A program made the translations under genes and the position numbers. Shown here piece after piece: positions 1 through 64,000 of a stretch of 64,000 nt of DNA; the stretch's first letter is position 1; each line of letters starts with the position of its first letter. This stretch comes from Dehalococcoidia bacterium (lineage in GTDB: Bacteria; Chloroflexota; Dehalococcoidia; GIF9; UBA5629). Under the pieces are notes generated by a model. That model was not told the origin of the DNA. It made no database searches and saw nothing but the letters and a program-made list of their open reading frames with translations. The stretch covers positions 15,725-79,724 of the forward strand of contig DAOTWF010000027.1 in the NCBI GenBank assembly GCA_034435835.1. The letters are read 5' to 3'.

Positions 1-533
1 GGGTTATGGCTGGACCTTGTACGGGCAGCCACAAGGAAGTAGTCTGCCGCTTTGGCGTCCCAGACGAACATCTTGGTGCCGTTCAGGATGTACTCATTGC
101 CGCGTTGCTCTGCTCTCATTTTGATGCCGCCGGGCCAGAAGTCGCCGTCTTCTTCCAGCACGGCAAGGGCAAAGGTAGCCTTTCCTTCAGCTATCTTTGG
201 CAAATATTCTTTCTTCTGCTGTTCCGAGCCAGCAAAGAGGATGGGTAAGCCGCACAGTATGACCGTGGAGACGAAGGGACTGGGCAGCAGGGAGCGCCCC
301 ATCTCCTCGCAGAGGATGGTCAGGTCTCTAAAGGTCATGGCTTGACCGCCGAACTGTTCAGGAAAGATAAGCCCGAGCCATCCCAGTTCTGCCATCTTTT
401 TCCAGAGTTCTGGTGAGTAACCGACCTCGTCCTCAATCATTGCCCGTACATGGCTTCTGGTACATTCTTTCTCCATGAAGTCGCGGGCCATGGTCTTCAA
501 CATTTCTTGCTCTTCAGTGAGTGCCCATTCCAT
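1..533 (-). CDS. Acyl-CoA dehydrogenase, second (probably non-catalytic) subunit type; runs off the window edge
   Basis: Not in the ORF track. Manual translation from ATG at 533 (SD AAGGAG): MEWALTEEQEMLKTMARDF...LWKKMAELGWLGL...EEMGRSLLPSPF...YILNGTKMFV. Confidence 0.9.
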   Translation of the reverse strand, partial: MEWALTEEQEMLKTMARDFMEKECTRSHVRAMIEDEVGYSPELWKKMAELGWLGLIFPEQFGGQAMTFRDLTILCEEMGRSLLPSPFVSTVILCGLPILFAGSEQQKKEYLPKIAEGKATFALAVLEEDGDFWPGGIKMRAEQRGNEYILNGTKMFVWDAKAADYFLVAARTRSSHN

Positions 534-569
534 TTGTCGTTCTCCTTTCATCCAGTCCTTTTTGTTCGC

Positions 570-1787
570 CTACCTCGGTAGCCCGAGTATTCTCTCGGCG
601 ATGATGTTGCGGTTGATTTCAGACGTGCCCATCTCAATGGTGGCGCCTCTGGCTCTGAGCATCTGGTACACCCAGTCGCCATTGTTCAGAGCACGTTTCG
701 AGTCCCTGTTTAGCTGAGAGTAGGCGCCGATAATCTCCATAATGATGTCTCCGTTCCGCACCCTCATTTCAGCCTGGAAGTTCTTCACTATTGAGGCTTC
801 ATTGGTTGGTCTCCAACCCTTACGCATCCGGGCTACCATTCGCTGTCCGCTACACCTCATAGCCTCAGCTTCTATCGCTATCTGGGCGATTTTTTGTCTG
901 AAGGCCGAATCCTCCCAGACTGGCTTGCCGAAACGACGGGTCTCTTTAGCCAGGTCGACGACAGCTCTTGTAATAGCAAGTCTGGTGCTAGCGCCTGCAA
1001 TTGCTGCAGCACCGCCGCCCCAGAAGGCGCCGCCGCCGCTTCTCTCAGACATTAGGGCAGTGAGGACAACTGCCCAGCCTTGATTGACCTCTCCCACACG
1101 GTTTTTGTCGGGGACGCGCACATTATCGAAATATTCCTCGCCGAACTCTGCGTTGCCGGTCATCTGTCTTAGTGGTAGTTTGGTGAGTCCTGGGCTGTGG
1201 CAGTCGACGATAAAGCAGGTAAGGTTGCGATGGCGGGGAGCATTGGGGTCTGACTTGCAGGCTATGAGTCCGAAGTCAGCGAATTCCCACATGCTCGTCC
1301 AGATCTTCTGACCGTTTATCACCCACTCGTCGCCATCTTTTACTGCGGTGGTCTGAATGTTGGCAATGTCGGAACCAGCATTCGGTTCAGAGAAATACTC
1401 AGCCCAGCTCTCCTCTCCGCTCAGTATCTTGGGTATGAAGCGCTTCTTCTGCCATTCCTGGCCATGCGCTAGCAGTGCCGGGGCTGCTACAAGAAATCCA
1501 AGTGACTGTGGCCCCGGAGGTGTTCCATGCCGGGCGAGCTCCTCCCGGATAATGGCTATCTCCTCTAGCGGTCTTACTATACCACCATATTCTGGCGGAT
1601 AGCCGAAGCCGGTGTATCCAGCTTCGTATAGTTTCTTCTGCCACCACTTACCCAGCTCGTGGGCTTCCCGGCTGAAGGGGTCAGGTGCCTTATACTCTGG
1701 AGTGCCCCACCCTTTAGGAAGATTTGCCCTGAGCCAGGCGCGCACCTCCTTGCGAAATGCTTCCAGCTTTGCTGTATCGGTAGCCAT
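570..1787 (-). CDS. Acyl-CoA dehydrogenase (FadE26/FadE29-like type)
   Basis: FSEPNAGSD, INGQKIWTS, LMSER, and C-terminal GTSEINRNIIAERILGLPR; SD AAGGAGG. Confidence 0.92.
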   Translation of the reverse strand: MATDTAKLEAFRKEVRAWLRANLPKGWGTPEYKAPDPFSREAHELGKWWQKKLYEAGYTGFGYPPEYGGIVRPLEEIAIIREELARHGTPPGPQSLGFLVAAPALLAHGQEWQKKRFIPKILSGEESWAEYFSEPNAGSDIANIQTTAVKDGDEWVINGQKIWTSMWEFADFGLIACKSDPNAPRHRNLTCFIVDCHSPGLTKLPLRQMTGNAEFGEEYFDNVRVPDKNRVGEVNQGWAVVLTALMSERSGGGAFWGGGAAAIAGASTRLAITRAVVDLAKETRRFGKPVWEDSAFRQKIAQIAIEAEAMRCSGQRMVARMRKGWRPTNEASIVKNFQAEMRVRNGDIIMEIIGAYSQLNRDSKRALNNGDWVYQMLRARGATIEMGTSEINRNIIAERILGLPR

Positions 1788-1814
1788 AGATTCCTCCTTG
1801 CTTATTGTTATGGT

Positions 1815-1867
1815 CTTGAAATATTGCTGACAAAGTCGTGGATATCTCTGGTCAGCAATAGCTCAAG
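1815..1867 (-). other. Long 5'-UTR RNA hairpin upstream of the ACAD pair
   Basis: Minus strand: CTTGA-GC-TATTGCTGAC-AGAG-(10-nt loop)-CTTT-GTCAGCAATA-TT-TCAAG. The inner arm needs a G-U pair. Confidence 0.6.
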
Positions 1868-1876
1868 GGCAGTGTA

Positions 1877-1906
1877 ATGTTAGCCATTATGCATATTCTT
1901 TGTCAA
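1877..1906 (-). promoter_or_regulatory. Sigma70-type promoter of the ACAD operon
   Basis: TTGACA-N18-TAACAT on the minus strand. Confidence 0.5.
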
Positions 1907-2089
1907 ACTGTTACTGAACTTGTGTGCAGAGTTTTTCCTTTGATACCCTGCAAGAAGCCTCTTACTGGCAAAGTATGCTCCATTTGCCTGTCATCTGGTA
2001 TGCTGTTTCCTGCTGTGAGGAAAGCGGTTGAGGTTGAGATTGGTTTATAATAAAGCAAAATGGCAAAGGCGAACTGAGAACGATGGGGC

Positions 2090-3505
2090 ATGACAAGAGA
2101 GACAGATAGCAGATTTGTGGTTATTTGTGCATTGTGCCAGAAGCCTACCCCGGCAGGTAGGACATTTTGTCAGCATTGCTGGTCGCTGCTACGTGGCAGG
2201 GTTGTCTCTGTCAGGGAGATGGAGGAGGAGGCAAGGCAGCGATCGTTACGAATGAGGCTACGGAGAAGAGCCAAGCTTCTGGCTGTTAGTCTGACTGCCT
2301 TTGTGTTCACAGTCTCAGTCACCTGTTTGGTCTTGTACTATTGTACCGACGTCTTGGTGAGGCCACCACCGTGGTTAAACTCCGGTTCTGCTTCTGGACA
2401 GTGGTCTATGTTCCGTCATGATTTAGGGCGCTCGGGTTGCTCCGAATTGGGGCCTGTGTTGCCCAAGGGGGTGGTAAAATGGGTATTCCGCTCCGGCGCT
2501 GCGATCCACTCTTCACCGGTGATCGTGGGAGATACTGTCTATTTCGGCTCCCGAGACCACAGACTCTATGCCATTGATATGGCAAAGGGAGCGAAACGCT
2601 GGCAGTACGAGACAGGCTCACGGGTCGAGGCCTCTCCGGCTGTGGTCAACGGGGTTATCTATGTTGGTTCAAACGACGGTAGACTGTATGCTATCAGGGC
2701 AGATACAGGGGAAAAGCTCTGGGAGTTTGCTGTAGGGTATCCTGTAAAGTCATCCCCTGCGGTGGCCAGCGAGGTTGTATATTTTGGTGCTGATGACTAT
2801 TCTGTCTACGCTGTGTGTGCAAAGAGCGGAGCGAAGCTGTGGCAATTCTTGACGGATGGCTACGTAACATCATCGCCTGCAGTAGCTGGTGGTGTGGTCT
2901 ACGTCGGCTCAAACGATGGTTTTTGTTATGCGTTGGATGCATTAAGAGGGAGACTGCGTCTCCGCTTCAAGGCTTATTCCCCTGTATCCTCTTCTCCTGC
3001 TGTCGACAAGGGAATCGTGTACTGTAGTGCCTTTGACGGTCGGGTGTTCTCTTTCGATGGCAGAGCACGGAACTGGCTCTGGGAGCACGAGATTAGACCT
3101 TACTGGCTGCAGGTCTATGCTTTCGGTCTCCCTGTACCTCAACCTTCGCCCCAGTCTGGTTTTCTCTGGGGAACGAGGATAGCAAGCCGGATGGAGTCCT
3201 CGCCCACAATTGCGGATGGAAAACTGTTTGTTGCTGTGTCAAACAGGCTGATTGCCATTGATCTGGCAACCCACCAGAAACTTTGGGAGTTTGCATCTAA
3301 CGGTACCATAGTGGGCTGTGTTGCTGTGTGTGGTGGTAATATCTATTTGGGCTCCGCAAAAGGGATCCTGTATGCTCTGGACGCCGCGGGTGGCAGGGTA
3401 ATCTGGCATCTACAATTTGATAGCCCCATCACCTCCTCGCCCAGCGTAAGCCAAGGGGTGATTTATGTCGGTTTGGAGGACGGGAGCCTGTATGCCGTTG
3501 AGTAA
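2090..3505 (+). CDS. Membrane-anchored PQQ-like (BamB-type repeat) beta-propeller protein with N-terminal zinc ribbon
   Basis: CxxC-x10-CxxC, a basic stretch, one TM helix, then about 8 repeats of SSPAV...VY.GS.DG.LYA.D...G...W. Confidence 0.85.
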   Translation: MTRETDSRFVVICALCQKPTPAGRTFCQHCWSLLRGRVVSVREMEEEARQRSLRMRLRRRAKLLAVSLTAFVFTVSVTCLVLYYCTDVLVRPPPWLNSGSASGQWSMFRHDLGRSGCSELGPVLPKGVVKWVFRSGAAIHSSPVIVGDTVYFGSRDHRLYAIDMAKGAKRWQYETGSRVEASPAVVNGVIYVGSNDGRLYAIRADTGEKLWEFAVGYPVKSSPAVASEVVYFGADDYSVYAVCAKSGAKLWQFLTDGYVTSSPAVAGGVVYVGSNDGFCYALDALRGRLRLRFKAYSPVSSSPAVDKGIVYCSAFDGRVFSFDGRARNWLWEHEIRPYWLQVYAFGLPVPQPSPQSGFLWGTRIASRMESSPTIADGKLFVAVSNRLIAIDLATHQKLWEFASNGTIVGCVAVCGGNIYLGSAKGILYALDAAGGRVIWHLQFDSPITSSPSVSQGVIYVGLEDGSLYAVE

Positions 3506-3603
3506 TTTCTATCTGTGCACAATAGTAAAATTACAAGCAAGGTATTTGCAACCCCACCGGCTTTGCTTTGCTGAGGTCTCATAAAGAGGGTCTTACAGAG
3601 ATT

Positions 3604-5349
3604 CTATTTGCCGAGCATGGATTTTTTAAGCTCCTGGTCTATCCAAGCATATCTGACACCGCCACCGTTGTAATATCCTATTGAAAGTTCGCCGTTGTAG
3701 TTTTTCACCCAGGGCCACCAGAACACATACCAGTATGGTGCCGGGAGGGCGATGACATAAGCTTGCTCCAGAAGATAGGGCAGCATCTGTCGGTGTATTT
3801 CAGCTGCTTTAGTCTCGTCCGGATAAGCTGCCAGCATCTCATCGCGCGCTTTGTTAAGCACTGGGTCATTCACATAGCTGCCGTTGAACATTCCGGGCCC
3901 GGTATAGTTTATTGCCTTCATCCAAGTGCCGGCGCCGGCATATCCGGCGAACATCATATCGTCATAAGCCCTTCTGATTGAAAGGCTAGTATAGGTACCC
4001 CAGTCCTTGGGCTCGATGATTAACTCAACGCCGATTTTGGACCACATATCCTTTATCATTTGCAACGGGTCCATATATACTCTACTCTGGTAGCAAATTA
4101 TTTTGGCCCTGAAGCCGTTCGGGTAACCAGCCTCGGCGAGGAGCTGTTTTGCCTTGTCAGGATGGTACTCAAAAAGCTCCTGCACCGCCTTTGGCATCTG
4201 TTCTAAGGGCACATAGATGTCCATGAACTCTTTCACAGGTACAACGGGCCATTTAAGTAACATGGCATTGCCGCCATAGTAGTCATCGGCTATTTTCTTG
4301 TTGTCTATGGCTAACCAGAGTGCCTGGCGCACCCTCTTATCGGCGAAGGGCGAATCCTTTTTATCTGTCCTCATAAAGATGCAGGCTTGGCCAGCGTCAG
4401 GGATATACTTCACGTGTTTCAGTTGCGGCATACGCAGGTATTCCTGGGCTTGCTCCCAGTCAGCGGCAACGATATCAAGCTGACCGGTGCGGAAAGCGGC
4501 GTGAATGGTTGATTCGTCGCCAAGATTAAGCACCTTGACACCATCTAAGTAAGGTAACTGGTCGTCTTTGCCTGGACCGATGGGGTTTTTCTGCCAGTAA
4601 TCAGGGTGGCGTACGTAAGAAGCGGCACTGCTGGGGGTGAATTCGGCCAGTATGAAAGGACCGGTGCCGATGCTGTTCTTGGGGTTGTTCATGTCACCAA
4701 ATTGCTCTATGGCGTCCTTTGGGTATATTTTCATGAAGTCAGGCATCACGGTGACCACATCAACGAAGTTCTCCGGTTTGCACTTAATGACCACGGTATA
4801 GGGGTCAGTAGCAAAGATCTCGGTGGTCTCCGCTGCTCTGGGGTATGTCCTTTTGAAATATGCGGTGGGCAATGTGCATTGCCGTTTTAAAGAGAAGACC
4901 ACATCGTCTGCGGTAAGCTCGCGACCGTTCGTTGGTGGTTTGTTATGCCATTTAACCCCTTTACGGATGTGAAAGATGATGGTGCCCCTGCCCTGTATTT
5001 CCCAGCTTTCAGCCAGACAGCCTGTTGCGTATTTAAAACGGTTGTTTGAACTGGTAAGGAAGTCGCATTCCCCCATGCCGTAGCCTCCAGCCTTGCCTTT
5101 TGTCCAGTCTCCCATGAGCAGGTCTTCGTGAGTATAGGCTAGAGTGCCGCAGTATGCCTGAGGTTGAATGGCGTCGTCGAACGCTGAGGGGTCTGCAGTT
5201 GTACCCATGGTAATGATGCCACCGTGCACTGGCTTTTCCTTCTCTACACCTGTACCTTCTTTGACCCCGCCGGCACAGCTATCACTAAATAAAGCGACAA
5301 TCAATGCTGTGATGAGAAAAGCAGAAACCAGACGGATCTTTACTGTCAT
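3604..5349 (-). CDS. ABC transporter substrate-binding protein, family 5 (Opp/Dpp-like), probable lipoprotein
   Basis: Signal peptide ending near a Cys; IRKGVKWH, ELTADDVVFS, GTGPF, RVRQAL, AKQLLAEAGYPNGF motifs. Start placed at ATG 5349. Confidence 0.9.
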   Translation of the reverse strand: MTVKIRLVSAFLITALIVALFSDSCAGGVKEGTGVEKEKPVHGGIITMGTTADPSAFDDAIQPQAYCGTLAYTHEDLLMGDWTKGKAGGYGMGECDFLTSSNNRFKYATGCLAESWEIQGRGTIIFHIRKGVKWHNKPPTNGRELTADDVVFSLKRQCTLPTAYFKRTYPRAAETTEIFATDPYTVVIKCKPENFVDVVTVMPDFMKIYPKDAIEQFGDMNNPKNSIGTGPFILAEFTPSSAASYVRHPDYWQKNPIGPGKDDQLPYLDGVKVLNLGDESTIHAAFRTGQLDIVAADWEQAQEYLRMPQLKHVKYIPDAGQACIFMRTDKKDSPFADKRVRQALWLAIDNKKIADDYYGGNAMLLKWPVVPVKEFMDIYVPLEQMPKAVQELFEYHPDKAKQLLAEAGYPNGFRAKIICYQSRVYMDPLQMIKDMWSKIGVELIIEPKDWGTYTSLSIRRAYDDMMFAGYAGAGTWMKAINYTGPGMFNGSYVNDPVLNKARDEMLAAYPDETKAAEIHRQMLPYLLEQAYVIALPAPYWYVFWWPWVKNYNGELSIGYYNGGGVRYAWIDQELKKSMLGK

Positions 5350-5405
5350 CTTCACCCCCCTTGGTTGCCGTTATCGGCTGAGGTTTTTACTCGTGCATTA
5401 GCCCA

Positions 5406-5434
5406 ATTTTAACAGTGCAACTGTCTTCTGTCAA
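5406..5434 (-). promoter_or_regulatory. Sigma70 promoter for the solute-binding protein gene
   Basis: TTGACA-N17-TAAAAT with TG extension; ACAGT-GCA-ACTGT palindrome in the spacer. Confidence 0.75.
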
Positions 5435-5460
5435 CGCTGTGTACTCGTTTATAGCTTCGC

Positions 5461-5489
5461 TTGACATTGTAATGATGCGGTGGTATAAA
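5461..5489 (+). promoter_or_regulatory. Sigma70 promoter for the acyl-CoA ligase
   Basis: TTGACA-N17-TATAAA with TG extension. Confidence 0.75.
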
Positions 5490-5605
5490 AATTGGCATCC
5501 ACCTGATCAATAAGGAGAAGCCTGTTCTGAGATCTTACTCTAGTTGGATTCACCAGATTTGTATCGGGTGAGGAAGGGAGTAAAAAATTTTCAAGGAGGG
5601 CAACA

Positions 5606-7423
5606 GTGCAGGTCAAGACACATCCAGAGTTTAGCAGCCGTTATCCATTGCTTTTGACAGCCTTTATGCACAGACCGGTCAGTTTATATCCAGATGATAT
5701 CGGGGTTGTTTATCGTAATGAGGCTGGGGAGTATTTCCGTTTCACATGGCGGCAGTGGTATAAGCGAACATGTCAACTTGCCCATGCGTTGAAGGAACTT
5801 GGAGTGAAACCGGGGCGGCCTGGAGAACCAGGTGACCGGATAGGGGCTATGGCGCTCAATTCCCACCGACACCTGGAGCTGATCTATGCTGGGACATGCA
5901 TTGGAGCAGTATCGCACCCCATTAACGTGGTGCTCTCACGGGAGCACATGGTGCATACCATAAACCATGCTGAGGACAAGATCATATTTGTCGATGAGAT
6001 TATTCTACCTCTGCTTGACCTAATATATGACCAGATAAAGTCGACGGTCAAAGCGTTTGTCTACATGTCCGACCGTCCTGGAAAGCCTCAGACCCGTGTG
6101 GAGCCCCTTTACCTATATGAGGATTTAATTAAAGGGCAACCTGAAGAGTTTGACTGGCCGCTTTTGGACGAAGGTACTTATGCTGCGCTCTACTATACTA
6201 CGGGAACGACTGGCATCCCCAAAGGGGTGATGTTCACCCATCGCCAGCTATATCTCCAGAGTATCCACCTTCTAGCTTTAGGGGGAATGGCAATTGCCAA
6301 TACGATGATTGATATGATCGAGACGATAATGACCTCGAGGGCTGAGACGGTTGATAAAGTGATAGCCGATGGGGGGCGATGTAAAGATGTACTAGATGCC
6401 TTGGTCAAGGATATACCCAAGGTGAACGTGCCGTTGGTAAATATTCCCCTTTTTCATATCCATGGCTGGGGTTCGCCGTGGTATAGCGTTGCCTCGGCAA
6501 GTAAGATCGTGTTTCCGGGCAGGTTCAGCCCGCAGGCATTCTGTGAGATTGTGCAAACGGAGAAGGTTACGTCGGCAGCCCTTGTGCCAACCATGCTGGC
6601 GATGCTCATTGAGTATGAAGACCTGAAAAAATATGACCTGAGCAGTCTGCGTACAGTTGGCACGGGAGGCGCCGCTTTGCCATTGGGGCTTAAAACCAAG
6701 GCGGAAAAGGTGTTTCCATTCCTGCGTGCTGGCTCGGGCTACGGAATGACCGAAACTGCGGGTCCGGCTATCCTGGCTTTTTTGAAGCGCCATATGCTGG
6801 ACTGGCCTAAAGAGAAGCAGGACGAGTTCAGAGTTAAGACAGGACTGGCACCGCTTGGGATCGAAGTGCAGGTGGTCGGGGAAGACGGCAAGCCGGTGCC
6901 ACACGATAATGAGACGCTCGGTGAAATAGTAATAAGAGGGCACTGGATTTTGGAGCAATATTATAAGGATCCAGAGAAGACACAGACAGCCTGGCGCGAT
7001 GGCTGGTTTCACACCGGGGATATGGCTAAGGTGGATCAGGAAGGGTACATAATCATTGCTGATAGGATAACCGATGTTATCAGAAGTGGTGCTGAGATGG
7101 TGCCCACGGTACTTTTGGAGAACCTGACAGCAACCTGTGACCAGGTCTTGGAGGCGACGTTTGTTGGTGTCCCGGATGAGAAGTGGGGTGAACGACCCAT
7201 GGCAATTGTCAAGCTGGTGCCAGGTTCATCTGCGACTGAGGACGATATTTATAAGTTTCTTCAGACTGAGGGGGTGGAAAAGGGCAAAATAACAAAGTGG
7301 ATGTTGCCGGACTATATAGCATTTTGTGATGCCATACCGAAAACAAGCGTGGGTAAGTATGACAAGATAACCATCCGCAAGAATTTGAATGAGTTTCTTG
7401 CCAAGGCGAAGAGGATTCGTTAG
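5606..7423 (+). CDS. Acyl-CoA ligase (AlkK/FadD/DmdB-like AMP-binding enzyme)
   Basis: YTTGTTGIPKGV, GYGMTET, WFHTGD, EKWGERP, PKTSVGK; GTG start with SD AGGAGG. Confidence 0.92.
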   Translation: MQVKTHPEFSSRYPLLLTAFMHRPVSLYPDDIGVVYRNEAGEYFRFTWRQWYKRTCQLAHALKELGVKPGRPGEPGDRIGAMALNSHRHLELIYAGTCIGAVSHPINVVLSREHMVHTINHAEDKIIFVDEIILPLLDLIYDQIKSTVKAFVYMSDRPGKPQTRVEPLYLYEDLIKGQPEEFDWPLLDEGTYAALYYTTGTTGIPKGVMFTHRQLYLQSIHLLALGGMAIANTMIDMIETIMTSRAETVDKVIADGGRCKDVLDALVKDIPKVNVPLVNIPLFHIHGWGSPWYSVASASKIVFPGRFSPQAFCEIVQTEKVTSAALVPTMLAMLIEYEDLKKYDLSSLRTVGTGGAALPLGLKTKAEKVFPFLRAGSGYGMTETAGPAILAFLKRHMLDWPKEKQDEFRVKTGLAPLGIEVQVVGEDGKPVPHDNETLGEIVIRGHWILEQYYKDPEKTQTAWRDGWFHTGDMAKVDQEGYIIIADRITDVIRSGAEMVPTVLLENLTATCDQVLEATFVGVPDEKWGERPMAIVKLVPGSSATEDDIYKFLQTEGVEKGKITKWMLPDYIAFCDAIPKTSVGKYDKITIRKNLNEFLAKAKRIR

Positions 7424-7449
7424 CCTAATCGGGGTTAAATTCGGCAAGC

Positions 7450-7488
7450 TTTACAGTCCTAGGTGTTTGGTCTAAAATATATATTTTA
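7450..7488 (+). promoter_or_regulatory. Promoter with a perfect 16-bp palindrome over the -10 box
   Basis: TTTACA-N17-TAAAAT; TAAAATATATATTTTA at 7473-7488. Confidence 0.55.
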
Positions 7489-7564
7489 AGCAGTTTGGGT
7501 TAATAGCCAGATTGCACGCATTTGGGTTTGACTGACGAAACTCGTTTTGCTGGAGGGACGTGTC

Positions 7565-8485
7565 ATGCGCAGTTTCACATTATGGTTAGGCTTGGCTGTT
7601 TTACTTATGGTAGCGGTCAGCGGGCTGGGGGTTTGCTCGATAGTGTTTGCTGGTGCTGACCAGCATATAAGCCCTGTGACACAGCATCAGGCTCAGAAAT
7701 CGCCCACAGGTGAGCAATTAAACATGACCTGCAAGTATCCTGTGCTCAGCAGCTATGCCGGCAGTTATTTCTCTTACAGCATAGACCTTGAGTATACAGG
7801 GGGTAAAGAGCCACGGCTATTTGACCTACGTGCTGAAGTCCCGTCTGGCTTCAGTTATTCTATCTATCCTGGCTATGAGACGACTGAGATAGCTGCCATA
7901 CGCATAGACCCGACTAGAGGTTATCCGGAAACAATAAAGATTACAGTGCGTCCGTATGTATGGCTGACACCAGAGCCCGGGGAATATACGATAAAAGTTT
8001 ATGCTAGCTCTGGTGACCTGAAGAGCAGCATCGAGCTTAAAGCTATTGTGACAGCAAAATATGATATGAGGATTGAACCGGGGGGTGGTAGGTATAATAC
8101 TGAGGCTACTGCGGGCGACGATAACTATTTTGCGATCACAGTGATAAACATCGGCACAGCTCCTCTGGAGAAGATCACTTTCTCTTCCAGTATATCAGGA
8201 AGTCCTTCTGGGTGGCGCGTTACATTTAATCCTGACAAAATTGATAACCTGGCAGTTGGTGACAAACGCGAGGTACAGGTCAACATTAAGCCAGCGCGCA
8301 AGACCATAGCTGGTGATTACATGGTAAATATCTCTGCTGATACGGAAGCTAAGAACGCCTTTGCCAGCGCGAGTATCAGGGTGACTGTGTTGGTGCCAAC
8401 GGTGTGGGGATGGGTGGGCGTTGGTATCATAGTGCTGGTGATTGCCGGTCTGGCAGTGCTGTTTATGCGTCTGGGCAGACGATGA
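7565..8485 (+). CDS. Exported Ig-like (NEW3/NPCBM-associated-like) protein with C-terminal membrane anchor
   Basis: Signal peptide, two beta-rich repeats (PSGW.V.F.P..I..L..G....V.V.IKP...TIAGDY), C-terminal TM plus RLGRR. ATG 7565 follows GGAGG. Confidence 0.7.
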   Translation: MRSFTLWLGLAVLLMVAVSGLGVCSIVFAGADQHISPVTQHQAQKSPTGEQLNMTCKYPVLSSYAGSYFSYSIDLEYTGGKEPRLFDLRAEVPSGFSYSIYPGYETTEIAAIRIDPTRGYPETIKITVRPYVWLTPEPGEYTIKVYASSGDLKSSIELKAIVTAKYDMRIEPGGGRYNTEATAGDDNYFAITVINIGTAPLEKITFSSSISGSPSGWRVTFNPDKIDNLAVGDKREVQVNIKPARKTIAGDYMVNISADTEAKNAFASASIRVTVLVPTVWGWVGVGIIVLVIAGLAVLFMRLGRR

Positions 8486-8498
8486 AGGTGTTGCGTCC

Positions 8499-9425
8499 GT
8501 GCAATATGCTATAGAAACAACGGAACTAACGAAAAACTATAAAGGCAAGATAGCTGTTGACAAGTTAAACCTCCGGGTTCGTGAGGGTGAGGTTTTCGGC
8601 TTTCTGGGTCCCAATGGTGCCGGCAAGACAACGACCATATTGATGTTGCTCGGGCTCACTGAACCAACTTCCGGCATTGCCCATGTGTGCGGCTATGACC
8701 CAACGAGGGAGCCGTTGAAGGTAAAAAGGGTTGCCGGATATCTCCCGGAAAAAGTCGGTTTCTACGATGATATGACAGCACGAGAGAATCTTGAGTATAC
8801 GGCAGCCCTGAACGGACTTTCTGTAGAAGCCACGAAGAAAAAGATCGACGAACTTTTGGAACTGGTTGGACTGGCTGATGTTGTCGAACACAAGGTCGGC
8901 ACTTTCTCCCACGGGATGAAGCAGCGTCTTGGTATTGCCGACGTGATGATCAAGGATCCCAGGGTAGCATTCTTTGATGAACCGACTGCCGGTATCGATC
9001 CGGAGGGCACTGACCAGGTGTTGACTTTGATTAAGGGTATGGCACGAAGGAATGTCACCGTGTTCATATCGTCGCACCAGTTGCATCAGGTTCAGAAAGT
9101 GTGTACCAGGGTTGGTATAATGGCTAACGGACGGCTGGTGGCTGAGGGATCAATAGATGAGCTCGGCAGGAAAGTTATCGGCGGGGGGAAGTTCAGGATA
9201 GAGACTCAGGTCTCGTCGGTCAGCGATAGGCTGCTGAGCGGGGTAAAGGCTATCAGGGGTGTGAGTAGTGTAGAAGTAGAAGGTGACAGGCTGCTAATTG
9301 GCTGCGACGAGGATATAAGGCCACAGATCGCGCGTGCTATTGTAGAAAGTGATAGTCTGCTTCTCCAGATGAAGATTGAGGAATATAGTCTGGATGAGAT
9401 ATATCTTAAGTACTTTCGGGACTAA
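8499..9425 (+). CDS. ABC transporter ATP-binding protein
   Basis: Walker A GPNGAGKT, signature FSHGMKQR, Walker B FFDEP; GTG start 8499. Confidence 0.95.
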   Translation: MQYAIETTELTKNYKGKIAVDKLNLRVREGEVFGFLGPNGAGKTTTILMLLGLTEPTSGIAHVCGYDPTREPLKVKRVAGYLPEKVGFYDDMTARENLEYTAALNGLSVEATKKKIDELLELVGLADVVEHKVGTFSHGMKQRLGIADVMIKDPRVAFFDEPTAGIDPEGTDQVLTLIKGMARRNVTVFISSHQLHQVQKVCTRVGIMANGRLVAEGSIDELGRKVIGGGKFRIETQVSSVSDRLLSGVKAIRGVSSVEVEGDRLLIGCDEDIRPQIARAIVESDSLLLQMKIEEYSLDEIYLKYFRD

Positions 9426-9428
9426 CAT

Positions 9429-10379
9429 ATGAAAGGGCTAATGGCTGTTTTCTGGAAAGAGATCGGTGACCACTTCAGCAGTCTGCGGTTTATCATACTA
9501 TCGGTTCTTGTTTATTTAGCTGGCATAGCCACAATATACGTGGCGGCGCAAAACATAAGAGCGGATGTAACCGCAGCTACCAGATTTATCTTTTTGAGGC
9601 TTTTTATTGTGTCGGGTGAAAGCGTTCCCTTTTCCTTCCCCTTCTTTCTGGCGCTATTTATCCCCATAATCGGAATAGCACTGGGTTTTGATGCTATAAA
9701 CAGTGAGCGTACTAGTGGTAACCTGAGCCGCTTGCTTTCGCAGCCGCTTTATCGAGACTCGGTGATAAACGGTAAGTTTCTTGCCGGGATGGTGACTCTG
9801 TCTATCTTAGTACTGAGTATAGTAACACTGGTGGCTGGGATGGGGTTGCGTATGATAGGCATACCACCGACGGCAGAAGAGGTGTTGCGTCTTTTTATAT
9901 TTATCTTCGTCAGTATAGTTTACGGTGGGTTCTGGCTGTCCCTTGCCGTGCTTTTTTCGGTGCTTTTTAATCGTACGGCTACTTCAGCCTTGGCATCTGT
10001 CGCGGTGTGGCTCTTCATGTTTCTTTTCGTTGGCATGATAGCGACCTTTGTCGCCAACGCAGTCGTCCCTATTGACCAGAACGCTACAATTGACACCTTA
10101 GCCCGACATGATGAGACCTATCGGAGCATTAGCAGGGTCTCTCCGAGCACCCTGTATGGTGAAAGCGTGCAAGTATTGCTCATGCCAGAGTTGAGCAACC
10201 CCAGTTCCACCTTGATGCTGATCAGTATTTATACCGCTGGTATGATACCGACTCCGTTATCGCTAGGCCAGAGCCTTCTGATAGTATGGCCTCAGATTAC
10301 TAGTCTAATTGCCTTGACCGCGCTTTGTTTTGCTGCCTCTTATATAAAGTTTATGCGTGAGGAGATAAGGTCGACATAG
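9429..10379 (+). CDS. ABC-2 type permease
   Basis: Multiple TM segments; GFDAINSERTSGNLSRLLSQPLYRDSVINGKF motif. Confidence 0.88.
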   Translation: MKGLMAVFWKEIGDHFSSLRFIILSVLVYLAGIATIYVAAQNIRADVTAATRFIFLRLFIVSGESVPFSFPFFLALFIPIIGIALGFDAINSERTSGNLSRLLSQPLYRDSVINGKFLAGMVTLSILVLSIVTLVAGMGLRMIGIPPTAEEVLRLFIFIFVSIVYGGFWLSLAVLFSVLFNRTATSALASVAVWLFMFLFVGMIATFVANAVVPIDQNATIDTLARHDETYRSISRVSPSTLYGESVQVLLMPELSNPSSTLMLISIYTAGMIPTPLSLGQSLLIVWPQITSLIALTALCFAASYIKFMREEIRST

Positions 10380-10429
10380 GCGCGCTTTTGTATTGCTTGT
10401 CTTGCCATTTGTGAACGGAAGGCGGAATC

Positions 10430-11053
10430 GTGATAATAAAGCATTTAGTCGTTGGGCCACTAGCCTGCAACTGCTATATTGTGGCTTCTGATGTCGATGG
10501 ACAGGGGATTATCATAGACCCTGGTGCGGAAGCCAAGGCTATCCTTAAAGCTGTTTCTGATCTGAGATTGTCAATTCCTCTGATTGTGGTTACGCATGCC
10601 CATTTTGACCATGTTGGTGCGTTGCCGGCGGTGAAGGAGACAACGGGCGCCGAGCTGGCGATACACAAAGCGGAAGCGTCGATGAGGATGGGAGGGTTTG
10701 CCCGCATGCTGGCTTCCATGACCGGCGGGTCTTTTGCTAAGCCACCGCAGCCAGAGCGGTTGCTCGAGGACGGTGACATTATTGAAGTAGATGGTTTGTG
10801 CTTCACTGTTTTGCATACACCTGGGCATAGTCCAGGGGGCATAAGCCTCTATGGTCATGGAGTGGTGTTTACCGGAGATACGCTGTTTAATTATGGTGTC
10901 GGCAGGAGCGATTTCCCCGGCTGCAGCCACAGGCAGCTTATCCAGAGTATCATGACCAAATTGATGTCGCTCCCCGATGATACCGTTGTTTATCCAGGTC
11001 ACGGCCCCCGGACAACTATAGGAGAAGAAAGAAGAGGCAACCCATTCCTTTGA
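10430..11053 (+). CDS. Metallo-beta-lactamase fold hydrolase (glyoxalase II-like)
   Basis: THAHFDHVG, HTPGHSPG, FTGDTLF, YPGHG. Confidence 0.93.
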   Translation: MIIKHLVVGPLACNCYIVASDVDGQGIIIDPGAEAKAILKAVSDLRLSIPLIVVTHAHFDHVGALPAVKETTGAELAIHKAEASMRMGGFARMLASMTGGSFAKPPQPERLLEDGDIIEVDGLCFTVLHTPGHSPGGISLYGHGVVFTGDTLFNYGVGRSDFPGCSHRQLIQSIMTKLMSLPDDTVVYPGHGPRTTIGEERRGNPFL

Positions 11054-11092
11054 GGCTGCCTCTTCTACATGAGGCTTATTATCTTTTTTCCT

Positions 11093-13303
11093 CTAGACGA
11101 TCCATAAGGGGCAGAGCACCAGCGTCACCGTGGCGATGAGTTTGGCGACGATGTGAAGGGAGGGACCAACCGTATCTTTCAACGGGTCACCGACCGTGTC
11201 ACCAGCAACCGCAGCTGCGTGTGTTGGTGAACCTTTGCCGATGACGTTTCCAGCTTGGTCTTTGAGCTGTCCGTCCTCGATGTATTTTTTGGCGTTATCC
11301 CAGGCACCGCCACCATTGTTCATGAACGATGCAAGAAGGATGGAGGCAAAGGTGCCTACCATGAGGAAGGAGCCCACTGCTGCCGGGGCGCTGAACCCGC
11401 TTATCTTGACATAGGCAAAGAAGACGCCAATTACCACAGGCAAGAGCACTGGTAGCAGGCCTGGTGCTATCATTCCTTTAAGGGCTGCCCGGGTGGTGAT
11501 GTCAACAGCTCGAGCATAGTCTGGACGGGTGGTGCCTGCCATTATCCCGGGGTCTGACTTTATCTGACGAAGCACCTCATCTATTATCTTGCTAGCTGCG
11601 TTGCCCACCGACCGCAGCGCCCAGGCGCTGAAAAGGAACACCATCATTATCGCCAGCACAGCTCCAATAAGCACTTCAGGGATGACCAGGTTTATGTTGA
11701 AGAGCTCTCCTTCCTTACCCTGGAAGAGCAACACCCTATCGAAGTAAGCCTGAAAGAGCAGAAAGCCTGCCAGCCCCGCGGATACCATGGCATAGCCCTT
11801 GGTCAGGGCTTTGGTGGTGTTACCGGTAGCATCGAGGCGGTCAGTTATCCTCCTTATATGGTCGCCCACCTTTGTAAACTCGTTGATACCGTTGGCGTTG
11901 TCGGTTATAGGCCCAAAGGTGTCCTCGGCGAGGATAAAGGGGCAGGTCATCAGCATGCCCATGGTGGCTATTGCTGTGCCGTAAGCGCCACTGATCCACC
12001 ACGGCAGGTCAAGGCCGGAGAGGGTACCAAACCAGTAGGTAAGTGCCAGAGCAATACAGATGACCAGTGCAGTGGGCATTATGGTCTCGAAGCCAACGGA
12101 CATGCCCGTTACAAAGTTTGTCGCCGGGCCAGTTCGGGAAGCCTCGGCAATGCTTCTTGTCGGTCTGTACCTTGCCTCGGTGTAATACTGTGTAACGTAG
12201 ACTACGATCACGCTGGTGATGATACCGATAAGTCCTGCTCCCATGAGCCATAACCATCCTGATGCCAGCGGCCCAAACATGACTTTGCAGATGCCGACCA
12301 TTGACGCAGCACAGAGGGCTAGCGCCACATAGTAGCCACGGTTTAGAGCATCCATCGGGTTTTCGCCCTCTCGGCGACTGTACACTGCCAGTATGCCGAT
12401 CATGCTGGCGATGATACCACAGGCACGGATGACTAGGGGGAAGAGTACCCACCCCACCGCAGTCAGTGGTGCCATGCCTGCTTTGACCGAAATAAGGTAT
12501 AGAGCGGTGCCGATTATCATGGCGCCGATGTTCTCGGCTGCGGTGGACTCGAACAGATCCGCGCCACGGCCGGCGCAATCGCCCACATTGTCGCCAACCT
12601 GATCAGCGATTACAGCAGCATTCCGTGGGTCATCCTCGGGGATGCCTGCCTCTACCTTGCCTGCAAGGTCAGCGCCCATGTCGGCAGCTTTGGTATAGAT
12701 TCCGCCGCCAAGCTGTGCGAAAAGGGCTACCATGCTGGCTCCGAAGCCGAAGGCGACGATAAGGTGGGGAGCAATCTCGGGGTGAGTGGCTCCGCCATAA
12801 GCGAAGAACATTATGGTTACTCCCAGCAGACTGAGGGTGACGATCAGGAACCCGGAGACAGCTCCACCTCGTAATGCAACTTTAATGGCTTCATTGAGGC
12901 CCCGGTGGGAAGCGGCAGCACAGCGTACATTCGACTTTACCGCAATCCACATCCCTACAATGCCGGAGATGCAGGAGCAGAGTCCTCCTACAAGGAAAGC
13001 CAGCGCCGTTCGCCAGCCCAAGCCAATTGCTGAGACCCCCAGCATTTCCAGTTCTGCGGGACTGCTCAGTCTGGCGAGCAGGAATCCGATTAACGCTGCC
13101 ACTACTACTGCGGTAATGCCGATGGTGGAGTACTGGCGGCGTATAAATGCCCAGGCACCTTCGGCAATTCTTGAGTTCACGTCCTGCATTGCCGCTGTAC
13201 CTGCATCTGCCCGCAAGATATACCTTATGAGTGCTAGGGCGAATACAATACCGATAGCGCAACCCACTACCACCACCCAGAAGATTCCAGGGACCTGTGC
13301 CAT
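11093..13303 (-). CDS. hppA: Membrane H+-translocating pyrophosphatase, K+-independent type
   Basis: GGIYTKAADMGADLAGKVE, DQVGDNVGD, EDTFGPITDNA, GNTTKA (Lys determinant), GDTVGDPLKD. Confidence 0.93.
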   Translation of the reverse strand: MAQVPGIFWVVVVGCAIGIVFALALIRYILRADAGTAAMQDVNSRIAEGAWAFIRRQYSTIGITAVVVAALIGFLLARLSSPAELEMLGVSAIGLGWRTALAFLVGGLCSCISGIVGMWIAVKSNVRCAAASHRGLNEAIKVALRGGAVSGFLIVTLSLLGVTIMFFAYGGATHPEIAPHLIVAFGFGASMVALFAQLGGGIYTKAADMGADLAGKVEAGIPEDDPRNAAVIADQVGDNVGDCAGRGADLFESTAAENIGAMIIGTALYLISVKAGMAPLTAVGWVLFPLVIRACGIIASMIGILAVYSRREGENPMDALNRGYYVALALCAASMVGICKVMFGPLASGWLWLMGAGLIGIITSVIVVYVTQYYTEARYRPTRSIAEASRTGPATNFVTGMSVGFETIMPTALVICIALALTYWFGTLSGLDLPWWISGAYGTAIATMGMLMTCPFILAEDTFGPITDNANGINEFTKVGDHIRRITDRLDATGNTTKALTKGYAMVSAGLAGFLLFQAYFDRVLLFQGKEGELFNINLVIPEVLIGAVLAIMMVFLFSAWALRSVGNAASKIIDEVLRQIKSDPGIMAGTTRPDYARAVDITTRAALKGMIAPGLLPVLLPVVIGVFFAYVKISGFSAPAAVGSFLMVGTFASILLASFMNNGGGAWDNAKKYIEDGQLKDQAGNVIGKGSPTHAAAVAGDTVGDPLKDTVGPSLHIVAKLIATVTLVLCPLWIV

Positions 13304-13442
13304 ATTCACCTCCTAGATATAGAGAATTTGTGGCGAACTAGAATAAAGCTCCAGGGTAACTTTAGAGACTTGTGAGCGGCATGATTCGCTGGATGAAGAT
13401 TGCCTTGCATCTCATTACTCTGACCAGTTAAATTAGCGGCAT

Positions 13443-13472
13443 ATTTTAGTACAAAAACCCAGTTTGCGTCAA
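13443..13472 (-). promoter_or_regulatory. Promoter for hppA
   Basis: TTGACG-N18-TAAAAT on the minus strand. Confidence 0.55.
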
Positions 13473-13564
13473 TTGTTGGTAAACAATACCCTGACCGCGG
13501 TTCCGCTTGTTGGCGCTTTGTCCCCGCTTGCGGGAGCGGGTAAAATAGACTGGGCAGGCAAGAG

Positions 13565-16138
13565 GTGTTATTAACTCCACTTCGTAGACAGTATCTCAGG
13601 ATAAAGCAGCGATACCCGGAAGCCATAGTGTTCTTCAGGCTGGGCGACTTCTATGAGACATTCGATGAAGATGCCAGGGTTACATCGAGGGAGCTGGGTA
13701 TCACTTTAACCTCGCGCGAGATGGGTAAGGGGCAGAGGGTACCGATGGCTGGTATCCCATTCCATGCTTTAGACAATTATCTGGCTAAACTGATTAACAA
13801 TGGGCACAAGGTAGCTATATGCGAACAACTTAGCCCACCCGGCAAAGGACTGGTGGAACGGGATGTTATCAGGGTGGTGACACCGGGCACGGTGGTTGAA
13901 CCGACACTTCTAAGCGAGAAGAGCAACAACTATCTGATAGGCCTGATTATCAATGGAGACGAAGCAGGACTCGCCTATACCGATATCTCTACTGGTGAGT
14001 TTGCCACCACACAGTTGCCAGCGAGCCAGGTCACCAATGAACTCGACCGTCTCCGGCCAAGAGAAATGGTGGTGTCAACAAGTTTTGACTCAGACTGGAT
14101 TGATCCCTCCGTTACTGTAAGCAGGATTGATGATTACTGGTTTGACCATGAGGTGGCTCGTAACCTGGTGCTGAATCATTTTGCAGTGGTGTCTCTCGAG
14201 GGTTTCGGCTGTGCACATCTACCGCTGGCTGTGCAGGCGGCGGGCGCCGTACTACGCTATATCCAGGAAAACCAGAAAGCTGCCTTAGGGCAGTTGACTC
14301 AGTTATCGACATACTCCACTCAGGTGTTTATGTTGCTCGATGCGCAGACACGCCGAAATCTAGAGCTATTTGTCAGTGCCCGACAGGGCACAAGCACCGG
14401 CTCTCTGGTTTCGGTGCTCGATACGACCTGTACGTCTATGGGCGGAAGACTTCTCAGGAGATGGCTGGCTCAACCTCTTATTGACATAAAACAAATTCAG
14501 AAGCGGCAGGAAGCTGTTGAAAGCCTGTTTCAGAACACGGTATTGAGGCACAGGCTAGTTTCTCTTCTCAGAGATATTCCTGACCTTGAGCGACTGATAA
14601 ACCGGGTGAGGGGAGGCACAGCAGCCCCGCGCGACCTTATTGCTTTGTGCTCCGGTTTGGAAAAGGTCGGCATAATACGCGAAGAGCTGGGAAAAAGCGG
14701 CTGGCGATGGGAGTGGCTGGATGACGAGATGAGGTCGTTCCCCGAAGCCGTGGACCTAATACGGAGATCGCTTGTCGATAGCCCATCCAGTAGCTTGGAA
14801 GAAGGTGGGGTAATAAGGGAAGGTTTTTCCACAGAGCTGGACGAGGTCAGGGCAGCTGTGAGACGGGCGCGGGAATACTTGGCAAACTTGGAGCAGCAGG
14901 AGAGAGAGCGCACCAAAATCAAATCCCTGAAGGTGGGCTACAATAGCGTCTTCGGCTACTATCTGGAGGTGTCCAAGCCCAATCTTCACTTGGTTCCCCC
15001 GGAGTATATTCGTAAGCAGACTCTCGCCAATGCCGAAAGATTTTTTACTCCGGAACTGAAAGAATATGAGTCGGTGATCCTTAACGGGCGCGAGAGGATT
15101 GCTGAACTTGAAACGTTGCTCTTCCGCCAGGTGTGTCAGCAGATAGCTGGTTTTGGGGACGGGATTTTGTCTGCGAGCAGGGCTCTGGCTGAGGTGGATG
15201 TGTTTTTGAGCCTAGCTGAAGTGGCTGTCAGATACGGATATGTAAAGCCGGAATTGAACACAGACAATGCTATAACCATCCGTGGCGGACGACATCCCGT
15301 GGTGGAGAGGAGCTTAGGCACCGATGCTTTTATACCGAACGACACCTATCTTTGCAACGATGATGCGCAAATAATCATCCTGACCGGTCCCAATATGTCA
15401 GGCAAGTCCACCTATCTCAAGCAGGTGGCACTGATCGTGCTTTTGGCACAAGTTGGCAGCTTTGTCCCTGCTGAATCAGCGACAATAGGAATTGTTGACC
15501 GCATATTTACCAGGATCGGGGCTCAGGAAGACCTGGCGGCAGGGCAGTCGACATTCATGGTTGAGATGGTGGAGACAGCTAATATACTTAACAACGCAAC
15601 ACCGAAATCCTTGGTCGTCCTGGATGAAATCGGGCGAGGAACGAGCACATATGACGGGCTTTCCATTGCTTGGGCAGTGGTGGAACATATCCATAACCAT
15701 CCTAGCCTGGGGGCTAAAACGCTCTTTGCCACACATTATCATGAACTGGTGGCACTGGGTAACCTCCTGCCGCGGGTGAAGAATTTCAATGTGGCGGTGA
15801 CGGAGGAAGGAGGGAAGGTAGTCTTTCTGCGTAAAGTTGTGCTTGGTGGTGCTGATAAAAGCTATGGCATTCACGTCGCCCAGCTGGCTGGACTGCCAAA
15901 AACGGTGATAAGGAGAGCGCAGACAGTATTGGAGCAGATGGAGGGCGGTCGGGCACCATCGAGGTGGGAGCGTCGTGTAGTTGGTGGCAAGGAAGCTGGC
16001 CATCAATTGCCGCTTTTTGATAACAGAGGAGCGCTTTTCAGGGAAATAAGCCAGATGGATGTTGACTCGATGACACCCTTGGAGGCGATAACCAAGTTAT
16101 ACGAGTTAAAGAAGAAAGCCCGAGAAGCCGGTTTGTAA
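13565..16138 (+). CDS. mutS: DNA mismatch repair protein MutS
   Basis: FFRLGDFYETF, TGPNMSGKSTY, STFMVEM, LDEIGRGTST, FATHYHEL, SYGIHVAQLAGLP. Confidence 0.98.
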   Translation: MLLTPLRRQYLRIKQRYPEAIVFFRLGDFYETFDEDARVTSRELGITLTSREMGKGQRVPMAGIPFHALDNYLAKLINNGHKVAICEQLSPPGKGLVERDVIRVVTPGTVVEPTLLSEKSNNYLIGLIINGDEAGLAYTDISTGEFATTQLPASQVTNELDRLRPREMVVSTSFDSDWIDPSVTVSRIDDYWFDHEVARNLVLNHFAVVSLEGFGCAHLPLAVQAAGAVLRYIQENQKAALGQLTQLSTYSTQVFMLLDAQTRRNLELFVSARQGTSTGSLVSVLDTTCTSMGGRLLRRWLAQPLIDIKQIQKRQEAVESLFQNTVLRHRLVSLLRDIPDLERLINRVRGGTAAPRDLIALCSGLEKVGIIREELGKSGWRWEWLDDEMRSFPEAVDLIRRSLVDSPSSSLEEGGVIREGFSTELDEVRAAVRRAREYLANLEQQERERTKIKSLKVGYNSVFGYYLEVSKPNLHLVPPEYIRKQTLANAERFFTPELKEYESVILNGRERIAELETLLFRQVCQQIAGFGDGILSASRALAEVDVFLSLAEVAVRYGYVKPELNTDNAITIRGGRHPVVERSLGTDAFIPNDTYLCNDDAQIIILTGPNMSGKSTYLKQVALIVLLAQVGSFVPAESATIGIVDRIFTRIGAQEDLAAGQSTFMVEMVETANILNNATPKSLVVLDEIGRGTSTYDGLSIAWAVVEHIHNHPSLGAKTLFATHYHELVALGNLLPRVKNFNVAVTEEGGKVVFLRKVVLGGADKSYGIHVAQLAGLPKTVIRRAQTVLEQMEGGRAPSRWERRVVGGKEAGHQLPLFDNRGALFREISQMDVDSMTPLEAITKLYELKKKAREAGL

Positions 16139-16222
16139 ACAGTGCGAGGTGGCTCTGTACCAGCCTTTTTGCGGGTGATAAAATTTTTTCAAGACTCTGC
16201 CAGGAAGGTATGGTAATAATAG

Positions 16223-17065
16223 ATGTCCAGAAGGAAGATAGTAAGACTTTCGGATGGTGATATCAGGTTTCTGATAGAAACGGTTGCCCCCCAGTTGCTC
16301 GGCAGGCTGGATGTAATAAAGAATGATGCCCAGCTTATTGAAGGTATGCTGGATCAGGAGATAGAGAAGGTCTTTCAGAGGATGGTGCTTACGGGCGAAG
16401 AGAGGGTGATGACTTCTATTTCACCTGCTTTTCTCTTCGAAGTACTGCTGCGGAAGGCTGCTAGGGATCTTAGGACACAGAGCTGTACGATAGAGAAAAT
16501 TGGCTTTCAAAATGTGCCGGTATTCGATGCCCGAGAGGTGGTGGATTTTCTTTCTCAAGAAGGAAGTGTGGAATATCTGGCTGACATGCTTGCCTCTTTT
16601 ACCAAAATTCGGAGTTTTGCTGTAGCTGTCCGAGTGCGGAGAGGTATATGGCGGAGGTTCAGGTTCAGTGATATGGATGTTGACAGTCTAATAAAGTTTT
16701 GTGAGAGCGTGGATGATGAGCACAGGTTTGCCTTGTACAAGAGGATAGCTGACCTGTGCCTGTTTATTCTAGGCGTGTTCCCTGAATACGTGATACCCAG
16801 CTATCAAGTCGCTCCGGATATGGGTGTAGCTCGTCTTGGTGCCGGGAGGAGGTTTGCCTGGTCTGCTGAAGACTATGAGGGGGTGGGTAAACGGTTTTAC
16901 AAACTGGCTGGCTCGCACAGGGATGCGGATATTCTGGGGCTTGCTGAAGTCTTGCATCGCTTCCATGAAAAATTCAGTCTCGCCAGAAAGCCCCTTATTT
17001 ATATTTCGGAGAACTTGCTTAAGTCGAGAAAGCGGAAGCTTTTCCCCTCAATTTCGCCCAACTGA
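16223..17065 (+). CDS. Conserved-looking hypothetical protein
   Basis: Clean 280-aa ORF filling the intergenic space; motifs YLADMLASF and YKRIADLCLFILGVFPEY; no family recognised. Confidence 0.75.
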   Translation: MSRRKIVRLSDGDIRFLIETVAPQLLGRLDVIKNDAQLIEGMLDQEIEKVFQRMVLTGEERVMTSISPAFLFEVLLRKAARDLRTQSCTIEKIGFQNVPVFDAREVVDFLSQEGSVEYLADMLASFTKIRSFAVAVRVRRGIWRRFRFSDMDVDSLIKFCESVDDEHRFALYKRIADLCLFILGVFPEYVIPSYQVAPDMGVARLGAGRRFAWSAEDYEGVGKRFYKLAGSHRDADILGLAEVLHRFHEKFSLARKPLIYISENLLKSRKRKLFPSISPN

Positions 17066-17096
17066 GGGGCGATATCTGCTGGTTATGGTTGTTTGC

Positions 17097-17122
17097 TGTG
17101 CAGTTATAATGTGCAGTTATAT
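17097..17122 (+). repeat. Tandem direct repeat TGTGCAGTTATA(A/T) x2
   Basis: Read directly from the intergenic sequence. Confidence 0.7.
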
Positions 17123-17159
17123 AATAGGATGAGGGCGATATAGTATAGGTTGGTATCTA

Positions 17160-18077
17160 ATGAGCGGTATCAGGAGGTTTTTTTCGGGGCTCTTCTGTCT
17201 GTTGCTGGTCTCTGTGCTGTCTTTATTAGGGCTTGTTACCACGCTAAATCTGACCGTACTTAATCCTGATTTTATGGTAGCTGAGCTCAAGCAGCTAGAT
17301 ATTTACTCCCAGTTGGCCAGCCAACTGGAGTCTTTTCTTCGGGGGCAAGGTATCTTGGAGCGTGATGTTGAGGTTGCGCTTTCAGGGCTTGCGCTCGAGC
17401 TAGAGCAGAAAAGTGAGGATGTTATCCGTCATATCTACAGTTCTATTGGCAAGGGCGAAACAGAAACAGCTATTTATCTCGGTGAGATAAGGCAGATAAT
17501 AAAAGATTACGCTGCTAGGGCTATGTCTCTGTCACCGGAGCTTCGAGGCGCTCCAACGGGTGATATGGAGGCTGTTATTTCAAGGATATACAGCGAGATC
17601 GATGGCATGGTGCCAGAGAGCATAATGCTCAGCGATTACATCCTAGGGACGGAAGCAGTGTCTCAACTTAACTTGATAAAGCGGATACCTGCTTATCTCC
17701 GGGACCTCGAGCGCGTGCTAATTATGCCGGCTGTGGTATTGGTGTTGTTGATCTGTTTGGTGCATTGGTGGCAGCCGAAACCCATTGCTCAGGCGCTTGG
17801 CGTTGTTTTTATCACGGTGGGTGTTGGCTCTGTAGTAGTCTCATTGTTTGGTTCTCTTGGGGATATATTGCTCGGTTTTCTCACTGTGCCTCATGGCTCT
17901 TATTCACAGCTTCAGTCAAGCATATTTCAGTTGTTCAATGATATCTTGAAGCCTATGCGCATGTATGGTTTCGGATTTGCGGGCGCCGGGATATGTTTAA
18001 TCATAGTATCTGTACTGTGGAGGACAGCGCCGGCTGGTATCCGTGCTGTGCCTGACCAGGTTGGTGGGCGAGCATAG
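17160..18077 (+). CDS. Hypothetical membrane protein
   Basis: N-terminal TM, about 150-aa loop, three C-terminal TMs. Confidence 0.7.
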   Translation: MSGIRRFFSGLFCLLLVSVLSLLGLVTTLNLTVLNPDFMVAELKQLDIYSQLASQLESFLRGQGILERDVEVALSGLALELEQKSEDVIRHIYSSIGKGETETAIYLGEIRQIIKDYAARAMSLSPELRGAPTGDMEAVISRIYSEIDGMVPESIMLSDYILGTEAVSQLNLIKRIPAYLRDLERVLIMPAVVLVLLICLVHWWQPKPIAQALGVVFITVGVGSVVVSLFGSLGDILLGFLTVPHGSYSQLQSSIFQLFNDILKPMRMYGFGFAGAGICLIIVSVLWRTAPAGIRAVPDQVGGRA

Positions 18078-18101
18078 TAGATACTTCTTCCGGGAACGGC
18101 T

Positions 18102-18130
18102 TTGCAAAATGCCCCCCTTTGAGCTATTAT
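18102..18130 (+). promoter_or_regulatory. Promoter for the arg cluster
   Basis: TTGCAA-N17-TATTAT. Confidence 0.5.
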
Positions 18131-18146
18131 TTGGCTTCAGTCGGAG

Positions 18147-19346
18147 ATGGCATTATTTGAGTTTCTAGCATCGGGCACCGTCAGCGCAGCGCAGGGTTTC
18201 CTGGCAGGGGCGACCGTGTCTGGCATAAAGGCAAGCGGAGGTTTGGATCTAGCCATCCTTCACTCTGAGAAGCCGTGTGCTGTAGCTGGTGTCTTTACTT
18301 CTAATACAATCAAAGCAGCCCCTGTGATTGTCTCGCAGAGACGCGTGAGGTCTGGGAGAGCCCAGAGCATTATAGTCAATTCAGGTTGTGCTAATGCCTG
18401 TACCGGCGATGAAGGAATTGCTGATGCCGAGGAGATGGCTGGGCTGGCGGCGAAAAGACTTGGTGTCCCGACAGACGAGGTACTGGTGGCAAGTACCGGA
18501 GTGATCGGTATCAGGTTACCCGTGGGATGTATCCAGAGTGGAGTGGAGAAGATTGTCCTCAAACGGGACGGTGGACATGAGCTGGCGAAGGCGATAATGA
18601 CTACAGACACTTTTCCCAAGGAAATTGCTCTGCGCGTTGAGACGGATAGGGGCGCATTTACAATTGGTGGCGTGGCTAAAGGGGCTGGGATGATACATCC
18701 TCAGCTGGCTACTATGCTCTGTTTCCTGGCCACCGATGCCGATGCCGAAGCTGGTCTTTTGCAGGCTTGTCTGCGGCAAGCCGTTGATGTCTCTTTTAAT
18801 ATGATCACCATCGACGGTGATACCAGCCCCAATGACATAGTGTTATTAATGGCGAACAGGGCATCGGGAGTAAAGGTCGGGGAAGATTCTGCTGGCTTGC
18901 TTACAAGGGCGCTGGAAGAGGTCTGTATTTATCTTGCCAGATGTATTGCCAAAGACGGTGAAGGTGCCACAAAACTCATAGAGGTTGAAGTGGACGGAGC
19001 TCTTGATGTGGTGGAGGCGCGTGTAGCAGCGCGCACTATTGCGGCTTCTCCTTTAGTGAAAGCTGCTGTCCATGGCAATGACCCCAATTGGGGGCGCATT
19101 GTTGCTGCCCTGGGACGAAGCGGCATACGCATGGAGGAAAATAAGCTGGACGTCTATTTTTGTGGTACCTGCGTCATGAAGCGAGGGCAGCCACAACCTT
19201 TCGATAGGCGTAAGCTGAGTATGGATTTGGCTGCAGAAGAGGTTTCTATCAACCTGCATCTAAATCTGGGCTCGGCAAAGGCGGTGGCGTGGGGATGTGA
19301 TTTGTCTGAGGAATATGTTACCATAAATAGCGCCTATACGAGCTAG
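18147..19346 (+). CDS. argJ: Ornithine acetyltransferase / N-acetylglutamate synthase
   Basis: NSGCANACTG, AIMTTDT, KGAGMIHPQLATML, DGEGATK, NDPNWGR. Confidence 0.97.
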   Translation: MALFEFLASGTVSAAQGFLAGATVSGIKASGGLDLAILHSEKPCAVAGVFTSNTIKAAPVIVSQRRVRSGRAQSIIVNSGCANACTGDEGIADAEEMAGLAAKRLGVPTDEVLVASTGVIGIRLPVGCIQSGVEKIVLKRDGGHELAKAIMTTDTFPKEIALRVETDRGAFTIGGVAKGAGMIHPQLATMLCFLATDADAEAGLLQACLRQAVDVSFNMITIDGDTSPNDIVLLMANRASGVKVGEDSAGLLTRALEEVCIYLARCIAKDGEGATKLIEVEVDGALDVVEARVAARTIAASPLVKAAVHGNDPNWGRIVAALGRSGIRMEENKLDVYFCGTCVMKRGQPQPFDRRKLSMDLAAEEVSINLHLNLGSAKAVAWGCDLSEEYVTINSAYTS

Positions 19347-19423
19347 TCCCAGTGCTAGGTTTTTCTTGCCAGAGCAAAGGATCGTGGCTGGTTTGTTTGA
19401 AATTATATATGCGATGGTAAGAG

Positions 19424-20215
19424 ATGGGTGAGGCTGCGAGATCAGGGTTGTTAGTAGTCAAAATAGGTGGTAGCACTTTCGGAAGCACTGACACCACGAT
19501 TGAGGACCTGGTTACTTTGCAAAAGAAGGGTATACCTCTGGTGGTGGTGCATGGGGGTGCCAGCACAGTTTCTGGTTGGCTAAGGAGACTGGGCATAACG
19601 ACTACTTTCATACGTGGATTAAGGGTGACAGATAGGGAGACACTCAAGGTGGTGGTTGCGGTGCTTGCCGGCCTGGTGAATAAAGAGCTTGTATCGGCTG
19701 TATGGCGTCTGGGGGGTAGAGCTGTGGGTCTGAGCGGCGTTGATGGCGGTTTGATTGTGGCACGCAATAAGACACCGGAGCTAGGATATACAGGCGAGGA
19801 GCTGAATGTGGATATTGCCCTGCTGAATGTGTTGCTAAAGTCTGGTTACATGCCCATCATTGCACCTGTGAGTATCGGGTCACTGGACTCTGATGACGAG
19901 ACCAACATATTGAATGTGAATGGTGACACGGTGGCTGCGGAAGTTGCTGCAGCGTTGAGGGCAGAGAAGGTGATCTTTTTGACCGATGTCCCGGGTGTAT
20001 ATGACAATTCCAGAAAGCTGCTCAAGAGGCTTAGTCCTAGCGAGGCAAAGTCGTTAATCGAGTCTGGTGTCGTCTCCGGTGGCATGGCAGCGAAGATCGA
20101 GGCTTGCTTGATTGCGCTCTCGGGGGTACCTGTGACACGTATTATAGACGGAACATCTCCGCATGCTTTGCTAAATGAAATGGACGGGAAAGGTGATGGA
20201 ACCACAATCGGTTAG
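19424..20215 (+). CDS. argB: Acetylglutamate kinase
   Basis: VVKIGG, VHGG, LRVTD, NVNGD, GGMAAK. Confidence 0.96.
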   Translation: MGEAARSGLLVVKIGGSTFGSTDTTIEDLVTLQKKGIPLVVVHGGASTVSGWLRRLGITTTFIRGLRVTDRETLKVVVAVLAGLVNKELVSAVWRLGGRAVGLSGVDGGLIVARNKTPELGYTGEELNVDIALLNVLLKSGYMPIIAPVSIGSLDSDDETNILNVNGDTVAAEVAAALRAEKVIFLTDVPGVYDNSRKLLKRLSPSEAKSLIESGVVSGGMAAKIEACLIALSGVPVTRIIDGTSPHALLNEMDGKGDGTTIG

Positions 20216-21431
20216 TGTCACGGACGAGTGGCAGGAGCTGGAGCATCAGTTACTAATGCAGGTGACCAGGCGTCTACCGGTGACACTTGTGCGTGGCAAA
20301 GGGGCTAGAGTATGGGATGTACAGGGGCGGGAATATCTTGATTTCGTTAGTGGCTGGGCGGTGAACAGTCTGGGGCACTGTCACCCGGTGGTGGTTGAAG
20401 CTCTGGTAAGACAGGCACAGACCCTGATTCAGGTATCCAACCAGTTCTACTCTGTTCCGCAGATACAGCTGGCTAAGCTGCTGGTTGACAACAGTTGTTT
20501 TGACAGGGTCTTCTTTTGTAACAGTGGTGCTGAAGCCAATGAGGGTGCTATAAAGCTGGCGCGCAGATATGGGAAGCTGCATCTGGGCGGGGCTTATGAG
20601 ATCATAACGGCGCGGGGCTCTTTTCATGGGCGTACCCTGGCTACAACGGCAGCCACTGGGCAGATAAAGTTTCAGCAGCCTTATCTTCCCCTGCCTGAAG
20701 GATTTGTCAATGTCGATTATGATAGTGTGGAAGCTGTGAAGAAAGCGACTACAGATAAGACCTGTGCTGTAATGGTGGAGCCGATTCAAGGCGAGAGCGG
20801 TGTTAACGTGCCCAGCGACGGATATCTGAGTGGGCTGCGTGCGTGGTGTGACGAGAGGGGTATCTTGCTAATATTTGATGAGGTGCAGACCGGCATTGCC
20901 CGAACTGGCACCTTGTTTGCCTACGAGCAGGCTGGTATAGAGCCGGACGTGATGACGCTGGCTAAGGGGCTGGGTGGTGGTGTGCCCATAGGGGCTCTTC
21001 TGGCTAAGGAGGAAGCTTCGGTATTTGGTGTGGGCGAACACGGTTCCACTTTCGGTGGTAACCCGCTTGTTTGTGCTGTCAGTCTGGCGGTGCTAAAGTT
21101 CATTCTTGATAACGATGTAGCTGGAAATGTGAGAAGAGTGGGCAATTACTTCAGGACCCGCTTAGAGGCGCTTAAGGCGAAGTTCCATTTCATAACGGAG
21201 GTACGGGGCAGGGGGTTACTGTTGGCTATCGAGTTTGCCGGGAATTTCGCTGAGGAGGTCGTGTTGGAATGTCTGCAAGAGGGCTTGCTGGTGAACCGGG
21301 TTAAGCCCAATGCAGTTCGTTTCCTGCCACCTCTGATTATAGCTGAAAAGGAGGTGGATAGGGCTTTAGGTATCCTAGATAAGGTTTTGAGCAGGAGGAA
21401 TAACGATGGACAAGGTGGTCCTGGCTTATAG
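20196..21431 (+). CDS. argD: Acetylornithine aminotransferase
   Basis: NSGAEANE, SFHGRT, DEVQTGIART, TLAKGLGGG, HGSTFGGNP; start placed at ATG 20196. Confidence 0.95.
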   Translation: MEPQSVSVTDEWQELEHQLLMQVTRRLPVTLVRGKGARVWDVQGREYLDFVSGWAVNSLGHCHPVVVEALVRQAQTLIQVSNQFYSVPQIQLAKLLVDNSCFDRVFFCNSGAEANEGAIKLARRYGKLHLGGAYEIITARGSFHGRTLATTAATGQIKFQQPYLPLPEGFVNVDYDSVEAVKKATTDKTCAVMVEPIQGESGVNVPSDGYLSGLRAWCDERGILLIFDEVQTGIARTGTLFAYEQAGIEPDVMTLAKGLGGGVPIGALLAKEEASVFGVGEHGSTFGGNPLVCAVSLAVLKFILDNDVAGNVRRVGNYFRTRLEALKAKFHFITEVRGRGLLLAIEFAGNFAEEVVLECLQEGLLVNRVKPNAVRFLPPLIIAEKEVDRALGILDKVLSRRNNDGQGGPGL

Positions 21432-22602
21432 TGGGGGATTGGATACTTCTGCGGCAATAAAGTGGCTCGCCGAGAAATATAAGATGGAAGTTGTAGCCCT
21501 GACCTTGGACATAGGCGGTGTCAGCGACCTGCTGTCGATTCAGCAGAAAGCCCTTAAGATAGGTGCTGTGAAAGCGCTGATGGTGGATGCCCGGGAGATT
21601 TTTGTGAAGTCCTTCATTTTCCCGGCGCTCAAGGCGAATGCAGTATATGAGGGACAGTACCCGCTTGCCACTGCTTTAGGGCGTCCGTTGATAGCCAAAT
21701 TGCTGGTAGAGACGGCAAGAAAAGAGAAAGCGGTTGCAGTGGCACATGGGTCTACTGGCAAGGGGAATGATCAGGTTCGTTTCGATGTCAGTGTAGCGAC
21801 CTTGGCTCCGGAGCTGAAAGTAATAGCACCGGCGCGTGAGTGGGGAATGACGCGGGAGGAGACGATTGCCTACGCTGAAAAGCACGGTATACCTGTGCCG
21901 GTCAAAGCTACCAGCCCTTATTCAATTGATGAGAACCTATGGGGCAGAAGCATAGAGTGCGGCGTACTTGAAGACCCCTGGGTTGAACCGCCCGAGGAGG
22001 TATTTGCCTGGACGAGGTCGCCATCGGCGTGTCCTGACCGGCCAGAGTATGTCGAGATCGGGTTTGCAAGTGGTATACCAGTAAGCCTTAATGGCGAGGA
22101 GATGGATGGGGTCACACTTATCCAGAAGCTAAATGAGTTAGCGGGAAAGCATGGGGTGGGGAGGATTGACCATGTTGAGAGCAGGTTGGTAGGGATAAAA
22201 TCGAGGGAAATCTACGAGGCTCCAGCAGCTACGGTGCTGCTTAAAGCCCATCAGGCTCTGGAGGCGATGACCCTGACTAAGGACCAGTTGCGGTTCAACC
22301 AGAAGGTGTCTTGCGAATATGCAGATTTGGTCTATAATGGGTTGTGGTTCACAGCGTTGCGCCGTGACCTTGCCGCTTATGTGGATAGTGCGCAGCGGCA
22401 TGTTACCGGTACGGTAAGGGTTAAGCTATTTAAAGGTACCTGTATGGTCGTTGGCAGAAAGTCCCCCGTCTCGCTTTATGATTACAGCCTTGCCACTTAT
22501 GATAAAGGCGACATCTTTGACCAGAGCGCTTCACCCGGTTTTATTCATATCTGGGGCCTGCAGGTAAGGATTCAGGCAAAGGTTCAAGGTAGTCCCGAGT
22601 AG
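21406..22602 (+). CDS. argG: Argininosuccinate synthase
   Basis: LAYSGGLDTS, TGKGNDQVRF, YSIDENLWGRSIE, GIKSREIYEAP. Confidence 0.98.
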   Translation: MDKVVLAYSGGLDTSAAIKWLAEKYKMEVVALTLDIGGVSDLLSIQQKALKIGAVKALMVDAREIFVKSFIFPALKANAVYEGQYPLATALGRPLIAKLLVETARKEKAVAVAHGSTGKGNDQVRFDVSVATLAPELKVIAPAREWGMTREETIAYAEKHGIPVPVKATSPYSIDENLWGRSIECGVLEDPWVEPPEEVFAWTRSPSACPDRPEYVEIGFASGIPVSLNGEEMDGVTLIQKLNELAGKHGVGRIDHVESRLVGIKSREIYEAPAATVLLKAHQALEAMTLTKDQLRFNQKVSCEYADLVYNGLWFTALRRDLAAYVDSAQRHVTGTVRVKLFKGTCMVVGRKSPVSLYDYSLATYDKGDIFDQSASPGFIHIWGLQVRIQAKVQGSPE

Positions 22603-22647
22603 TAACATTGTGATTTGTACTTTGAAAGGCAGGGTTAGCTTTGGGAG

Positions 22648-24051
22648 ATGAGTCGGAAGTCTGAGGGGCAAAGCCGCTTAAGGCGCCGGTTTCACAAGCA
22701 AGTTGCTAGAGCAGCGCAAGACTATGTTGCCTCTTTGGGGTTTGACCGCCGTCTTTACCGTCATGATATAGAGGGTAGCATCGCACATGCAAAGATGCTG
22801 GCAAAGCAAGGTCTAATATCACACAGTGAAGCTAACCTGATAGTCTCGGGGCTGACGGAGGTTAAAGAGGAAATAGAACGCGGGGAGTTCGACTTCAAGG
22901 CTGAGTGCGAAGACATACATATGAGTATTGAGGAGAGGCTGTTCGAGAAAATAGGAGATGTGGCTGGCAAGCTTCACACTGCTCGCTCCAGGAATGACCA
23001 GATCGCTGTAGATATGCGTCTGTTTGTAAAAGAGGCAGTGAGCGATACCATCGACAGGATACGGAAACTACAGAAGGCTATTGTGGAACTGGCTGACGAT
23101 AACAAGACTGCGATTATGCCGGGCTACACCCATTTGCAGCAGGCACAGCCCGTACTGTTTGCCCATCACCTGCTTGCCTATTTTGAGATGCTGGAAAGGG
23201 ATGTAATGCGTTTTAGCGACTGTTTGAAGCGCGCTGACGTCTTGCCTCTAGGTAGCGGTGCTCTTGCAGGGGTCACCTACCCCGTTGACCGTGAGTTCTT
23301 AGCCAAGGAACTTGGTTTCAGTCAGATAAGCCGCAACAGCATAGACGCTGTATCCGACCGCGATTTTGTTATTGAATACGAGGCTGCAGCAGCTATCACC
23401 ATGATGCACCTGTCCCGGCTAGCGGAGGAGATAGTGTTGTGGTCGTCACAGGAGTTCGGTTTTGTTGAGATCGATGAGGCATACGCTACCGGAAGCAGCA
23501 TAATGCCTCAGAAGAAGAACCCCGATGTTGCGGAATTAGCCCGCGGTAAGACGGGAAGGGTGTATGGCGATTTGATCGCTATACTAACAGTGATGAAAGG
23601 TTTGCCCCTAGCTTACAACAGAGATATGCAAGAAGACAAAGAGGGGCTTTTTGATACCGTGGATACCCTGTTATCGACACTGGAGGTGCTCTGTGGCTTA
23701 TTAGGAACCCTGAAGGTAAATACGGTGCGGATGAGGGAAGCGATGTCCGGTTACATACTTGCTACTGATCTGGCAGACTACCTCACGAAGAAGGGGTTGC
23801 CATTTCGCGAAGCCTATGGGATTGTGGCTGAACTTACCAAATATGCTGCGGACAGGGGCAAGGATTTGCACGCGTTAACGCTAGCGGAGTACCAACGTTT
23901 TTCCCGATTGTTTAATGAAGACGTCTACACCATTACGCTGGAAGCTTCAGCCAATGCGCGGAATGTGGTCGGAGGCACAGCTGCGAAGCAAGTTTCTACT
24001 GCTCTGACTGGAGCGCGCAGAATCTTGGAGGCACACTTTGGGAAGAGGTAA
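22648..24051 (+). CDS. argH: Argininosuccinate lyase
   Basis: HTARSRNDQ, PGYTHLQQAQP, GSSIMPQKKNPD. Confidence 0.98.
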   Translation: MSRKSEGQSRLRRRFHKQVARAAQDYVASLGFDRRLYRHDIEGSIAHAKMLAKQGLISHSEANLIVSGLTEVKEEIERGEFDFKAECEDIHMSIEERLFEKIGDVAGKLHTARSRNDQIAVDMRLFVKEAVSDTIDRIRKLQKAIVELADDNKTAIMPGYTHLQQAQPVLFAHHLLAYFEMLERDVMRFSDCLKRADVLPLGSGALAGVTYPVDREFLAKELGFSQISRNSIDAVSDRDFVIEYEAAAAITMMHLSRLAEEIVLWSSQEFGFVEIDEAYATGSSIMPQKKNPDVAELARGKTGRVYGDLIAILTVMKGLPLAYNRDMQEDKEGLFDTVDTLLSTLEVLCGLLGTLKVNTVRMREAMSGYILATDLADYLTKKGLPFREAYGIVAELTKYAADRGKDLHALTLAEYQRFSRLFNEDVYTITLEASANARNVVGGTAAKQVSTALTGARRILEAHFGKR

Positions 24052-24718
24052 AAATATAAAACTGGCGCCTTCGATCCTGTCTGCCGACTTCAGTCGGCTC
24101 GGTGAGCAGGTTGCCGAGGTGACAGAAGCCGGGGCTGACTATATACACATTGATGTTATGGATGGCCATTTCGTACCTAATATAACTATTGGGGCGCCTG
24201 TTGTGGCTGCTCTCCGACCCTGGACACATTTGCCTCTGGATGTGCATCTGATGATCGAACGCCCCGAACTTCACATAGCCGACTTTGCTAGAGCCGGGGC
24301 AGATATCATAACAGTTCATGTTGAGGTCTGTCCTCACGTGCACAGGGTTATAGAGATGGTGAAAAGCTTTGGGATCAAGGCTGGTGTTTCGTTAAATCCG
24401 GGAACCCCTCTTGAATCGTTAAGGGAGGTCCTATCTGTAGTTGACTTGGTCTTGGTGATGACAGTCGACCCGGGTTTCGGCGGTCAGAGTATGATCAAGG
24501 GTATGGTTGGGAAGTTAGCAAGGCTTCGGAGATGGCTGGACGATGGGGGGTTTATGGCAGAACTTGAGGTGGATGGCGGGATCAATCTAGATACCGCTTT
24601 GGAGGTGGTTGGTGCCGGGGCTGACATCCTGGTAGCTGGAGCAGCGATTTTCAATTCTGGGAAAAGCGTTGCTGCTGCTCTGCAGGAAATGAAAAAGGCG
24701 ATTCAGCTAATGAGCTAG
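24038..24718 (+). CDS. rpe: Ribulose-phosphate 3-epimerase
   Basis: APSILSADF, HIDVMDGHFVPN, DVHLM, EVDGGI. Confidence 0.97.
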   Translation: MGRGKNIKLAPSILSADFSRLGEQVAEVTEAGADYIHIDVMDGHFVPNITIGAPVVAALRPWTHLPLDVHLMIERPELHIADFARAGADIITVHVEVCPHVHRVIEMVKSFGIKAGVSLNPGTPLESLREVLSVVDLVLVMTVDPGFGGQSMIKGMVGKLARLRRWLDDGGFMAELEVDGGINLDTALEVVGAGADILVAGAAIFNSGKSVAAALQEMKKAIQLMS

Positions 24719-24895
24719 CTTATGTTGGGTGCGCAGACACCGTGTGCACAGGTTGAGCCTTTTGCGTTCGCCGTTGATACTTATGGTGACCGTCTGAACG
24801 TTGGGCAACCAGCGCCTTCTGGTATGTTGCATAGAATGGCTCACTCTGTTGCCAAAGTGTCCTGTCTTTCCACAAACGTCACACTTCTTAGCCAA
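24707..24895 (-). CDS. rpmB: 50S ribosomal protein L28 (Zn-ribbon type)
   Basis: CDVCGK...GNRVSHS...TRRRWLPNVQ...CTRCLR. Confidence 0.95.
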   Translation of the reverse strand: MAKKCDVCGKTGHFGNRVSHSMQHTRRRWLPNVQTVTISINGERKRLNLCTRCLRTQHKLAH

Positions 24896-25029
24896 TTCAC
24901 TAACTCCTATTGGAGCGGTGTTGCTGCCAGTTTCCTATTTCCAGCCCTTGGGTACCCCTTGTATATGGCTGGTCTAGACAATAATGGTAAAATGATACCA
25001 CAAATCGGGGACTAAGCAAAAGGAGAGGA

Positions 25030-26658
25030 ATGAGCCAGATTGTAACCTGTGATGGCCAAGAATTCAGGAACATGTTTGCTGCTGCCAGCGCTTGGCTAGA
25101 GAAGAGTGTTCCTGACATAAATGCCATCAATGTATTTCCAGTGCCCGATGGGGATACGGGGACAAACATGTTTCTCACCATGTGCGCAGTTATGGAAGAG
25201 GCGGACAGGGTCTCAGATCACAATGTTTCTGTGATGGCTAAAGCCATGGCACAGGGTGCACTGATGGGTGCTCGGGGGAACTCAGGGGTGATCCTATCCC
25301 AGTTTTTCCGCGGTCTAGCAAAAGGACTTGACGGCAAGGAATTCCTTGATGGAGCTGCTTGGGCGATGGCTTTGAGTGAGGCATCGCGGGCTGCATACAA
25401 GGGCTTGTCGCAGCCGGTAGAGGGAACGATGCTGACGGTGATCCGGGACGCAGCCAAAGCTGCTGGTGAGGTTGCCAGAACCAACCCCGAGGATATCACC
25501 AGTATAACAGAAGCCGCTGTTAAGGCTGCTAAGGAATCTGTAGCGAGGACACCACTCTTGTTGGCTGTGTTGCGCGAGGCTGGGGTGGTGGATGCCGGTG
25601 GTCAGGGAATTTATGTGTTGCTCGAGGGTATTCTGAGCTATCTCAAAGGCGAGTTGGAAATTATGAAATATCGCAAGCCCGAGCTGATAGCTGCGGGGGC
25701 ACCAAGCAGTGGGGTGGTTGGCGGCGAAACTGAGGAAGCCTATGGTTATTGCACGAATTTCTTACTCGAAGGCAGCAAGCTTAACCCTGACAAAATTAGA
25801 AAGAGGCTGGAGCGTAAGGGGAAGTCAGTGGTCGTGGTTGGTGACGAAAATACAGTCAGAGTCCACATTCACACATATGATCCCGGATGGGTTATAAAAT
25901 TTGCCACCTCGCTGGGTACCCTTCATCAGTTGCAGATTCAAAACATGGACGATCAGCATGTGACATTTTTAGAGATGCAGCAAGAGCGTCTGTCGAAGCT
26001 CGAGATAGGAGTGGTGGCTGTAGTCTTGGGCGAAGGTCTGGCGGAGGTATTTCGAAGTCTGGGTGCGGCAGCGGTAGTCCCTGGTGGCCAGACGATGAAC
26101 CCCAGTGTCCAAGAGATACTCCAGGCAGTGGAGGCAGTTCCTTCTCAAAAGGTGATTGTGCTACCCAATAACAAAAATATCATCCCCGTTGCATCTCAGG
26201 TTCAGTCTTTAACTTCCAAGGATGTTGTGGTGGTGCCGAGCAAGACCATACCGCAGGGAATTGCTGCACTTGTTGCTTTCAATTATGAGGATACACTGGA
26301 GGAAAACGTGCGGGCTATGGAGGCGGCGATAGCTGGTGTAAGGACTATCGAGGTTACCACTGCTGTACGCAGTACCCAGATTAAAGGGGTGAAAGTGAAG
26401 CAAGGGCAGGCGATTGCCATTTTGGATGATAAGGACCTGATAGCTGCAGCCGATGATGCGGTTGGTGCCCTGATGGCTGGGCTTGATAAAACTGGTCTTG
26501 ACGGTGTGGAGATAATCACCCTTTATTACGGTAATGGGGTAGAGGCTTCCGAAGCAGAACGTGTGGTGGCGGAACTGAGAGACTGCTATCCAAATAAACA
26601 AGTTGAGTTAGTATTCGGTGGTCAGCCGCACTATTATTACATTGTTTCCCTGGAATAA
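25030..26658 (+). CDS. DAK2-domain protein (fatty acid kinase FakA/YloV-like)
   Basis: NVFPVPDGDTGTNM, GARGNSGVILSQ, EGTMLTV, DAGG, YGYCT, GGQTMNPS, GGQPHYYY. Confidence 0.93.
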   Translation: MSQIVTCDGQEFRNMFAAASAWLEKSVPDINAINVFPVPDGDTGTNMFLTMCAVMEEADRVSDHNVSVMAKAMAQGALMGARGNSGVILSQFFRGLAKGLDGKEFLDGAAWAMALSEASRAAYKGLSQPVEGTMLTVIRDAAKAAGEVARTNPEDITSITEAAVKAAKESVARTPLLLAVLREAGVVDAGGQGIYVLLEGILSYLKGELEIMKYRKPELIAAGAPSSGVVGGETEEAYGYCTNFLLEGSKLNPDKIRKRLERKGKSVVVVGDENTVRVHIHTYDPGWVIKFATSLGTLHQLQIQNMDDQHVTFLEMQQERLSKLEIGVVAVVLGEGLAEVFRSLGAAAVVPGGQTMNPSVQEILQAVEAVPSQKVIVLPNNKNIIPVASQVQSLTSKDVVVVPSKTIPQGIAALVAFNYEDTLEENVRAMEAAIAGVRTIEVTTAVRSTQIKGVKVKQGQAIAILDDKDLIAAADDAVGALMAGLDKTGLDGVEIITLYYGNGVEASEAERVVAELRDCYPNKQVELVFGGQPHYYYIVSLE

Positions 26659-26767
26659 TTTTCTGGATTCGTCCGCCAGTGGTGGAGTTGTTCTAGCTGG
26701 AAGGGTTTATAAGGCATCAGGTACCTGGCTGCTTGTTCCCAGTAAGGAGTAAGTCACAGATCTCGCT

Positions 26768-29221
26768 ATGGAAATTGAGCCACTTCGTACCATCCTTCTC
26801 TTAGAATGCCGGCGGGGTTATGCCAACACTTCGGTAATCGGCGGTCTGGATAAGTACCTCGTCAGGTGGGCTATGCGAAATAGAGGCGAGGTAACTTCTC
26901 CCGAGGCGCTAGCTAGCTTCGATGCTTTTCTTGCCAATCTCAACTATGCTGGGTGGGACAAAGACAGGCGCAGATTATGGGTGCAAGAGGTACTGGACTG
27001 GCTGGATCATTTCGATAAGTTGACCACGAAAATGCAGTTGCCGGCGGTACAAGAGGAGATTAACGTCACCAAGCCTGTGCCACGGCGCTCGAAGTTTACA
27101 TCTCCTTCTGAGAGTCTTGGGCTCGATGCTCCGGTGACCAGCATCAAGGGGGTCTCGTCAGTGGTGTCGGCAAGGCTGGCAAGACTGGGGGTGAAAACGA
27201 TTCGTGACCTGCTTTACTGTTTCCCAAGGCGCCACCTTGATTATAGCCAGCAGCGGACAATTTCGGAGCTTGAGATTGACAAAGAACAGACTATTCTGGC
27301 AACGGTGTGGGAATCACACGTTACCAAACTGGGTAGTTTGCGCAGCACCGAGGTTATTCTTGGTGATGGCACGGGTAATGTAAGGGCAGTCTGGTTCAAC
27401 CAGCCTTTCTTGGCAAAGAACTTTCGTACCAATGATGTTGTGGTTATCAGCGGCAGGGTAACTGAGTTCAGGGGACAGAAGGTCTTTGAAGCCCCAGAGT
27501 GGGAATTGCTTAAGGATAAAGAACTTGTCCACACGGGACGTCTGGTACCGGTATATGCTCTTACCAAAGGTTTGTATCCGCGGCAAATGCGGAGCCTGGT
27601 CAGGAGAGTCATAGACGAGTGGTTGTGGCAGGTGACGGATTTTTTGCCCCTTGCGGTCAGGCAACGATGCGGACTCCTTGACCTTTCTGAAGCTATTGTC
27701 CAAGCGCACTATCCGGATAGCTATGAAGCGAAGGCGGAAGCTAGAAGGCGTCTTGCCTTCGACGAGCTTTTCCTTCTCCAGTTAGGCGTCCTTAGTAAAA
27801 AACGGGAGTGGCAAGAGGGGCAGCCGGGCAATCCTTTTCGTGTTGATACAGAACAAGTGACAAGGTTTGTTGCCTCCTTGCCTTTCAGTCTCACAAGGGC
27901 TCAGCAGCGAGCATTGAGCGAAATCTTTGGGGATTTGCAGAAGCCAAAGCCGATGTCTCGCTTGCTGCAAGGTGAAGTTGGCAGCGGGAAAACTGTGGTT
28001 GCCACCATAGCGTTGCTGGTGACTACGGCTAACAGCTATCAGGGTGCATTTATGGCGCCGACTGAAATCCTTGCTGAGCAGCATTTCCGCAATGTCAGTC
28101 TCCTTTTTTCGCGGATGGGGAAGAAGGTGGCTGAAGACACGAATGTCGCCTATTATGATGGGCTAATTTCTCAACGGCTCGGGGTAGCACTGCTTACCGG
28201 AAGTTTGGGTGAGAAACAGAGGCGCACCTTGTACGAAGAAATTGCTGCAGGTAAGGTCCATGTAATTATAGGGACGCATGCCCTAATTCAAAAGGGGCTG
28301 GAGTTTAATAAGCTGGGGCTGGTGGTCATTGACGAGCAACATCGTTTCGGGGTATTACAGCGTGCCGCTTTGCGTCAGAAGGGATTCAACCCCCATGTAC
28401 TGGTGATGACAGCCACACCCATTCCGCGTACTCTGGCACTGACACTTTATGGTGACCTGGATCTCACTGTGATAGATGAGCTGCCGCCGGGCAGGCAGAA
28501 GGTTCAGACGAGGTGGCTCAGGCCAGAGCAAAGGCAGAAGGCGTACCAGTTCATTCACAGCCGGATCTGTGCTGGTGAACAGGCGTTTATCATTTGTCCC
28601 CTTATAGAGGGTTCAGATAACGTCGAAGCCAGAGCAGCACTTGATGAGTATGAGCGTTTGTCCAGAGAGGTTTTTCCCGATCTGAAACTTGGCGTGTTGC
28701 ACGGGCGTATGGCGGCTTCAGCAAAGGAGAAGATTATGCAGTCTTTTCGTGATGGCAAACTAGATATCCTGGTATCGACACCTGTCGTTGAGGTGGGGAT
28801 TGATGTTCCGAATGCAACTGTCATACTTGTGGAGGCCGCAGACCGTTTTGGTCTTTCGCAATTGCATCAGTTCCGTGGCAGGGTGGGAAGAGGTAACAAA
28901 CGAAGCTATTGTTTACTTCTTGCGGAAAGACCATCGCCGGTGGGGATTGAGAGATTGAAAGCTATAGAGCAGATTTACGATGGTTTTGCTTTAGCGGAGA
29001 GAGACTTGGAGTTGCGGGGCCCTGGGGAGTTTTTTGGCACACGCCAAAGCGGGCTTCCTGATCTTCGCATGGCAAAGTTATCCGATGTGGCGTTGCTGGA
29101 GTTAGCGCGCAATGAGGCCATGTTACTCTTTCAGCAAGACACCAATCTGGAAAAGCCGGAGCACCATCGTCTAGCGGTGGAACTGGCTCGCGTATGGCGG
29201 GTTAAGGGCGAGTTGAGTTAA
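26768..29221 (+). CDS. recG: ATP-dependent DNA helicase RecG
   Basis: QGEVGSGKT, DEQHRFG, MTATPIPRTL, GLSQLHQFRGRVGRG, DLELRGPGE. Confidence 0.97.
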   Translation: MEIEPLRTILLLECRRGYANTSVIGGLDKYLVRWAMRNRGEVTSPEALASFDAFLANLNYAGWDKDRRRLWVQEVLDWLDHFDKLTTKMQLPAVQEEINVTKPVPRRSKFTSPSESLGLDAPVTSIKGVSSVVSARLARLGVKTIRDLLYCFPRRHLDYSQQRTISELEIDKEQTILATVWESHVTKLGSLRSTEVILGDGTGNVRAVWFNQPFLAKNFRTNDVVVISGRVTEFRGQKVFEAPEWELLKDKELVHTGRLVPVYALTKGLYPRQMRSLVRRVIDEWLWQVTDFLPLAVRQRCGLLDLSEAIVQAHYPDSYEAKAEARRRLAFDELFLLQLGVLSKKREWQEGQPGNPFRVDTEQVTRFVASLPFSLTRAQQRALSEIFGDLQKPKPMSRLLQGEVGSGKTVVATIALLVTTANSYQGAFMAPTEILAEQHFRNVSLLFSRMGKKVAEDTNVAYYDGLISQRLGVALLTGSLGEKQRRTLYEEIAAGKVHVIIGTHALIQKGLEFNKLGLVVIDEQHRFGVLQRAALRQKGFNPHVLVMTATPIPRTLALTLYGDLDLTVIDELPPGRQKVQTRWLRPEQRQKAYQFIHSRICAGEQAFIICPLIEGSDNVEARAALDEYERLSREVFPDLKLGVLHGRMAASAKEKIMQSFRDGKLDILVSTPVVEVGIDVPNATVILVEAADRFGLSQLHQFRGRVGRGNKRSYCLLLAERPSPVGIERLKAIEQIYDGFALAERDLELRGPGEFFGTRQSGLPDLRMAKLSDVALLELARNEAMLLFQQDTNLEKPEHHRLAVELARVWRVKGELS

Positions 29222-29229
29222 ACTAACTG

Positions 29230-29258
29230 TTGCAAGTTTGGGGCAATAGCTCTAATAT
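29230..29258 (+). promoter_or_regulatory. Promoter for the small ORF-argS-trpS unit
   Basis: TTGCAA-N17-TAATAT. Confidence 0.55.
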
Positions 29259-29304
29259 TTAAGCAGGCGGAATCGAATTATTATCGAAAGGAGGCAAGGG
29301 TTCT

Positions 29305-29409
29305 ATGGCAAAGGAGAGCCAGAAGAAGACAGCGTCGAAAGAGACCAAGTCCAGAGCGGCGAAAAAGTCAACGGCTGGTAAGGGCTGTAAAGCGCGCAAG
29401 AAGAGTTGA
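29305..29409 (+). CDS. Unannotated 34-aa Lys-rich small protein
   Basis: SD AGGAGG at 29289-29294; MAKESQKKTASKETKSRAAKKSTAGKGCKARKKS*. Confidence 0.6.
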   Translation: MAKESQKKTASKETKSRAAKKSTAGKGCKARKKS

Positions 29410-29425
29410 AATTTTTTGAATTCTG

Positions 29426-31093
29426 ATGTCCATTAAACAGAAGCTAGCTGAGGCATTGCAGCAAGGCATAGTGCGTGCCCGCAGGGAGGGCCTGCTTGCC
29501 AGTGAGTCTTTGCCCGAAATAGTCATAGAGCGCCCCCAGAACCCGAAGCACGGTGATTACGCCAGCGGTGTAGCGCTTAGACTGGCTCGTGCGGAAACCA
29601 AAGCATCAAGTCCTCTGGATATCGCTGAAAGAATTGTAAGATTCACCCCCAAGCTTCCTGAGATAGGACGCGTGCACGTTTTGCCCCCAGGTTTTATAAA
29701 TTTTGACCTGAGCCCTGAGTGGCTGTGCGGGCAGGTGCAGGTTGTGCTTGATAGCGGCCTTTCTTTTGGCAATGTTGATATAGGTAAGGGAAAATCGATC
29801 CAGATTGAGTTTGTTAGCGTGAACCCCACGGGACCTCTCCATGTAGGGCATGGACGGGGTGCGGTCTTGGGAAGTACCCTTGCTAATGTACTGGATGCTG
29901 CCGGGTATAAGGTGCAAAGGGAATACTACATTAATGATGCCGGCAGTCAGCTTGATGCCTTTTCACGGTCGCTTTATGCACGCTACCAGCAATACTTTGG
30001 CGTTGAAGCTGACGTGCCGGCTGATGGTTATATGGGTAACTATATGGTAAGTCTGGCTGAGGAGATTGCCCGTGAGCAGGGGGAACGTTTTTTGAATATG
30101 CCGGTAGAGTCTGCTACCAAAGAACTTGGTGAAATAGGTGTAAGAAAAATCCTGGAGATGATTAGACGTGATCTGGAGATGCTGGGCGTCGAGTTCGATG
30201 TCTGGTTTAGTGAAAGGAGTCTGTATAGCGGAGGACAGTACGAGAAGGTTATGAGTTTGCTGAAAGAGGGCGGTTATGTGGTAGAGAAGGAAAACGCTGT
30301 CTGGTTCACATCATCTGCTCTGGGCGATGATAAGGATAATGTGCTGGTGAGAAGCGATGGTTTGCCCACCTATTTCGCTTCTGACATTGCCTACCACTTT
30401 AACAAATTCGTGGAGCGGAAATTTGATGTAGCAGTTGATATCTGGGGGGCAGACCATCAGGGGCATGTGCCCCGCATGATGGCAGCAATAAGTGCTCTGG
30501 GGTTAGCTCCCGAGCGGCTTAGGATCATAATTTGCCAGTTGGTTACTCTACGTCGGGGCGACGAGGTGGTACGGGTATCTAAGCGCAGTGGTGATATTAT
30601 TACCTTGCGCGAGGTCATTGACGAGGTGGGCGCAGATGCCAGCAGGTTCTTTTTCCTTTCTCGGTCTGCAGATGCTCAGATGGATTTCGATCTGGAGCTG
30701 GCCAAAAAGCAATCAGCGGATAACCCGGTATATTATGTTCAATATGCGCATGCACGTATTTGCAGTATTCTGCGCCTAGCTCAGGAGAGGGGTATAGATT
30801 ATTCTTCGGGAGACGTCTCTTTGCTTACTACGGAGCCGGAGCAGGCGCTGATAAAACAGATGGCCTTATTGCCAGAGATGATGGAACTGATAGCCAGCAC
30901 TCTGGAGCCCCATCACCTCTTTTATTTCGCTCAGGACCTGGCTACCGTCTTTCACAGCTTCTATAAGCAGTGTCGGGTCATCTCAAAGAACCACGAACAG
31001 ACGCTTGCCAGGCTCAAGCTGGTCAAGGCGACTCAGATCGTTCTGGCCAAGGTCCTCGGCCTTATGGGTGTAAGTGCCCCGGAACGCATGTAA
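29426..31093 (+). CDS. argS: Arginine--tRNA ligase
   Basis: [42 protein letters not shown]. Confidence 0.98.
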
Positions 31094-31161
31094 GTAAGCT
31101 CTGGACACAAAGCGAGAGTGCGTTTGTAGCTACTGATAATTTGTGATAAACTTCAAAAGAT

Positions 31162-32151
31162 ATGCGACAGCGCGTTTTTTCAGGTGCGCGCCCCACGGGC
31201 AGACAGCATATTGGTAACTATCTTGGCGCCATCCAAAACTATGTGGCACTTCAGGATGAATACGACTGTATCTATTGCATAGTGGATGTGCACGCGCTGA
31301 CCACCCTGGAGAACACGGGGCGGCTTCAGGCAGATATACGTGAGATGATGCTGGACTGGCTGGCTGCTGGCCTTGACCCTGAGAGAAGCATTCTTTTCGT
31401 GCAGTCTCACGTGCCCGAGGTGATGGAGCTTCATACTCTGTTAAGTATGGTTACACCTTTGGGATGGTTGCTCCGTGTACCTACATTTAAAGAAAAGGCG
31501 AGGATGCAGCCGCACAATGTGAACTATGGACTGGTCGGTTACCCGGTGCTGATGACTGCAGATATCGTTCTTTACAAGGCTGAGGTGGTTCCGGTGGGTG
31601 AAGACCAGCTACCTCACCTGGAGTTGGCACGGGAGATAGTCCGAAGGTTTAACAATCTTTTTGGCCCCACCTTTCCGGAGCCCCAGCCCAAGCTGACATC
31701 TTTTCCTCTGGTTATGGGATTGGATGGTGCACAGAAGATGAGCAAGAGTTATGGCAATCACATCGAGCTAGCGGCTTCACCCAAGGAGACGTTGGAACTG
31801 GTGATGACTGCTGTTACCGACCCTGCTCGAAGGTACCGCTCTGACCCCGGTCATCCTGAAATCTGTAATGTTTTTAGTCTGCACCGCTTTTTTAACCCTA
31901 CACGTGTGGATGAGGTTGCTGCTGAGTGCCGGACAGCAGGCATCGGTTGTGTTGACTGCAAGAGGCTGCTTGCTGATGGCATTAACTCGATGCTGGCACC
32001 ATTTCGGGAAAAGAGGACTTCGCTGGCGCATAACCAGGAGTATGTGACAGAGGTTATAGCTGCTGGCGCCAAACGTGCCCAGGTTATTGCTAGGGAGACG
32101 CTGGCCGAGGTCAAAGAGAAGATGGGGCTCATCTGGAAGCCGGGCACTTAA
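31162..32151 (+). CDS. trpS: Tryptophan--tRNA ligase
   Basis: RPTGRQHIGNY, YPVLMTADI, VPVGEDQ, KMSKS. Confidence 0.98.
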   Translation: MRQRVFSGARPTGRQHIGNYLGAIQNYVALQDEYDCIYCIVDVHALTTLENTGRLQADIREMMLDWLAAGLDPERSILFVQSHVPEVMELHTLLSMVTPLGWLLRVPTFKEKARMQPHNVNYGLVGYPVLMTADIVLYKAEVVPVGEDQLPHLELAREIVRRFNNLFGPTFPEPQPKLTSFPLVMGLDGAQKMSKSYGNHIELAASPKETLELVMTAVTDPARRYRSDPGHPEICNVFSLHRFFNPTRVDEVAAECRTAGIGCVDCKRLLADGINSMLAPFREKRTSLAHNQEYVTEVIAAGAKRAQVIARETLAEVKEKMGLIWKPGT

Positions 32152-32227
32152 CCACGTAGTTATTGGCTGTTATTTTGAAACTGGCGTCTTTTCACTTGGT
32201 ATAACATGGGATTATGGCAAGGTGCGT

Positions 32228-33022
32228 ATGAACAACATACCCGTGGCACAGAGTGGTAGGTCCTGTCGGGAGATAGCTATTGAGGCGGTTGAAATGGCGG
32301 GGCAGATCCTTGTGGAAGGCTTTGGAGTGGGAAGACAGGTCAATCAAAAAAGTCAGGGCAACCTCGTTACCGATATTGATGTTCTGGTAGAGAAAAAAGT
32401 AATAGAGTTTCTGCAGGGTGAGTACCCCGGACTCCAGATTCTTTCTGAAGAATCATCACCATCATCGGCGGTATCTCACTATACATGGATCGTTGACCCT
32501 TTGGATGGCACAAACAACTATGTTTTCGGTGTTCCATTTTTCTGTGTGAATGTTGCTTTAGCTAAGGGCGAGGAGGTCTTTTTGGGGGTGACCTACGACC
32601 CGCTGAGAAGAGAGCTTTTTGTAGCTGAAAAAGGTCATGGTGCCTATCTGAACGGTTCTAAGGTGCGGGTAGCCCAGGAAAATTTGCTTGAGAAATCTTT
32701 ATTGGGTTTAGACCTGGGTTATGAACGGGAAGCCGGTAAGGAGTTATTAAAGATAGCGGGCGAGCTGTGGTGGCAGGTTCACTGCTTGCGGCTTTTAGGG
32801 TCAGCGTCCTTAGGGTTAGCATATGTAGCTTGCGGGAGATTCAATCTCTATATCCACCGCTTTCTTTATCCTTGGGATATTGCCAGCGGGCTGTTGCTTG
32901 TCGCAGAAGCCGGGGGCAGGGTTGTGGATTGGGAAGGGAAATCTGCCAGTCTTTTCTCTCAGGAAATCATTGCAGGAAATGAAAAACTTTGCACAGAGTT
33001 TATTTCACGCTTTGCAGGGTAG
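32228..33022 (+). CDS. Inositol monophosphatase family protein
   Basis: LVTDID, ILSEE, WIVDPLDGTNNY, WDIASG; start placed at ATG 32228. Confidence 0.92.
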   Translation: MNNIPVAQSGRSCREIAIEAVEMAGQILVEGFGVGRQVNQKSQGNLVTDIDVLVEKKVIEFLQGEYPGLQILSEESSPSSAVSHYTWIVDPLDGTNNYVFGVPFFCVNVALAKGEEVFLGVTYDPLRRELFVAEKGHGAYLNGSKVRVAQENLLEKSLLGLDLGYEREAGKELLKIAGELWWQVHCLRLLGSASLGLAYVACGRFNLYIHRFLYPWDIASGLLLVAEAGGRVVDWEGKSASLFSQEIIAGNEKLCTEFISRFAG

Positions 33023-33102
33023 GGGACGAGCCAGAGATAAAGGACAGGGTTCACACTCTGTACTGATTGGCCATGTAAAGGACCGAATAACTTACACCCT
33101 GT

Positions 33103-34314
33103 CTAGTGTGGTGCTGTATTGAGGTGCCGATGGACAAACCTTTCCATCCTGCGCAAAGCCTCTTCGATCTCTCTCAAAGACGTTGCATAGCAGCAGCGTA
33201 TGTGGCCCTCGCCGTTTGTGCCGAAGGCTGTTCCCGGAACGACGGCAACCCTCTCCTCCATTAGCAGTCTTTCGGCAAACTCTTCGGAGGTCATGCCGGT
33301 GACCCTTATCGAGGGAAAAACGTAAAAAGCCCCTTCAGGCTCAAAGCACGACAGTCCTAAGTCTCTGAGGCCCTTCACGATAACACGCCTTCGGCGGTCG
33401 TATTCTTCGACCATGGCAGCTACATCTTTTTCCCCCGCCTTAAGCGCTTCTGTTGCTGCCATCTGGCTCATTATGGGGGCACACAGCATTGTATACTGGT
33501 GAATTTTCGTCATTGCTGCGATGACCTCGCGTCCTGACGCAGCATAACCAATCCTCCACCCCGTCATGGCGTAGGCTTTGGAGAAGCCATCCAGCAGTAT
33601 AGTGCGGTCCTTCATTCCCGGTAGACTGGCAACACAGGTATGCTCGACACCGTACACCAGATGTCCATAGACTTCGTCTGAGATAATCAGCAAATTGTGT
33701 CGCTTGGCAAGTTCAGTGATTTGGAGTAACTCCTCCCTGCTCAAAACTGTCCCGGTTGGGTTTGCAGGGTATCCAAAGAGAATGGCCTGTGTCTTGGGGG
33801 TGATCTGTCGGGCTATATTTTCTGCGGTCAGTTTAAAGCCATTATCTTCGCTGGTGAGTACAGGGACAGGTATTCCTCCAGCCAAGGCAACACAGGCAGG
33901 ATAGGCGACATAACAAGGGTCGGGGATGATGACTTCATCGCCCGGATTGAGTATCGCTCGCAGGGCAAGGTCAAGCCCTTCGCTTACGCCAACCGTGATC
34001 AGAATTTCTTCTTCGGGATCATAGTCCAGCCCGTACCGGGAGTAGAGGTATCTTGACAGTTCCTGGCGCAGCTCTGGCATACCTTTGTTCGAGGTATACA
34101 TAGTGTAACCCTTTTCCAGAGCATAGATAGCGTACTCACGGATATGCCACGGCGTGACGAAATCGGGCTCACCCACCCCCAGCGATATGACATCTTCCAT
34201 GGAGGCTATCAGGTCAAAAAACTTTCTTATCCCTGAAGGTGGTAAAGCACGTACTGTATCGGCGATATGGATGTGCACATTGGCCTTCGATTGACTGGAG
34301 CTGCCCGAATGCAT
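33103..34314 (-). CDS. Class I/II PLP aminotransferase
   Basis: GEPDF, YTSNKG, NPTG, SDEVY, GFSKAYAMTGWRIG. Confidence 0.95.
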   Translation of the reverse strand: MHSGSSSQSKANVHIHIADTVRALPPSGIRKFFDLIASMEDVISLGVGEPDFVTPWHIREYAIYALEKGYTMYTSNKGMPELRQELSRYLYSRYGLDYDPEEEILITVGVSEGLDLALRAILNPGDEVIIPDPCYVAYPACVALAGGIPVPVLTSEDNGFKLTAENIARQITPKTQAILFGYPANPTGTVLSREELLQITELAKRHNLLIISDEVYGHLVYGVEHTCVASLPGMKDRTILLDGFSKAYAMTGWRIGYAASGREVIAAMTKIHQYTMLCAPIMSQMAATEALKAGEKDVAAMVEEYDRRRRVIVKGLRDLGLSCFEPEGAFYVFPSIRVTGMTSEEFAERLLMEERVAVVPGTAFGTNGEGHIRCCYATSLREIEEALRRMERFVHRHLNTAPH

Positions 34315-34329
34315 ATTACTTTCCCTGCG

Positions 34330-34809
34330 TTATGGAGTTACAGGTAGGCGTTTGGCACCTTCGCCGCCTTCTAAGATTTCACCATCTTCTTTGTATTTCT
34401 TGAGTATAAAGTGGGTTACTGTGCCCTGGACCGTTTCCAGCGGCGCCAGTTTTTCTGATACAAAGACGGCGACCTCCTGCATGGTTCTGCCTACAACGAG
34501 GACCGCTAAGTCATAGGTGCCCGAGGCGAGATACACTGAGCGTGCTTCCGGAAATCTATATATGCGCTCGGCTATGGCGTCGAATCCTACATTACGCTGT
34601 GGGGTCACCTTCACTTCAACCAGTGCCCATACCTGTTCTTCACCCGCCTTAGCCCAGTTTATCACTGTTTTATATCGAAGTATTGTCTTGTCCTCTTCCG
34701 CCTTTTTAATTATTTCCCTTACTTCGCCGGCTGGGATTTCGGTCATGGTTGAGATTTGCTCGGGTGTGAGGCGAGCATCACCCTCGAGTGCCTTAAGGAC
34801 TTTTTTCAT
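34330..34809 (-). CDS. Lrp/AsnC family regulator
   Basis: N-terminal HTH (DARLTPEQIS), C-terminal RAM domain (SGTYDL...VTHFILKKYK); start at ATG 34809 after AAGGAG. Confidence 0.9.
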   Translation of the reverse strand: MKKVLKALEGDARLTPEQISTMTEIPAGEVREIIKKAEEDKTILRYKTVINWAKAGEEQVWALVEVKVTPQRNVGFDAIAERIYRFPEARSVYLASGTYDLAVLVVGRTMQEVAVFVSEKLAPLETVQGTVTHFILKKYKEDGEILEGGEGAKRLPVTP

Positions 34810-35048
34810 GGCTTCTCCTTTAGACTTTGTGCTTTCAGCCACCATCTGTCTTCTGTCTCATTATAGCAGAGTTCGTATATATCCTCACCTTCTGTAAGCA
34901 CCCTGAAAAACCTTCCGTCAGGTTCAAGCCACTCCTTTTCTATACGTGCAATTTTAAACATCCTTCCTTGCCATGTAAAGGAACAAGGCCTCTCGGGGTA
35001 TTTGTACCCTGAGTAGCATTCTACTTTTACCTGCCCTTCCTGATGCAT
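34806..35048 (-). CDS. Small DUF6504-like protein
   Basis: V.VECYSGY.YPERP..F.WQG...I..I...W.EP..RFFRV.TE...YEL.Y.....W.L pattern. The family name is from memory; the start could be 35081. Confidence 0.7.
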   Translation of the reverse strand: MHQEGQVKVECYSGYKYPERPCSFTWQGRMFKIARIEKEWLEPDGRFFRVLTEGEDIYELCYNETEDRWWLKAQSLKEKP

Positions 35049-35053
35049 GGCGG

Positions 35054-36517
35054 CTAGATTGCCGGTTTTCTCTTCTGCCATTCGGTGGCTTGTTCGTAGG
35101 CAAAGGCTATGCGGAGGATTGTCTCCTCATCGAAGGGTTTGCCGATAATCTGCATGCCTACAGGTAAGCCGTTGGCAAACCCGGCGGGGATGGAAATCGC
35201 CGGGAGTCCAGCGATGTTCACTGGTAGGGTGCATACATCGCTAAGGTACATCTGGAGGGGATCGTCTATCCTTTCGCCCAGTTTGAACGGTACGGTTGGT
35301 GAGGTCGGTGTGACCAGAGCATCATACTTCTGGAATACCTGCTCGAACTCATTCTTGATTAGGGTGCGGACCCTCTGTGCTTTAAGATAATATGCGTCAT
35401 AATAGCCAGCGGAGAGGGCATAAGTGCCCAGCATTATTCTCCTTTTGACCTCGGGCCCGAAGCCGTTTTGTTTGGTCTTTTCCATCGCTTCCCACATATT
35501 GTCAGCTTCCCGGCACGAATACCCGTATTTTACCCCATCGTATCGGGCTAGGTTTGCTGAAGCTTCAGAAGGAGCTAAGATATAGTAAACGGCGAGGGCA
35601 TATCCTGTGTGTGGCAGGGAAACATCGGTGTCAACTCTTGCCCCCATTTCCTCAAGTTTTCTTATCGCTACTTCGAGCACTGTCCTTACCTCCTGTTGCA
35701 TGCCCTCTACAAAGTATTCTCGCGGGACGCCAAGCCGCAGGTTCTTAATTTCCGGAATCAGAGCCCTAGTGTAATCAGGGACCGAGTAGGGGGCTGTAGT
35801 AGAGTCGTTCGGATCGTTGCCGGCGATAGCATTCAGAACCAGAGCGCAATCGGTAACGTCCTTTGTTATGGGACCGATCTGATCCAGTGAGCTAGCGAAG
35901 GCAACCAGGCCAAACCGACTGACTCTACCATAAGTCGGTTTTAGTCCGACGACGTTGCAAAACCCGGCTGGCTGGCGGATGCTGCCACCGGTGTCTGAGC
36001 CGAGTGCGTAGATTGCCTCATCGGCGGCTATGGCTGCTGCTGATCCACCACTACTACCGCCGGGAACATGGCTCAAATCCCACGGGTTTCTGGTGGGGAA
36101 GAAGGCGGAGTTCTCGGTGGATGAGCCCATGGCGAATTCATCCATGTTGGTCTTTCCCAGAATGACCACATTTCTGGCTTTGAGATGTCTGATTACTGTG
36201 GCATCGTATGGCGGGATAAAGTTCTGCAGCATTTTTGATGAACAGGTCGTCTTTATGCCTTTAGTGCAGATGTTATCTTTAATCAGTGCAGGTATGCCAG
36301 TGAGAGGGTCGATATTTTCGTTGCTCCTGATGAGCCTGTCGGCTTCTCTTGCTTGCTCTAACGCGATGTCGAGGCATATAGTAACGCAGGCTTGGATTTT
36401 ACTTTCGACCTGCTCTATGCGTTTCAAACAGGCGCTGGTCAGTTCGATAGAGGACAAGCTCCGCTGTCTCAGTAACTGGTGAGCTTGGTGGATTGTTAAC
36501 CTATAGAGGTCATCCAT
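35054..36517 (-). CDS. gatA: Glu-tRNA(Gln)/Asp-tRNA(Asn) amidotransferase subunit A
   Basis: [45 protein letters not shown]. Confidence 0.98.
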
Positions 36518-36529
36518 GGTGATAATTCT

Positions 36530-36817
36530 CTATTCGAGTACTGCGTGTATCTTGAAATAATTTCCCTCCCGCTGGGGGGCGTTAGCTAGGATTTCTTCTG
36601 GATCGTACGAGGGGCTAGGCTCGTCCTCTCTGAAGACATTCTGCAGGGAGATAGACTGTGTCATGGGTGGTAAGCCGGTAGTATCTACCTGCCTTAGTAT
36701 TTCAAAATTCTCCAGTATATTGGATAGCTGGACACTGAACCTTTCAATCTCCTCCTCGCTCAGCCCCAATCTGACCAAACGTGCCAGATGCAATACTTCT
36801 TCGCGTCGCAGTTTCAT
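36530..36817 (-). CDS. gatC: Amidotransferase subunit C
   Basis: EEVLHLARLVRL...FREDE...ILANAP...YFKI; directly upstream of gatA. Confidence 0.95.
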   Translation of the reverse strand: MKLRREEVLHLARLVRLGLSEEEIERFSVQLSNILENFEILRQVDTTGLPPMTQSISLQNVFREDEPSPSYDPEEILANAPQREGNYFKIHAVLE

Positions 36818-36907
36818 GTGTTTTCCTTTCGGGATGATGTGAATATCAATTATAGCACATGCATACGGGAAGGTCTTTTGCCAAGTGTGGATACTCGTTC
36901 GCTTGCC

Positions 36908-36937
36908 TTGACGGTGGGATTAAGAGATTGCTACAAT
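36908..36937 (+). promoter_or_regulatory. Promoter for the EF-G-like gene
   Basis: TTGACG-N18-TACAAT with TG extension. Confidence 0.55.
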
Positions 36938-36976
36938 TCAATGTCGCTGCTCACTAAGTATAAGGGGTATGAAAGC

Positions 36977-39046
36977 GTGCATCATTTCGATCCAACGAAG
37001 ATCCGTAATGTAGTTTTGCTGTCTCATTCGGGTGCGGGGAAAACATCGCTCGGGGAAGCTATGCTGTTTTGCTCCGGAGTGATAAGCCGTTTGGGCAGTG
37101 TAGTGGATGGTACTACTGTCTCTGACTACGACCCCGCTGAGATAAAGCGTCAGATTAGCATTAACCTCTCAGTATTACCTTACCAGTGGAGAGAGTGTAA
37201 GCTGAACATAATTGATACCCCGGGATATCCTGATTTTGTGGGCGAAGTAAAAGCCGGCATCAGGATTTGTGAGGGAGCTATTGTGGTGGTCTGTGCTGTC
37301 TCGGGTGCAGAGGTAGGCACCGAGCAGGTCTGGGGCTATGTTAATGAGGCAAACTTGCCCTGCTTTATCTTTGTCAACAAAATGGATCGTGAAAATGCCA
37401 ACTTTTTCAGCGTTTTAAAGGATATTCAAGCTAAACTTAGTACCAGGTGTTTACCGATCCAGCTACCCATAGGTTCTCAAAAGGACTTTCAGGGGGTGGT
37501 AGACCTAGTGCAAAAGAAAGGGTATGCCGGTACCGGGACACAGTTAAAAGAGGTGGAGATACCGGCATCATTAGCAGAGGACGTCGCTTCTTACCGTGAA
37601 AAGCTGGTCGAAGCTGTTATTGAGGTTGATGACGAGCTTATTAGCAGGTATCTGGAGGGCGGCGAGATTAGCCACGAGGAACTTTACAAATGCATTAAAG
37701 AGGCTGTAAGGCAAAGAAAGGTGGTACCGGTCTTTGTAGGGTCTGCTTTGAAGAATATTGCAGTGAACCTGCTGATGGACGCGGTGGTCGATTATCTACC
37801 TTCTCTTGCAGAGTGCTGTGATATCAAGGCCATAAATGTGTCAACAGGAGCTGAGGAGGCTGTGCAACCGGTGGCTAACGCGCCACTCTCTGCCCTTGTG
37901 TTTAAGACGGTGAATGACCCGCGCGTGGGCAAGATTAGCTACTTTCGGGTGTATTCGGGGACTATCTCAAGTAACTCTCAAGTCTGGAACTCTGAGAAGA
38001 GCACTGCCGAGAGGGTGGGACAGCTTTTCGTAGTACGGGGCAAGACGCAGGAGCCGGTGGCTCAACTGGTTGCTGGTGATATCGGTGCCGTGGCAAAGCT
38101 TGCGGTGACGAGCACCGGAGACACTCTGAGTGTTCGTGAGCACCCCTTAAGGCTTCCTGCCATCAGCTTTCCTCAGCCGGTGTTGAATATGGCAGTCCAC
38201 CCTAAATCAAGGGCTGACCTGGACAAGATGAGCACGGTGTTACCCAAGCTTTGTGAGGAGGATCCGACATTGAAGGTGCAACGGGAGGTAGATATAGGCG
38301 AGATCCTGCTTTGCGGGACGGGTGAGGCACATCTGGAGACTGCTGCCGAAAAGTTGTCCAGCAAGTATGGGGTTGAAGTGAGTCTGGAGCTACCGAAGGT
38401 GCCATACAGGGAAACGGTAACTGTGCCCGTCAAGGCAGAGTACAAGCACAAAAAGCAGACTGGCGGTCATGGACAGTACGGTCATGTTTTCCTGGAGCTG
38501 GAGCCTCTGCCCAGAGGTTCTGGATTTGAGTTTACTGAGAGAGTCGTTGGCGGGGCTGTGCCCAGGAACTATATCCCGGCGGTGGAGAAGGGGGTCAATG
38601 AGGCAAGAACAGAAGGCGTACTGGCAGGCTACCCGGTGGTTGACATAAGGGTAACCCTTTACGATGGGAGTTCCCACCCAGTTGATTCCTCGGACATGGC
38701 TTTCAAAATAGCCGGGGCACAGGCTTTGAAGAAGGGGCTGGCACAGGGGCAGCCGGTGCTGCTCGAGCCGGTAGTGAATCTGACAATTACTGTGCCGGAA
38801 TCGTTTACTGGCGACATAATCGGTGATCTCAATACCAAGCGGGCGCGCGTGCTTGGCATGAGGCCTGTGGACGGACTTAATGTCATCCAGGCACAGGCAC
38901 CTCTAGCGGAAGTATTGCGCTATGCGGTTGATCTGCGGTCAATAACACAGGGGCGTGGCACCTTCACGATGGAGTTCAGTCATTATGAGGAGGTACCGCC
39001 GCAGATCGCACAAAAGATCATAGCGCAGCGCGCCCAATCACAATGA
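36977..39046 (+). CDS. Elongation factor G, divergent EF-G2-like paralogue
   Basis: G1 SHSGAGKT (not AHIDAGKT), DTPGYPDF, NKMD, YKHKKQTGGHGQYG, GSSHPVDSSDMAF. Start GTG 36977 or ATG 36941. Confidence 0.9.
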   Translation: MHHFDPTKIRNVVLLSHSGAGKTSLGEAMLFCSGVISRLGSVVDGTTVSDYDPAEIKRQISINLSVLPYQWRECKLNIIDTPGYPDFVGEVKAGIRICEGAIVVVCAVSGAEVGTEQVWGYVNEANLPCFIFVNKMDRENANFFSVLKDIQAKLSTRCLPIQLPIGSQKDFQGVVDLVQKKGYAGTGTQLKEVEIPASLAEDVASYREKLVEAVIEVDDELISRYLEGGEISHEELYKCIKEAVRQRKVVPVFVGSALKNIAVNLLMDAVVDYLPSLAECCDIKAINVSTGAEEAVQPVANAPLSALVFKTVNDPRVGKISYFRVYSGTISSNSQVWNSEKSTAERVGQLFVVRGKTQEPVAQLVAGDIGAVAKLAVTSTGDTLSVREHPLRLPAISFPQPVLNMAVHPKSRADLDKMSTVLPKLCEEDPTLKVQREVDIGEILLCGTGEAHLETAAEKLSSKYGVEVSLELPKVPYRETVTVPVKAEYKHKKQTGGHGQYGHVFLELEPLPRGSGFEFTERVVGGAVPRNYIPAVEKGVNEARTEGVLAGYPVVDIRVTLYDGSSHPVDSSDMAFKIAGAQALKKGLAQGQPVLLEPVVNLTITVPESFTGDIIGDLNTKRARVLGMRPVDGLNVIQAQAPLAEVLRYAVDLRSITQGRGTFTMEFSHYEEVPPQIAQKIIAQRAQSQ

Positions 39047-39094
39047 GTTGGGAAGGTTCTCTTCTGTTCGTTGCTGCTAGTATTTTCGGTTGTC

Positions 39095-40093
39095 CTAGCC
39101 CGCTAGCAACTCTTTCGCCTTCTCGGTGAAGGCAGGCAGAACTTGCTTCCAGTCACCTACCACACCGAAACGGGCTTCCTTAAAGATGTTGGCTTCAGGG
39201 TCTTTGTTGATAGCCACGATATTTTTGGCACCCGAGCAACCGGCTATGTGCTGACTGGCACCTGAGATGCCCACAGCGATATAGAGTTCCGGCGTGACTA
39301 TTTTTCCGGTTAAGCCAATCTGTACGGTGTCCGGTACCCACTTGTTATCGCAAGGAGGCCTGGAAGCTCCTACCGCACCTTTAAGGAGTTTTGCGAGCTC
39401 TTCCAACTGTTTGAAGCCTTCGGGGCCACCGATGCCTCTGCCTCCAGCGACCACGGTCTGCGCGTCCTCCAGTTTAATCCCGACCACTTCCTCTTTCACT
39501 GTCTGCAGGACCTTCGCCCTGATTTTAGCCGGGTCGATCTCTACCTTCAGGGACACCACTTCACCCTTTCTGGACGGATCGGGTTCCAGTGGTGTCATTG
39601 CTTTTTGTCTCACTGTTGCCATCTGGGGGAAAGACTCTGTGGTAAATACGGCACGGGCATTGCCACCGTATACCGGGCGAATTTGCTGGATCAACTTGGT
39701 TGCGGGATCGATGCTCAGCTCTACACAGTCCATAGACAGCCCGGTTGCCAGTCGAAAAGCCAGCCTGGGAGCAAGGTCGCGCCCTATCGATGTTTGTCCA
39801 AGCAGCAGGACGCGCGGCATTATTTCCTTCACCGCTTTTTCCATAACTAAGAGGTAGGCGTCTGCTTGGTATTCTTTCAGCAGTGGGTCTTCAACGATGT
39901 AAACTTTATCTCCCCCGCTGGCTATGGCGCTATTAGCGATATCAGCAACTTTTTCGCCCACCAATATACAGAAAAGGTTCTCTTTCAGTTCATCAGCCAG
40001 ACGGCGGCCGCAACCCAAAAGTTCTGCCGTGATTGTTGCCAGTTTCCCGTCGACAGTCTCGCCGAACACTAGAACATTTTTATACTCAGCCAT
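39095..40093 (-). CDS. etfA: Electron transfer flavoprotein subunit alpha
   Basis: RPVYGG, VAGGRG, QIGLTGK, YIAVGISGASQH, AINKDPEANIF. Confidence 0.96.
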   Translation of the reverse strand: MAEYKNVLVFGETVDGKLATITAELLGCGRRLADELKENLFCILVGEKVADIANSAIASGGDKVYIVEDPLLKEYQADAYLLVMEKAVKEIMPRVLLLGQTSIGRDLAPRLAFRLATGLSMDCVELSIDPATKLIQQIRPVYGGNARAVFTTESFPQMATVRQKAMTPLEPDPSRKGEVVSLKVEIDPAKIRAKVLQTVKEEVVGIKLEDAQTVVAGGRGIGGPEGFKQLEELAKLLKGAVGASRPPCDNKWVPDTVQIGLTGKIVTPELYIAVGISGASQHIAGCSGAKNIVAINKDPEANIFKEARFGVVGDWKQVLPAFTEKAKELLAG

Positions 40094-40122
40094 TGGTGAC
40101 CTCCTGCAAATTCTTTTCAGCT

Positions 40123-40926
40123 CTAGATCAGTTTTGCTTCTCTAAGACGCAAGGCGAGCTTGGCACCGGCCTCAGCCGGGCTATCTGCTTCTATGAATTC
40201 GCATTTGCCTTCTTTGACTGGCTGGAACAGCTTCACCAGCTTAGTTCGCCGCCCCGCAGCGCCAACCTCCGATGGGCTAACGCCGATGTCAGCTGGCTTC
40301 CAGACAATTGGCTGTTTTTTAGCGGCTGCCATTATCCCTTTCAGGGTGGCGTAGCGGGCTTCACCAAGTTCGTTGCTAACGGTTATTACTGCTGGCAGCG
40401 TGACCTCAATCACCTGATAACCGTCAGGTATGACACGTTCTATCTTTGCCTTGCCGTCCATAAACTCGACGCTTTTGGCTATGGTGACACAGGGGATGCC
40501 GAGTATCTCAGCTATGCCGCAACCAACTTGGCCGGCGTCCCAGTCGGCTGCCTGACGCCCACAGAAGATCAGGTCGTACTGGCCTATCTTTTTGATTGCC
40601 ATTGCTAGGGCATATGCGGTTGACCAGCTATCGCCATCCTCGAATGCTGGGTCCTCAAGTAGGATTAACTCGTCAGCGCCCATGGAAAGCGGCTTTTTCA
40701 CCACGTCCCGGAGCAGGTTATTGCCAAGGCTTATTACCGTGATTTTACCGCCATGCTTGTCTTTTATGCGCAGTGCAGCTTCGACGGCCTGCTCATCGAA
40801 GGGACTGATGACAGGGGGTACGCCGGGGGGCGGAACGACCTTGTTGGTTGCCGGGTCGATTTTGAAGCTTGCCGGTGGGGCTTCAGGATCAATGACCTGC
40901 TTGCAGCAGACCACCATATTTGGCAT
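40123..40926 (-). CDS. etfB: Electron transfer flavoprotein subunit beta
   Basis: VCCKQVID, ISPFDEQAVEAAL, GRQAADWDAGQVG, RYATLKGIMAAKK. Confidence 0.96.
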   Translation of the reverse strand: MPNMVVCCKQVIDPEAPPASFKIDPATNKVVPPPGVPPVISPFDEQAVEAALRIKDKHGGKITVISLGNNLLRDVVKKPLSMGADELILLEDPAFEDGDSWSTAYALAMAIKKIGQYDLIFCGRQAADWDAGQVGCGIAEILGIPCVTIAKSVEFMDGKAKIERVIPDGYQVIEVTLPAVITVSNELGEARYATLKGIMAAAKKQPIVWKPADIGVSPSEVGAAGRRTKLVKLFQPVKEGKCEFIEADSPAEAGAKLALRLREAKLI

Positions 40927-40969
40927 TTTTCACCTCCTTAAAGATTTCCTACTTGTCAGCCGAGGATTT

Positions 40970-40998
40970 ACTTTAGGACAAATCGTACTTTTTGTCAA
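40970..40998 (-). promoter_or_regulatory. etfBA promoter with an internal GACAAA-N8-TTTGTC palindrome
   Basis: TTGACA-N17-TAAAGT on the minus strand; palindrome at 40977-40996. Confidence 0.6.
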
Positions 40999-41000
40999 AT

Positions 41001-41867
41001 CTAACTCAATAAGAACTTGATTCGGGCTACTCTTCTAATCCCGTTCATGTCTGAGAGGAAGTCCAGCACTGCGTTCTTAAAGCTGGTGTATACCAGAGAA
41101 GCCAGGCTGTCTGCATGTTGCCTTCCTATTTCTAAAAGCAGACAACCTGTCGGTTTAGTCTTTTGTTTCACCTGTGAGAGTAGCTGCGTGATGACTTCCA
41201 GCCCGTCTGCACCGCCATAGAGGGCTATCCCAGGTTCAAAATCTCTTATCTCCGATGGAAGATCTGGTAGTTCTGTTTTGCTGACATAGGGAAGGTTTGC
41301 CACTATGAGGTCGACTGGTTGAGGCAATGGTTCCAGCAAGCTCCCCTCAAGGAAAGTGATGCGGTGCAGGACTCCGTGGCGTCTGGCGTTTATCCGGGCG
41401 ACCTCCAAGGCATCTGGGGAAATGTCTGTAGCATATATTTTGCATACTGCTAGGTTGTTAGCCAGGCTGACGGCGATGGCGCCGCATCCAGTGCCGATAT
41501 CGGCGATGAGTGGTATATGCGCGGCGGATAGCTCGTCAGTAACGTAAGCTATGGCAGCTTCTACCAGAAGCTCTGTTTCTGGACGGGGGATGAGCACACG
41601 CCTGTCAACATAAAAATCCAGACTATAGAACTCTTTGCTGTTTGTGATATAGGCTAGAGGTTCTTGAGACAGGCGTCGCTTCAGCAATTCATCCAATTGG
41701 CCAGCCTCATCTTCGGTTAAAATCCTTTCTGGCTGTGCGTAGATTTCAGCGACTGAGAGACCTATCACTGATTGTAGAATCACCCTTGCTTCGATGTGGC
41801 TGTCTTCGATACCGTGGGCTTTCAGGATCCGGCTAGTATGGCAGAGTGTCTCTCTTAGCGAAGTCAT
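41001..41867 (-). CDS. prmC: Release factor glutamine methyltransferase
   Basis: [33 protein letters not shown]; follows prfA. Confidence 0.96.
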
Positions 41868-42934
41868 AGTTCAATCTTAGCAAGCTGTCTAGCCTGTTCT
41901 TCGGCAGCCAGAGCTTCTATCAGTTCGTCTAGTTCACCATCTAGTATTTGTGGCAGGTTGTGAAGTGCCAGGTTTATGCGGTGGTCTGTAACCCGATCTT
42001 GGGGGAAATTGTAAGTACGGATTTTTTCAGCACGTTCACCGCTGCCTATCTGTGAGCGGCGCTCAGCGGTGATCTCCTCCAGCTTTTTGCGCTGCTCTCT
42101 ATCAAAGAGGCGAGCACGAAGCACTGCCATGGCTTTCATTCGGTTTCTAAGCTGGGAGCGCTCATCTTGGCAGGTCGCCACTATCCCGGTGGGCAAGTGG
42201 GTAATACGCACTGCGGTGGTTACTTTGTTCACATTCTGTCCCCCGGCGCCCCCGCTGCGAAAGAACTCTATTTTTAAATCGTCTGGATTGACGGATATTT
42301 CCACCTCTTCAGCTTCGGGGAGTACAGCAACGGTGGCTGTCGAGGTATGAATGCGGCCGGATGCTTCAGTAATAGGAACCCTTTGCACACGGTGTACACC
42401 CCTTTCGTACTTCAGGTACCTGAAAGCCCCTTTGCCCCTAACTTCAAAGACGATCTCCTTAAAACCTCCGAGGTCTGTCTGGTTACAATCGATGACTTCT
42501 ATCTGCCATCCCTTTTTTAGGGCATAGCGGCTATACATGCGGAAAAGATCAGCAGCGAACAGGGATGCCTCTTCTCCACCAGCCCCGGCCCGTATCTCCA
42601 TGATTACGTCTTTGTCCTGATTGGGGTCTTTGGGAAGCAGGGTAAGTTTCAAGTCCTGGAGTACGGTCTCCCTCTGTTTCTTGAGGTTGCTTATTTCCTC
42701 CTTTACCAGAGCTGTCATCTCCGGGTCCAGCCCATCGTCAAGCATGGCTTGGGTCTCTTCCAAGTTCCTGGTTATAGCCTTGTACTGGCGGTACCTTTCG
42801 ACTATGTCCTCGAGGCTGGCACGTTCCTGTGCCACAGATTGAAGGCGTGCAGGGTTGCCCGATACCTCAGGCTGAGCTATCAGGTTATTTAATTCCTCGT
42901 ATCTTCTTTCAATGGCTTTAAGTTTTTCAAACAT
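41864..42934 (-). CDS. prfA: Peptide chain release factor 1
   Basis: [12 protein letters not shown] (PxT), GAGGQNVN; start placed at ATG 42934. Confidence 0.97.
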
Positions 42935-43002
42935 AGTGTTCAACCAAGAATTATAGCACAGCTTCGGAAGGTTTGCTCCGTGGCGTGCAGATTCACCATC
43001 TA

Positions 43003-43031
43003 TTGACAGAAACCGCATGTTGGTGCATAAT
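43003..43031 (+). promoter_or_regulatory. rpsP promoter
   Basis: TTGACA-N17-CATAAT. Confidence 0.65.
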
Positions 43032-43064
43032 ACGGTGCAAAAAAGAAGGCGTTATTCGATAGCT

Positions 43065-43325
43065 ATGGTGAAGATAAGATTGCGTCGCATGGGGTCAAGA
43101 AATAGACCTCTGTACAGGATGGTGGTCGCTGATTCAAGATCACCGCGAGACGGTGCTTTTATTGAGGTCATCGGACACTACAATCCACTCACTGACCCGG
43201 AGACAGTTGTCATCGACGAAGAAAAGGCTTTGAAATGGTTAAGTCGTGGAGCTAAGCCGACAGATACTGTTTCAAGATTGCTGGCTAAGTGTGGGGTTAT
43301 GGAAAAGCTCGGTTCCAGGGAATAA
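43065..43325 (+). CDS. rpsP: 30S ribosomal protein S16
   Basis: [10 protein letters not shown]...[22 protein letters not shown]. Confidence 0.97.
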
Positions 43326-43390
43326 CCACAGCGTTGACGGAAGAGAAAACTCCGCAGTGTGGATAAATCGATGGTTGAGGAGATAGTGCG

Positions 43391-43621
43391 ATGAAGGACA
43401 TGATCGAGTATATTGCAAAATCCATAGTTACCTTGCCTGAGGAGGTTCGTGTTACCGAAGAAGCCGATGATAAAAACCGGGTTATTGTAAAGCTGGAGGT
43501 GGCGGCGGCTGATAAGGGCAGGATTATTGGTCGTCAGGGAAGGGTGGCTGAAGCGATGCGAACACTTTTACGGGTGGTCGGTACCAGGGAAGGTGTACGA
43601 ACCCGTCTGGAGATATTGTAG
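43391..43621 (+). CDS. KH-domain RNA-binding protein (KhpA/YlqC-like)
   Basis: DKGRIIGRQGR GxxG loop; position after rpsP. Confidence 0.92.
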   Translation: MKDMIEYIAKSIVTLPEEVRVTEEADDKNRVIVKLEVAAADKGRIIGRQGRVAEAMRTLLRVVGTREGVRTRLEIL

Positions 43622-43680
43622 ACAATCAATTTGCTCTTCGGTCTAACTGGGTGAAAGAGGGGGCTAGTTAAAACTTACAG

Positions 43681-44114
43681 TTAGGGTTGTGTGGGGGTTG
43701 ACGGCGGTCTACGTCGTCTTTTTTCCGCAACTTTTAGTCGAATCAATGAGCGTCGCAGGGCAGCTTCTACTTGTGAAATATCGGTCCCGGGTGGATGTGT
43801 TTTCAGTAGCTGTTCAGCCCTCTCCTTGGCTGTTTGAGCCCGTTCAATGTTGATCTCCTCAGCCCGTTCGCAGGCGTCTGCTAGAATTATGACCTTGTCC
43901 GGCCGCACTTCGAGGAAGCCACCAGAGATAGCCATGTATATTTCCTCGTTATCTTTCCTGATGAGCAATTCTCCGGGCTTGAGGATGGTCATCAATGGTG
44001 CATGATGGGGCAGTATGCCAAGCTCGCCCTCGATCCCTGGTGCGACAACCAGACTGACTTCGTCTGCGAATACCTGGCGCTCAGCGGTTATGATTTCCAA
44101 ACGCATAGTCGGCA

Positions 44115-44115
<1 letters not shown>
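43681..44115 (-). CDS. atpC: ATP synthase epsilon
   Basis: [35 protein letters not shown] pattern. Confidence 0.96.
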
Positions 44116-45521
<1,406 letters not shown>

Positions 45522-46382
45522 TTAAGAGTGCAAGGCTTCAGCACCTCCGGTGAGGTCAAGAAGCTCCTTGGTGATCATTTCCTGTCTTGCTTTATTCAGG
45601 ATCAGAGTTAGTTCTTGGATAACTTGGTTGGCATTGTCAGTAGCATTGCGCATAGCCACCATACGTGCCGACTGTTCGCTCGCGATTGCTTCAAGTATGG
45701 CATGGTATACAGACATTTCCACAAACCGGGGTAGAAGTTCGTTCAGTACAAAGCTGGGATCAGGCTCATATATGTATTCCGCAGTCTGTGTTTTGGGCAG
45801 AATTGCTGGCTCGACAGGAAGTAAAGGTTCTATTCTTGGTTGTTGTGCCATTGTGGTGATGAAACGGGAGTAGGCTATATAAACTTGGTCAATATAACCG
45901 CTAGTATAGTCATCGATTATGATGTGTGATATCGGGAGTGTGTCCAGCAATGAGGGGCGATCGCCGATGTTGGTAAACTCAGCCCTGATATCGAGATGGT
46001 GGCGGTGCATGAAGTCCCGCCCTTTGCGCCCCACGGTGATGAGCGTTACCGGCACTTTTTGTTCCAGAATGAAGTTGGTCGTCAGACGGTTCATGTTTGT
46101 GTTCAACCCACCACAAAGGCCCCGGTCGGTGGTGATATGCACTATGGCAACTCTTTTGACTGGCCTTTTTTCGAGCAGGGGGTGGAAAGCCCCGTCTTTT
46201 GAGGCAGTAGCCGCCAGGTCAGCGATTACTTGGATTATCTTTTCGCTGTATGGGCGTCCTGCCAGTGCCTGTTCCTGAGCGCGCCGCATTCGTGCAGTAG
46301 CGATCATTTCCATAGCCTTGGTGATTTTGGCTACATTCTGCACGCTGCGAATGCGACGGCGCAAAAGTCGTGGGCTGATCAT
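45522..46382 (-). CDS. atpG: ATP synthase gamma
   Basis: KITKAMEMIA, TDRGLCG, SEQSARMVAM.NA.DNA, ARQ..IT.EL. Confidence 0.98.
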   Translation of the reverse strand: MISPRLLRRRIRSVQNVAKITKAMEMIATARMRRAQEQALAGRPYSEKIIQVIADLAATASKDGAFHPLLEKRPVKRVAIVHITTDRGLCGGLNTNMNRLTTNFILEQKVPVTLITVGRKGRDFMHRHHLDIRAEFTNIGDRPSLLDTLPISHIIIDDYTSGYIDQVYIAYSRFITTMAQQPRIEPLLPVEPAILPKTQTAEYIYEPDPSFVLNELLPRFVEMSVYHAILEAIASEQSARMVAMRNATDNANQVIQELTLILNKARQEMITKELLDLTGGAEALHS

Positions 46383-46384
46383 GT

Positions 46385-47896
46385 CTATAAGCTCATAGTC
46401 TTTTTGAATTCCTGGATCGCTTTCTTCAAGACTTCTTCGGTCTCAGGCTTTATCTCCTTGTCTGTAGCTATGCGTTTGCCAATTTCGGGATGATTGGTCT
46501 CTATGAACTGGTGAAAGTTCTGCTCAAAAGCAGCTACTTTGTCGACAGGTACGTCGTCAAGGTAACCATTGACAACAGCGTAAAGTATGGTCACCTCTTT
46601 CTCCAAAGGCATTGGTGCATATTGTGGCTGTTTTAGTACCTCAGTGATGCGCTGTCCACGTTCCAGTTGAGCCCTAGTAGCCTTATCCAGATCGGCGGTA
46701 CCGAATTGAGCGAAGGTGGCAAGTTCCCTGTATTGAGCCATTTCCAGTCTGAGTCTGCCAGCCACCTGTCTCATAGCTCTTGTCTGGGCGTTGCCGCCCA
46801 CCCTGGATACTGAGAGGCCTGCGTTTAGTGCTGGACGGATACCAGCGTTGAAAAGGTCCGTCTCAAGATATATTTGTCCATCGGTGATGGAGATAACATT
46901 GGTTGGGATGTATGCAGCGAGGTCACCTGCCTGGATTTCGATTATGGGGAGGGCAGTAAGCGACCCTCCACCGTATTCCGGTGCCAGTTTTGCAGCCCGT
47001 TCCAACAGGCGGCTGTGGAGGTAGAAGACGTCGCCAGGGTAAGCCTCTCTACCAGGTGGGCGCCTCAGTATTAGAGAAATCTGGCGGTAAGCCCAAGCAT
47101 GTCTGGTCAGGTCATCGTAGACAATGAGCGCATCTCTACCCTGCTCCATGAATTCTTCGCCTATGGCGCAGCCAGAGTATGGTGCCAAGTATTGCAGTGG
47201 TGCTGGGTCAGAAGCAGTGGCTACCACGACCACCGTATGTTCCATGGCACCGTAGCGTTTCAAAATGTCTATCACCTGGGCTACCTTGGAGGTCTTTTGC
47301 CCGATTGCCACATAGATACAGATGAGGTCACCGCCTTTCTGTGCGATGATGGTGTCTATAGCTATGGCTGACTTGCCAACGGAGCGATCGCCTATAATCA
47401 GTTCGCGTTGTCCCCTGCCGATGGGTATGAGGGCATCGACTATCTTTATACCGGTGTGGACAGGTGTATTAACCGGCTGTCGCATGACCACATTTGGCGC
47501 CACTCTCTCTACAGGGCGAGTTTTTGTGGCTTTTATGGGACCAAGGTCATCCAAAGGATTGCCCAAGGGGTCTATGACTCTCCCTATCAACTCATTGCCC
47601 ACTGGCACCTCTACTACTCTGCCAGTGCTCCTCACCTCATCACCCTCTTTAATCTGGCTGTGGTCGCCAAGGACCACGGCGGCAACACAGTCTTCTTCGA
47701 GGTTGAGTGCTAGCCCCATGATGCCGTTCGGAAATTCGACAAGCTCATTGTACTTGGCACCTTGCAACCCCTGTATACGTGCCACCCCGTCGCCGACTTC
47801 GATAACGGTGCCCACATCCACCATGCTCACTGTGGCACCGAACTGTCTGATCTGCTCCTTAATTATGGATACTATGTCTCGTTCTCTAGTTGTCAT
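46385..47896 (-). CDS. atpA: ATP synthase alpha
   Basis: [51 protein letters not shown]. Confidence 0.99.
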
Positions 47897-47915
47897 ATTG
47901 TCCTCCTGAATGGCA

Positions 47916-48455
47916 TCATCTTCTAACCCCGGATAGAGTCTTCTTGAGAGCCTGCAACCTACTTCGGATGCTGCCGTCGATTAAGCTGCTGTCGATCCGG
48001 GCAATGAAGCCACCTATGATGTCAGGGTCTACTTCCAGATTCAATACGACTTTTCCGCCGGTGGCTGATTCCAGATATTTTTTGATGTTCTCTCTTTCTG
48101 CATCGCTCAGCGGGATAGCTGTGATGACGTCAGCGTGTTTTATGCCACGTTGCTCGTCGAGTAGGCGTCCGTAGGATTGAACCACCTGTTCAAGCTCTCT
48201 GAATTTCCCTTTTGCGATGAGGAAGCAAGCGAGGTTTAAAGGTAGCTGGCTTATTCCTGTCAGTCTTTCCCGCAGTAGCTTCAGCTTGAAGTCCAGAGGT
48301 ATTTTTGTGTTCTCAGCAAATTTGGTTATCTCTGGTTCTGCAGCCAGTTTTGCCATTTCTGTTAACTCGGAATGCCATTCTTCAAGCTTACCGTTTTCCT
48401 TGGCAAGCTCGAACATGGCTTCGGCGCAGCGTCTGGCAAAAGTTGTTGCTGGCAT
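47916..48455 (-). CDS. atpH: ATP synthase delta
   Basis: [30 protein letters not shown]. Confidence 0.93.
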
Positions 48456-48469
48456 AAACTAGTCCTGTA

Positions 48470-48967
48470 TTACTCTTTAAGCAAAGGGCTTTCTTTTAGT
48501 GTTTCTTCGATAAGTCTGCGGTGCTTCTCCTTGTCGAGAGTCTCCCTGATCACCTTTTCTGCAGCCATCACGGCGATGTCGGCGAATTCGTGGCGTAGCT
48601 CCTCGATTACTTTATCACGCTCCTGCTGTATTTCCGCGCGCGCTTTGGCGATGATGGCTTCGGATTCTCTGCGAGCACTCTCTTTGGCCTCCTCTCTAAG
48701 TCTTTCTCCCATCTGGGCTGCCTGAGCTATGATTGCCTGCCCTTCTTGGCGGGCCCTTTCTATCTGTGCCTTTATTTCCTCTTCACTGCGTGCTGCTTGC
48801 TGCTTGATCTGTTCTGCCTGTTCCATGGCTTCTCTGATCCGCGCTTGTCTCTCGTCAAGCATCCTGAGCACCGGTTTGTACAGGACGATGCTAAGGAGCA
48901 AGAAGAGGATAATAAAGTTGACCAGAAAAGCCAGCAGGAGCGGTAGATTTATCCCAATACCTTCCAT
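48470..48967 (-). CDS. atpF: ATP synthase subunit b
   Basis: N-terminal TM ending YKPV...LDERQ, then an Ala/Glu-rich coiled coil. Confidence 0.96.
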   Translation of the reverse strand: MEGIGINLPLLLAFLVNFIILFLLLSIVLYKPVLRMLDERQARIREAMEQAEQIKQQAARSEEEIKAQIERARQEGQAIIAQAAQMGERLREEAKESARRESEAIIAKARAEIQQERDKVIEELRHEFADIAVMAAEKVIRETLDKEKHRRLIEETLKESPLLKE

Positions 48968-48998
48968 ATCACTCCATTTACTATCTCAACTTCGGTTC

Positions 48999-49124
48999 TC
49001 AGTCTGCCGGAATGAACGAACCAATGATAAAAGCGGTGATAAGAAGCCCGGCGAAGACTATGGCGCCTACTATTATGGCTCCAACTATGACACTCAAGGA
49101 AGTCGGCAGATTCCCATTTTCCAT
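48999..49124 (-). CDS. Unannotated 41-aa single-TM protein inside the atp operon
   Basis: SD AGGAGG 6 nt before the ATG; MENGNLPTSLSVIVGAIIVGAIVFAGLLITAFIIGSFIPAD*. Confidence 0.7.
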   Translation of the reverse strand: MENGNLPTSLSVIVGAIIVGAIVFAGLLITAFIIGSFIPAD

Positions 49125-49154
49125 ATTTTTCCTCCTGACTGCCTTAGCGCTTGG

Positions 49155-49385
<231 letters not shown>

Positions 49386-49399
49386 CTACGAACCTCCTT

Positions 49400-50359
49400 C
49401 TAAGAATGTTCCCCTTCGGTGTGGGGTGTTAAAGCTATAATACCAAATACCAGAGTTAGCCCGGCAAAGATCAGCGCCTGAATAAAACCGATAAGTAGTT
49501 CCAGCCCATAGAATGGTATGGTGGCGATGAATGGGACGAGGAAGCAGACGACGAGCAGCAGTATCTCACCTGCTGTCATGTTACCAAAGAGACGGAAGGT
49601 AAAGCTGATGATGCGGATAAAGTGACTGAAGACTTCAAGGAAACCGACGAACAGGTTTATGAAACCGAAGGCGATGCCAGTGATAGCTGGCCTTATTTTT
49701 CCTCTGAAAAGATTGGCAATGCCTTCGCGGAGTTGACCCAGGTTAAAGAAACTGTTCAAGTAACGCAAGGCTCCCAATGATCTCAATCCCCAGTACTCCA
49801 CGAAGATGAACGACATGATAGCGATGGACAAAGGCACGTTTATGTCAGTATTAGCCGAGCGGAAGAGCGGCACGAAGGTGTCGGCGGCTTCTTTGATGCC
49901 GATGGCGCCGAAGAATGGTAGCAGAGCCATATAGGCGTTGGTGATGACATAGAGAAAGATGGTGGCGACAATCGGGAAAAGGGTGCGGGCGTTCTTCTCA
50001 CCGGCTGCGCCCTGGATAAAATTAAGCAGACTTTCCACAATCAGCTCAGCAAAGTTCTGGAGCCTGTCTGGAACGAGTTTCATCTTGCGGGTACAGAAGG
50101 CAAAGAGCACGACTAGCACTATTATAGTAAGCCATGATGCCAGCAGAGTATTGGTGATGACGAATATGTGGTTTATATGGATGACACCTTCTGCCCGAAG
50201 TTCCACGTGGGGCTTAGGGACGCTAATAAAGCTAGGTACTTGGATGCCCAGCAGTTTAGAGCCTATGGGACCGACAACGAATCCTACAACCAATAAAGCT
50301 AGCAGGACGATGGCTATCCAAGCCAGTATCCTGACTGAGCATCCCGGTCCCATGTTCAT
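49400..50359 (-). CDS. atpB: ATP synthase subunit a
   Basis: TFRLFGNMTAGE, FIQALIFAGL. Confidence 0.96.
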   Translation of the reverse strand: MNMGPGCSVRILAWIAIVLLALLVVGFVVGPIGSKLLGIQVPSFISVPKPHVELRAEGVIHINHIFVITNTLLASWLTIIVLVVLFAFCTRKMKLVPDRLQNFAELIVESLLNFIQGAAGEKNARTLFPIVATIFLYVITNAYMALLPFFGAIGIKEAADTFVPLFRSANTDINVPLSIAIMSFIFVEYWGLRSLGALRYLNSFFNLGQLREGIANLFRGKIRPAITGIAFGFINLFVGFLEVFSHFIRIISFTFRLFGNMTAGEILLLVVCFLVPFIATIPFYGLELLIGFIQALIFAGLTLVFGIIALTPHTEGEHS

Positions 50360-50682
50360 TTCGCTGCGTCTTTATTTCTGCTTTTCTCGAGTTTTTGTTG
50401 TTCCAGATAGAACTGTCTCAACATACGGTAGAGGCCATAGAACGCCACTACTGTGCCTATGCCAAACCCTATCAGCGTAAACAGTGGCTTTTTGTTGAGG
50501 TTTTCCGGTCGGTCGAGCCAGAGGCCGATGCCGGACGGTATCGCCAAGCTGAGGGCTACATACCAGCCCACGCTGAAAAGGAACCAAAGCGGACGTACCC
50601 ATTCCTTCTTCTGTTGAACTTTCTGTCCGCCTCCTCTAGTTACACCCAAGTTCTCTCCCTCAATTAGCAGTGCTACTGCCAT
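50356..50682 (-). CDS. AtpZ/AtpI-family (ATPase gene 1) protein
   Basis: Two TMs with GIGLWLD and G...G...AFYGLYR; first gene of the atp operon; start uncertain. Confidence 0.8.
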   Translation of the reverse strand: MAVALLIEGENLGVTRGGGQKVQQKKEWVRPLWFLFSVGWYVALSLAIPSGIGLWLDRPENLNKKPLFTLIGFGIGTVVAFYGLYRMLRQFYLEQQKLEKSRNKDAAK

Positions 50683-50873
50683 ATACCGATCACCTGTGTT
50701 TCTAAGCGGCTTTTCATGTAACCCGCAGCTAGCTATGTCAAAAACTTTGCTTTTTACCTCCATCCGATTTCAGTTTATCGGATAGCCGTATTTTTTCATC
50801 GGACTTAAGCCTGATTTTTGTCTGCGCCGAAGGGGCTGGTTAACCCATGTGGCTGTGGCTTCATGGGTGAGGT

Positions 50874-51668
50874 TCAGGACTTGCGTTTACCTAGGTCATC
50901 TAGGTCAAGGGTATTGATAAAGTCGTAGAACGCTGATAGCTTCTTCAGTTCCAGTTCGTCGAGTTTTTCCCTGTTCTCGAATTTGTCTCTATCGCTCTCA
51001 GCAGCTTTTTCAGCAGGTATCGGTTTTCCAGTCTCGCGATCTAGGAAAATGCCAGCTTTGTCCAGCACTGATTCCTCCACATATATTGGAACCGTGGCTC
51101 TAACTGCCAGAGCAATGGCATCGCTGGGGCGGGAGTCAAGTTTAATCTTGCTGAGTAGCCATTCTTTACCCTCCTTGCGGGACCAGACTTCAAAGACGAG
51201 ACCGTGCTCAGTAGCTATTTCCAGAAAATGGTGGTTTTTCTCCTGCCAGCGGTTGATTATTTTACCTTTATATTCCTTGCTCTGCCAGACAATGTATGCT
51301 GTGGTTTCCTCTCCATAACCGCGGTACTGAGAGCGCTCGTGAGGGAACCTGACATCCACAGGGCTGGGACTCTCTGTGGGCTCAAATATGATCTGTGCGT
51401 AAAAGGTGTCGGATCGGAGGTCATTAACCACAATTCTGCTAACAATGGTCCCGGAAGCAGCTTCTAGGGCGAGTATGGCATTCCTGAGCAGGTCGTGGGT
51501 CATGGGTCGTGCCAGGTCAACGTTTTGTAGCTTTATTGATATAGCATCTGCCTCTGCTGGTCCGATCCAGATGGGCAGGTAACGGTCTGACCTTTTCTCC
51601 TTCAATATTACCACGTGCTGGTAGTTCATCAAACTAACTCTGATGCTGTCGATGGTCATCTCGATCAT
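50874..51668 (-). CDS. Bifunctional nuclease (DUF151/BFN) family protein with an internal ~79-aa insertion
   Basis: LPIWIGPAEA, RPMTHDL, TFYA, DSRPSDAIALAVR; extra segment between FYAQIIFE and LDSRPSD; SD GGAGG. Confidence 0.88.
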   Translation of the reverse strand: MIEMTIDSIRVSLMNYQHVVILKEKRSDRYLPIWIGPAEADAISIKLQNVDLARPMTHDLLRNAILALEAASGTIVSRIVVNDLRSDTFYAQIIFEPTESPSPVDVRFPHERSQYRGYGEETTAYIVWQSKEYKGKIINRWQEKNHHFLEIATEHGLVFEVWSRKEGKEWLLSKIKLDSRPSDAIALAVRATVPIYVEESVLDKAGIFLDRETGKPIPAEKAAESDRDKFENREKLDELELKKLSAFYDFINTLDLDDLGKRKS

Positions 51669-51699
51669 GGGCTTTCCTCCCTTGTCCGCTACGGAAACC

Positions 51700-51728
51700 A
51701 TTCTACTCCATCGTTTTTTGGGTGTCAA
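51700..51728 (-). promoter_or_regulatory. Promoter for the BFN gene
   Basis: TTGACA-N17-TAGAAT. Confidence 0.7.
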
Positions 51729-51876
51729 TCGAAGGGTGAGAACTGTGAGCAAATTGCCTGTTGATGGGAGATAGCGCAGCATTCTCACTACCACTCCTAA
51801 GATTGGAAACATTTGTTACCTGGGGGCAGTATTGCGTAAAATTAGCCTTGTACTGTTTTATTTCAAGGCAGATATC

Positions 51877-52329
51877 ATGAAGGCTCTAGTGCAACGGGTG
51901 ACAAAAGCTTCGGTGACTGTTGATGGCGAGGTAGTAGGGGCAATAGGGCAGGGGCTGGTGATATTTGCGGGTGTGGCTAAAGGGGACAGCGAGAAAGACG
52001 CTTTGTATCTTGCCGAGAAGGTAGTTAACTTGCGCATCTTCTCTGACGAGGCGGGAAAATTCAACCTTTCGGCGCTTGATGTAAGTGGCGAACTTTTAGC
52101 CATCAGCCAGTTCACACTGCTTGCGGACACCCGCAAAGGGCGAAGGCCCAGTTTTGAAGACGCGGCACCCCCGGACGAAGCCGAACCATTGTTTGATTTT
52201 TTTGTTGACTGCCTGCGCAAAAGTGGACTGAGGGTCGAAACTGGCCGCTTCCAGCAACACATGCTTGTAGAGATATACAACGACGGACCGGTGACAATAG
52301 CGCTTGATAGCAGGGAAAAGTTTTCTTGA
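51877..52329 (+). CDS. dtd: D-aminoacyl-tRNA deacylase
   Basis: [25 protein letters not shown]. Confidence 0.97.
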
Positions 52330-52345
52330 TTTCAATGGCTTGCTG

Positions 52346-52361
52346 TAGCAAATAGTTGCAA
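52346..52361. promoter_or_regulatory. Putative Fur-family operator 1, overlapping the -35 of fur
   Basis: TAGCAA-ATAG-TTGCAA; the TTGCAA also serves as -35 of TTGCAA-N18-TACAAT. Confidence 0.5.
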
Positions 52362-52394
52362 AAAGTTCGGCATAACTGCTACAATTTTCTTGGT

Positions 52395-52823
52395 ATGAGC
52401 TGTGGTCAAATACTGAGGGGGATGGGATACCGCCTGACACCGCAGCGGATGATGGTGGTTGAGGTACTGCACGGCACCGATAAGCATATCAGTGCTGAGG
52501 AAATATTTGCTCAGGTACAAGCCAGATATCCGTATGCCAATATCTCTACGGTATACCGTACGCTTGATCTCTTGAAGGAACTGGGGCTGGTCGCCGAGAT
52601 ATCTCTGGGCGATGGGTGTGTCCGTTTTCACCCAGTGGACAAGGGTCACCACCACCATCTGGTATGCCAGAGTTGCCGCAAAGTGGTCGACATACCAGAG
52701 ACTGCGCTAACACCTCTTGCCGAAGGCCTGAGTAAAGAATACGGCTTTAAGGTGGAGCTGCGGCATATGGCTATCTCTGGTTTGTGTGCTGAGTGCCAGA
52801 AACAGACAGCACAGCAAGCCTGA
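52395..52823 (+). CDS. Fur-family metalloregulator
   Basis: RLTPQR, HISAEEI, STVYRTL, HHHHLVCQSC, GLCAEC. Confidence 0.95.
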   Translation: MSCGQILRGMGYRLTPQRMMVVEVLHGTDKHISAEEIFAQVQARYPYANISTVYRTLDLLKELGLVAEISLGDGCVRFHPVDKGHHHHLVCQSCRKVVDIPETALTPLAEGLSKEYGFKVELRHMAISGLCAECQKQTAQQA

Positions 52824-52851
52824 GACTGAGCAATTATATTTTTGCGTTCTG

Positions 52852-52867
52852 GCGCAATAGTTTGCAA
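52852..52867. promoter_or_regulatory. Putative Fur-family operator 2, upstream of nikM/cbiM
   Basis: GCGCAA-TAGT-TTGCAA, the same GCAA-N4-TTGCAA core as operator 1. Confidence 0.5.
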
Positions 52868-52900
52868 TTGCGCTTAATGCAGAAAAGTAAGGAGGCAGAT

Positions 52901-53542
52901 GTGCATATCCCGGATGGTTTTATAAGTACACCTGTGGCTGTGGGAGGGATAGCTATAGCTGCTGGTACGGTAGCCTATGCTGTCAAGGCGACGAACAGGA
53001 GGCTGGGAGAAAAACAGGTGCCGTTGATGGGTGTACTGGCGGCATTTATCTTTGCTGCCCAGATGCTCAATTTTCCTGTGGCTGGGGGCACTTCGGGGCA
53101 CTTTATGGGGGCAGCGTTGGCGGCGATACTATTGGGACCATGGGCTGGACTTCTGATAATGACGTGTGTCCTCTTGGTGCAGTGTCTGGTGTTCCAGGAT
53201 GGCGGGCTTCTAGCTCTGGGTGCCAATATTATCAATATGGGAATTGTCGGTTGCTTTCTAGGGTATTATATTTACCGCGGTTTTACTGCGCTGGTGCGTG
53301 GTAAAAAAACGGCTTTGATTGGTGGAGGTATAGCTGGCTGGGCATCGATTGTGGTGGCTGCTATTTTCTGTGCAATGGAGCTAGGTATTTCCAGTACTGT
53401 GCCCCTGTATGTAGCGCTTCCGGCGATGGGTGGCATTCATGCGCTCATTGGAATCGGTGAGGGACTGATAACAGCGGCGGTGCTGGCGCTGGTGATGGCT
53501 ACCAGACCCGACCTGATGAAGCTGGAGCCACAAAAAACTTAG
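52901..53542 (+). CDS. ECF transporter S component NikM/CbiM
   Basis: GTG start after AAGGAGG gives N-terminal MHIPDGF; FAAQMLNFP, GTSGH, LGANIINMG. Confidence 0.93.
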   Translation: MHIPDGFISTPVAVGGIAIAAGTVAYAVKATNRRLGEKQVPLMGVLAAFIFAAQMLNFPVAGGTSGHFMGAALAAILLGPWAGLLIMTCVLLVQCLVFQDGGLLALGANIINMGIVGCFLGYYIYRGFTALVRGKKTALIGGGIAGWASIVVAAIFCAMELGISSTVPLYVALPAMGGIHALIGIGEGLITAAVLALVMATRPDLMKLEPQKT

Positions 53543-53561
53543 AAAGGGGGTCTCAAAGGCT

Positions 53562-53846
53562 ATGAAATTCCAGTGGTGGCATGGCGCTTTAATAGCCAGT
53601 TTTATCTTGGCATTGCTGTCGCCAGTAGCATCATCGTCCCCCGATGGACTGGAGCGAGTGGCTGAAGATAAGGGGTTCATAGAGGCAGCCAGAGAATCAT
53701 GGTATGAGCTTATCCCCGACTACACAATGCCTGGCATTGGCAGTGAGGTGCTGGCTACTGTAATTTCCGGCGTGCTCGGCACGGCGCTATTGTTCGGCAT
53801 AGGTTACGGGATTGCCAGAGCGTTGAAGGCGAGAGATGAAACATAG
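53562..53846 (+). CDS. PDGLE-domain protein (NikN-like)
   Basis: SSSPDGLERVAE...PDY, two TMs. Confidence 0.9.
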   Translation: MKFQWWHGALIASFILALLSPVASSSPDGLERVAEDKGFIEAARESWYELIPDYTMPGIGSEVLATVISGVLGTALLFGIGYGIARALKARDET

Positions 53847-54615
53847 CTTTGTAGACCAGTACTGTGATTTAAACAGCTTTATCCACAGGCTTGATCCTAG
53901 GACAAAGTTTGTTGTCAGCCTTGCTTTTATTCTGGCAGTGTTGCTGACTCCGGCTGGCGAGTGGTTGATGTTTGCTTTTTATTTTCTGGTTGTTTTGGGG
54001 TTACTGGCTCTCTCCAAGTTGCCGCCTTTTTATGTCGTGAAACGGTCGCTGGTTGTTATCCCCTTTGTCCTGCTGGTGGCTGTTTTCATTCCGTTCTTTA
54101 AGGAGGGCGAGGTGGCTGGCAGCTATAATATCTGGCTGTGGGAGATATCGGTCACCTACAGCGGGCTTTTTGTGCTGGCGAATGTTGTGGCAAAGGCTTG
54201 GCTGTGTATCCTCTGTCTAATCTTGCTATCTTCGACCACTAGACTGGCTGAGTTACTGAAGGGGCTATGCCAGCTTGGCGTTCCTCAGGTCGTAGTATTG
54301 ATACTTTCCTTCATGTACCGCTATGTTTTCGTTCTGGTGGACGAGGCGATGAGAATGCATCAGGCATATCAGAGCCGGGATATTGGTGGAAGCCTGCTGC
54401 GCCGGTTGAAGGCGTTCGGCAATATGATCGGCGTCCTTTTCATCAGAAGTTATGAGCGTGGGGAGAGGATTTACGCGGCAATGGTATCTAGGGGTTTTGA
54501 TGGGCAGGTGCGCACATTGCGCCCTTTGGAATTGAAGGGCGCTGATATCTCTTTCAGTGTAGTTTTGGGAATTTTGTTGGCGTCACCTTACATCATCTGG
54601 TGGGTTCGATGGTAG
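53836..54615 (+). CDS. ECF transporter T component NikQ/CbiQ
   Basis: HRLDPRTK, MYRY..VL.DEA.RM..A..SR, RSYERGERIY.AM.SRGF. Confidence 0.93.
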   Translation: MKHSFVDQYCDLNSFIHRLDPRTKFVVSLAFILAVLLTPAGEWLMFAFYFLVVLGLLALSKLPPFYVVKRSLVVIPFVLLVAVFIPFFKEGEVAGSYNIWLWEISVTYSGLFVLANVVAKAWLCILCLILLSSTTRLAELLKGLCQLGVPQVVVLILSFMYRYVFVLVDEAMRMHQAYQSRDIGGSLLRRLKAFGNMIGVLFIRSYERGERIYAAMVSRGFDGQVRTLRPLELKGADISFSVVLGILLASPYIIWWVRW

Positions 54616-55325
54616 ACAGAGTCATCTATATCAAAGACCTCTCTTTCGTTTACCCAGATGGGACTCATGCTTTAAAAAAGATAAGTCTTTCTGTTTATGC
54701 TGGCGAGAGTGTGGCAATAGTCGGTCCAAACGGTGCCGGGAAATCTACATTACTCCTCCATCTCAATGGGGTGTTACGCGGAAATAGCACGGTGGAGATA
54801 TGTGGCATCCCTGTCAGGGATGGAAATTTGAAGGAGATAAGGAAAAAAGTGGGGCTGGTGTTCCAGGACCCAGATGACCAGCTCTTTTCTCTGACTGTTT
54901 TCGAGGATGTGGGTTTTGGACCGTTGAATATGGGTTGTTCTGAGGCCGAGGTAAATGAACTGGTTTCTCGAGTGCTGGGATGGGTGGGGATGAAGGGGTA
55001 CGAGAAGCGTTCCCCGCACCATCTGAGCATCGGCGAAAAGAAGCGGATCGCCATCGCTACCGTGCTGGCGCTTGATCCGGAGGTCTTGGTGCTTGACGAG
55101 CCTACAAGCAACCTCGACCCCAGAAGCAAATGGTCCCTGGTGACGCTGTTAAGGCACCTCCTAGTGACCAAAGTAATAGCCACTCACGACCTCGAATTGG
55201 TGCGCGTTTTATGTCAGCGTGTAGTTGTGCTGGATAAAGGTGAGGTGGTAGCTGACGGCACTACTGAGACTATTCTCAATGATCTGTCACTCTTGCGGGC
55301 ACACGGACTAGCACCTGAGGACTAG
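54609..55325 (+). CDS. ECF transporter ATPase NikO/CbiO
   Basis: GPNGAGKSTL, VFQDPDDQ, LSIGEKKR, LDEP. Confidence 0.94.
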   Translation: MVDRVIYIKDLSFVYPDGTHALKKISLSVYAGESVAIVGPNGAGKSTLLLHLNGVLRGNSTVEICGIPVRDGNLKEIRKKVGLVFQDPDDQLFSLTVFEDVGFGPLNMGCSEAEVNELVSRVLGWVGMKGYEKRSPHHLSIGEKKRIAIATVLALDPEVLVLDEPTSNLDPRSKWSLVTLLRHLLVTKVIATHDLELVRVLCQRVVVLDKGEVVADGTTETILNDLSLLRAHGLAPED

Positions 55326-56185
55326 TCCAGTTCTAGGCTGATATCCAGCGCTCTGGCTGAGTGGGTGAGCGCGCCTACCGATATCATGTCCACACCGGTT
55401 TCTGCTATTGCCCGAATCCTCTCAAGAGTGACCCCGCCTGAGGCTTCAACAAGGGCACGCCCTTTTATCAGTTGCACGCTGTGGCGCATGTCTCCCAGGC
55501 TCATATTGTCCAGCATGATGATGTCGGCACCAGCTTCAGCGGCTTCACGTGCCTCTTCGGGTGTTTTTACCTCTATCTCGACCTTTGTTCCCGGTGGCAC
55601 CTTGTGGCGGGTCTGAGCAATTATTTCCTTTATGTTTTTACCGCTGCGGCGCAGTACTGTCAGGTGGTTGTCCTTTATAAGGATGCCATCGCCGAGATGC
55701 ATACGGTGGTTCCTACCGCCGCCGAGCCTAACGGCGTATTTTTCCAGTAGCCGCAAGCCCGGTGTGGTCTTTCTGGTGTCGGTTATGCTGACAGGGAGCC
55801 CACTGACTGCCTGAATGTAGCGTGCTGTCTCTGTGGCGATGCCGCTCAGATGTTGCAGGAAGTTCAAAGCCAGGCGTTCGGCTTTCAACATGCTGGAGAC
55901 TCTTCCTTGCAGTCTGGCTACGACGTCTCCGGGCTTGACCTTGCCGCCGTCTTTGATGAGTAGTTCGATATGAAGTTCGGGGTCGACCCTGAGAAAGACC
56001 TCCCTTGCTATTTCGATCCCGGCGATGATGCCCTCAGCCTTGGCTAGGATGTAGGCAGTCCCACGTTCGGAATCTGGTATCAGTGAGTCAGTGGTTATGT
56101 CCCCGTGACTGAGATCCTCTTGCAAGGCTAGCTCAATAAGCTGCCCTATTTGATGGACGTCCAGACCGCCTTCCAGACTATTCAC
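55322..56185 (-). CDS. nadC: Nicotinate-nucleotide pyrophosphorylase (quinolinate phosphoribosyltransferase)
   Basis: DTRKTTPG.R..EKYAV..GGG.NHR, LIKDNH, IMLDNM, ASGG, SVGALTHS. Confidence 0.96.
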   Translation of the reverse strand: MNSLEGGLDVHQIGQLIELALQEDLSHGDITTDSLIPDSERGTAYILAKAEGIIAGIEIAREVFLRVDPELHIELLIKDGGKVKPGDVVARLQGRVSSMLKAERLALNFLQHLSGIATETARYIQAVSGLPVSITDTRKTTPGLRLLEKYAVRLGGGRNHRMHLGDGILIKDNHLTVLRRSGKNIKEIIAQTRHKVPPGTKVEIEVKTPEEAREAAEAGADIIMLDNMSLGDMRHSVQLIKGRALVEASGGVTLERIRAIAETGVDMISVGALTHSARALDISLELD

Positions 56186-56657
56186 TGCTGTCTTCTTGCA
56201 GTTCCTGCAAAATCATGTTAACACATGCGGATACTGCTTTTCTAACCGGGGCAGTGAATTCCTCACCGAAGGTGCTGACATCTGCTGCTTCGATAGCGTA
56301 GATGGTTATCTTTTGAGGCAGACGTAAGCCAAGCCTGCTGCCAAGTTCGAGGGCTGTCCTGAAGTCGATGCCGTGTGGAGAGGTAATGTGATCGGCAGTG
56401 TCGAATGCCTCGGGTGTGAGTCTGTAGATCTGCCCCGGTGTACCCCCGACTGTCTGGATGGCATCTATTATGATTGCTTGGTCATAGCCGGTGAGCAAAT
56501 CGAGCAGGACAAGCCCTGTTGTTGCCGTCTCCGCAACTGTGACATCAGGACGGCTGATTTTCTCTCTCAGCGCCGCGGCAACATAAAGCCCCGCACCGTC
56601 ATCGGTGAGCAGGGAATTGCCTATCCCCAGTATCAGTATCTTCCCTCTATCAGGCAC
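56178..56657 (-). CDS. Hydrogenase maturation endopeptidase (HyaD/HycI-like)
   Basis: ILGIGN.LLTDDGAG, IIIDA, SPHG. Confidence 0.93.
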   Translation of the reverse strand: MPDRGKILILGIGNSLLTDDGAGLYVAAALREKISRPDVTVAETATTGLVLLDLLTGYDQAIIIDAIQTVGGTPGQIYRLTPEAFDTADHITSPHGIDFRTALELGSRLGLRLPQKITIYAIEAADVSTFGEEFTAPVRKAVSACVNMILQELQEDSSE

Positions 56658-56693
56658 TAAAACAGTTCTGCTCTAAACTTCACCAAGGACACC

Positions 56694-58154
56694 TTATCTT
56701 TTTAGCCTCTCCACTACTTCGCCCTTGCTGTTATAGATAATAATCTCCATCGGTGCTTGTCCCGGTAGGGAATGAGTGGCGCAAGCAAAGCAAGGGTCAT
56801 AGGGGCGCCATGCCATCTCTATGCGGTTGAGCAACCCCTCGGTTATTTTCTTGCCCGGCTGGATAAGTGCCATGGCTGCTTTTTTGATTGACATGTTAAA
56901 TGCTGCGGAGTTGCCCACAGTGGCTACAATCAGGTTTGCCTTTTTGATCACGCCTTTCTCGTCTGTAACATAATGATGGATCAAGGTACCGCGTGGGGCT
57001 TCGACGATGCCGAAGCCCTCGTCCGGTTTAGCTGTAGGGATGGTTCGGATGTTGGGGCTGGTGATCTCAGGGTCACGGCTCAATTCCAAAAGCCTTTCGG
57101 CAGCGTAGAGGAGCTCAACAAGCCTGGCCCAATGCATAGCTAAAGTATGGTGCACCGGCTTGCTCCCAAGTGTGGAGTACATCTTCTCGTAAGCCTCCTG
57201 AGCCAGTGGTGTCGCCATGCCATCAGCAGTGTTGAGGCGGGCAAGCGGTGCCACACGGTAGACACCGCTGTCCTTACCGTCTACAAAGCCTTTCCAGCCA
57301 ATCTTCTTCAGGAAGGGGAACTTGATGTAGCTCCAGGGCTCGACGTGCTCGGCGATGTGGTCCAAGTACTCTCGTGGTGAGAACTTGGCAAACTCCTTAC
57401 CATCAGGATCCACCACCCTGACTTTGCCATCGTAGAAATTCACCTTGTTCTTGTCATCTACCAAGCCCATGTAGTAGGTGCGGTGGGTATAGGCTTCGCT
57501 CAGGATCATATCGACATATTCTTTATTCTTCAGTACGATATCGTCGAAGACTTTAAGGGAAAGCTTCGCGAATTCTACAGAATCTTTGGCAATTTGCTCT
57601 ACCTCTTTTCGTTCCTCTTCGGTGAGACCTTTGCTGATGCCCCCCGGAAGCCCGAAGACAGGATGCACAGCCCTACCGCCGAGCATGTGGATGATACGGT
57701 GGTTCTGCATTCGCGTCTTTATCACGGCTCCGCCAAGTTCCAGTCCGACCTTGGCGATGACGCCGAGGATATTGCGCTCTGCTACCGGGGCCTCGGGGCC
57801 CATGATAAAGTCTGGACCGGCGAGGATATAGAAGTGGGTGGTATGGTCGGTGACATAGAATGCACTGTAGAAAAGCTCGCGTAGCTTTTTGGCAGGACTC
57901 GGCGGGTCGACATGGAAGAGGTCATCAAGGCATTTAGTCGCTGCAATGTGGTGCGCTTCAGGGCAGACACCGCAGATACGCTGGGTAATCTGTGGCATGT
58001 CCTCAGCTAGACGCCCTTCACAGAATTTTTCGAATCCTCTCAGCTCTGGCACTTGGAAATAGACATTTTCCACACCGCCAGCATCATTGAGGAAGATTTC
58101 GATCTTGCCGTGTCCTTCCAGACGAGTGATCGGATCAATGGTGATCTTCTTCAT
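56694..58154 (-). CDS. mvhA: [NiFe]-hydrogenase large subunit, group 3c (MvhA-like)
   Basis: ITRLEGHG, RICGVC (L1), EAPRGTLIH, YDPCFACATH (L2) plus a cleavable tail. Confidence 0.95.
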   Translation of the reverse strand: MKKITIDPITRLEGHGKIEIFLNDAGGVENVYFQVPELRGFEKFCEGRLAEDMPQITQRICGVCPEAHHIAATKCLDDLFHVDPPSPAKKLRELFYSAFYVTDHTTHFYILAGPDFIMGPEAPVAERNILGVIAKVGLELGGAVIKTRMQNHRIIHMLGGRAVHPVFGLPGGISKGLTEEERKEVEQIAKDSVEFAKLSLKVFDDIVLKNKEYVDMILSEAYTHRTYYMGLVDDKNKVNFYDGKVRVVDPDGKEFAKFSPREYLDHIAEHVEPWSYIKFPFLKKIGWKGFVDGKDSGVYRVAPLARLNTADGMATPLAQEAYEKMYSTLGSKPVHHTLAMHWARLVELLYAAERLLELSRDPEITSPNIRTIPTAKPDEGFGIVEAPRGTLIHHYVTDEKGVIKKANLIVATVGNSAAFNMSIKKAAMALIQPGKKITEGLLNRIEMAWRPYDPCFACATHSLPGQAPMEIIIYNSKGEVVERLKR

Positions 58155-59110
58155 TTTATCCTAGCCCTCCTTAACAGAGAATCAGGCAGACTATATCGGT
58201 AGAAAGTGCCCACAGGGTCACAGATATCGTCGATAATTTTCTGTATCTCTTCAGGGTTGTTGGCATCGATCACCGAGGCAACTGCGCTGAGGAAGTGTGC
58301 TCCCTGGTCAATTACCCCCTCTACGGGACCGTAGCAGCCAGTGCAGGGCATGTTAGCCTGCGGACAGGGCGCGCCACAACCACCCCTGGTGGCGATGCCG
58401 GCACAGAGCAGCCCCTGCTCCAGAAGGCACACCTCGGCGTCGGGTATAATTTCGAAGGTGCGGTAGAATTTTTTCACCTTCTTTACGTCCCGCTTCCGCG
58501 GGCAGTCATCACAAACCGCCTTGACGCTGTGGCTGATTACCGTGCCTTTGGGCGGTAATTTCCCCTGAATTAGTGCTTCCAGAGCCAACCAGGTAGTTTT
58601 TTCCTCCGGCGGGCAGCCGGGGATGACGTAGTCTATCTCGACGGTCTGACGCAGGGATCTGACGGTATCGTAAAACTCGGGAATGGTGAGCTCACCCTCC
58701 GGTACCTTAAACTTGGTCTGGGGAAAGACTTTTTCCTTGTTGTCTGTAGACTGAGTTTCCAGGTAAACCTGTTTGAAAATCAGCTCTCTATTAAACATAT
58801 TGCCTAAGCCAGGGATACCGCCATTGTGAGCACAGGAGCCGTAGGCGATCATCACCTTGGACTTTTCTCGCAGCATCTTTGCCAGATGTTCCTGCTCTGA
58901 GTTCCTGATGGCGCCATTGAATAGGCAGACATCTATGCTCTTATCGGGCATTGCCTCCACGTCCTTATATTTGACGTCGATAGCCACAGGCCAGAAGACT
59001 ATATCTGCGGCTTCAGCCAGCTTGAGTATCTTGTCTCCGATCTGTAGCTGCGCGATTTCGCAGCCACCGCAACTGGCTGCCCAGTAGAGCGCTACTTTAA
59101 GTTTAGCCAT
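58151..59110 (-). CDS. mvhG: [NiFe]-hydrogenase small subunit (MvhG-like)
   Basis: SCGGCE, GSCA..GGIPG, PGCPP, CDDC, CLLEQG..C.G..TRGGC...C......C.GCYG. Confidence 0.94.
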
Positions 59111-59528
59111 GTTTTGCCTCCTTGGAGTTCTTCCCGAAAGGGCCTAAGGCTCTGACTTTTTCGGTCATCTCGTCAACGATGGCAACGAAGCGATCGCCTT
59201 CGGATGCTGACACCCAGTCAAGCCGCACGCGGTCCTCTTCGATTCCCATCTGGGCCAGCATCTTTTTGAGCAGTGGCATACGGCGCGCTGTTTTATAATT
59301 GCCCTCGACGTAGTGGCAGTCACCCGGGTGACAGCCTAGAACAAGCACGCCGTCAGCCCCCAGTTCGAAGGCTTTGAGGACAAAAGTCGGCTCCACACGG
59401 CCGCTGCACATAACCCTGATTATACGCACATTGGGCGAACATTTCATCCTGGCGGTGCCAGCTAGATCGGCTCCTCGATAGGAGCACCAGTTGCAACAAA
59501 AGCCGACTATTTTTGGTTCGAAGCTCAT
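59103..59528 (-). CDS. mvhD: MvhD/FlpD [2Fe-2S] adaptor, Cys form
   Basis: [24 protein letters not shown]; ATG overlaps the hdrA stop (ATGA). Confidence 0.95.
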
Positions 59529-61486
59529 ACTAATACCCCCTCGATTTCTGCCATTATTTCTTCGGTGGTGAAATGCTTCTGTGTGATCGCTGCGCTGGGG
59601 CAGGCGGCAACACAGGTGCCACAGCCCTTGCACAGCGCTTCGTTTATTCTCGAGACCTCTTTGTCTTCGATGAAGGTTATGGCGTTGTACGGGCAGAGGA
59701 TGTTACAGACCCTGCAGCCAGAACACTTCTCCTCATCGATTACAGCCACGGTGGCTTCAAGCTCGACCTTGCCCTTGCTGATTAGACTTAGCACTCTGGT
59801 GGCGGCGGCGGAAGCCTGCGCTACTGTATCGGGGATGTCCTTGGGACCCTGGCAGCAGCCGGCGATGAATATGCCGTCTGTCATAGTAGCTACCGGGTCA
59901 AGCTTGGGATGTCTCTCGATGAAGAAGCCGTCTGCCCCCTGGCTGATGCGGAATAACTGGGCTACCTGCTTGGCATCAGAGCGTGGCTCAAGCGCTATGC
60001 ACAGTATCACCATATCCACCGGGACGCGGATCACCTGACCGAGCAGGGTATCCTCGCCGCAGACGATGAGTTTTCCCTTCTCTTCATTGGTCAATGCCCT
60101 GTCGGTGACCTCAGCCGCCTTGCCGCGGATGAACTTAACACCCTCTTTGGACAGTCTCTCGTAGAACTCCTCGTAGCCTTTGCCGAAGCAGCGCATGTCG
60201 ATATACATCTGGTAGACATCAGCTTCGGTCTTTTCTTTAATAAGATGGGAGTACTTGAGGGCGTACATGCAGCATACTCTGGAGCAATAGCGGTGGTAGT
60301 TTTCATCTCGGCTGCCCACGCAATGGATGATGGCGACGCTCTTTGGCTCCGAGCCGTCTCTGAGAACTATCCTGCCGCCCGTAGGACCGGCAGCGTTGCA
60401 CAGCCTTTCAAACTCCAGGGCGGTGTAAACGTTGGGGTAGCGCCCGTAGCCGTATTTGACGATGGGCGTGGGGTCGAAGGGGTCATAACCGGTGGCGATT
60501 AGGATGTTGCCGACCTCAAGTTCCACAATCTTGTCCTGCTGTTCGAAGTCTATGGCGCCGGGCTCGCAGAACTTCTCACAGGCACGGCACCTACCTTTGA
60601 GGAAGTAGACGCAGTGCTCTTTATCTATCACAGGTATGTTGGGAACTGCCTGCGGGAAGGGTGTGTAGATGGCTTTCCGTTCGCCAAGCCCCAGGTCGAA
60701 TTCGCTGGGCGCCTTCCACGGGCATTTCTCCATGCAGACACCGCAGCCGTTGCACTTTTCCTCATCGACAAAGCGGGCCTTCTTGCGGACTTTGACCTTG
60801 AAGTTCCCAATGAACCCCGAGACCTCCTCAACCTCGCTGTAGGTCATCAGTGCGATATTGGGATGAGAACCGGCTGCGGTCATTTTGGGCGTCAGGATGC
60901 AGGCGGAACAGTCCAAGGTGGGGAAGGTCTTATCGAACTGGATCATGTGTCCGCCGATGCTCGGGTCCTTTTCCACCAGGTATACCTTGTGTCCGGCATC
61001 GGCGATCTCCAGGGCGGCTTGGATGCCGGCAATGCCACCGCCGACTATCAGCGTTGCCGGGTTTACCGGCACCTCTTTCGTCTCCAGAGGCTGGTGGTAG
61101 CGAACGCGTTTCACCGCAGCGCTGACCAGTGCCTTTGCCTTCTCTGTGGCTTTGTCATGGTCTTCGGTTGTCCAGGAACAGTGCTCGCGGATATTTGCCA
61201 TCTCAAAGAGATAGGGGTTCAGCCCGGCTTCCTGTACGGCGTGGCGGAAGGTGGGCTCGTGGAGGAGCGGTGAGCAGGAGGCGACCACCACCCTGTTGAG
61301 CTTTAGGTTCTTGATGTCCTCTTTTATCATGTTCTGCCCCGGGTCGGAGCACATAAACTTGTATTCTCGAGCCACCACCACCGAGTCCAGCTTTTTAGCA
61401 AATTCCACCACATGCTGTACGTCAACGGTACCAGCTATATTAGAGCCACAGTGGCATACATATACTCCGATCTTCGGTTTCTCCAT
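59525..61486 (-). CDS. hdrA: Heterodisulfide reductase subunit A-like flavoprotein (copy 2)
   Basis: [52 protein letters not shown], ferredoxin inserts. Confidence 0.96.
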
Positions 61487-61518
61487 CGCGTCTCCTCCTT
61501 TAACTTGCTGCGACCTCA

Positions 61519-62673
61519 CTATAGTGCCTCCGCGACCAATTCGGAGAGATCCTTTATTTCGATTACCTCGCTCTTGTTAGTGGTGAGCACGGCGTCGTTG
61601 AAGTTTGCCATACAGTAGGGGCAGCTCACGGCGAGAATTTCAGCCCCTACCTCAGCCACCTGTTCCAGCCTCAGCTCGGAGAATCTCTCTCCTTTCTTGG
61701 TCTCCATCCATAGCCTTCCGGCGCAGCCGCCACAGCATAGAGAGTATTCCCGGTTATCCTGCATTTCCGTGTACTCGATGCCGGGAATGCTCGATAGTAC
61801 ACGTCTGGGCTCCTCGTAAATGTTTTGGTATCTGCCAAGACAGCAAGAATCGTGGTAAGTTACCTTTTTGACCAGTGGCTTGGAAAACTTCAATTTCCCC
61901 TCCTGGATCAGCTGGTCGAGGTATTGAGAGAGATGGATTACTTCGTAGTTGCCACCAAACTCTGAGTATTCGTCTTTAAAGGTATGATAACAGTGGGGTG
62001 AGGTGACGAGGATCTTTTTCACGCCCAGTTCGTTGAATATTTTGATATTACTCTCAGCGAGCTTATGGAATAAGCTCTCGGCGCCAGCCTTGCGGATGCT
62101 CTCGCCACAGCAGAGGACGCTATTGTCCGGGATACCGAAGTCCACCTTAAGCTTTTTCAGTATATTAACCGTGGCAATGGCAGTCCTCCTGGTGGGTGGA
62201 TCATAACATTGGTAGCAACAGGGGAAGTAGAGGATCTCGGTGCCCTTGGTGAAGGTCTTGACGCCGAGGTCTTTAGCCCAGTCCATGCGTTTTTCCGGTG
62301 GCTCACCCAGAGGGTTGCCGACGGCGGAGATGTTCTTCTCTGAAATGCGCAGGGAGTGGGGCACGATGCCGGCACCGATTTCCATGATGACCCGTCTGAT
62401 AGCTCGCATCAGAAGTGGCATCTGGACGTCCCGGGGGCATCTTTTTACGCAGGCGTTGCAGGCGACACATTTCCACACCTCCTCATTCTCGAAGTCCACC
62501 ACGCCTAACTGTGCTTTATGGACGAGCTTGCGGAGTGAGAATGTGGTCACCCGGTTCCACGGGCATATTCCGGTACAGAGACCGCATTGAAAACACAGCT
62601 TGAGGGCGTCACCGCCCTCTTCTAGGATAATATCAGTGGTCTCTTTGGATGGTGTGAGCAGTTCGATTTCCAT
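61519..62673 (-). CDS. Soluble HdrD/FadF-like Fe-S oxidoreductase (2x[4Fe-4S] plus two CCG domains)
   Basis: CFQCGLCTGIC, CVACNACVKRC, CCGE...SPHC, YHDSCCLGR...CCGG...SCPYC; no TM. Confidence 0.88.
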   Translation of the reverse strand: MEIELLTPSKETTDIILEEGGDALKLCFQCGLCTGICPWNRVTTFSLRKLVHKAQLGVVDFENEEVWKCVACNACVKRCPRDVQMPLLMRAIRRVIMEIGAGIVPHSLRISEKNISAVGNPLGEPPEKRMDWAKDLGVKTFTKGTEILYFPCCYQCYDPPTRRTAIATVNILKKLKVDFGIPDNSVLCCGESIRKAGAESLFHKLAESNIKIFNELGVKKILVTSPHCYHTFKDEYSEFGGNYEVIHLSQYLDQLIQEGKLKFSKPLVKKVTYHDSCCLGRYQNIYEEPRRVLSSIPGIEYTEMQDNREYSLCCGGCAGRLWMETKKGERFSELRLEQVAEVGAEILAVSCPYCMANFNDAVLTTNKSEVIEIKDLSELVAEAL

Positions 62674-62715
62674 TTTTCACCCTTCCTTTCCTTGAGTATT
62701 AAGAAAGCGGTGGAA

Positions 62716-62744
62716 ATTATATAGTATGTCTGCAGTTCTTGCAA
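62716..62744 (-). promoter_or_regulatory. Internal sigma70 promoter for the hdrD-like-hdrA2-mvhD2-mvhGA unit
   Basis: TTGCAA-N17-TATAAT on the minus strand. Confidence 0.7.
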
Positions 62745-62831
62745 GAGCCGTGCTAGAAGGGTGGCTACAATGGAATATTGAAGACAGCGTCTTTCCCAGT
62801 TAGCCAACCGCTGAGCCGTTACTCCTATGGT

Positions 62832-63248
62832 CTATTTCGCTGGCGTATGGAGATCGAGCGGACCAAGTCTTCTTATCTGTTCGGTCATCTCACTGACGAC
62901 TGCGGCAAAGCGGTCAGCCTCTGACGCTGATACCCAGTCCAGCCTCAGCCTCTCCGGTTCGATGCCAAACTGGGAAATGAGTTTCTTCAAAAGTGGGATT
63001 CTTCTAACCTCTTTTACATTACCTTCCAGGTAATGACATTCGCCGGGATGTCAGCCGCAGACCAGGACGCCGTCTGCCCCGAGCTCAAATGCTTTTAGGA
63101 TTAGGGTGGGCTCGACACGCCCGCTGCACATGACACGGACTATGCGGATGTTAGGGGGATATTTCTTTCGGGACGTGCCAGCAAGGTCAGCGGCAGCATA
63201 AGCGCACCAGTTACACATGAAGCCTACGATTCTTGGTTCGAAACTCAT
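62832..63248 (-). CDS. mvhD: MvhD/FlpD, selenocysteine form (138 aa)
   Basis: TGA at 63051-63053 lies in [17 protein letters not shown], the position of Cys in the paralogue's GCHPGDCHY. The frame stays homologous to TAG at 62832. Confidence 0.9.
63017..63053 (-). promoter_or_regulatory. Bacterial SECIS-like element
   Basis: UGA, 15 nt, then CAUUACCU-GGA-AGGUAAUG (8-bp stem, G-containing loop); absent at the same position in the Cys paralogue. Confidence 0.75.
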
Positions 63249-64000
63249 ATCAGCACTCCTTCCAGTTCTGACATGATTTGCTCTGTGGTGAAGTGTCTAG
63301 CCGTAATGGCACCGCTGGGACAGGCTGCAGCACAGGTACCACAGCCTTTACACATAGCCTCGTTAATCACTGAGACCTTCTCATCTTCGTTGAATGAGAC
63401 AGCGTTATATGAACAGAGGGAAATACAGGTCTTACATCCTGAACACAGTTGTTTGTCGACGAAGGCGGTAGTTGGTTCGGTCTCTACGCTGCCCTTGGTG
63501 ATGATAGCCATGGCTCGTGCAGCGGCTGCTGAAGCCTGAGCAACAGTGTCAGGTATATCTTTGGGCCCCTGACAACAGCCGGCGATGAGCACACCTTCGG
63601 TGGTGGTGGCTACTGGATCAAGCTTGGGGTGTTTTTCTAGGAAGAAGCCATCCCGACTACGGCTTATGGAGAATAGCTTAGCGGTTTCGCCAGTGTCTGC
63701 CCTAGGCTCAAGGGCGACGCTCAGGATGACAAGGTCTACCGGGAGACGCCGCTGCCTGGAGATGAGTGTGTCCTCACAGACAACGATAAGCTTTCCTTGC
63801 TCTTCGGGAGTCTCGGCAACATCGGTGACCTCTCCAGCACGGCCCCTGATGAAGTTTACCCCTTCTTCCTGGAGGCGGTTGTAGAATTCTTCGTAACCTT
63901 TGCCGAAGCAGCGCAGGTCAATATACAGGTCGTAGATTATGGCGTCAGGAATTTTTTCCCTGATGATGTGGGCAAATTTTAGCGAATGCATGCAGCAAAC
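63245..64000 (-). CDS. hdrA: HdrA-like flavoprotein (copy 1), C-terminal part; 5' end outside the window
   Basis: Frame is open to the window edge ([10 protein letters not shown]...[15 protein letters not shown]...[11 protein letters not shown]...[12 protein letters not shown]); ATGA overlap with mvhD(Sec). Confidence 0.95.

Follow-up and report, generated by a model that had tools for sequence, protein, structure and literature searches.

The gene studied here lies on the reverse strand of a stretch of 64,000 nucleotides of Dehalococcoidia DNA (positions 1..64000, referred to as the window) and encodes a member of the BFN/DUF151 family. A longer ORF of 312 aa (50874..51812, (-)) was set aside and the ATG at 51668 was taken as the start, because the N-terminus that it gives, M[IKR]EM[TQ]IDSIRV, is common to all 120 listed homologues (MIEMTIDS or MKEMQIDS). 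The gene, its parts and the operon that follows it are as follows:

51700..51728, (-): σ70-like promoter match TTGACA-17-TAGAAT, 11/12, about 32 nt 5' of ATG 51668 (consensus match only)
50874..51668, (-): BFN/DUF151-family gene, 264 aa plus stop (ORF list, start shared with homologues, Pfam BFN_dom)
51381..51668, (-): N-terminal part of the BFN core, aa 1-96, ending in the hairpin strand FYAQIIFE (Pfam, TM0160, pLDDT 74-93)
51138..51380, (-): nested DUF6504-like domain, aa 97-177 (boundaries from comparisons with insert-less orthologues)
51147..51311, (-): part of the nested domain with statistically supported homology, aa 120-174 (hhalign columns 24/25-78, HMM alignment, joint conservation table)
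51024..51137, (-): C-terminal part of the BFN core, aa 178-215, with the family motif DSRPSDAIALAV (TM0160 residues 118-156)
50877..51023, (-): disordered linker, aa 216 to about 237, then a conserved C-terminal helix with the motif ELKKLSAFYDFINTLDLDDLGKRKS (pLDDT, orthologue alignment)
43681..50763, (-): F-type ATP synthase operon (atpI-like, a, c, b, delta, alpha, gamma, beta, epsilon), directly 3' of the BFN gene

The Pfam domain BFN_dom (PF02577) scores 120.1 bits on the protein against a cut-off of 27, in a match that falls into two stretches, the first of which (residues 20-107) covers model positions 1-82 of 112. A sequence profile aligned TM0160 of Thermotoga maritima (PDB 1sj5/1vjl), the prototype of DUF151/BFN_dom, to the window protein in two blocks as well, TM0160 residues 29-103 and 118-156 (E 9e-27). 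The motifs PIWIG, RP(M/L)THDL and DSRPSDA are invariant in our alignment of BFN proteins (A3), with D178, R180, P181, S182 and D183 unchanged throughout, and they also align to TM0160, which shares the core fold and the sequence PxWIG…RPLTHDL…DSRPSDAI with the window protein. In contrast, TM0160 lacks the long linker and the C-terminal LSAFxDFINTLDLDDF helix, and its hairpin loop of about 14 residues compares with a folded domain of 78-81 residues in the window protein. In the AlphaFold2 model, pLDDT falls below 50 at residues 221-246 and 252-264, and a helix is predicted at 238-252. On these comparisons the window gene is the Dehalococcoidia orthologue of BFN/DUF151, with a core like that of TM0160, then a flexible linker and finally a conserved docking-type helix at the C-terminus. 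The C-terminal motif (M/L)SAFxDFINTLDLDDF (50877..50957, (-)) stands behind the charged, disordered linker and is kept both with and without the insert (L005-L084); it looks like a short docking helix, and in plant relatives a UVR domain occupies the same position.

The gap between the BFN gene and the atpI-like gene is 110 nt, and a search of this gap in the window for a terminator-like site found none. The BFN-atp order is kept in three divergent insert-bearing relatives (L085-L087), even where the upstream neighbour has changed, and atpB follows at a distance of no more than 2.5 kb, in the same orientation, in 54/67 loci with enough downstream sequence, insert or not; this neighbourhood may be relevant to the role of bacterial BFN proteins. 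Divergent from the BFN gene are dtd (D-aminoacyl-tRNA deacylase) and a gene for a Fur-family regulator (window 51832..53542, (+)); in two of the three relatives the dtd/Fur pair is followed by a CbiM/CbiQ/ABC cobalt-type transporter (L085, L086), while mfd stands there instead in L087. An Rfam scan of the whole 64-kb window (1..64000) gave no family at gathering score.

When an HMM was built from insert-less orthologues, it matched the window protein in two blocks, residues 2-108 and 175-264, and this, together with the reading of the orthologues themselves, places a segment of about 78-81 residues where insert-less orthologues have a 5-residue LDGKQ hairpin turn. Around it the window protein reads FYAQIIFE-P…78 aa…-IKLDSRPSD, with the insert beginning PTESP and ending LLSKIKL, and the 78 residues are followed by IKLDSRPSDAIALAV. 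The insertion site is the tip of a β-hairpin directly before the invariant DSRPSD motif, the most conserved of the family. An earlier note on this DNA had proposed that the short β-turn of BFN proteins is replaced here by an inserted domain at 51144..51380 (-), which is residues 97-175 of the 264-aa protein; these coordinates are right, and the replacement of the turn is borne out by the split Pfam match, the TM0160 alignment and the insert-less orthologues. The same in-frame insert is present in independent NCBI, JGI, ENA and Logan assemblies, and the residues W128, W141, E150, G156, F159, W170, L171 and L172 within it are invariant or nearly so.

The insert was compared with the product of a second gene in the window, a small free-standing protein to which the earlier note had aligned it by eye. 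This gene lies in the following context:

34806..35081, (-): free DUF6504 gene, 91 aa (Pfam DUF6504, PF20114, 32.5 bits against a cut-off of 24.2, E 1.1e-7)
34330..34809, (-): AsnC/Lrp-type regulator gene, whose likely start codon and the stop codon of the free gene overlap as ATGA (ORFs)
33103..34314, (-): aminotransferase gene, 3' of the AsnC/Lrp gene (ORF list)

In a single BLASTP comparison the insert matched the free protein (34806..35081) over 60 residues with E 7e-5 and 28 % identity, and an HMM of 119 distinct inserts scored 34.3 bits on it; a 65 %-identical relative received 42 bits from this HMM. Profile-profile comparison with hhalign gave 97.8 % and E 1e-12 against three free sequences, and 98.9 % and E 2.3e-17 over 54 columns against 62 free members, so that the HHalign check suggested by the earlier note proved significant. 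A search of 1.84e9 representative proteins with the insert profile, run with no word filter (threshold E≤1e-3), gave 18 matches: one BFN representative with insert, 13 free proteins and four long repeat proteins, the last of which look like compositional or repeat bias. The 13 free proteins (73-113 aa, E 2e-6 to 7e-4) have the common pattern VKCYSGHTYAERP-SF-WQG-EYK…IEKAWQEPG…F-V-T-D…FELCYNE…W. A word-indexed search with the free protein yielded two relatives, and the free family was reached via the insert profile and then by an alignment search. In the reverse direction, when the ORFs from all loci and from the window were scanned with an HMM of the free family, the window insert and those in L005-L007 were recovered (E 3e-4 to 6e-6). 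The window insert alone has no Pfam match at E≤1 and stays below the DUF6504 gathering cut-off; Pfam DUF6504 is touched weakly by 5/37 insert homologues, with a best E of 3.3e-5. Given the agreement of BLASTP, HMM, hhalign, the search of 1.84e9 proteins, the reverse search and the weak Pfam touches, we consider it confirmed, at the level of sequence, that the insert is a diverged copy of the DUF6504 family present as a nested domain, as the earlier note had supposed.

Homology is demonstrable for the C-terminal 55 or so residues of the insert only (about 120-175, strands 2-6), where the supported motif is S-x-x-WQGKEYK…W-Q-E…F-x-E…DG-x-FEL…W-L-L, and pairwise identity with the free protein is 24-28 %. 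In its N-terminal strand and loop the insert has diverged, and it has there an extra low-confidence segment of about 22 residues that the free DUF6504 proteins lack. The by-eye register of the earlier note therefore stands in its C-terminal WQ…W-x-L part, whereas the N-terminal matches V-x-V and Y-x-GY hold for this particular pair and not for the insert family (Y118 is conserved in 43 % and G117 in 45 %). The free DUF6504 proteins of the Dehalococcoidia (P0121-P0251 and the window gene) share with the insert the pattern W-Q-G…W-Q-E…F-E-L…W-x-L and the order and lengths of the strands, but they differ from it in having invariant C22-Y-S-G, Y-A-E-R-P and C72-Y-N-E segments, all three of which the insert lacks.

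The free gene starts at ATG 35081 in the 91-aa reading, in which it overlaps the end of gatA by 28 nt; an alternative ATG at 35048 lies 6 nt past the gatA stop and gives a protein of 80 aa, matching the 73-82 aa of most relatives. The AAGGAG Shine-Dalgarno sequence of the AsnC/Lrp gene sits within the end of the DUF6504 coding sequence. The triad of DUF6504, AsnC/Lrp and aminotransferase genes, with gaps of 1-10 nt, was present in 6/6 independent contexts that were looked up (L001-L004, L088-L093), and gatC-gatA stands upstream of it in 5/6 (adjacent in four, with two extra genes between in one), one context having no gatCA; in the window this neighbourhood lies at 33103..36517 (-). The conservation of the triad in all contexts indicates that the free DUF6504 protein has an operon of its own. 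Within one syntenic block (BFN-atp-…-prmC-etf-…-gatCA-DUF6504), the BFN and free DUF6504 genes are separated by 16 kb, and in none of the contexts examined were they neighbours. In one Chloroflexota locus (L065) an insert-less BFN gene at 1047-1592 is accompanied by a free DUF6504 ORF at 9737-9988, about 8 kb downstream, and no atp operon follows the BFN gene. The free family comprises more than 1000 clusters at 90 % identity, with PF20114 precomputed on most relatives. Neither NCBIfam nor PADLOC gave a match on the BFN or the free protein, so that nothing points to a defence system. A literature search for 'DUF6504' or 'PF20114' found no paper, and several matches to 'DUF151' were dismissed as they concerned DUF1515 or DUF1513 instead. 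DUF6504 may also occur at the C-terminus of ImuB-type polymerases.

The AlphaFold2 model of the BFN protein (83-sequence alignment, mean pLDDT 77.9, pTM 0.72) contains the insert as an all-β unit of six strands (103-107, 123-128, 131-143, 146-153, 157-164 and 170-179), with pLDDT of about 86-93 over residues 120-180 and values below 50 within the insert only at residues 111-119. Foldseek matched the model to TM0160 (1vjl/1sj5) with E 1.3e-9 to 5.6e-9, probability 1.00 and a target-normalised TM of 0.77-0.83, in alignments of 208-212 columns for a target of 137-143 residues, as expected of an intact core with some 70 extra columns. The free protein, modelled independently by AlphaFold2 from 62 sequences, is likewise a six-stranded all-β unit, with residues 1-14 disordered. 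According to the hhalign alignment, strands 123-128, 131-143 and 146-153 of the insert correspond to strands 34-37, 40-53 and 56-63 of the free protein, and 157-164 and 170-179 to 68-74 and 79-86. The first strand of the insert follows directly on FYAQIIFE in the model, and the last, EWLLSKIKLD, is continuous with the BFN hairpin strand, so that the insert is predicted to be a rigidly attached β arm and not a floppy appendage. The AlphaFold check agrees with an independently folded insert on an intact BFN core. A sequence search of the PDB with profiles of the free family gave noise only (E>0.3), and Foldseek of the free-protein model against PDB and BFVD gave no match at E≤0.001, its top matches being generic β-meanders (kinase N-lobe, LolA) that were set aside as uninformative.

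While the scaffold is shared, the signature residues of the free family are not. The free-family invariants C22-Y-S-G, E48 and C72-Y-N-E are without a conserved counterpart in the insert (joint conservation table): the CYSG segment is absent, the column of Cys72 is most often R (38 %) among the inserts, and the one signature column that lines up is a proline (P32 of the free protein, P101 of the insert), which does so only where the mafft-profile alignment is ambiguous, in its N-terminal part. An insert without the CYSG and LCYNE motifs is unlikely to act as a competitor through the same functional site. Across the 62 free-family members (alignment A5) C22 (CYSG) and C72 (LCYNE) are both invariant, and both are gone from the nested copy; these two cysteines of the free protein could form a disulphide or belong to a metal or ligand site.

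We also compared the window gene with its relative L085 (83 % identical). Non-synonymous differences per site amounted to 0.016 for the core, 0.151 for residues 120-175 of the insert and 0.29 for the linker, with synonymous differences per site of about 0.6-0.8; as synonymous sites are saturated, dN/dS is to be read as a rough estimate only. Amino acid change in the insert is about ten times faster than in the core and nearly as fast as in the disordered linker. From these differences the insert appears to be under purifying selection, much weaker than that on the core, and its fast evolution is compatible equally with a tolerated decoration that has no function and with a partner-specific surface.

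The survey of databases and genomes shows that the insertion is confined to one clade. At least 120 clusters at 90 % identity carry the full-length insert (244-294 aa, query coverage 95-100 %; NCBI, JGI, ENA and Logan), and among 1.84e9 proteins the BFN protein with insert collapses to one representative at 50 % identity. In the genome scan, for which the 80 best GTDB-species loci are listed so that insert counts are a lower bound, only L005-L007 carry the insert, and the orthologue is insert-less, with 160-198 aa, in 77 of these best 80 loci (one truncated at a contig end). Insert-less orthologues of other Dehalococcoidia and Chloroflexota (such as L008, L016 and L042; 166-198 aa) are at most 72 % identical in the core, have the same C-terminal motif and mostly head an atp operon likewise, but differ by their LDGKQ-type turn of five residues and have no DUF6504-like domain. 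In a simple neighbour-joining tree of 180 core columns from 23 insert-bearing sequences and insert-less orthologues, all 23 insert-bearing sequences were monophyletic with no insert-less sequence inside the clade, and the nearest insert-less orthologue among those compared is 72 % identical in the core. As the site is the same, the inserts are homologous and their carriers form one clade, the sequences argue that the insertion most probably occurred once. The best matches of the insert outside BFN proteins fall in the Dehalococcoidia free subfamily to which the free gene of the window belongs, which makes this family of free DUF6504 genes, resident in these bacteria, the likely donor. In the precomputed annotation, the 120 listed relatives carry PF02577 alone, and the sources name them plainly 'bifunctional nuclease family protein'. 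The nested architecture is thus uncatalogued and lineage-specific, being confined to uncultured Dehalococcoidia of one narrow clade, and the domain insertion described in the earlier note has turned out to be real, a homologous folded domain on an intact BFN core that is not catalogued as a common form.

Members of the same Pfam family have been studied elsewhere, and by their descriptions neither Cor (Rv1829) nor the plant BBD and UVR-DUF151 proteins have a nested domain. Cor of M. tuberculosis, the product of a CO-resistance gene, is a dimeric protein consisting of DUF151 only, in which the subunit interface contains a conserved cleft, and it showed neither DNase nor RNase activity (PMC3870250). 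The name 'bifunctional nuclease' goes back to the nuclease activity of plant BBD1/2 (PMC7249048). Plant UVR-DUF151 proteins, which have a C-terminal UVR domain, are trapped by the ClpC1 unfoldase (PMC8889267), and a BFN protein of M. smegmatis is listed in a table of the ClpC1 interactome (PMC10433963). That bacterial BFN proteins are nucleases is unproven, and so is, for the same reason, the suggestion of the earlier note that the insert might confer a new substrate specificity; this suggestion presumes a nuclease and is weakened by Cor, which showed no such activity (PMC3870250).

We think it probable that the insert is a clade-specific β arm on the BFN protein, derived from DUF6504 and independent of the free protein. 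A diverged DUF6504 β-domain would have been inserted at the tip of the BFN hairpin in one subclade, and its scaffold would afterwards have been held by purifying but relaxed selection, with loss of CYSG and LCYNE. The arm would most likely offer a partner, be it a protein or a nucleic acid, an additional clade-specific surface to bind close to the conserved cleft. It probably adds no catalytic activity and is probably independent of the free DUF6504 protein, which would serve the AsnC/Lrp-aminotransferase operon.

The main rival, which we hold to be clearly less probable though a real contender, is that the hairpin tip is permissive and the insert a tolerated decoration, folded only so as to spare the essential core and with no function of its own. 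The length of the loop varies already, from five residues in Dehalococcoidia to about 14 in TM0160, and the insert changes at about ten times the rate of the core, near that of the linker, has lost the invariant motifs of the free family and is found in a narrow clade among the matches listed. Yet the full-length insert is present throughout 120 or more clusters (90 % identity), several of its residues (W128, W141, E150 and others) vary hardly or not at all, synonymous change clearly outweighs non-synonymous change, and no loss of the insert was seen within the clade (23 sequences, neighbour-joining tree).

The earlier note had also envisaged a two-part system, in which the free DUF6504 protein would bind, or compete with, the nested copy and so regulate the BFN protein. 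Both genes occur in one genome and in one syntenic block, 16 kb apart, and the common β-scaffold of the two models could in principle pair by strand addition, but we consider such a system unlikely: in every context examined the free gene is translationally coupled to the AsnC/Lrp and aminotransferase genes and not to BFN, its family of more than 1000 clusters is far more widespread than the insert, it occurs alongside an insert-less BFN gene in L065, and the insert has lost the signature residues with which a competitor would be expected to act. Chance resemblance, an assembly chimera or an intein-like mobile insertion would fit the low identity of 24-28 % and the lack of a Pfam match for the window insert alone at E≤1, but these explanations are effectively refuted by the strong profile statistics (hhalign, HMM and reciprocal searches), by the recurrence of the same in-frame insert across the independent NCBI, JGI, ENA and Logan assemblies, and by the nature of the insert, an all-β unit of 80 residues without intein termini (it starts P-T-E-S and ends …L-S-K-I-K-L). 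A search for intein or mobile-element features found neither an N-terminal Cys/Ser nor a C-terminal His-Asn with nucleophile, and no Pfam Hint/intein match.

A further idea, which we regard as very unlikely, is that DUF6504 is a small domain binding one partner or metabolite that has been put to use twice, in the AsnC/Lrp-aminotransferase operon and in the BFN protein at the atp operon; if this were true, one signal, such as amino acid or nitrogen status, would be read by both modules and coupled to energy metabolism. The finding of a β arm on the BFN protein does not by itself open a long-standing question; the architecture is limited to a narrow uncultured group and is unsurprising in kind. 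It does bear on the role of BFN/DUF151 proteins, for which nuclease activity in plants stands against its absence in the tests of Cor, and for which links to ClpC have been reported in plastids and mycobacteria. The BFN-atp and DUF6504-AsnC/Lrp-aminotransferase neighbourhoods offer testable functional hooks, and the grafted clade and its sister lineages with a 5-residue turn form a natural pair, with and without the domain, for probing what each domain binds.

Follow-up and report, generated by a model that had tools for sequence, protein, structure and literature searches.

Adjacent selenocysteine-type and cysteine-type HdrA-MvhD modules at a single-hydrogenase locus in uncultured Dehalococcoidia

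The window examined here is the whole 64,000-nucleotide stretch of contig DAOTWF010000027.1 from a Dehalococcoidia bacterium. Towards its end, the minus strand carries the 3' part of an hdrA gene (hdrA1), an mvhD gene (mvhD(U)), a 158-nt spacer, an hdrD-like gene, a second hdrA of the Cys type (hdrA2), a second mvhD (mvhD(C)), the hydrogenase genes mvhG and mvhA, and a maturation protease gene. The window includes the last 251 codons and the stop codon of hdrA1 (63245..64000), identified by homology and from contig L002 as part of a gene for a 653-aa selenocysteine (Sec) type HdrA. Genes past the window end were read from L002 (98-99% identity to the window), where hdrC and then hdrB lie upstream of hdrA1 and encode separate subunits, and a NarL-type response regulator and a GAF-PAS kinase are divergently encoded upstream of hdrC. 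The 138-codon mvhD(U) gene (62832..63248) is joined to hdrA1 by an ATGA overlap, an arrangement repeated at the hdrA2-mvhD(C) junction.

The genes beyond the spacer begin with the hdrD-like gene (61519..62673), whose 384-aa product has Fer4 and 2xCCG domain matches, corresponding to an HdrC-like 2x[4Fe-4S] domain fused to two CCG domains. This protein belongs to a family that is very abundant in Dehalococcoidia and is predicted to be the disulfide-reductase partner of the Cys module. The open frame of hdrA2, assigned by homology, reaches back to a GTG at 61519, although an ATG at 61486 is the more likely start and gives a 653-aa protein (59525..61486). It is followed by mvhD(C) (59103..59528; 141 aa), by mvhG (58151..59110), which overlaps the end of mvhD(C) and encodes the small subunit of an F420-non-reducing [NiFe] hydrogenase, by mvhA (56694..58154) for the [NiFe] hydrogenase large subunit, and by a gene for a HycI-type hydrogenase maturation protease (56178..56657). 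HdrA2, MvhD(C) and MvhA are all specified with Cys codons, and the hdrD-like gene has no in-frame UGA. The C-terminal nickel ligand of MvhA is Cys rather than Sec (DPCFACATH), and the one hydrogenase at the locus is thus of the Cys type.

The HdrA and MvhD families are known to include selenoproteins in methanogens, Deltaproteobacteria and Clostridia. In mvhD(U), an in-frame UGA at 63053-63051 (Sec66) lies in the context VLVCG-U-HPGECHY, as against G-C-HPGDCHY in mvhD(C), and when it is read through the gene encodes a full PF02662 domain (E 2e-55). The UGA of hdrA1 itself falls beyond the window end and is seen in L002 as Sec195 in DCSA-U-ILTPKM, the Cys form being DCSA-C-I. MvhD(U) is 71% identical to MvhD(C), and the window part of HdrA1 shares 66% identity with the C-terminus of HdrA2. 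An initial annotation of this DNA had described the two pairs as paralogous and ATGA-coupled, had suspected a Sec codon in hdrA1 upstream of the window and had placed the host in the Chloroflexota, all of which is borne out here; its genes and overlaps also stand, although the 384-aa HdrD-like gene was not mentioned.

The UGA of hdrA1 is present in every orthologue found except those of lineages that have converted to Cys (L137, L144 and L150), and UGA is conserved in 46 loci for hdrA and in 34 for mvhD. HdrA1 (653 aa) aligns end to end with HdrA of PDB 5ODC (E 5e-247) and MvhD(U) (138 aa) with the PDB MvhD (E 1e-49); HdrA2, like HdrA1, is homologous over its full length to the dimeric HdrA of 5ODC. 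Purifying selection acts on all ten genes of the complete arrangement, with dN/dS of 0.01-0.12 overall and 0.02-0.1 for the UGA-containing genes. With a UGA at a redox or ligand Cys site, an intact frame and a candidate SECIS element, hdrA1 and mvhD(U) both have the features of bacterial selenoprotein genes and are probably such genes. No tRNA was found in the 64-kb window, and no sel genes for the selenocysteine machinery were present among the window ORFs scanned. Gene callers split both hdrA1 and mvhD(U) at their TGAs, and no full-length record more than 73% identical to HdrA1 was found in a collection of 5.8 billion proteins.

Both UGAs are followed by a hairpin of the same geometry, a 7-bp stem with a GGN triloop at nt 20-36 as counted from the U of UGA. 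In mvhD(U), this candidate bacterial SECIS element is AUUACCU-GGA-AGGUAAU (63018..63034, minus strand), a conserved fold. Of the stem positions in the aligned sequences, 100% and 98.8% are paired in the two hairpins, as against 30-56% when the partner is slid, and the hdrA hairpin includes one C-G to A-U double change. Both hairpins are preserved at synonymous sites; among 24 unique sequences, the mvhD(U) hairpin shows no synonymous change at all, although dS is >1 elsewhere. There is no consensus fold at the corresponding place in the Cys paralogues, and the mvhD(U) site is the only one within the window that combines a UGA and a hairpin with open frames on both sides. The hairpins match no Rfam SECIS family.

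The spacer between mvhD(U) and the hdrD-like gene (62674..62831) contains a site predicted to be an internal promoter of the sigma-70 type (62716..62744, minus strand), with hexamers TTGCAA and TATAAT separated by 17 nt, 10/12 matches to the consensus, and about 43 nt between it and the ATG of the hdrD-like gene. Promoter-like sites recognized by sequence alone are not above chance (7 found vs 5.5 expected in shuffles). Across 10 related loci, however, the spacer cannot be aligned except at this site, its one conserved block, which keeps a position of -63 to -87 relative to the start codon in 11/11 tandem sequences; hexamers, a spacing within 16-18 nt and a conserved position together point to a genuine promoter. 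It could drive the Cys module and the hydrogenase independently, as the initial annotation had proposed, although it sits before the hdrD-like gene and not directly before hdrA2. The coding strand of the 158-nt spacer has no terminator-like site.

The full 10-gene arrangement is kept in eight species-level Dehalococcoidia genomes and about nine metagenome contigs. A survey of paired copies in these relatives, which had been recommended at the outset, found U at both upstream sites and C at both downstream sites in every tandem locus. Each module is also found, and conserved, without the other in many relatives, and in some the Sec module adjoins a hydrogenase with no neighboring Cys cassette. 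Four contigs nested in the tandem clade have lost the Cys cassette, and mvhD(U) now directly precedes the same hydrogenase lineage. In L137, L144 and L150, which belong to lineages dropping Sec, U has been converted to C inside the HdrCB-linked family itself. The NarL-type regulator and GAF-PAS kinase are conserved upstream of hdrC whether the HdrCB locus is of the Sec type or the Cys type; given their presence beside all-Cys orthologues, they are unlikely to form a selenium sensor.

The partner subunits and the trees separate the two modules further. The best local match between HdrB and the HdrD-like protein has an E value of 0.002 over 47 aa, and HdrC is 31% identical to the HdrD-like N-terminus over 87 aa. 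In methanogens, HdrD and HdrBC (of HdrDE and HdrABC, respectively) catalyse the same reaction despite low identity, and differing partner subunits therefore do not prove differing substrates. In the HdrA tree, a single clade contains all Sec-HdrAs (100/100 bootstraps), the HdrB-linked clade is supported by 92/100, and the Cys HdrAs of tandem loci group together (98/100) within the Cys HdrAs that are linked to an HdrD-like protein. The Cys HdrA-MvhD pair is not derived from the Sec pair; it belongs to a separate old clade and is widespread on its own. In the MvhA tree, the tandem-locus MvhA groups with stand-alone hdrD-like-hdrA(C)-mvhD(C)-mvhGA operons (167/200 bootstraps) and is 82% identical to MvhA of such an operon in L017, whereas hydrogenases of basal hdrCBA(U)-mvhD(U)-mvhGA operons form a separate clade (199/200) with 66-71% identity to it. 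These are neighbor-joining trees with limited sampling, in which the node joining the tandem-locus hydrogenase to the hdrD-like operons has 69-84% support.

The interpretation that is judged somewhat more probable than all others together is that the locus comprises two transcription units, encoding two different Hdr-type flavin-based electron-bifurcating modules that share the single MvhGA hydrogenase; both modules most likely draw electrons from MvhGA at the 3' end, although a second hydrogenase or a different partner for the Sec module may be encoded elsewhere in the genome. The first unit, mostly past the window end, would be hdrC-hdrB-hdrA(Sec)-mvhD(Sec), a canonical HdrABC-MvhD module with its own promoter and the divergently encoded two-component regulator, in which both UGAs would be decoded as selenocysteine with the help of the matching downstream hairpins. 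The second unit would consist of the hdrD-like gene, hdrA(Cys), mvhD(Cys), mvhG, mvhA and the protease gene. It would keep its native near-consensus promoter inside the spacer, so that the hydrogenase and the Cys module may be expressed regardless of what the upstream unit is doing. MvhD(Sec) and MvhD(Cys) would be alternative adaptors, each docking its own HdrA onto MvhAG, so that H2-derived electrons could be routed to either the HdrBC site or the HdrD-like site, with ferredoxin presumably as the second acceptor. The loss of the Cys cassette in four contigs is counted as evidence that MvhD(Sec) can use the hydrogenase of the tandem locus.

A selenium-responsive back-up is a doubtful but serious alternative. 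The Sec core, taken to be the more efficient, would operate when selenium is present, and under scarcity translation would stop at both UGAs and the Cys core, transcribed with the hydrogenase from the internal promoter, would take over the same job. The strict division of Sec and Cys between the modules of every tandem locus is consistent with this, as are the conserved promoter, which would free the Cys module and the hydrogenase from upstream translation and transcription, the purifying selection that has maintained both modules, and the ability of HdrD and HdrBC to share a reaction. There is precedent in Methanococcus, where Vhu is replaced by Vhc under selenium limitation (PMC13518236), and the same speculation has been made for Sec and Cys HdrA/MvhD paralogues in Desulfobacterium autotrophicum (PMC2702500). 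However, the reductase subunits are unrelated (HdrCB vs a fused HdrD-like protein) and not isoforms, the Cys pair belongs to a separate HdrA clade that is common on its own, the only hydrogenase at the locus is of the Cys type, and the regulator also accompanies all-Cys versions, all of which weaken this reading. Moreover, where Sec has been dropped, it is the HdrCB-linked module itself that persists with U converted to C, and in some relatives the Sec module sits on a hydrogenase without an adjacent Cys cassette. The initial annotation had proposed a back-up of the Vhu/Vhc kind, with two adaptors serving different partners as the alternative; it is the alternative that fits better, each HdrA clade being tied to its own partner, and the ancient origins and fixed separate partners that it had named as contrary evidence agree with the data better than a back-up does.

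It is also conceivable, though unlikely, that selenium supply gates electron flow without a dedicated regulator. Because both core subunits need UGA read-through, supply would set the amount of HdrA(Sec)-MvhD(Sec), while the Cys core and the hydrogenase would be constitutive from the internal promoter and the two MvhDs would compete for MvhAG. Selenium would then shift H2 electrons between HdrBC and the HdrD-like protein, as a switch and not a like-for-like back-up.

Less likely still is one heteromeric super-complex, built on an HdrA(Sec)/HdrA(Cys) heterodimer with HdrBC on one arm, the HdrD-like protein on the other, and one or two MvhAGD units. In tandem loci, the ten genes stand close together in co-linear order and have diverged together, the units are not separated by a terminator-like site, and HdrA dimerises in solved Mvh-Hdr complexes, to which both HdrAs are homologous over their full length. 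Against this, each of the modules is conserved on its own in many relatives, secondary loss of the Cys cassette has left the Sec module and hydrogenase in place, and the internal promoter and separate upstream regulator suggest separable expression. Finally, the idea that the upstream module is a decaying pseudogene with true stops at its TGAs, leaving the Cys module as the sole working copy, could draw on the split gene calls and the lack of close full-length records for HdrA1, but is effectively refuted by TGAs that fall exactly at known Sec/Cys positions and are kept across loci in frames intact to full length, by the low dN/dS, and by conserved hairpins that are missing from the Cys copies.

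Earlier reports describe HdrA and MvhD selenoproteins and genomes that carry Sec and Cys paralogues together (PMC1794560, PMC2702500). What is new is a conserved Sec-type HdrCBA-MvhD unit preceding an all-Cys hdrD-hdrA-mvhD-mvhGA operon in a clade of uncultured Dehalococcoidia, along with a phylogenetically footprinted internal promoter and two candidate SECIS hairpins of one geometry. Public protein sets lack these Sec proteins or contain them only in split form, so that metabolic reconstructions undercount both the Hdr complexes and the selenium dependence of these bacteria, which are abundant in the subsurface. Whether a single hydrogenase can serve two HdrA-MvhD cores is a question for which the locus provides a natural test system.

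Methanococcus has complete duplicate sets of isoenzymes, including the hydrogenase, and a selenium-responsive regulator is known. As with Vhu and Vhc, Sec and Cys paralogues of HdrA and MvhD/VhuD are present in one genome under what appear to be separate promoters, but here there is one Cys-type hydrogenase at the locus, and the reductase subunits are not paralogous isoforms, so that the partner subunits do not form matching sets. Desulfobacterium autotrophicum HRM2 has multiple Sec and Cys HdrA/HdrL-MvhD loci, for which its authors raised the idea of a back-up (PMC2702500). There, mvhD follows each hdrA, Sec and Cys paralogues occur together, and one hdrA-mvhD pair is clustered with mvhAG; however, the loci are dispersed in the genome, and that report describes no fixed Sec-Cys tandem, shared hydrogenase or conserved internal promoter.

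Over their full length, HdrA1 and MvhD(U) are homologous to the corresponding subunits of the methanogen MvhAGD-HdrABC and VhuAGDU-HdrABC complexes (5ODC; Methanococcus maripaludis super-assembly, PMC13518236), in which HdrB and HdrC are separate subunits, as in the Sec module. The Sec of HdrA1 occupies the same DC-x-x-U motif as Sec197 of M. maripaludis HdrA, a residue that makes a Cys-Sec pair close to the FAD (PMC13518236). The present host, in contrast, is a bacterium with no methanogenesis context, the candidate SECIS elements lie inside the coding sequence as in bacteria, and the Sec module of this locus has no hydrogenase genes directly behind it. The closest parallel in gene order is the five-gene selenoprotein operon glpC-hdrA-frhD-frhG-frhA of Syntrophobacter fumaroxidans and Desulfotalea psychrophila (Zhang et al. 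2006, PMC1794560), which shares with the second unit the order of a fused Fe-S/CCG protein, HdrA, MvhD/FrhD and the hydrogenase small and large subunits. GlpC, HdrA, FrhD and FrhA are selenoproteins in those Deltaproteobacteria, whereas their counterparts in the second unit are all of the Cys type, and in the Dehalococcoidia locus it is a Sec-type hdrCBA-mvhD unit that lies directly upstream.

The cluster lies on the minus strand, and enters the window within hdrA1, of which the last 251 codons (64000-63245) are present. These are followed by mvhD(U) (63248-62832), where an in-frame TGA at 63053-63051 falls in the motif VLVCG-U-HPGECHY; translated through this codon, mvhD(U) yields a complete PF02662 domain with 71% identity to mvhD(C). 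A 158-nt spacer separates mvhD(U) from an hdrD-like gene (62673-61519), whose 384-residue product has an HdrC-like di-cluster domain fused to two CCG domains. The cluster continues with the Cys-type copies hdrA2 (61486-59525) and mvhD(C) (59528-59103), then mvhG (59110-58151), mvhA (58154-56694) and a gene for a HycI-type maturation protease (56657-56178). HdrA2 is 66% identical to the within-window part of HdrA1, and the ATGA overlap is present at both hdrA/mvhD junctions. The Sec and Cys pairs are indeed paralogous (66-71% identity), as the initial annotation had stated. The open frame of hdrA2 reaches a GTG at 61519, which abuts the stop of the hdrD-like gene. The ATG at 61486, with a GGAGGAG ribosome-binding site, gives 653 residues, matching the length of HdrA1 and the gene call on L001 (L-numbers denote related loci and contigs collected for comparison).

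The remainder of the Sec unit lies upstream of the window. A 46-nt stretch at the window end has no exact DNA match in the GTDB genome collection, and a look-up with the 384-residue HdrD-like protein returned only one 3.9-kb contig. The upstream sequence came from a look-up with the 65-residue N-terminal fragment of MvhD(U), for which records exist on other contigs. Contig L002 is 98-99% identical to the window across the overlap and extends 10 kb further upstream, with hdrC (190 residues) and hdrB (291 residues) immediately 5' of hdrA1. In L002, hdrA1 has an in-frame TGA exactly where hdrA2 has Cys; the initial prediction of a second Sec in HdrA1, beyond the window, is therefore correct. The C-x-x-U motif that holds this Sec is shared with Methanococcus maripaludis HdrA, whose Sec197 forms a Cys-Sec pair located between the FAD and a [4Fe-4S] cluster (PMC13518236). 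Over their entire lengths, HdrA1 and MvhD(U) can be aligned with the HdrA and MvhD subunits of the solved MvhAGD-HdrABC complex (5ODC; E values of 5e-247 and 1e-49). The hdrC-hdrB-hdrA(Sec)-mvhD(Sec) unit upstream is complete. The region upstream of hdrC has a conserved TATAAT and a poor -35. Divergent genes upstream of hdrC (L002 3331-5962, minus strand in the locus) encode a response regulator of the NarL/GerE type and a GAF-PAS HisKA_3 histidine kinase, a pair that L007-L025 and L087-L165 have in the same place. This two-component system is kept in nearly all HdrCB-type loci, with Sec-type and Cys-type HdrA alike.

Two sets of 80 loci each were collected, one from a scan of GTDB genomes seeded with the hdrD-like protein, essentially all from Dehalococcoidia or other Chloroflexota MAGs, and one from metagenomes, scanned with the Sec-module HdrB as seed. 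The UGA is kept in 46 hdrA and 34 mvhD sequences, the frames of which continue to full length, and the UGA-bearing genes have dN/dS values of 0.02-0.1, with dS mostly >1. Both UGAs are followed at nt 20-36 (counted from the U of UGA) by a 7-bp stem with a GGN triloop, namely UGGCCUC-GGU-GAGGUCA in hdrA and AUUACCU-GGA-AGGUAAU in mvhD. By pair counts done in Python on ungapped sequences, 100% and 98.8% of stem cells are paired (29 and 24 unique sequences); sliding the 3' partner by 1-2 nt lowers this to 30-56%. A double change from C-G to A-U occurs in one hdrA sequence, which also has a change from U-G to C-G. The codons of the mvhD stem (CAU UAC CUG .. GGU AAU) show zero synonymous change while their neighbours vary freely; in the Cys paralogues the equivalent codons vary, without a consensus fold (alifold -0.9 kcal/mol for hdrA(C)). 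Single-sequence folding z-scores after the UGAs are weak (+0.2 to -2.1), and it is only on comparative analysis, not on single-sequence folding, that these putative SECIS hairpins are convincing. A SelB-binding element common to both genes would be expected to look like this, with two unrelated sequences that agree in stem length, in loop type and in spacing from the UGA.

An Rfam search gave no SECIS family match for the hairpins, and neither a tRNA-Sec in the 64-kb window nor sel genes among its scanned ORFs were found. In a pattern scan of the window, the single UGA-plus-hairpin with open frames on both sides is that of mvhD(U). A longer stem for hdrA1 (GACCCCG/CGGUGGGGUC), which is the minimum-free-energy fold in L002, was rejected as it is not kept in the second subclade; the 7-bp GGU hairpin is preferred because it is kept in all sequences. 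Locus L117 (10893-13252) has a mixed module, in which a Sec HdrA (PTLDCSAUI) precedes a Cys MvhD (GCHPGDCHY, 61% identical), and the two Sec sites are therefore convertible independently. A different, more distant HdrA-like gene, whose motif at this site likewise contains an in-frame UGA (PTLDCSLUI), occurs in L072 (~7020) and L085 (~6994), on the opposite strand, where it adjoins its own hdrB, hdrC and mvhD-like genes, and thus represents a second Sec-HdrA lineage in Dehalococcoidales.

The promoter-like site that had been proposed ahead of the Cys module is present, at 62744-62716 (TTGCAA, 17 nt, TATAAT; 10/12 matches), although it precedes the hdrD-like gene and not hdrA2 directly. Such matches are no more frequent than by chance alone, with 7 found in 9 kb and 5.5 expected. 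Across ten tandem loci, mvhD(U) and the hdrD-like gene are separated by 148-264 nt that cannot be aligned except for a block of the form CTTGCA(A)-17/18 nt-TA(T/C)AAT/TATCAT, which is kept in all ten; the block lies 63-87 nt upstream of the start codon in 11/11 tandem sequences. A similar element occupies the same position in L012, L023 and L024, in which the hdrD-like operon has no Sec module upstream. This phylogenetic footprint, extending across the tandem loci and these three, points to the element being the hdrD-like operon's own promoter. No terminator-like sites were found on the coding strand in the whole cluster, and read-through from upstream is therefore also possible. At 62735-62746 (minus strand) the -35 hexamer TTGCAA, itself palindromic, lies inside a longer perfect palindrome, TCTTGCAAGA, in the window, L002 and L008 (TTCTTGCAAGAA in L025), which might be an operator overlapping the promoter.

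The survey of paired U/C copies in relatives distinguishes four locus types. Type (a), that of the window, consists of hdrCB-hdrA(U)-mvhD(U) followed by hdrD-like-hdrA(C)-mvhD(C)-mvhGA-protease, and recurs in 8 species-level genomes and about 9 metagenome contigs. Type (b) is hdrCB-hdrA(U)-mvhD(U)-mvhGA-protease; type (c) is the same with Cys at both sites (L137, L144, L150). Type (d), hdrD-like-hdrA(C)-mvhD(C) with or without mvhGA, is very common. In neighbour-joining trees, the Sec-HdrAs form one clade (100/100 bootstraps), as do the HdrB-linked HdrAs (92/100), and the window-type Cys HdrAs group together as a clade (98/100) among those encoded behind hdrD-like genes. The two window-type subclades recur in both the Sec and Cys HdrA trees, and the two modules have therefore co-diverged. 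The window-type hydrogenase clusters with type (d) operons (82% identity to L017; 167/200), whereas identity to the basal type (b)/(c) operons, which form a separate clade (199/200), is 66-71%. The HdrA and MvhA trees agree in placing four type (b) contigs (L109, L111, L121 and L126) within the window-type clade. Every MvhA has a Cys codon at the C-terminal Ni ligand; a hidden Sec in some MvhA orthologues (motif DLCLACATH) was considered and rejected, all codons being TGC or TGT. The HdrA match is split (residues ~1-300 and ~311-664, ~1.4 kb apart) in L023, L024, L046, L049, L081, L112, L116, L144, L150, L161, L163, L165 and L166, which recalls the hdrA_N-unknown-hdrA_C arrangement noted in Deltaproteobacteria (PMC1794560).

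With modest confidence, the two modules can be taken to encode two distinct Hdr-type complexes with one hydrogenase in common. This reading is favoured over a Vhu/Vhc-like isoenzyme back-up because the clades are linked to partners, each module occurs independently, U-to-C conversion has taken place in situ in HdrCB-family lineages, the single hydrogenase is of the Cys type, and the regulator is not specific to the Sec versions. The initial annotation had offered either a selenium-responsive back-up or two adaptors with different partners; the former is weakened and the latter strengthened by the clades, the partners and the single Cys hydrogenase. HdrD and HdrBC perform the same chemistry in methanogens, and the strict U,U and C,C pattern together with an independent promoter is what replacement of the Sec module by the Cys module would need, but the catalytic partners HdrCB and HdrD-like are deeply different, and we consider a back-up unlikely. 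When the HdrD-like protein is compared by halves, its CCG half has no meaningful similarity to HdrB (best E 0.002 over 47 residues) and its N-terminal half matches HdrC at 31% over 87 residues. Less likely still, and decidedly improbable, is a single heteromeric complex of both modules.

The simplest history of the locus would have three steps. After losing its own hydrogenase, an hdrCBA-mvhD unit of the Sec type would have come to precede a type (d) five-gene operon; both units would then have been kept together; and in some descendants the Cys cassette would have been deleted, leaving MvhD(Sec) directly on that hydrogenase. Such a loss would argue indirectly that the MvhGA of this locus is a workable partner for MvhD(Sec).

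A Fur-family regulator gene, followed by cbiM, cbiQ and cbiO-type ECF transporter genes, lies at 52356-55325 (plus strand), and nadC (55322-56185, minus strand) stands between these and the hydrogenase cluster. The cbiM/cbiQ/cbiO-type system could provide nickel or cobalt uptake for the [NiFe] hydrogenase. Elsewhere in the window, a membrane-bound pyrophosphatase (11093-13309, minus strand; best match the sodium-translocating type) and an F-type ATP synthase operon (43681-50359, minus strand) bear on the energy metabolism of the organism.

What is new is that Dehalococcoidia conserve a tandem of Sec-type and Cys-type Hdr units before one hydrogenase, in which the two SECIS hairpins match each other and the internal promoter has a phylogenetic footprint. 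Its main relevance is to how the genomes of these bacteria are annotated and their metabolism reconstructed, and it is a possible natural case of two bifurcating cores using one hydrogenase. In a collection of 5.8 billion proteins, the best full-length HdrA1 match is 73% identical, whereas orthologous DNA encodes proteins that are 81-94% identical, which means that the Sec forms have been split or left unannotated. Papers on marine Chloroflexi describe Sec formate dehydrogenases and Hdr-MvhD clusters, with no Sec-HdrA or Sec-MvhD (PMC5736913, PMC4959059), and a 2026 review that lists the Sec HdrA and FrhD/MvhD families does not mention Chloroflexota (PMC13188914). Sec HdrA and Sec FrhD/MvhD are themselves long-known bacterial selenoprotein families (PMC1794560), and Desulfobacterium autotrophicum has Sec and Cys HdrA/MvhD paralogues in one genome, for which the same back-up speculation was made (PMC2702500). 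The operon glpC-hdrA-frhD-frhG-frhA has been described in Syntrophobacter fumaroxidans and Desulfotalea psychrophila, with the proteins in Sec forms (PMC1794560); the downstream unit found here is its all-Cys counterpart.

Follow-up and report, generated by a model that had tools for sequence, protein, structure and literature searches.

The mvhD gene on the minus strand near the end of a 64,000-nucleotide stretch of DNA from a Dehalococcoidia bacterium (hereafter the window) very probably encodes a complete MvhD of 138 residues, in which an in-frame UGA at codon 66 is decoded as selenocysteine (Sec). We designate this gene mvhD(U), and its paralogue with Cys at the same position mvhD(C). The reading frame of mvhD(U) starts with an ATG at 63248, which is followed by 65 sense codons, a TGA at 63053..63051, 72 further sense codons and a TAG at 62834..62832; read-through thus yields 138 codons including UGA-66, which is the single in-frame TGA. 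In the ORF listing the gene is broken into two pieces, an ORF of 65 aa and, downstream, a remnant of 52 aa; the initial annotation had stated that the gene call ends at 65 aa and that the 72 codons past the TGA remain homologous. The second part of this statement is borne out by profile searches, for which Cys was put at codon 66: the 138-aa product matches the Pfam FlpD/MvhD model (PF02662) over its full length (positions 1-123 of 123; E = 2e-55). It also recovers the solved MvhD chains 8rvu_F (E = 3e-51) and 5odc_D (E = 1e-49). The Cys paralogue begins 3.72 kb away, at 59528. Over 135 aa it shares 71% identity with MvhD(U), and this identity is undiminished past the TGA, with G-U-HPGECHY aligning to G-C-HPGDCHY. 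From its sequence the protein, a member of the hydrogenase delta subunits, is predicted to serve as the [2Fe-2S] connector that joins the Mvh [NiFe]-hydrogenase to HdrA. The features of the locus are collected in Table 1.

The MvhD family has five invariant Cys positions, namely 12, 15, 41, 66 and 71 in the numbering of MvhD(U); positions 12, 15, 41 and 71 are Cys in this protein and position 66 is the UGA. Across the family, position 66 is either Cys or a stop in 216 of 217 homologues. A structural study described the equivalent of Cys15 as an "additional" conserved Cys that is not a ligand, and placed the equivalents of His67 and Asp70 beside the Cys pair of HdrA (PMC13580544). Both of these lie right beside residue 66. 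As the Cys15 equivalent is the extra, non-ligand Cys, we infer by elimination that residue 66 ligates the [2Fe-2S] cluster. Hence, where the initial annotation placed the TGA at a Cys ligand of the cluster, the alignment confirms an invariant Cys, and the ligand role follows from this elimination. In three of the 217 homologues among the compared loci a stop is also found at position 15, the second Cys of the CNWC motif. These are candidate two-Sec genes, the resulting CxxU being a motif that is listed for archaeal VhuD.

Table 1. Features of the mvhD(U) locus; positions are those of the window unless a locus identifier is given.
Feature	Position	Strand	Basis
mvhD(U), predicted selenoprotein CDS	62832..63248	minus	translation; Pfam PF02662; paralogue identity; PDB matches
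In-frame UGA, codon 66, at the family-invariant Cys of the G-C-H motif	63051..63053	minus	TGA conservation; homologue alignment
Gly65 codon GGC, just 5' of the UGA	63054..63056	minus	synonymous site invariant
Putative bacterial SECIS-type hairpin CAUUACCU-GGA-AGGUAAUG	63035..63017	minus	centroid fold; synonymous constraint; bSECIS rules
Hairpin, 5' arm	63035..63028	minus	
Hairpin, loop GGA	63027..63025	minus	
Hairpin, 3' arm	63024..63017	minus	
hdrA(U), 3' part, clipped by the window end	63245..64000	minus	Fer4 domains; matching contigs
Putative sigma-70-like promoter TTGCAA-17-TATAAT, spacer mvhD(U)/hdrBC	62716..62744	minus	10/12 consensus match
hdrBC-like fused gene (4Fe-4S dicluster plus two CCG domains), first of the Cys-type module	61519..62673	minus	Pfam CCG/Fer4; synteny
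hdrA(C), Cys-type paralogue, Cys207 in DCSAC	59525..61519	minus	Pfam; alignment with Sec-type copies
mvhD(C), Cys paralogue, TGT at 59333..59331, internal control	59103..59528	minus	homology
mvhG	58151..59110	minus	Pfam Oxidored_q6
mvhA, Cys at both Ni motifs	56694..58154	minus	Pfam NiFeSe_Hases; RICGVC, DPCFAC
hycI, maturation protease	56178..56657	minus	Pfam HycI
mvhA with in-frame TGA, related operons	L007:11396-12853; L010:4777-6234; L013:9739-11196; L014:9828-11279; L015:3205-4407; L017:4834-6291; L191:~5844		

Downstream of the TGA, after a gap of exactly 15 nt, the sequence CATTACCT-GGA-AGGTAATG (63035..63017) forms the 8-bp hairpin with a GGA loop that had been noticed initially. This hairpin, which is what the centroid fold of the region shows, spans codons 72-78 (H-Y-L-E-G-N-V) and so lies inside the coding sequence. 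Its energy is -7.1 kcal/mol for the bare 19 nt, -7.8 kcal/mol in a span of 25 nt and -8.8 kcal/mol in one of 48 nt. In the bacterial SECIS consensus used by bSECISearch, the apical loop has 3-9 nt and the upper stem 4-16 bp, and either the first or the second loop nucleotide is a G, for the most part with G or U after it (PMC13188914); the consensus further asks for a UGA-to-apical-loop distance of 16-37 nt and a minimum free energy of -7.5 kcal/mol or lower (PMC13188914, 2026 review). The loop (3 nt) and stem (8 bp) of the mvhD(U) hairpin are within these size limits, the loop G-G-A begins with G, such that U-GGA-A fits N1-G-[G/U]-N-N2, and the distance from the UGA to the loop is 15 + 8 = 23 nt; on which side of the -7.5 kcal/mol cut-off the energy falls depends on the span that is folded (-7.1 to -8.8 kcal/mol). 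The matching span of mvhD(C) gives -0.1 kcal/mol, and in a 25-nt frame a different, bulged and weaker helix is possible (-5.8 kcal/mol), the loop of which is without an initial G; the Cys paralogue indeed has no such hairpin. Taken alone, the hairpin of mvhD(U) is statistically unremarkable, a 71-nt fold around it being no better than those of shuffled sequences (z = 0.18), and its weight comes from comparison across genomes rather than from folding energy. Rfam searches of the whole window at gathering thresholds, and of 62800..63300 at a permissive E-value, returned no family match, and no bacterial SECIS family came up for comparison. Just upstream of the UGA, RNAalifold pairs the GGC of codon 65 with G(U/C)C in alignment columns 23-25 (63036-63038), straddling codons 71 and 72, where changes from G-U to G-C are one-sided and split 13:7. 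This GGC may belong to the context of the UGA, or may form a short lower helix with the G(U/C)C of codon 71; such a pairing would set the UGA in a 16-nt loop beneath the main hairpin.

The comparison across genomes drew on relatives of MvhD(U) searched in one genome per species, which gave 79 loci. The closest are from Dehalococcoidia MAGs, with 88% and 86% identity. TGA at codon 66 and the identical 19-nt hairpin recur in 17 other Dehalococcoidia loci, which together with the window constitute a comparison set of 18 sequences; TGA at codon 66 is further found in a Desulfobacterales MAG (L061, two paralogues) and in Candidatus Frackibacter (L080, one gene). Within the Dehalococcoidia set codons 1-65 have a pN/pS of 0.104 and codons 67-131 one of 0.155, and the 65 codons downstream of the TGA contain no further stops or frameshifts. 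Both halves of mvhD(U) are therefore under purifying selection. This bears on the view that mvhD(U) is a pseudogene or encodes a genuine 65-residue protein, the TGA being a nonsense codon and the homology behind it in decay. The public annotation as a 65-aa CDS would be in line with such a view, but the same TGA persists in all 17 other loci despite synonymous sites that are close to saturation, the codons behind it show selection and an intact frame, and a 65-residue product would be without the invariant Cys71 and half the fold. We accordingly regard a pseudogene or a 65-residue protein as very unlikely.

The synonymous sites of the hairpin depart sharply from those of the remaining gene. 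In the 18 sequences pS is 0.03 over hairpin codons 72-77, as against 0.72-0.80, near saturation, elsewhere. The codons CAT TAC CTG GAA GGT AAT (72-77) are unchanged in all 18, whereas neighbouring invariant residues use 2-6 codons. Seven of the invariant degenerate residues (n = 65 codons) are without synonymous change; five of these seven lie in the hairpin and one more is GGC-65. Six codons drawn at random never matched the constraint of the hairpin in 200,000 draws (P < 5e-6). The Cys-type homologues, including paralogues in the same genomes, are free to vary at the hairpin codons, and the quartet CAT/TAC/GGT/AAT is present in 22 Sec-type genes against one of 78 Cys-type genes. RNAalifold applied to 20 sequences of this hairpin class found no compensatory pairs, because the stem pairs are all invariant; the support thus consists of suppressed synonymous change and association with the TGA, not of covariation. 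One MvhD orthologue of the Sec clade (L011:5865-6263) has TGC in place of the TGA, while the adjoining HdrA keeps its TGA, and here the hairpin codons are relaxed to CAC TAC CTT GAA GGT AAC. This gene looks like a recent reversion from Sec to Cys. The constrained synonymous sites, their association with TGA and their relaxation in L011 point indirectly to the hairpin being a SECIS that would be needed for read-through. Along with the conservation of the TGA and hairpin, the selection on the gene and the bSECIS-like geometry, they support the initial annotation of a selenoprotein MvhD with a SECIS element adjacent on its 3' side.

A sequencing or assembly error, the true codon being TGC or TGT, had been named at the outset as what would undo this reading. 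The 65-aa product was found on contigs of five separate assemblies, four from Logan (SRR8369165, SRR7473445, SRR8371833 and SRR8369793) and one from NCBI (GCA_900118465.1), of which two are 100% and three 96-97% identical to the window, and both the TGA and the hairpin are present in all five. In conjunction with the TGA in 17 of 17 orthologous Dehalococcoidia loci, this renders an error exceedingly improbable; nothing supports it, although the assembly graph does break shortly downstream in several short-read assemblies. Four independent short-read contigs (L082-L085) stop at 63012, exactly 39 nt past the TGA, and another contig (L001) begins at 63037. Strain variants (GAGGTT versus GAGGCT) are the probable cause of this break just 3' of the hairpin.

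An altered genetic code, in which TGA would be read as sense throughout (code 4 or 25), is scarcely conceivable. Only the in-frame TGA itself would suggest it, but 11 of the 51 genes of the window end in TGA, three of them (hdrA(U), hdrA(C) and mvhG) in this very operon, and the ends of these genes match those of their homologues. A systematic scan of the window for other TGA-interrupted frames returned only frames overlapping real genes; therefore, there is no second selenoprotein gene, nor a credible second interrupted frame, within the window, and in-frame TGAs align only with invariant Cys. Purifying selection past the TGA, combined with the use of TGA as an ordinary stop elsewhere, leads us to exclude both a pseudogene and a reassigned code.

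We infer that the residue inserted at UGA-66 is Sec rather than any other, and that the source genome possesses SelB and tRNA-Sec (selABCD). In the predicted mechanism, SelB-GTP-Sec-tRNA(Sec) would bind the hairpin CAUUACCU-GGA-AGGUAAUG when a ribosome reaches UGA-66, and this complex would deliver Sec in competition with release factor 2, upon which translation would run 72 codons further. The hairpin appears to be written into the C-H-Y-x-x-G-N motif through fixed synonymous positions in the codons CAU, UAC, GGU and AAU. Translation of mvhD(U) is likely to be coupled to that of the upstream hdrA(U), which likewise has a predicted Sec-UGA, at the known site of HdrA.

ARAGORN found no tRNA-Sec in the window and 25 related loci, and family scans of about 40 ORFs of the window detected no sel genes, nor did a search of the window and every locus up to L080 for motifs of SelD and SelA and for the G1 motif of GTPases. 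Dehalococcoidia MAGs are among the bacteria with the largest reported selenoproteomes, with 46-49 selenoproteins (PMC13326102). It is conceivable that the recoding is real but that the residue at UGA-66 is Cys or another amino acid, supplied by a SelB-dependent Cys-tRNA(UCA) (selC*/tRNA-ReC) or by near-cognate read-through when selenium is scarce. The tRNA-ReC is known to exist and to function. A hydrogenase survey scores genomes for "selC*" beside selABCD, which implies that such tRNAs occur in Sec-using anaerobes (PMC13582414). Against this, no Cys-tRNA(UCA) was found in the window or the loci scanned, and the Dehalococcoidia are reported to be rich in selenoproteins. Furthermore, the TGA has long been kept beside a Cys paralogue, and reversion to TGC is seen just once, in L011; this suggests that the residue encoded by TGA is not replaceable by Cys. 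Insertion of a residue other than Sec is hence unlikely, and Sec remains the preferred reading of UGA-66.

The gene neighborhood is consistent with this reading. The order at the locus (56178-64000, minus strand) is hdrA(U)-mvhD(U)-hdrBC-hdrA(C)-mvhD(C)-mvhG-mvhA-hycI, MvhD thus being encoded together with hdrA and mvhG/mvhA. The TGA stop of hdrA(U) overlaps the ATG of mvhD(U) in the sequence ATGA. Two of the short-read contigs (L082 and L084), which are 100% identical to 63012..64000, extend beyond the window into an HdrA that is split at ...LDCSA-TGA-ILTPK, and place the predicted Sec-UGA of hdrA(U) about 624 nt past the window end (~64624; L082:1293, L081:8625). This DCSA-TGA is common to all Dehalococcoidia relatives and has a conserved downstream hairpin of its own (-14.3 kcal/mol in 60 nt); gene callers cut hdrA(U) into products of 194 aa and 453 aa. 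This is the known Sec site of HdrA; in M. maripaludis it is Sec197, where it forms a pair with a Cys between the cluster of MvhD/VhuD and the FAD (PMC13518236). Since hdrA(U) is coupled to mvhD(U) and both have a predicted Sec-UGA, the Sec-type unit is hdrC-hdrB-hdrA(U)-mvhD(U).

The usual order in the Sec clade is hdrC-hdrB-hdrA(U)-mvhD(U)-mvhG-mvhA-hycI, in which the Sec-type module leads straight into mvhGA. In the window, as well as in L081, L002, L003, L019, L006 and L020, a Cys-type module comprising a fused hdrBC, hdrA(C) and mvhD(C) is placed between mvhD(U) and mvhG; at L081:6578-13636 the tandem Sec-type and Cys-type modules also lie upstream of a single mvhG-mvhA-hycI. The 158-nt spacer between mvhD(U) and hdrBC (62674-62831) retains the -35 box, the -10 box and the ribosome-binding site in six related loci, the remainder being divergent. 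The ribosome-binding site ahead of the fused hdrBC is strong, and no terminator-like site was seen after mvhD(U). With its conserved putative promoter and ribosome-binding site, this spacer suggests that each of the two modules, Sec-type and Cys-type, can be expressed independently of the other. A tentative, and on balance doubtful, extension of this idea is that the locus acts as a selenium switch, whereby one MvhGA hydrogenase is coupled to a selenium-dependent or a selenium-independent Hdr core according to the supply of selenium. If true, Vhu/Vhc and HdrAu/HdrAv of Methanococcus would have a bacterial counterpart contained in a single locus. Alternatively, the two modules might serve different acceptors.

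In certain related Dehalococcoidia operons (Table 1) MvhA, the large subunit of the [NiFe]-hydrogenase, is itself interrupted in frame by TGA. The codon affected is that of the second Cys in the N-terminal Ni motif (RICGV-U-PGAHH), and the C-terminal DPCxxC motif keeps its Cys residues; the equivalent position in the window is Cys64 of mvhA. About 17 nt beyond this TGA there is a conserved hairpin, GGCCU-CGUGUA-AGGCC. The canonical Sec site is in the C-terminal motif, as in the Asgard locus L062, and an N-terminal CXXU was previously reported in only one Group 3 hydrogenase sequence (PMC13582414). Elsewhere in the window, two adjacent ORFs on the plus strand between mutS and argJ (16223-17065, 280 aa, and 17160-18077, 305 aa) have no Pfam match at E 1e-8.

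The distribution of Sec-type MvhD was surveyed further by scanning metagenome contigs for GG-N-TGA followed by the C-H-Y motif with CAC as the His codon, a pattern that excludes the hairpin solution of the present clade. At least 120 stretches matched the Sec position of the MvhD G-U-H motif. Of these at least 120 matches 80 were examined (loci L086-L165); genuine MvhD genes, in which TGA occupies this codon and the frame stays open behind it, make up 78 of them, for instance at L086:4737 and L088:9969. Sec at the G-U-H position of MvhD therefore appears to be widespread in metagenomes. Among the matches examined, the most frequent solution is another hairpin, UGCCACUA-UGU-UAGUGGCA, which has 8 bp, an energy of -10.1 kcal/mol and a UGA-to-loop distance of 20 nt, with its register shifted 3 nt upstream. 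Over all data, 59% of Sec-type genes, as against 4% of Cys-type genes, have a hairpin of bSECIS geometry with an energy of -5 kcal/mol or better, and by strict enumeration about 40% of the other Sec-type MvhD genes have no simple perfect hairpin. These patterns suggest that a SECIS can be encoded within a conserved peptide motif by synonymous sites alone, and in at least two registers across lineages.

Public databases present a different picture of these genes. The best full-length matches to MvhD(U) are all Cys forms of no more than 80% identity, and the Sec orthologues are deposited as a 65-aa "hydrogenase iron-sulfur subunit" (UCH43242.1 from the closed chromosome CP070645.1, and MBM3142405.1). 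The initial annotation had supposed that pipelines would call the gene a pseudogene; this is not so, as these public entries are shortened coding sequences. The clusters of 65-aa stubs that were looked up have up to 95 members, and some of the sequences are found on up to 89 contigs. Truncation at a Sec-UGA is a recognised annotation error. As the stub is deposited as a finished protein, reconstructions of the metabolism of subsurface Dehalococcoidia contain an MvhD that is broken and an HdrA that is split, within their central complex of H2/heterodisulfide electron bifurcation.

MvhD/VhuD (PF02662) and HdrA are both listed as selenoprotein families, and operons combining them are found in Deltaproteobacteria and archaea (PMC13188914, PMC9312934); mvhD(U) would thus add a member to an established kind. 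In the present complex the two predicted Sec residues, in the DCSA-U motif of HdrA and the G-U-H motif of MvhD, would both lie in the region of transfer that leads from MvhD's [2Fe-2S] cluster to the HdrA Cys pair and on to the FAD. Recent cryo-EM papers describe the mechanism of electron transfer in this MvhD-HdrA-FAD region as still unsettled (PMC13518236, PMC13580544). Dehalococcoidia with the Sec-type complex probably need selenium for it, which bears on their cultivation.

The VhuD/MvhD (FrhD) proteins of Methanococcales, Methanopyrales and Asgard archaea are likewise PF02662 [2Fe-2S] connectors, which link a hydrogenase or Fdh to HdrA (PMC13188914, PMC9312934). Their genes, too, adjoin that of an HdrA with Sec, and isoforms with Cys are found alongside. 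The archaeal versions have a SECIS in the 3'-UTR and are listed with the CxxU motif and up to two Sec residues, whereas mvhD(U) has one predicted Sec, at G-U-H, and an in-frame hairpin of the bacterial type. A bacterial operon of this kind is the deltaproteobacterial frhA-frhD-hdrA operon (plus glpC), where not only HdrA but also the homologue of MvhD/FrhD is a selenoprotein (PMC13188914). The Desulfobacterales locus L061 has the same CAUUACC...GGUAAUG hairpin as mvhD(U). The present locus differs from the deltaproteobacterial operon in that the host belongs to the Dehalococcoidia (Chloroflexota), MvhA is all-Cys, and a full Cys-type hdrBC-hdrA-mvhD module is inserted.

With bacterial SECIS elements, of which that of E. 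coli fdhF is the archetype, the mvhD(U) hairpin shares the intragenic stem-loop just 3' of the UGA, the small loop with G first and the spacing. It has no sequence similarity to the E. coli elements, and its spacer is 15 nt, while in the E. coli SECIS 11 nt are needed to the minimal upper stem. Finally, the selenium-regulated Vhu/Vhc isoenzymes of Methanococcus provide a parallel at the level of the whole system, in that Sec and Cys versions of the components for electron input and bifurcation are encoded in one genome; in the present case the two versions are instead in tandem at one locus, apparently sharing one MvhGA.
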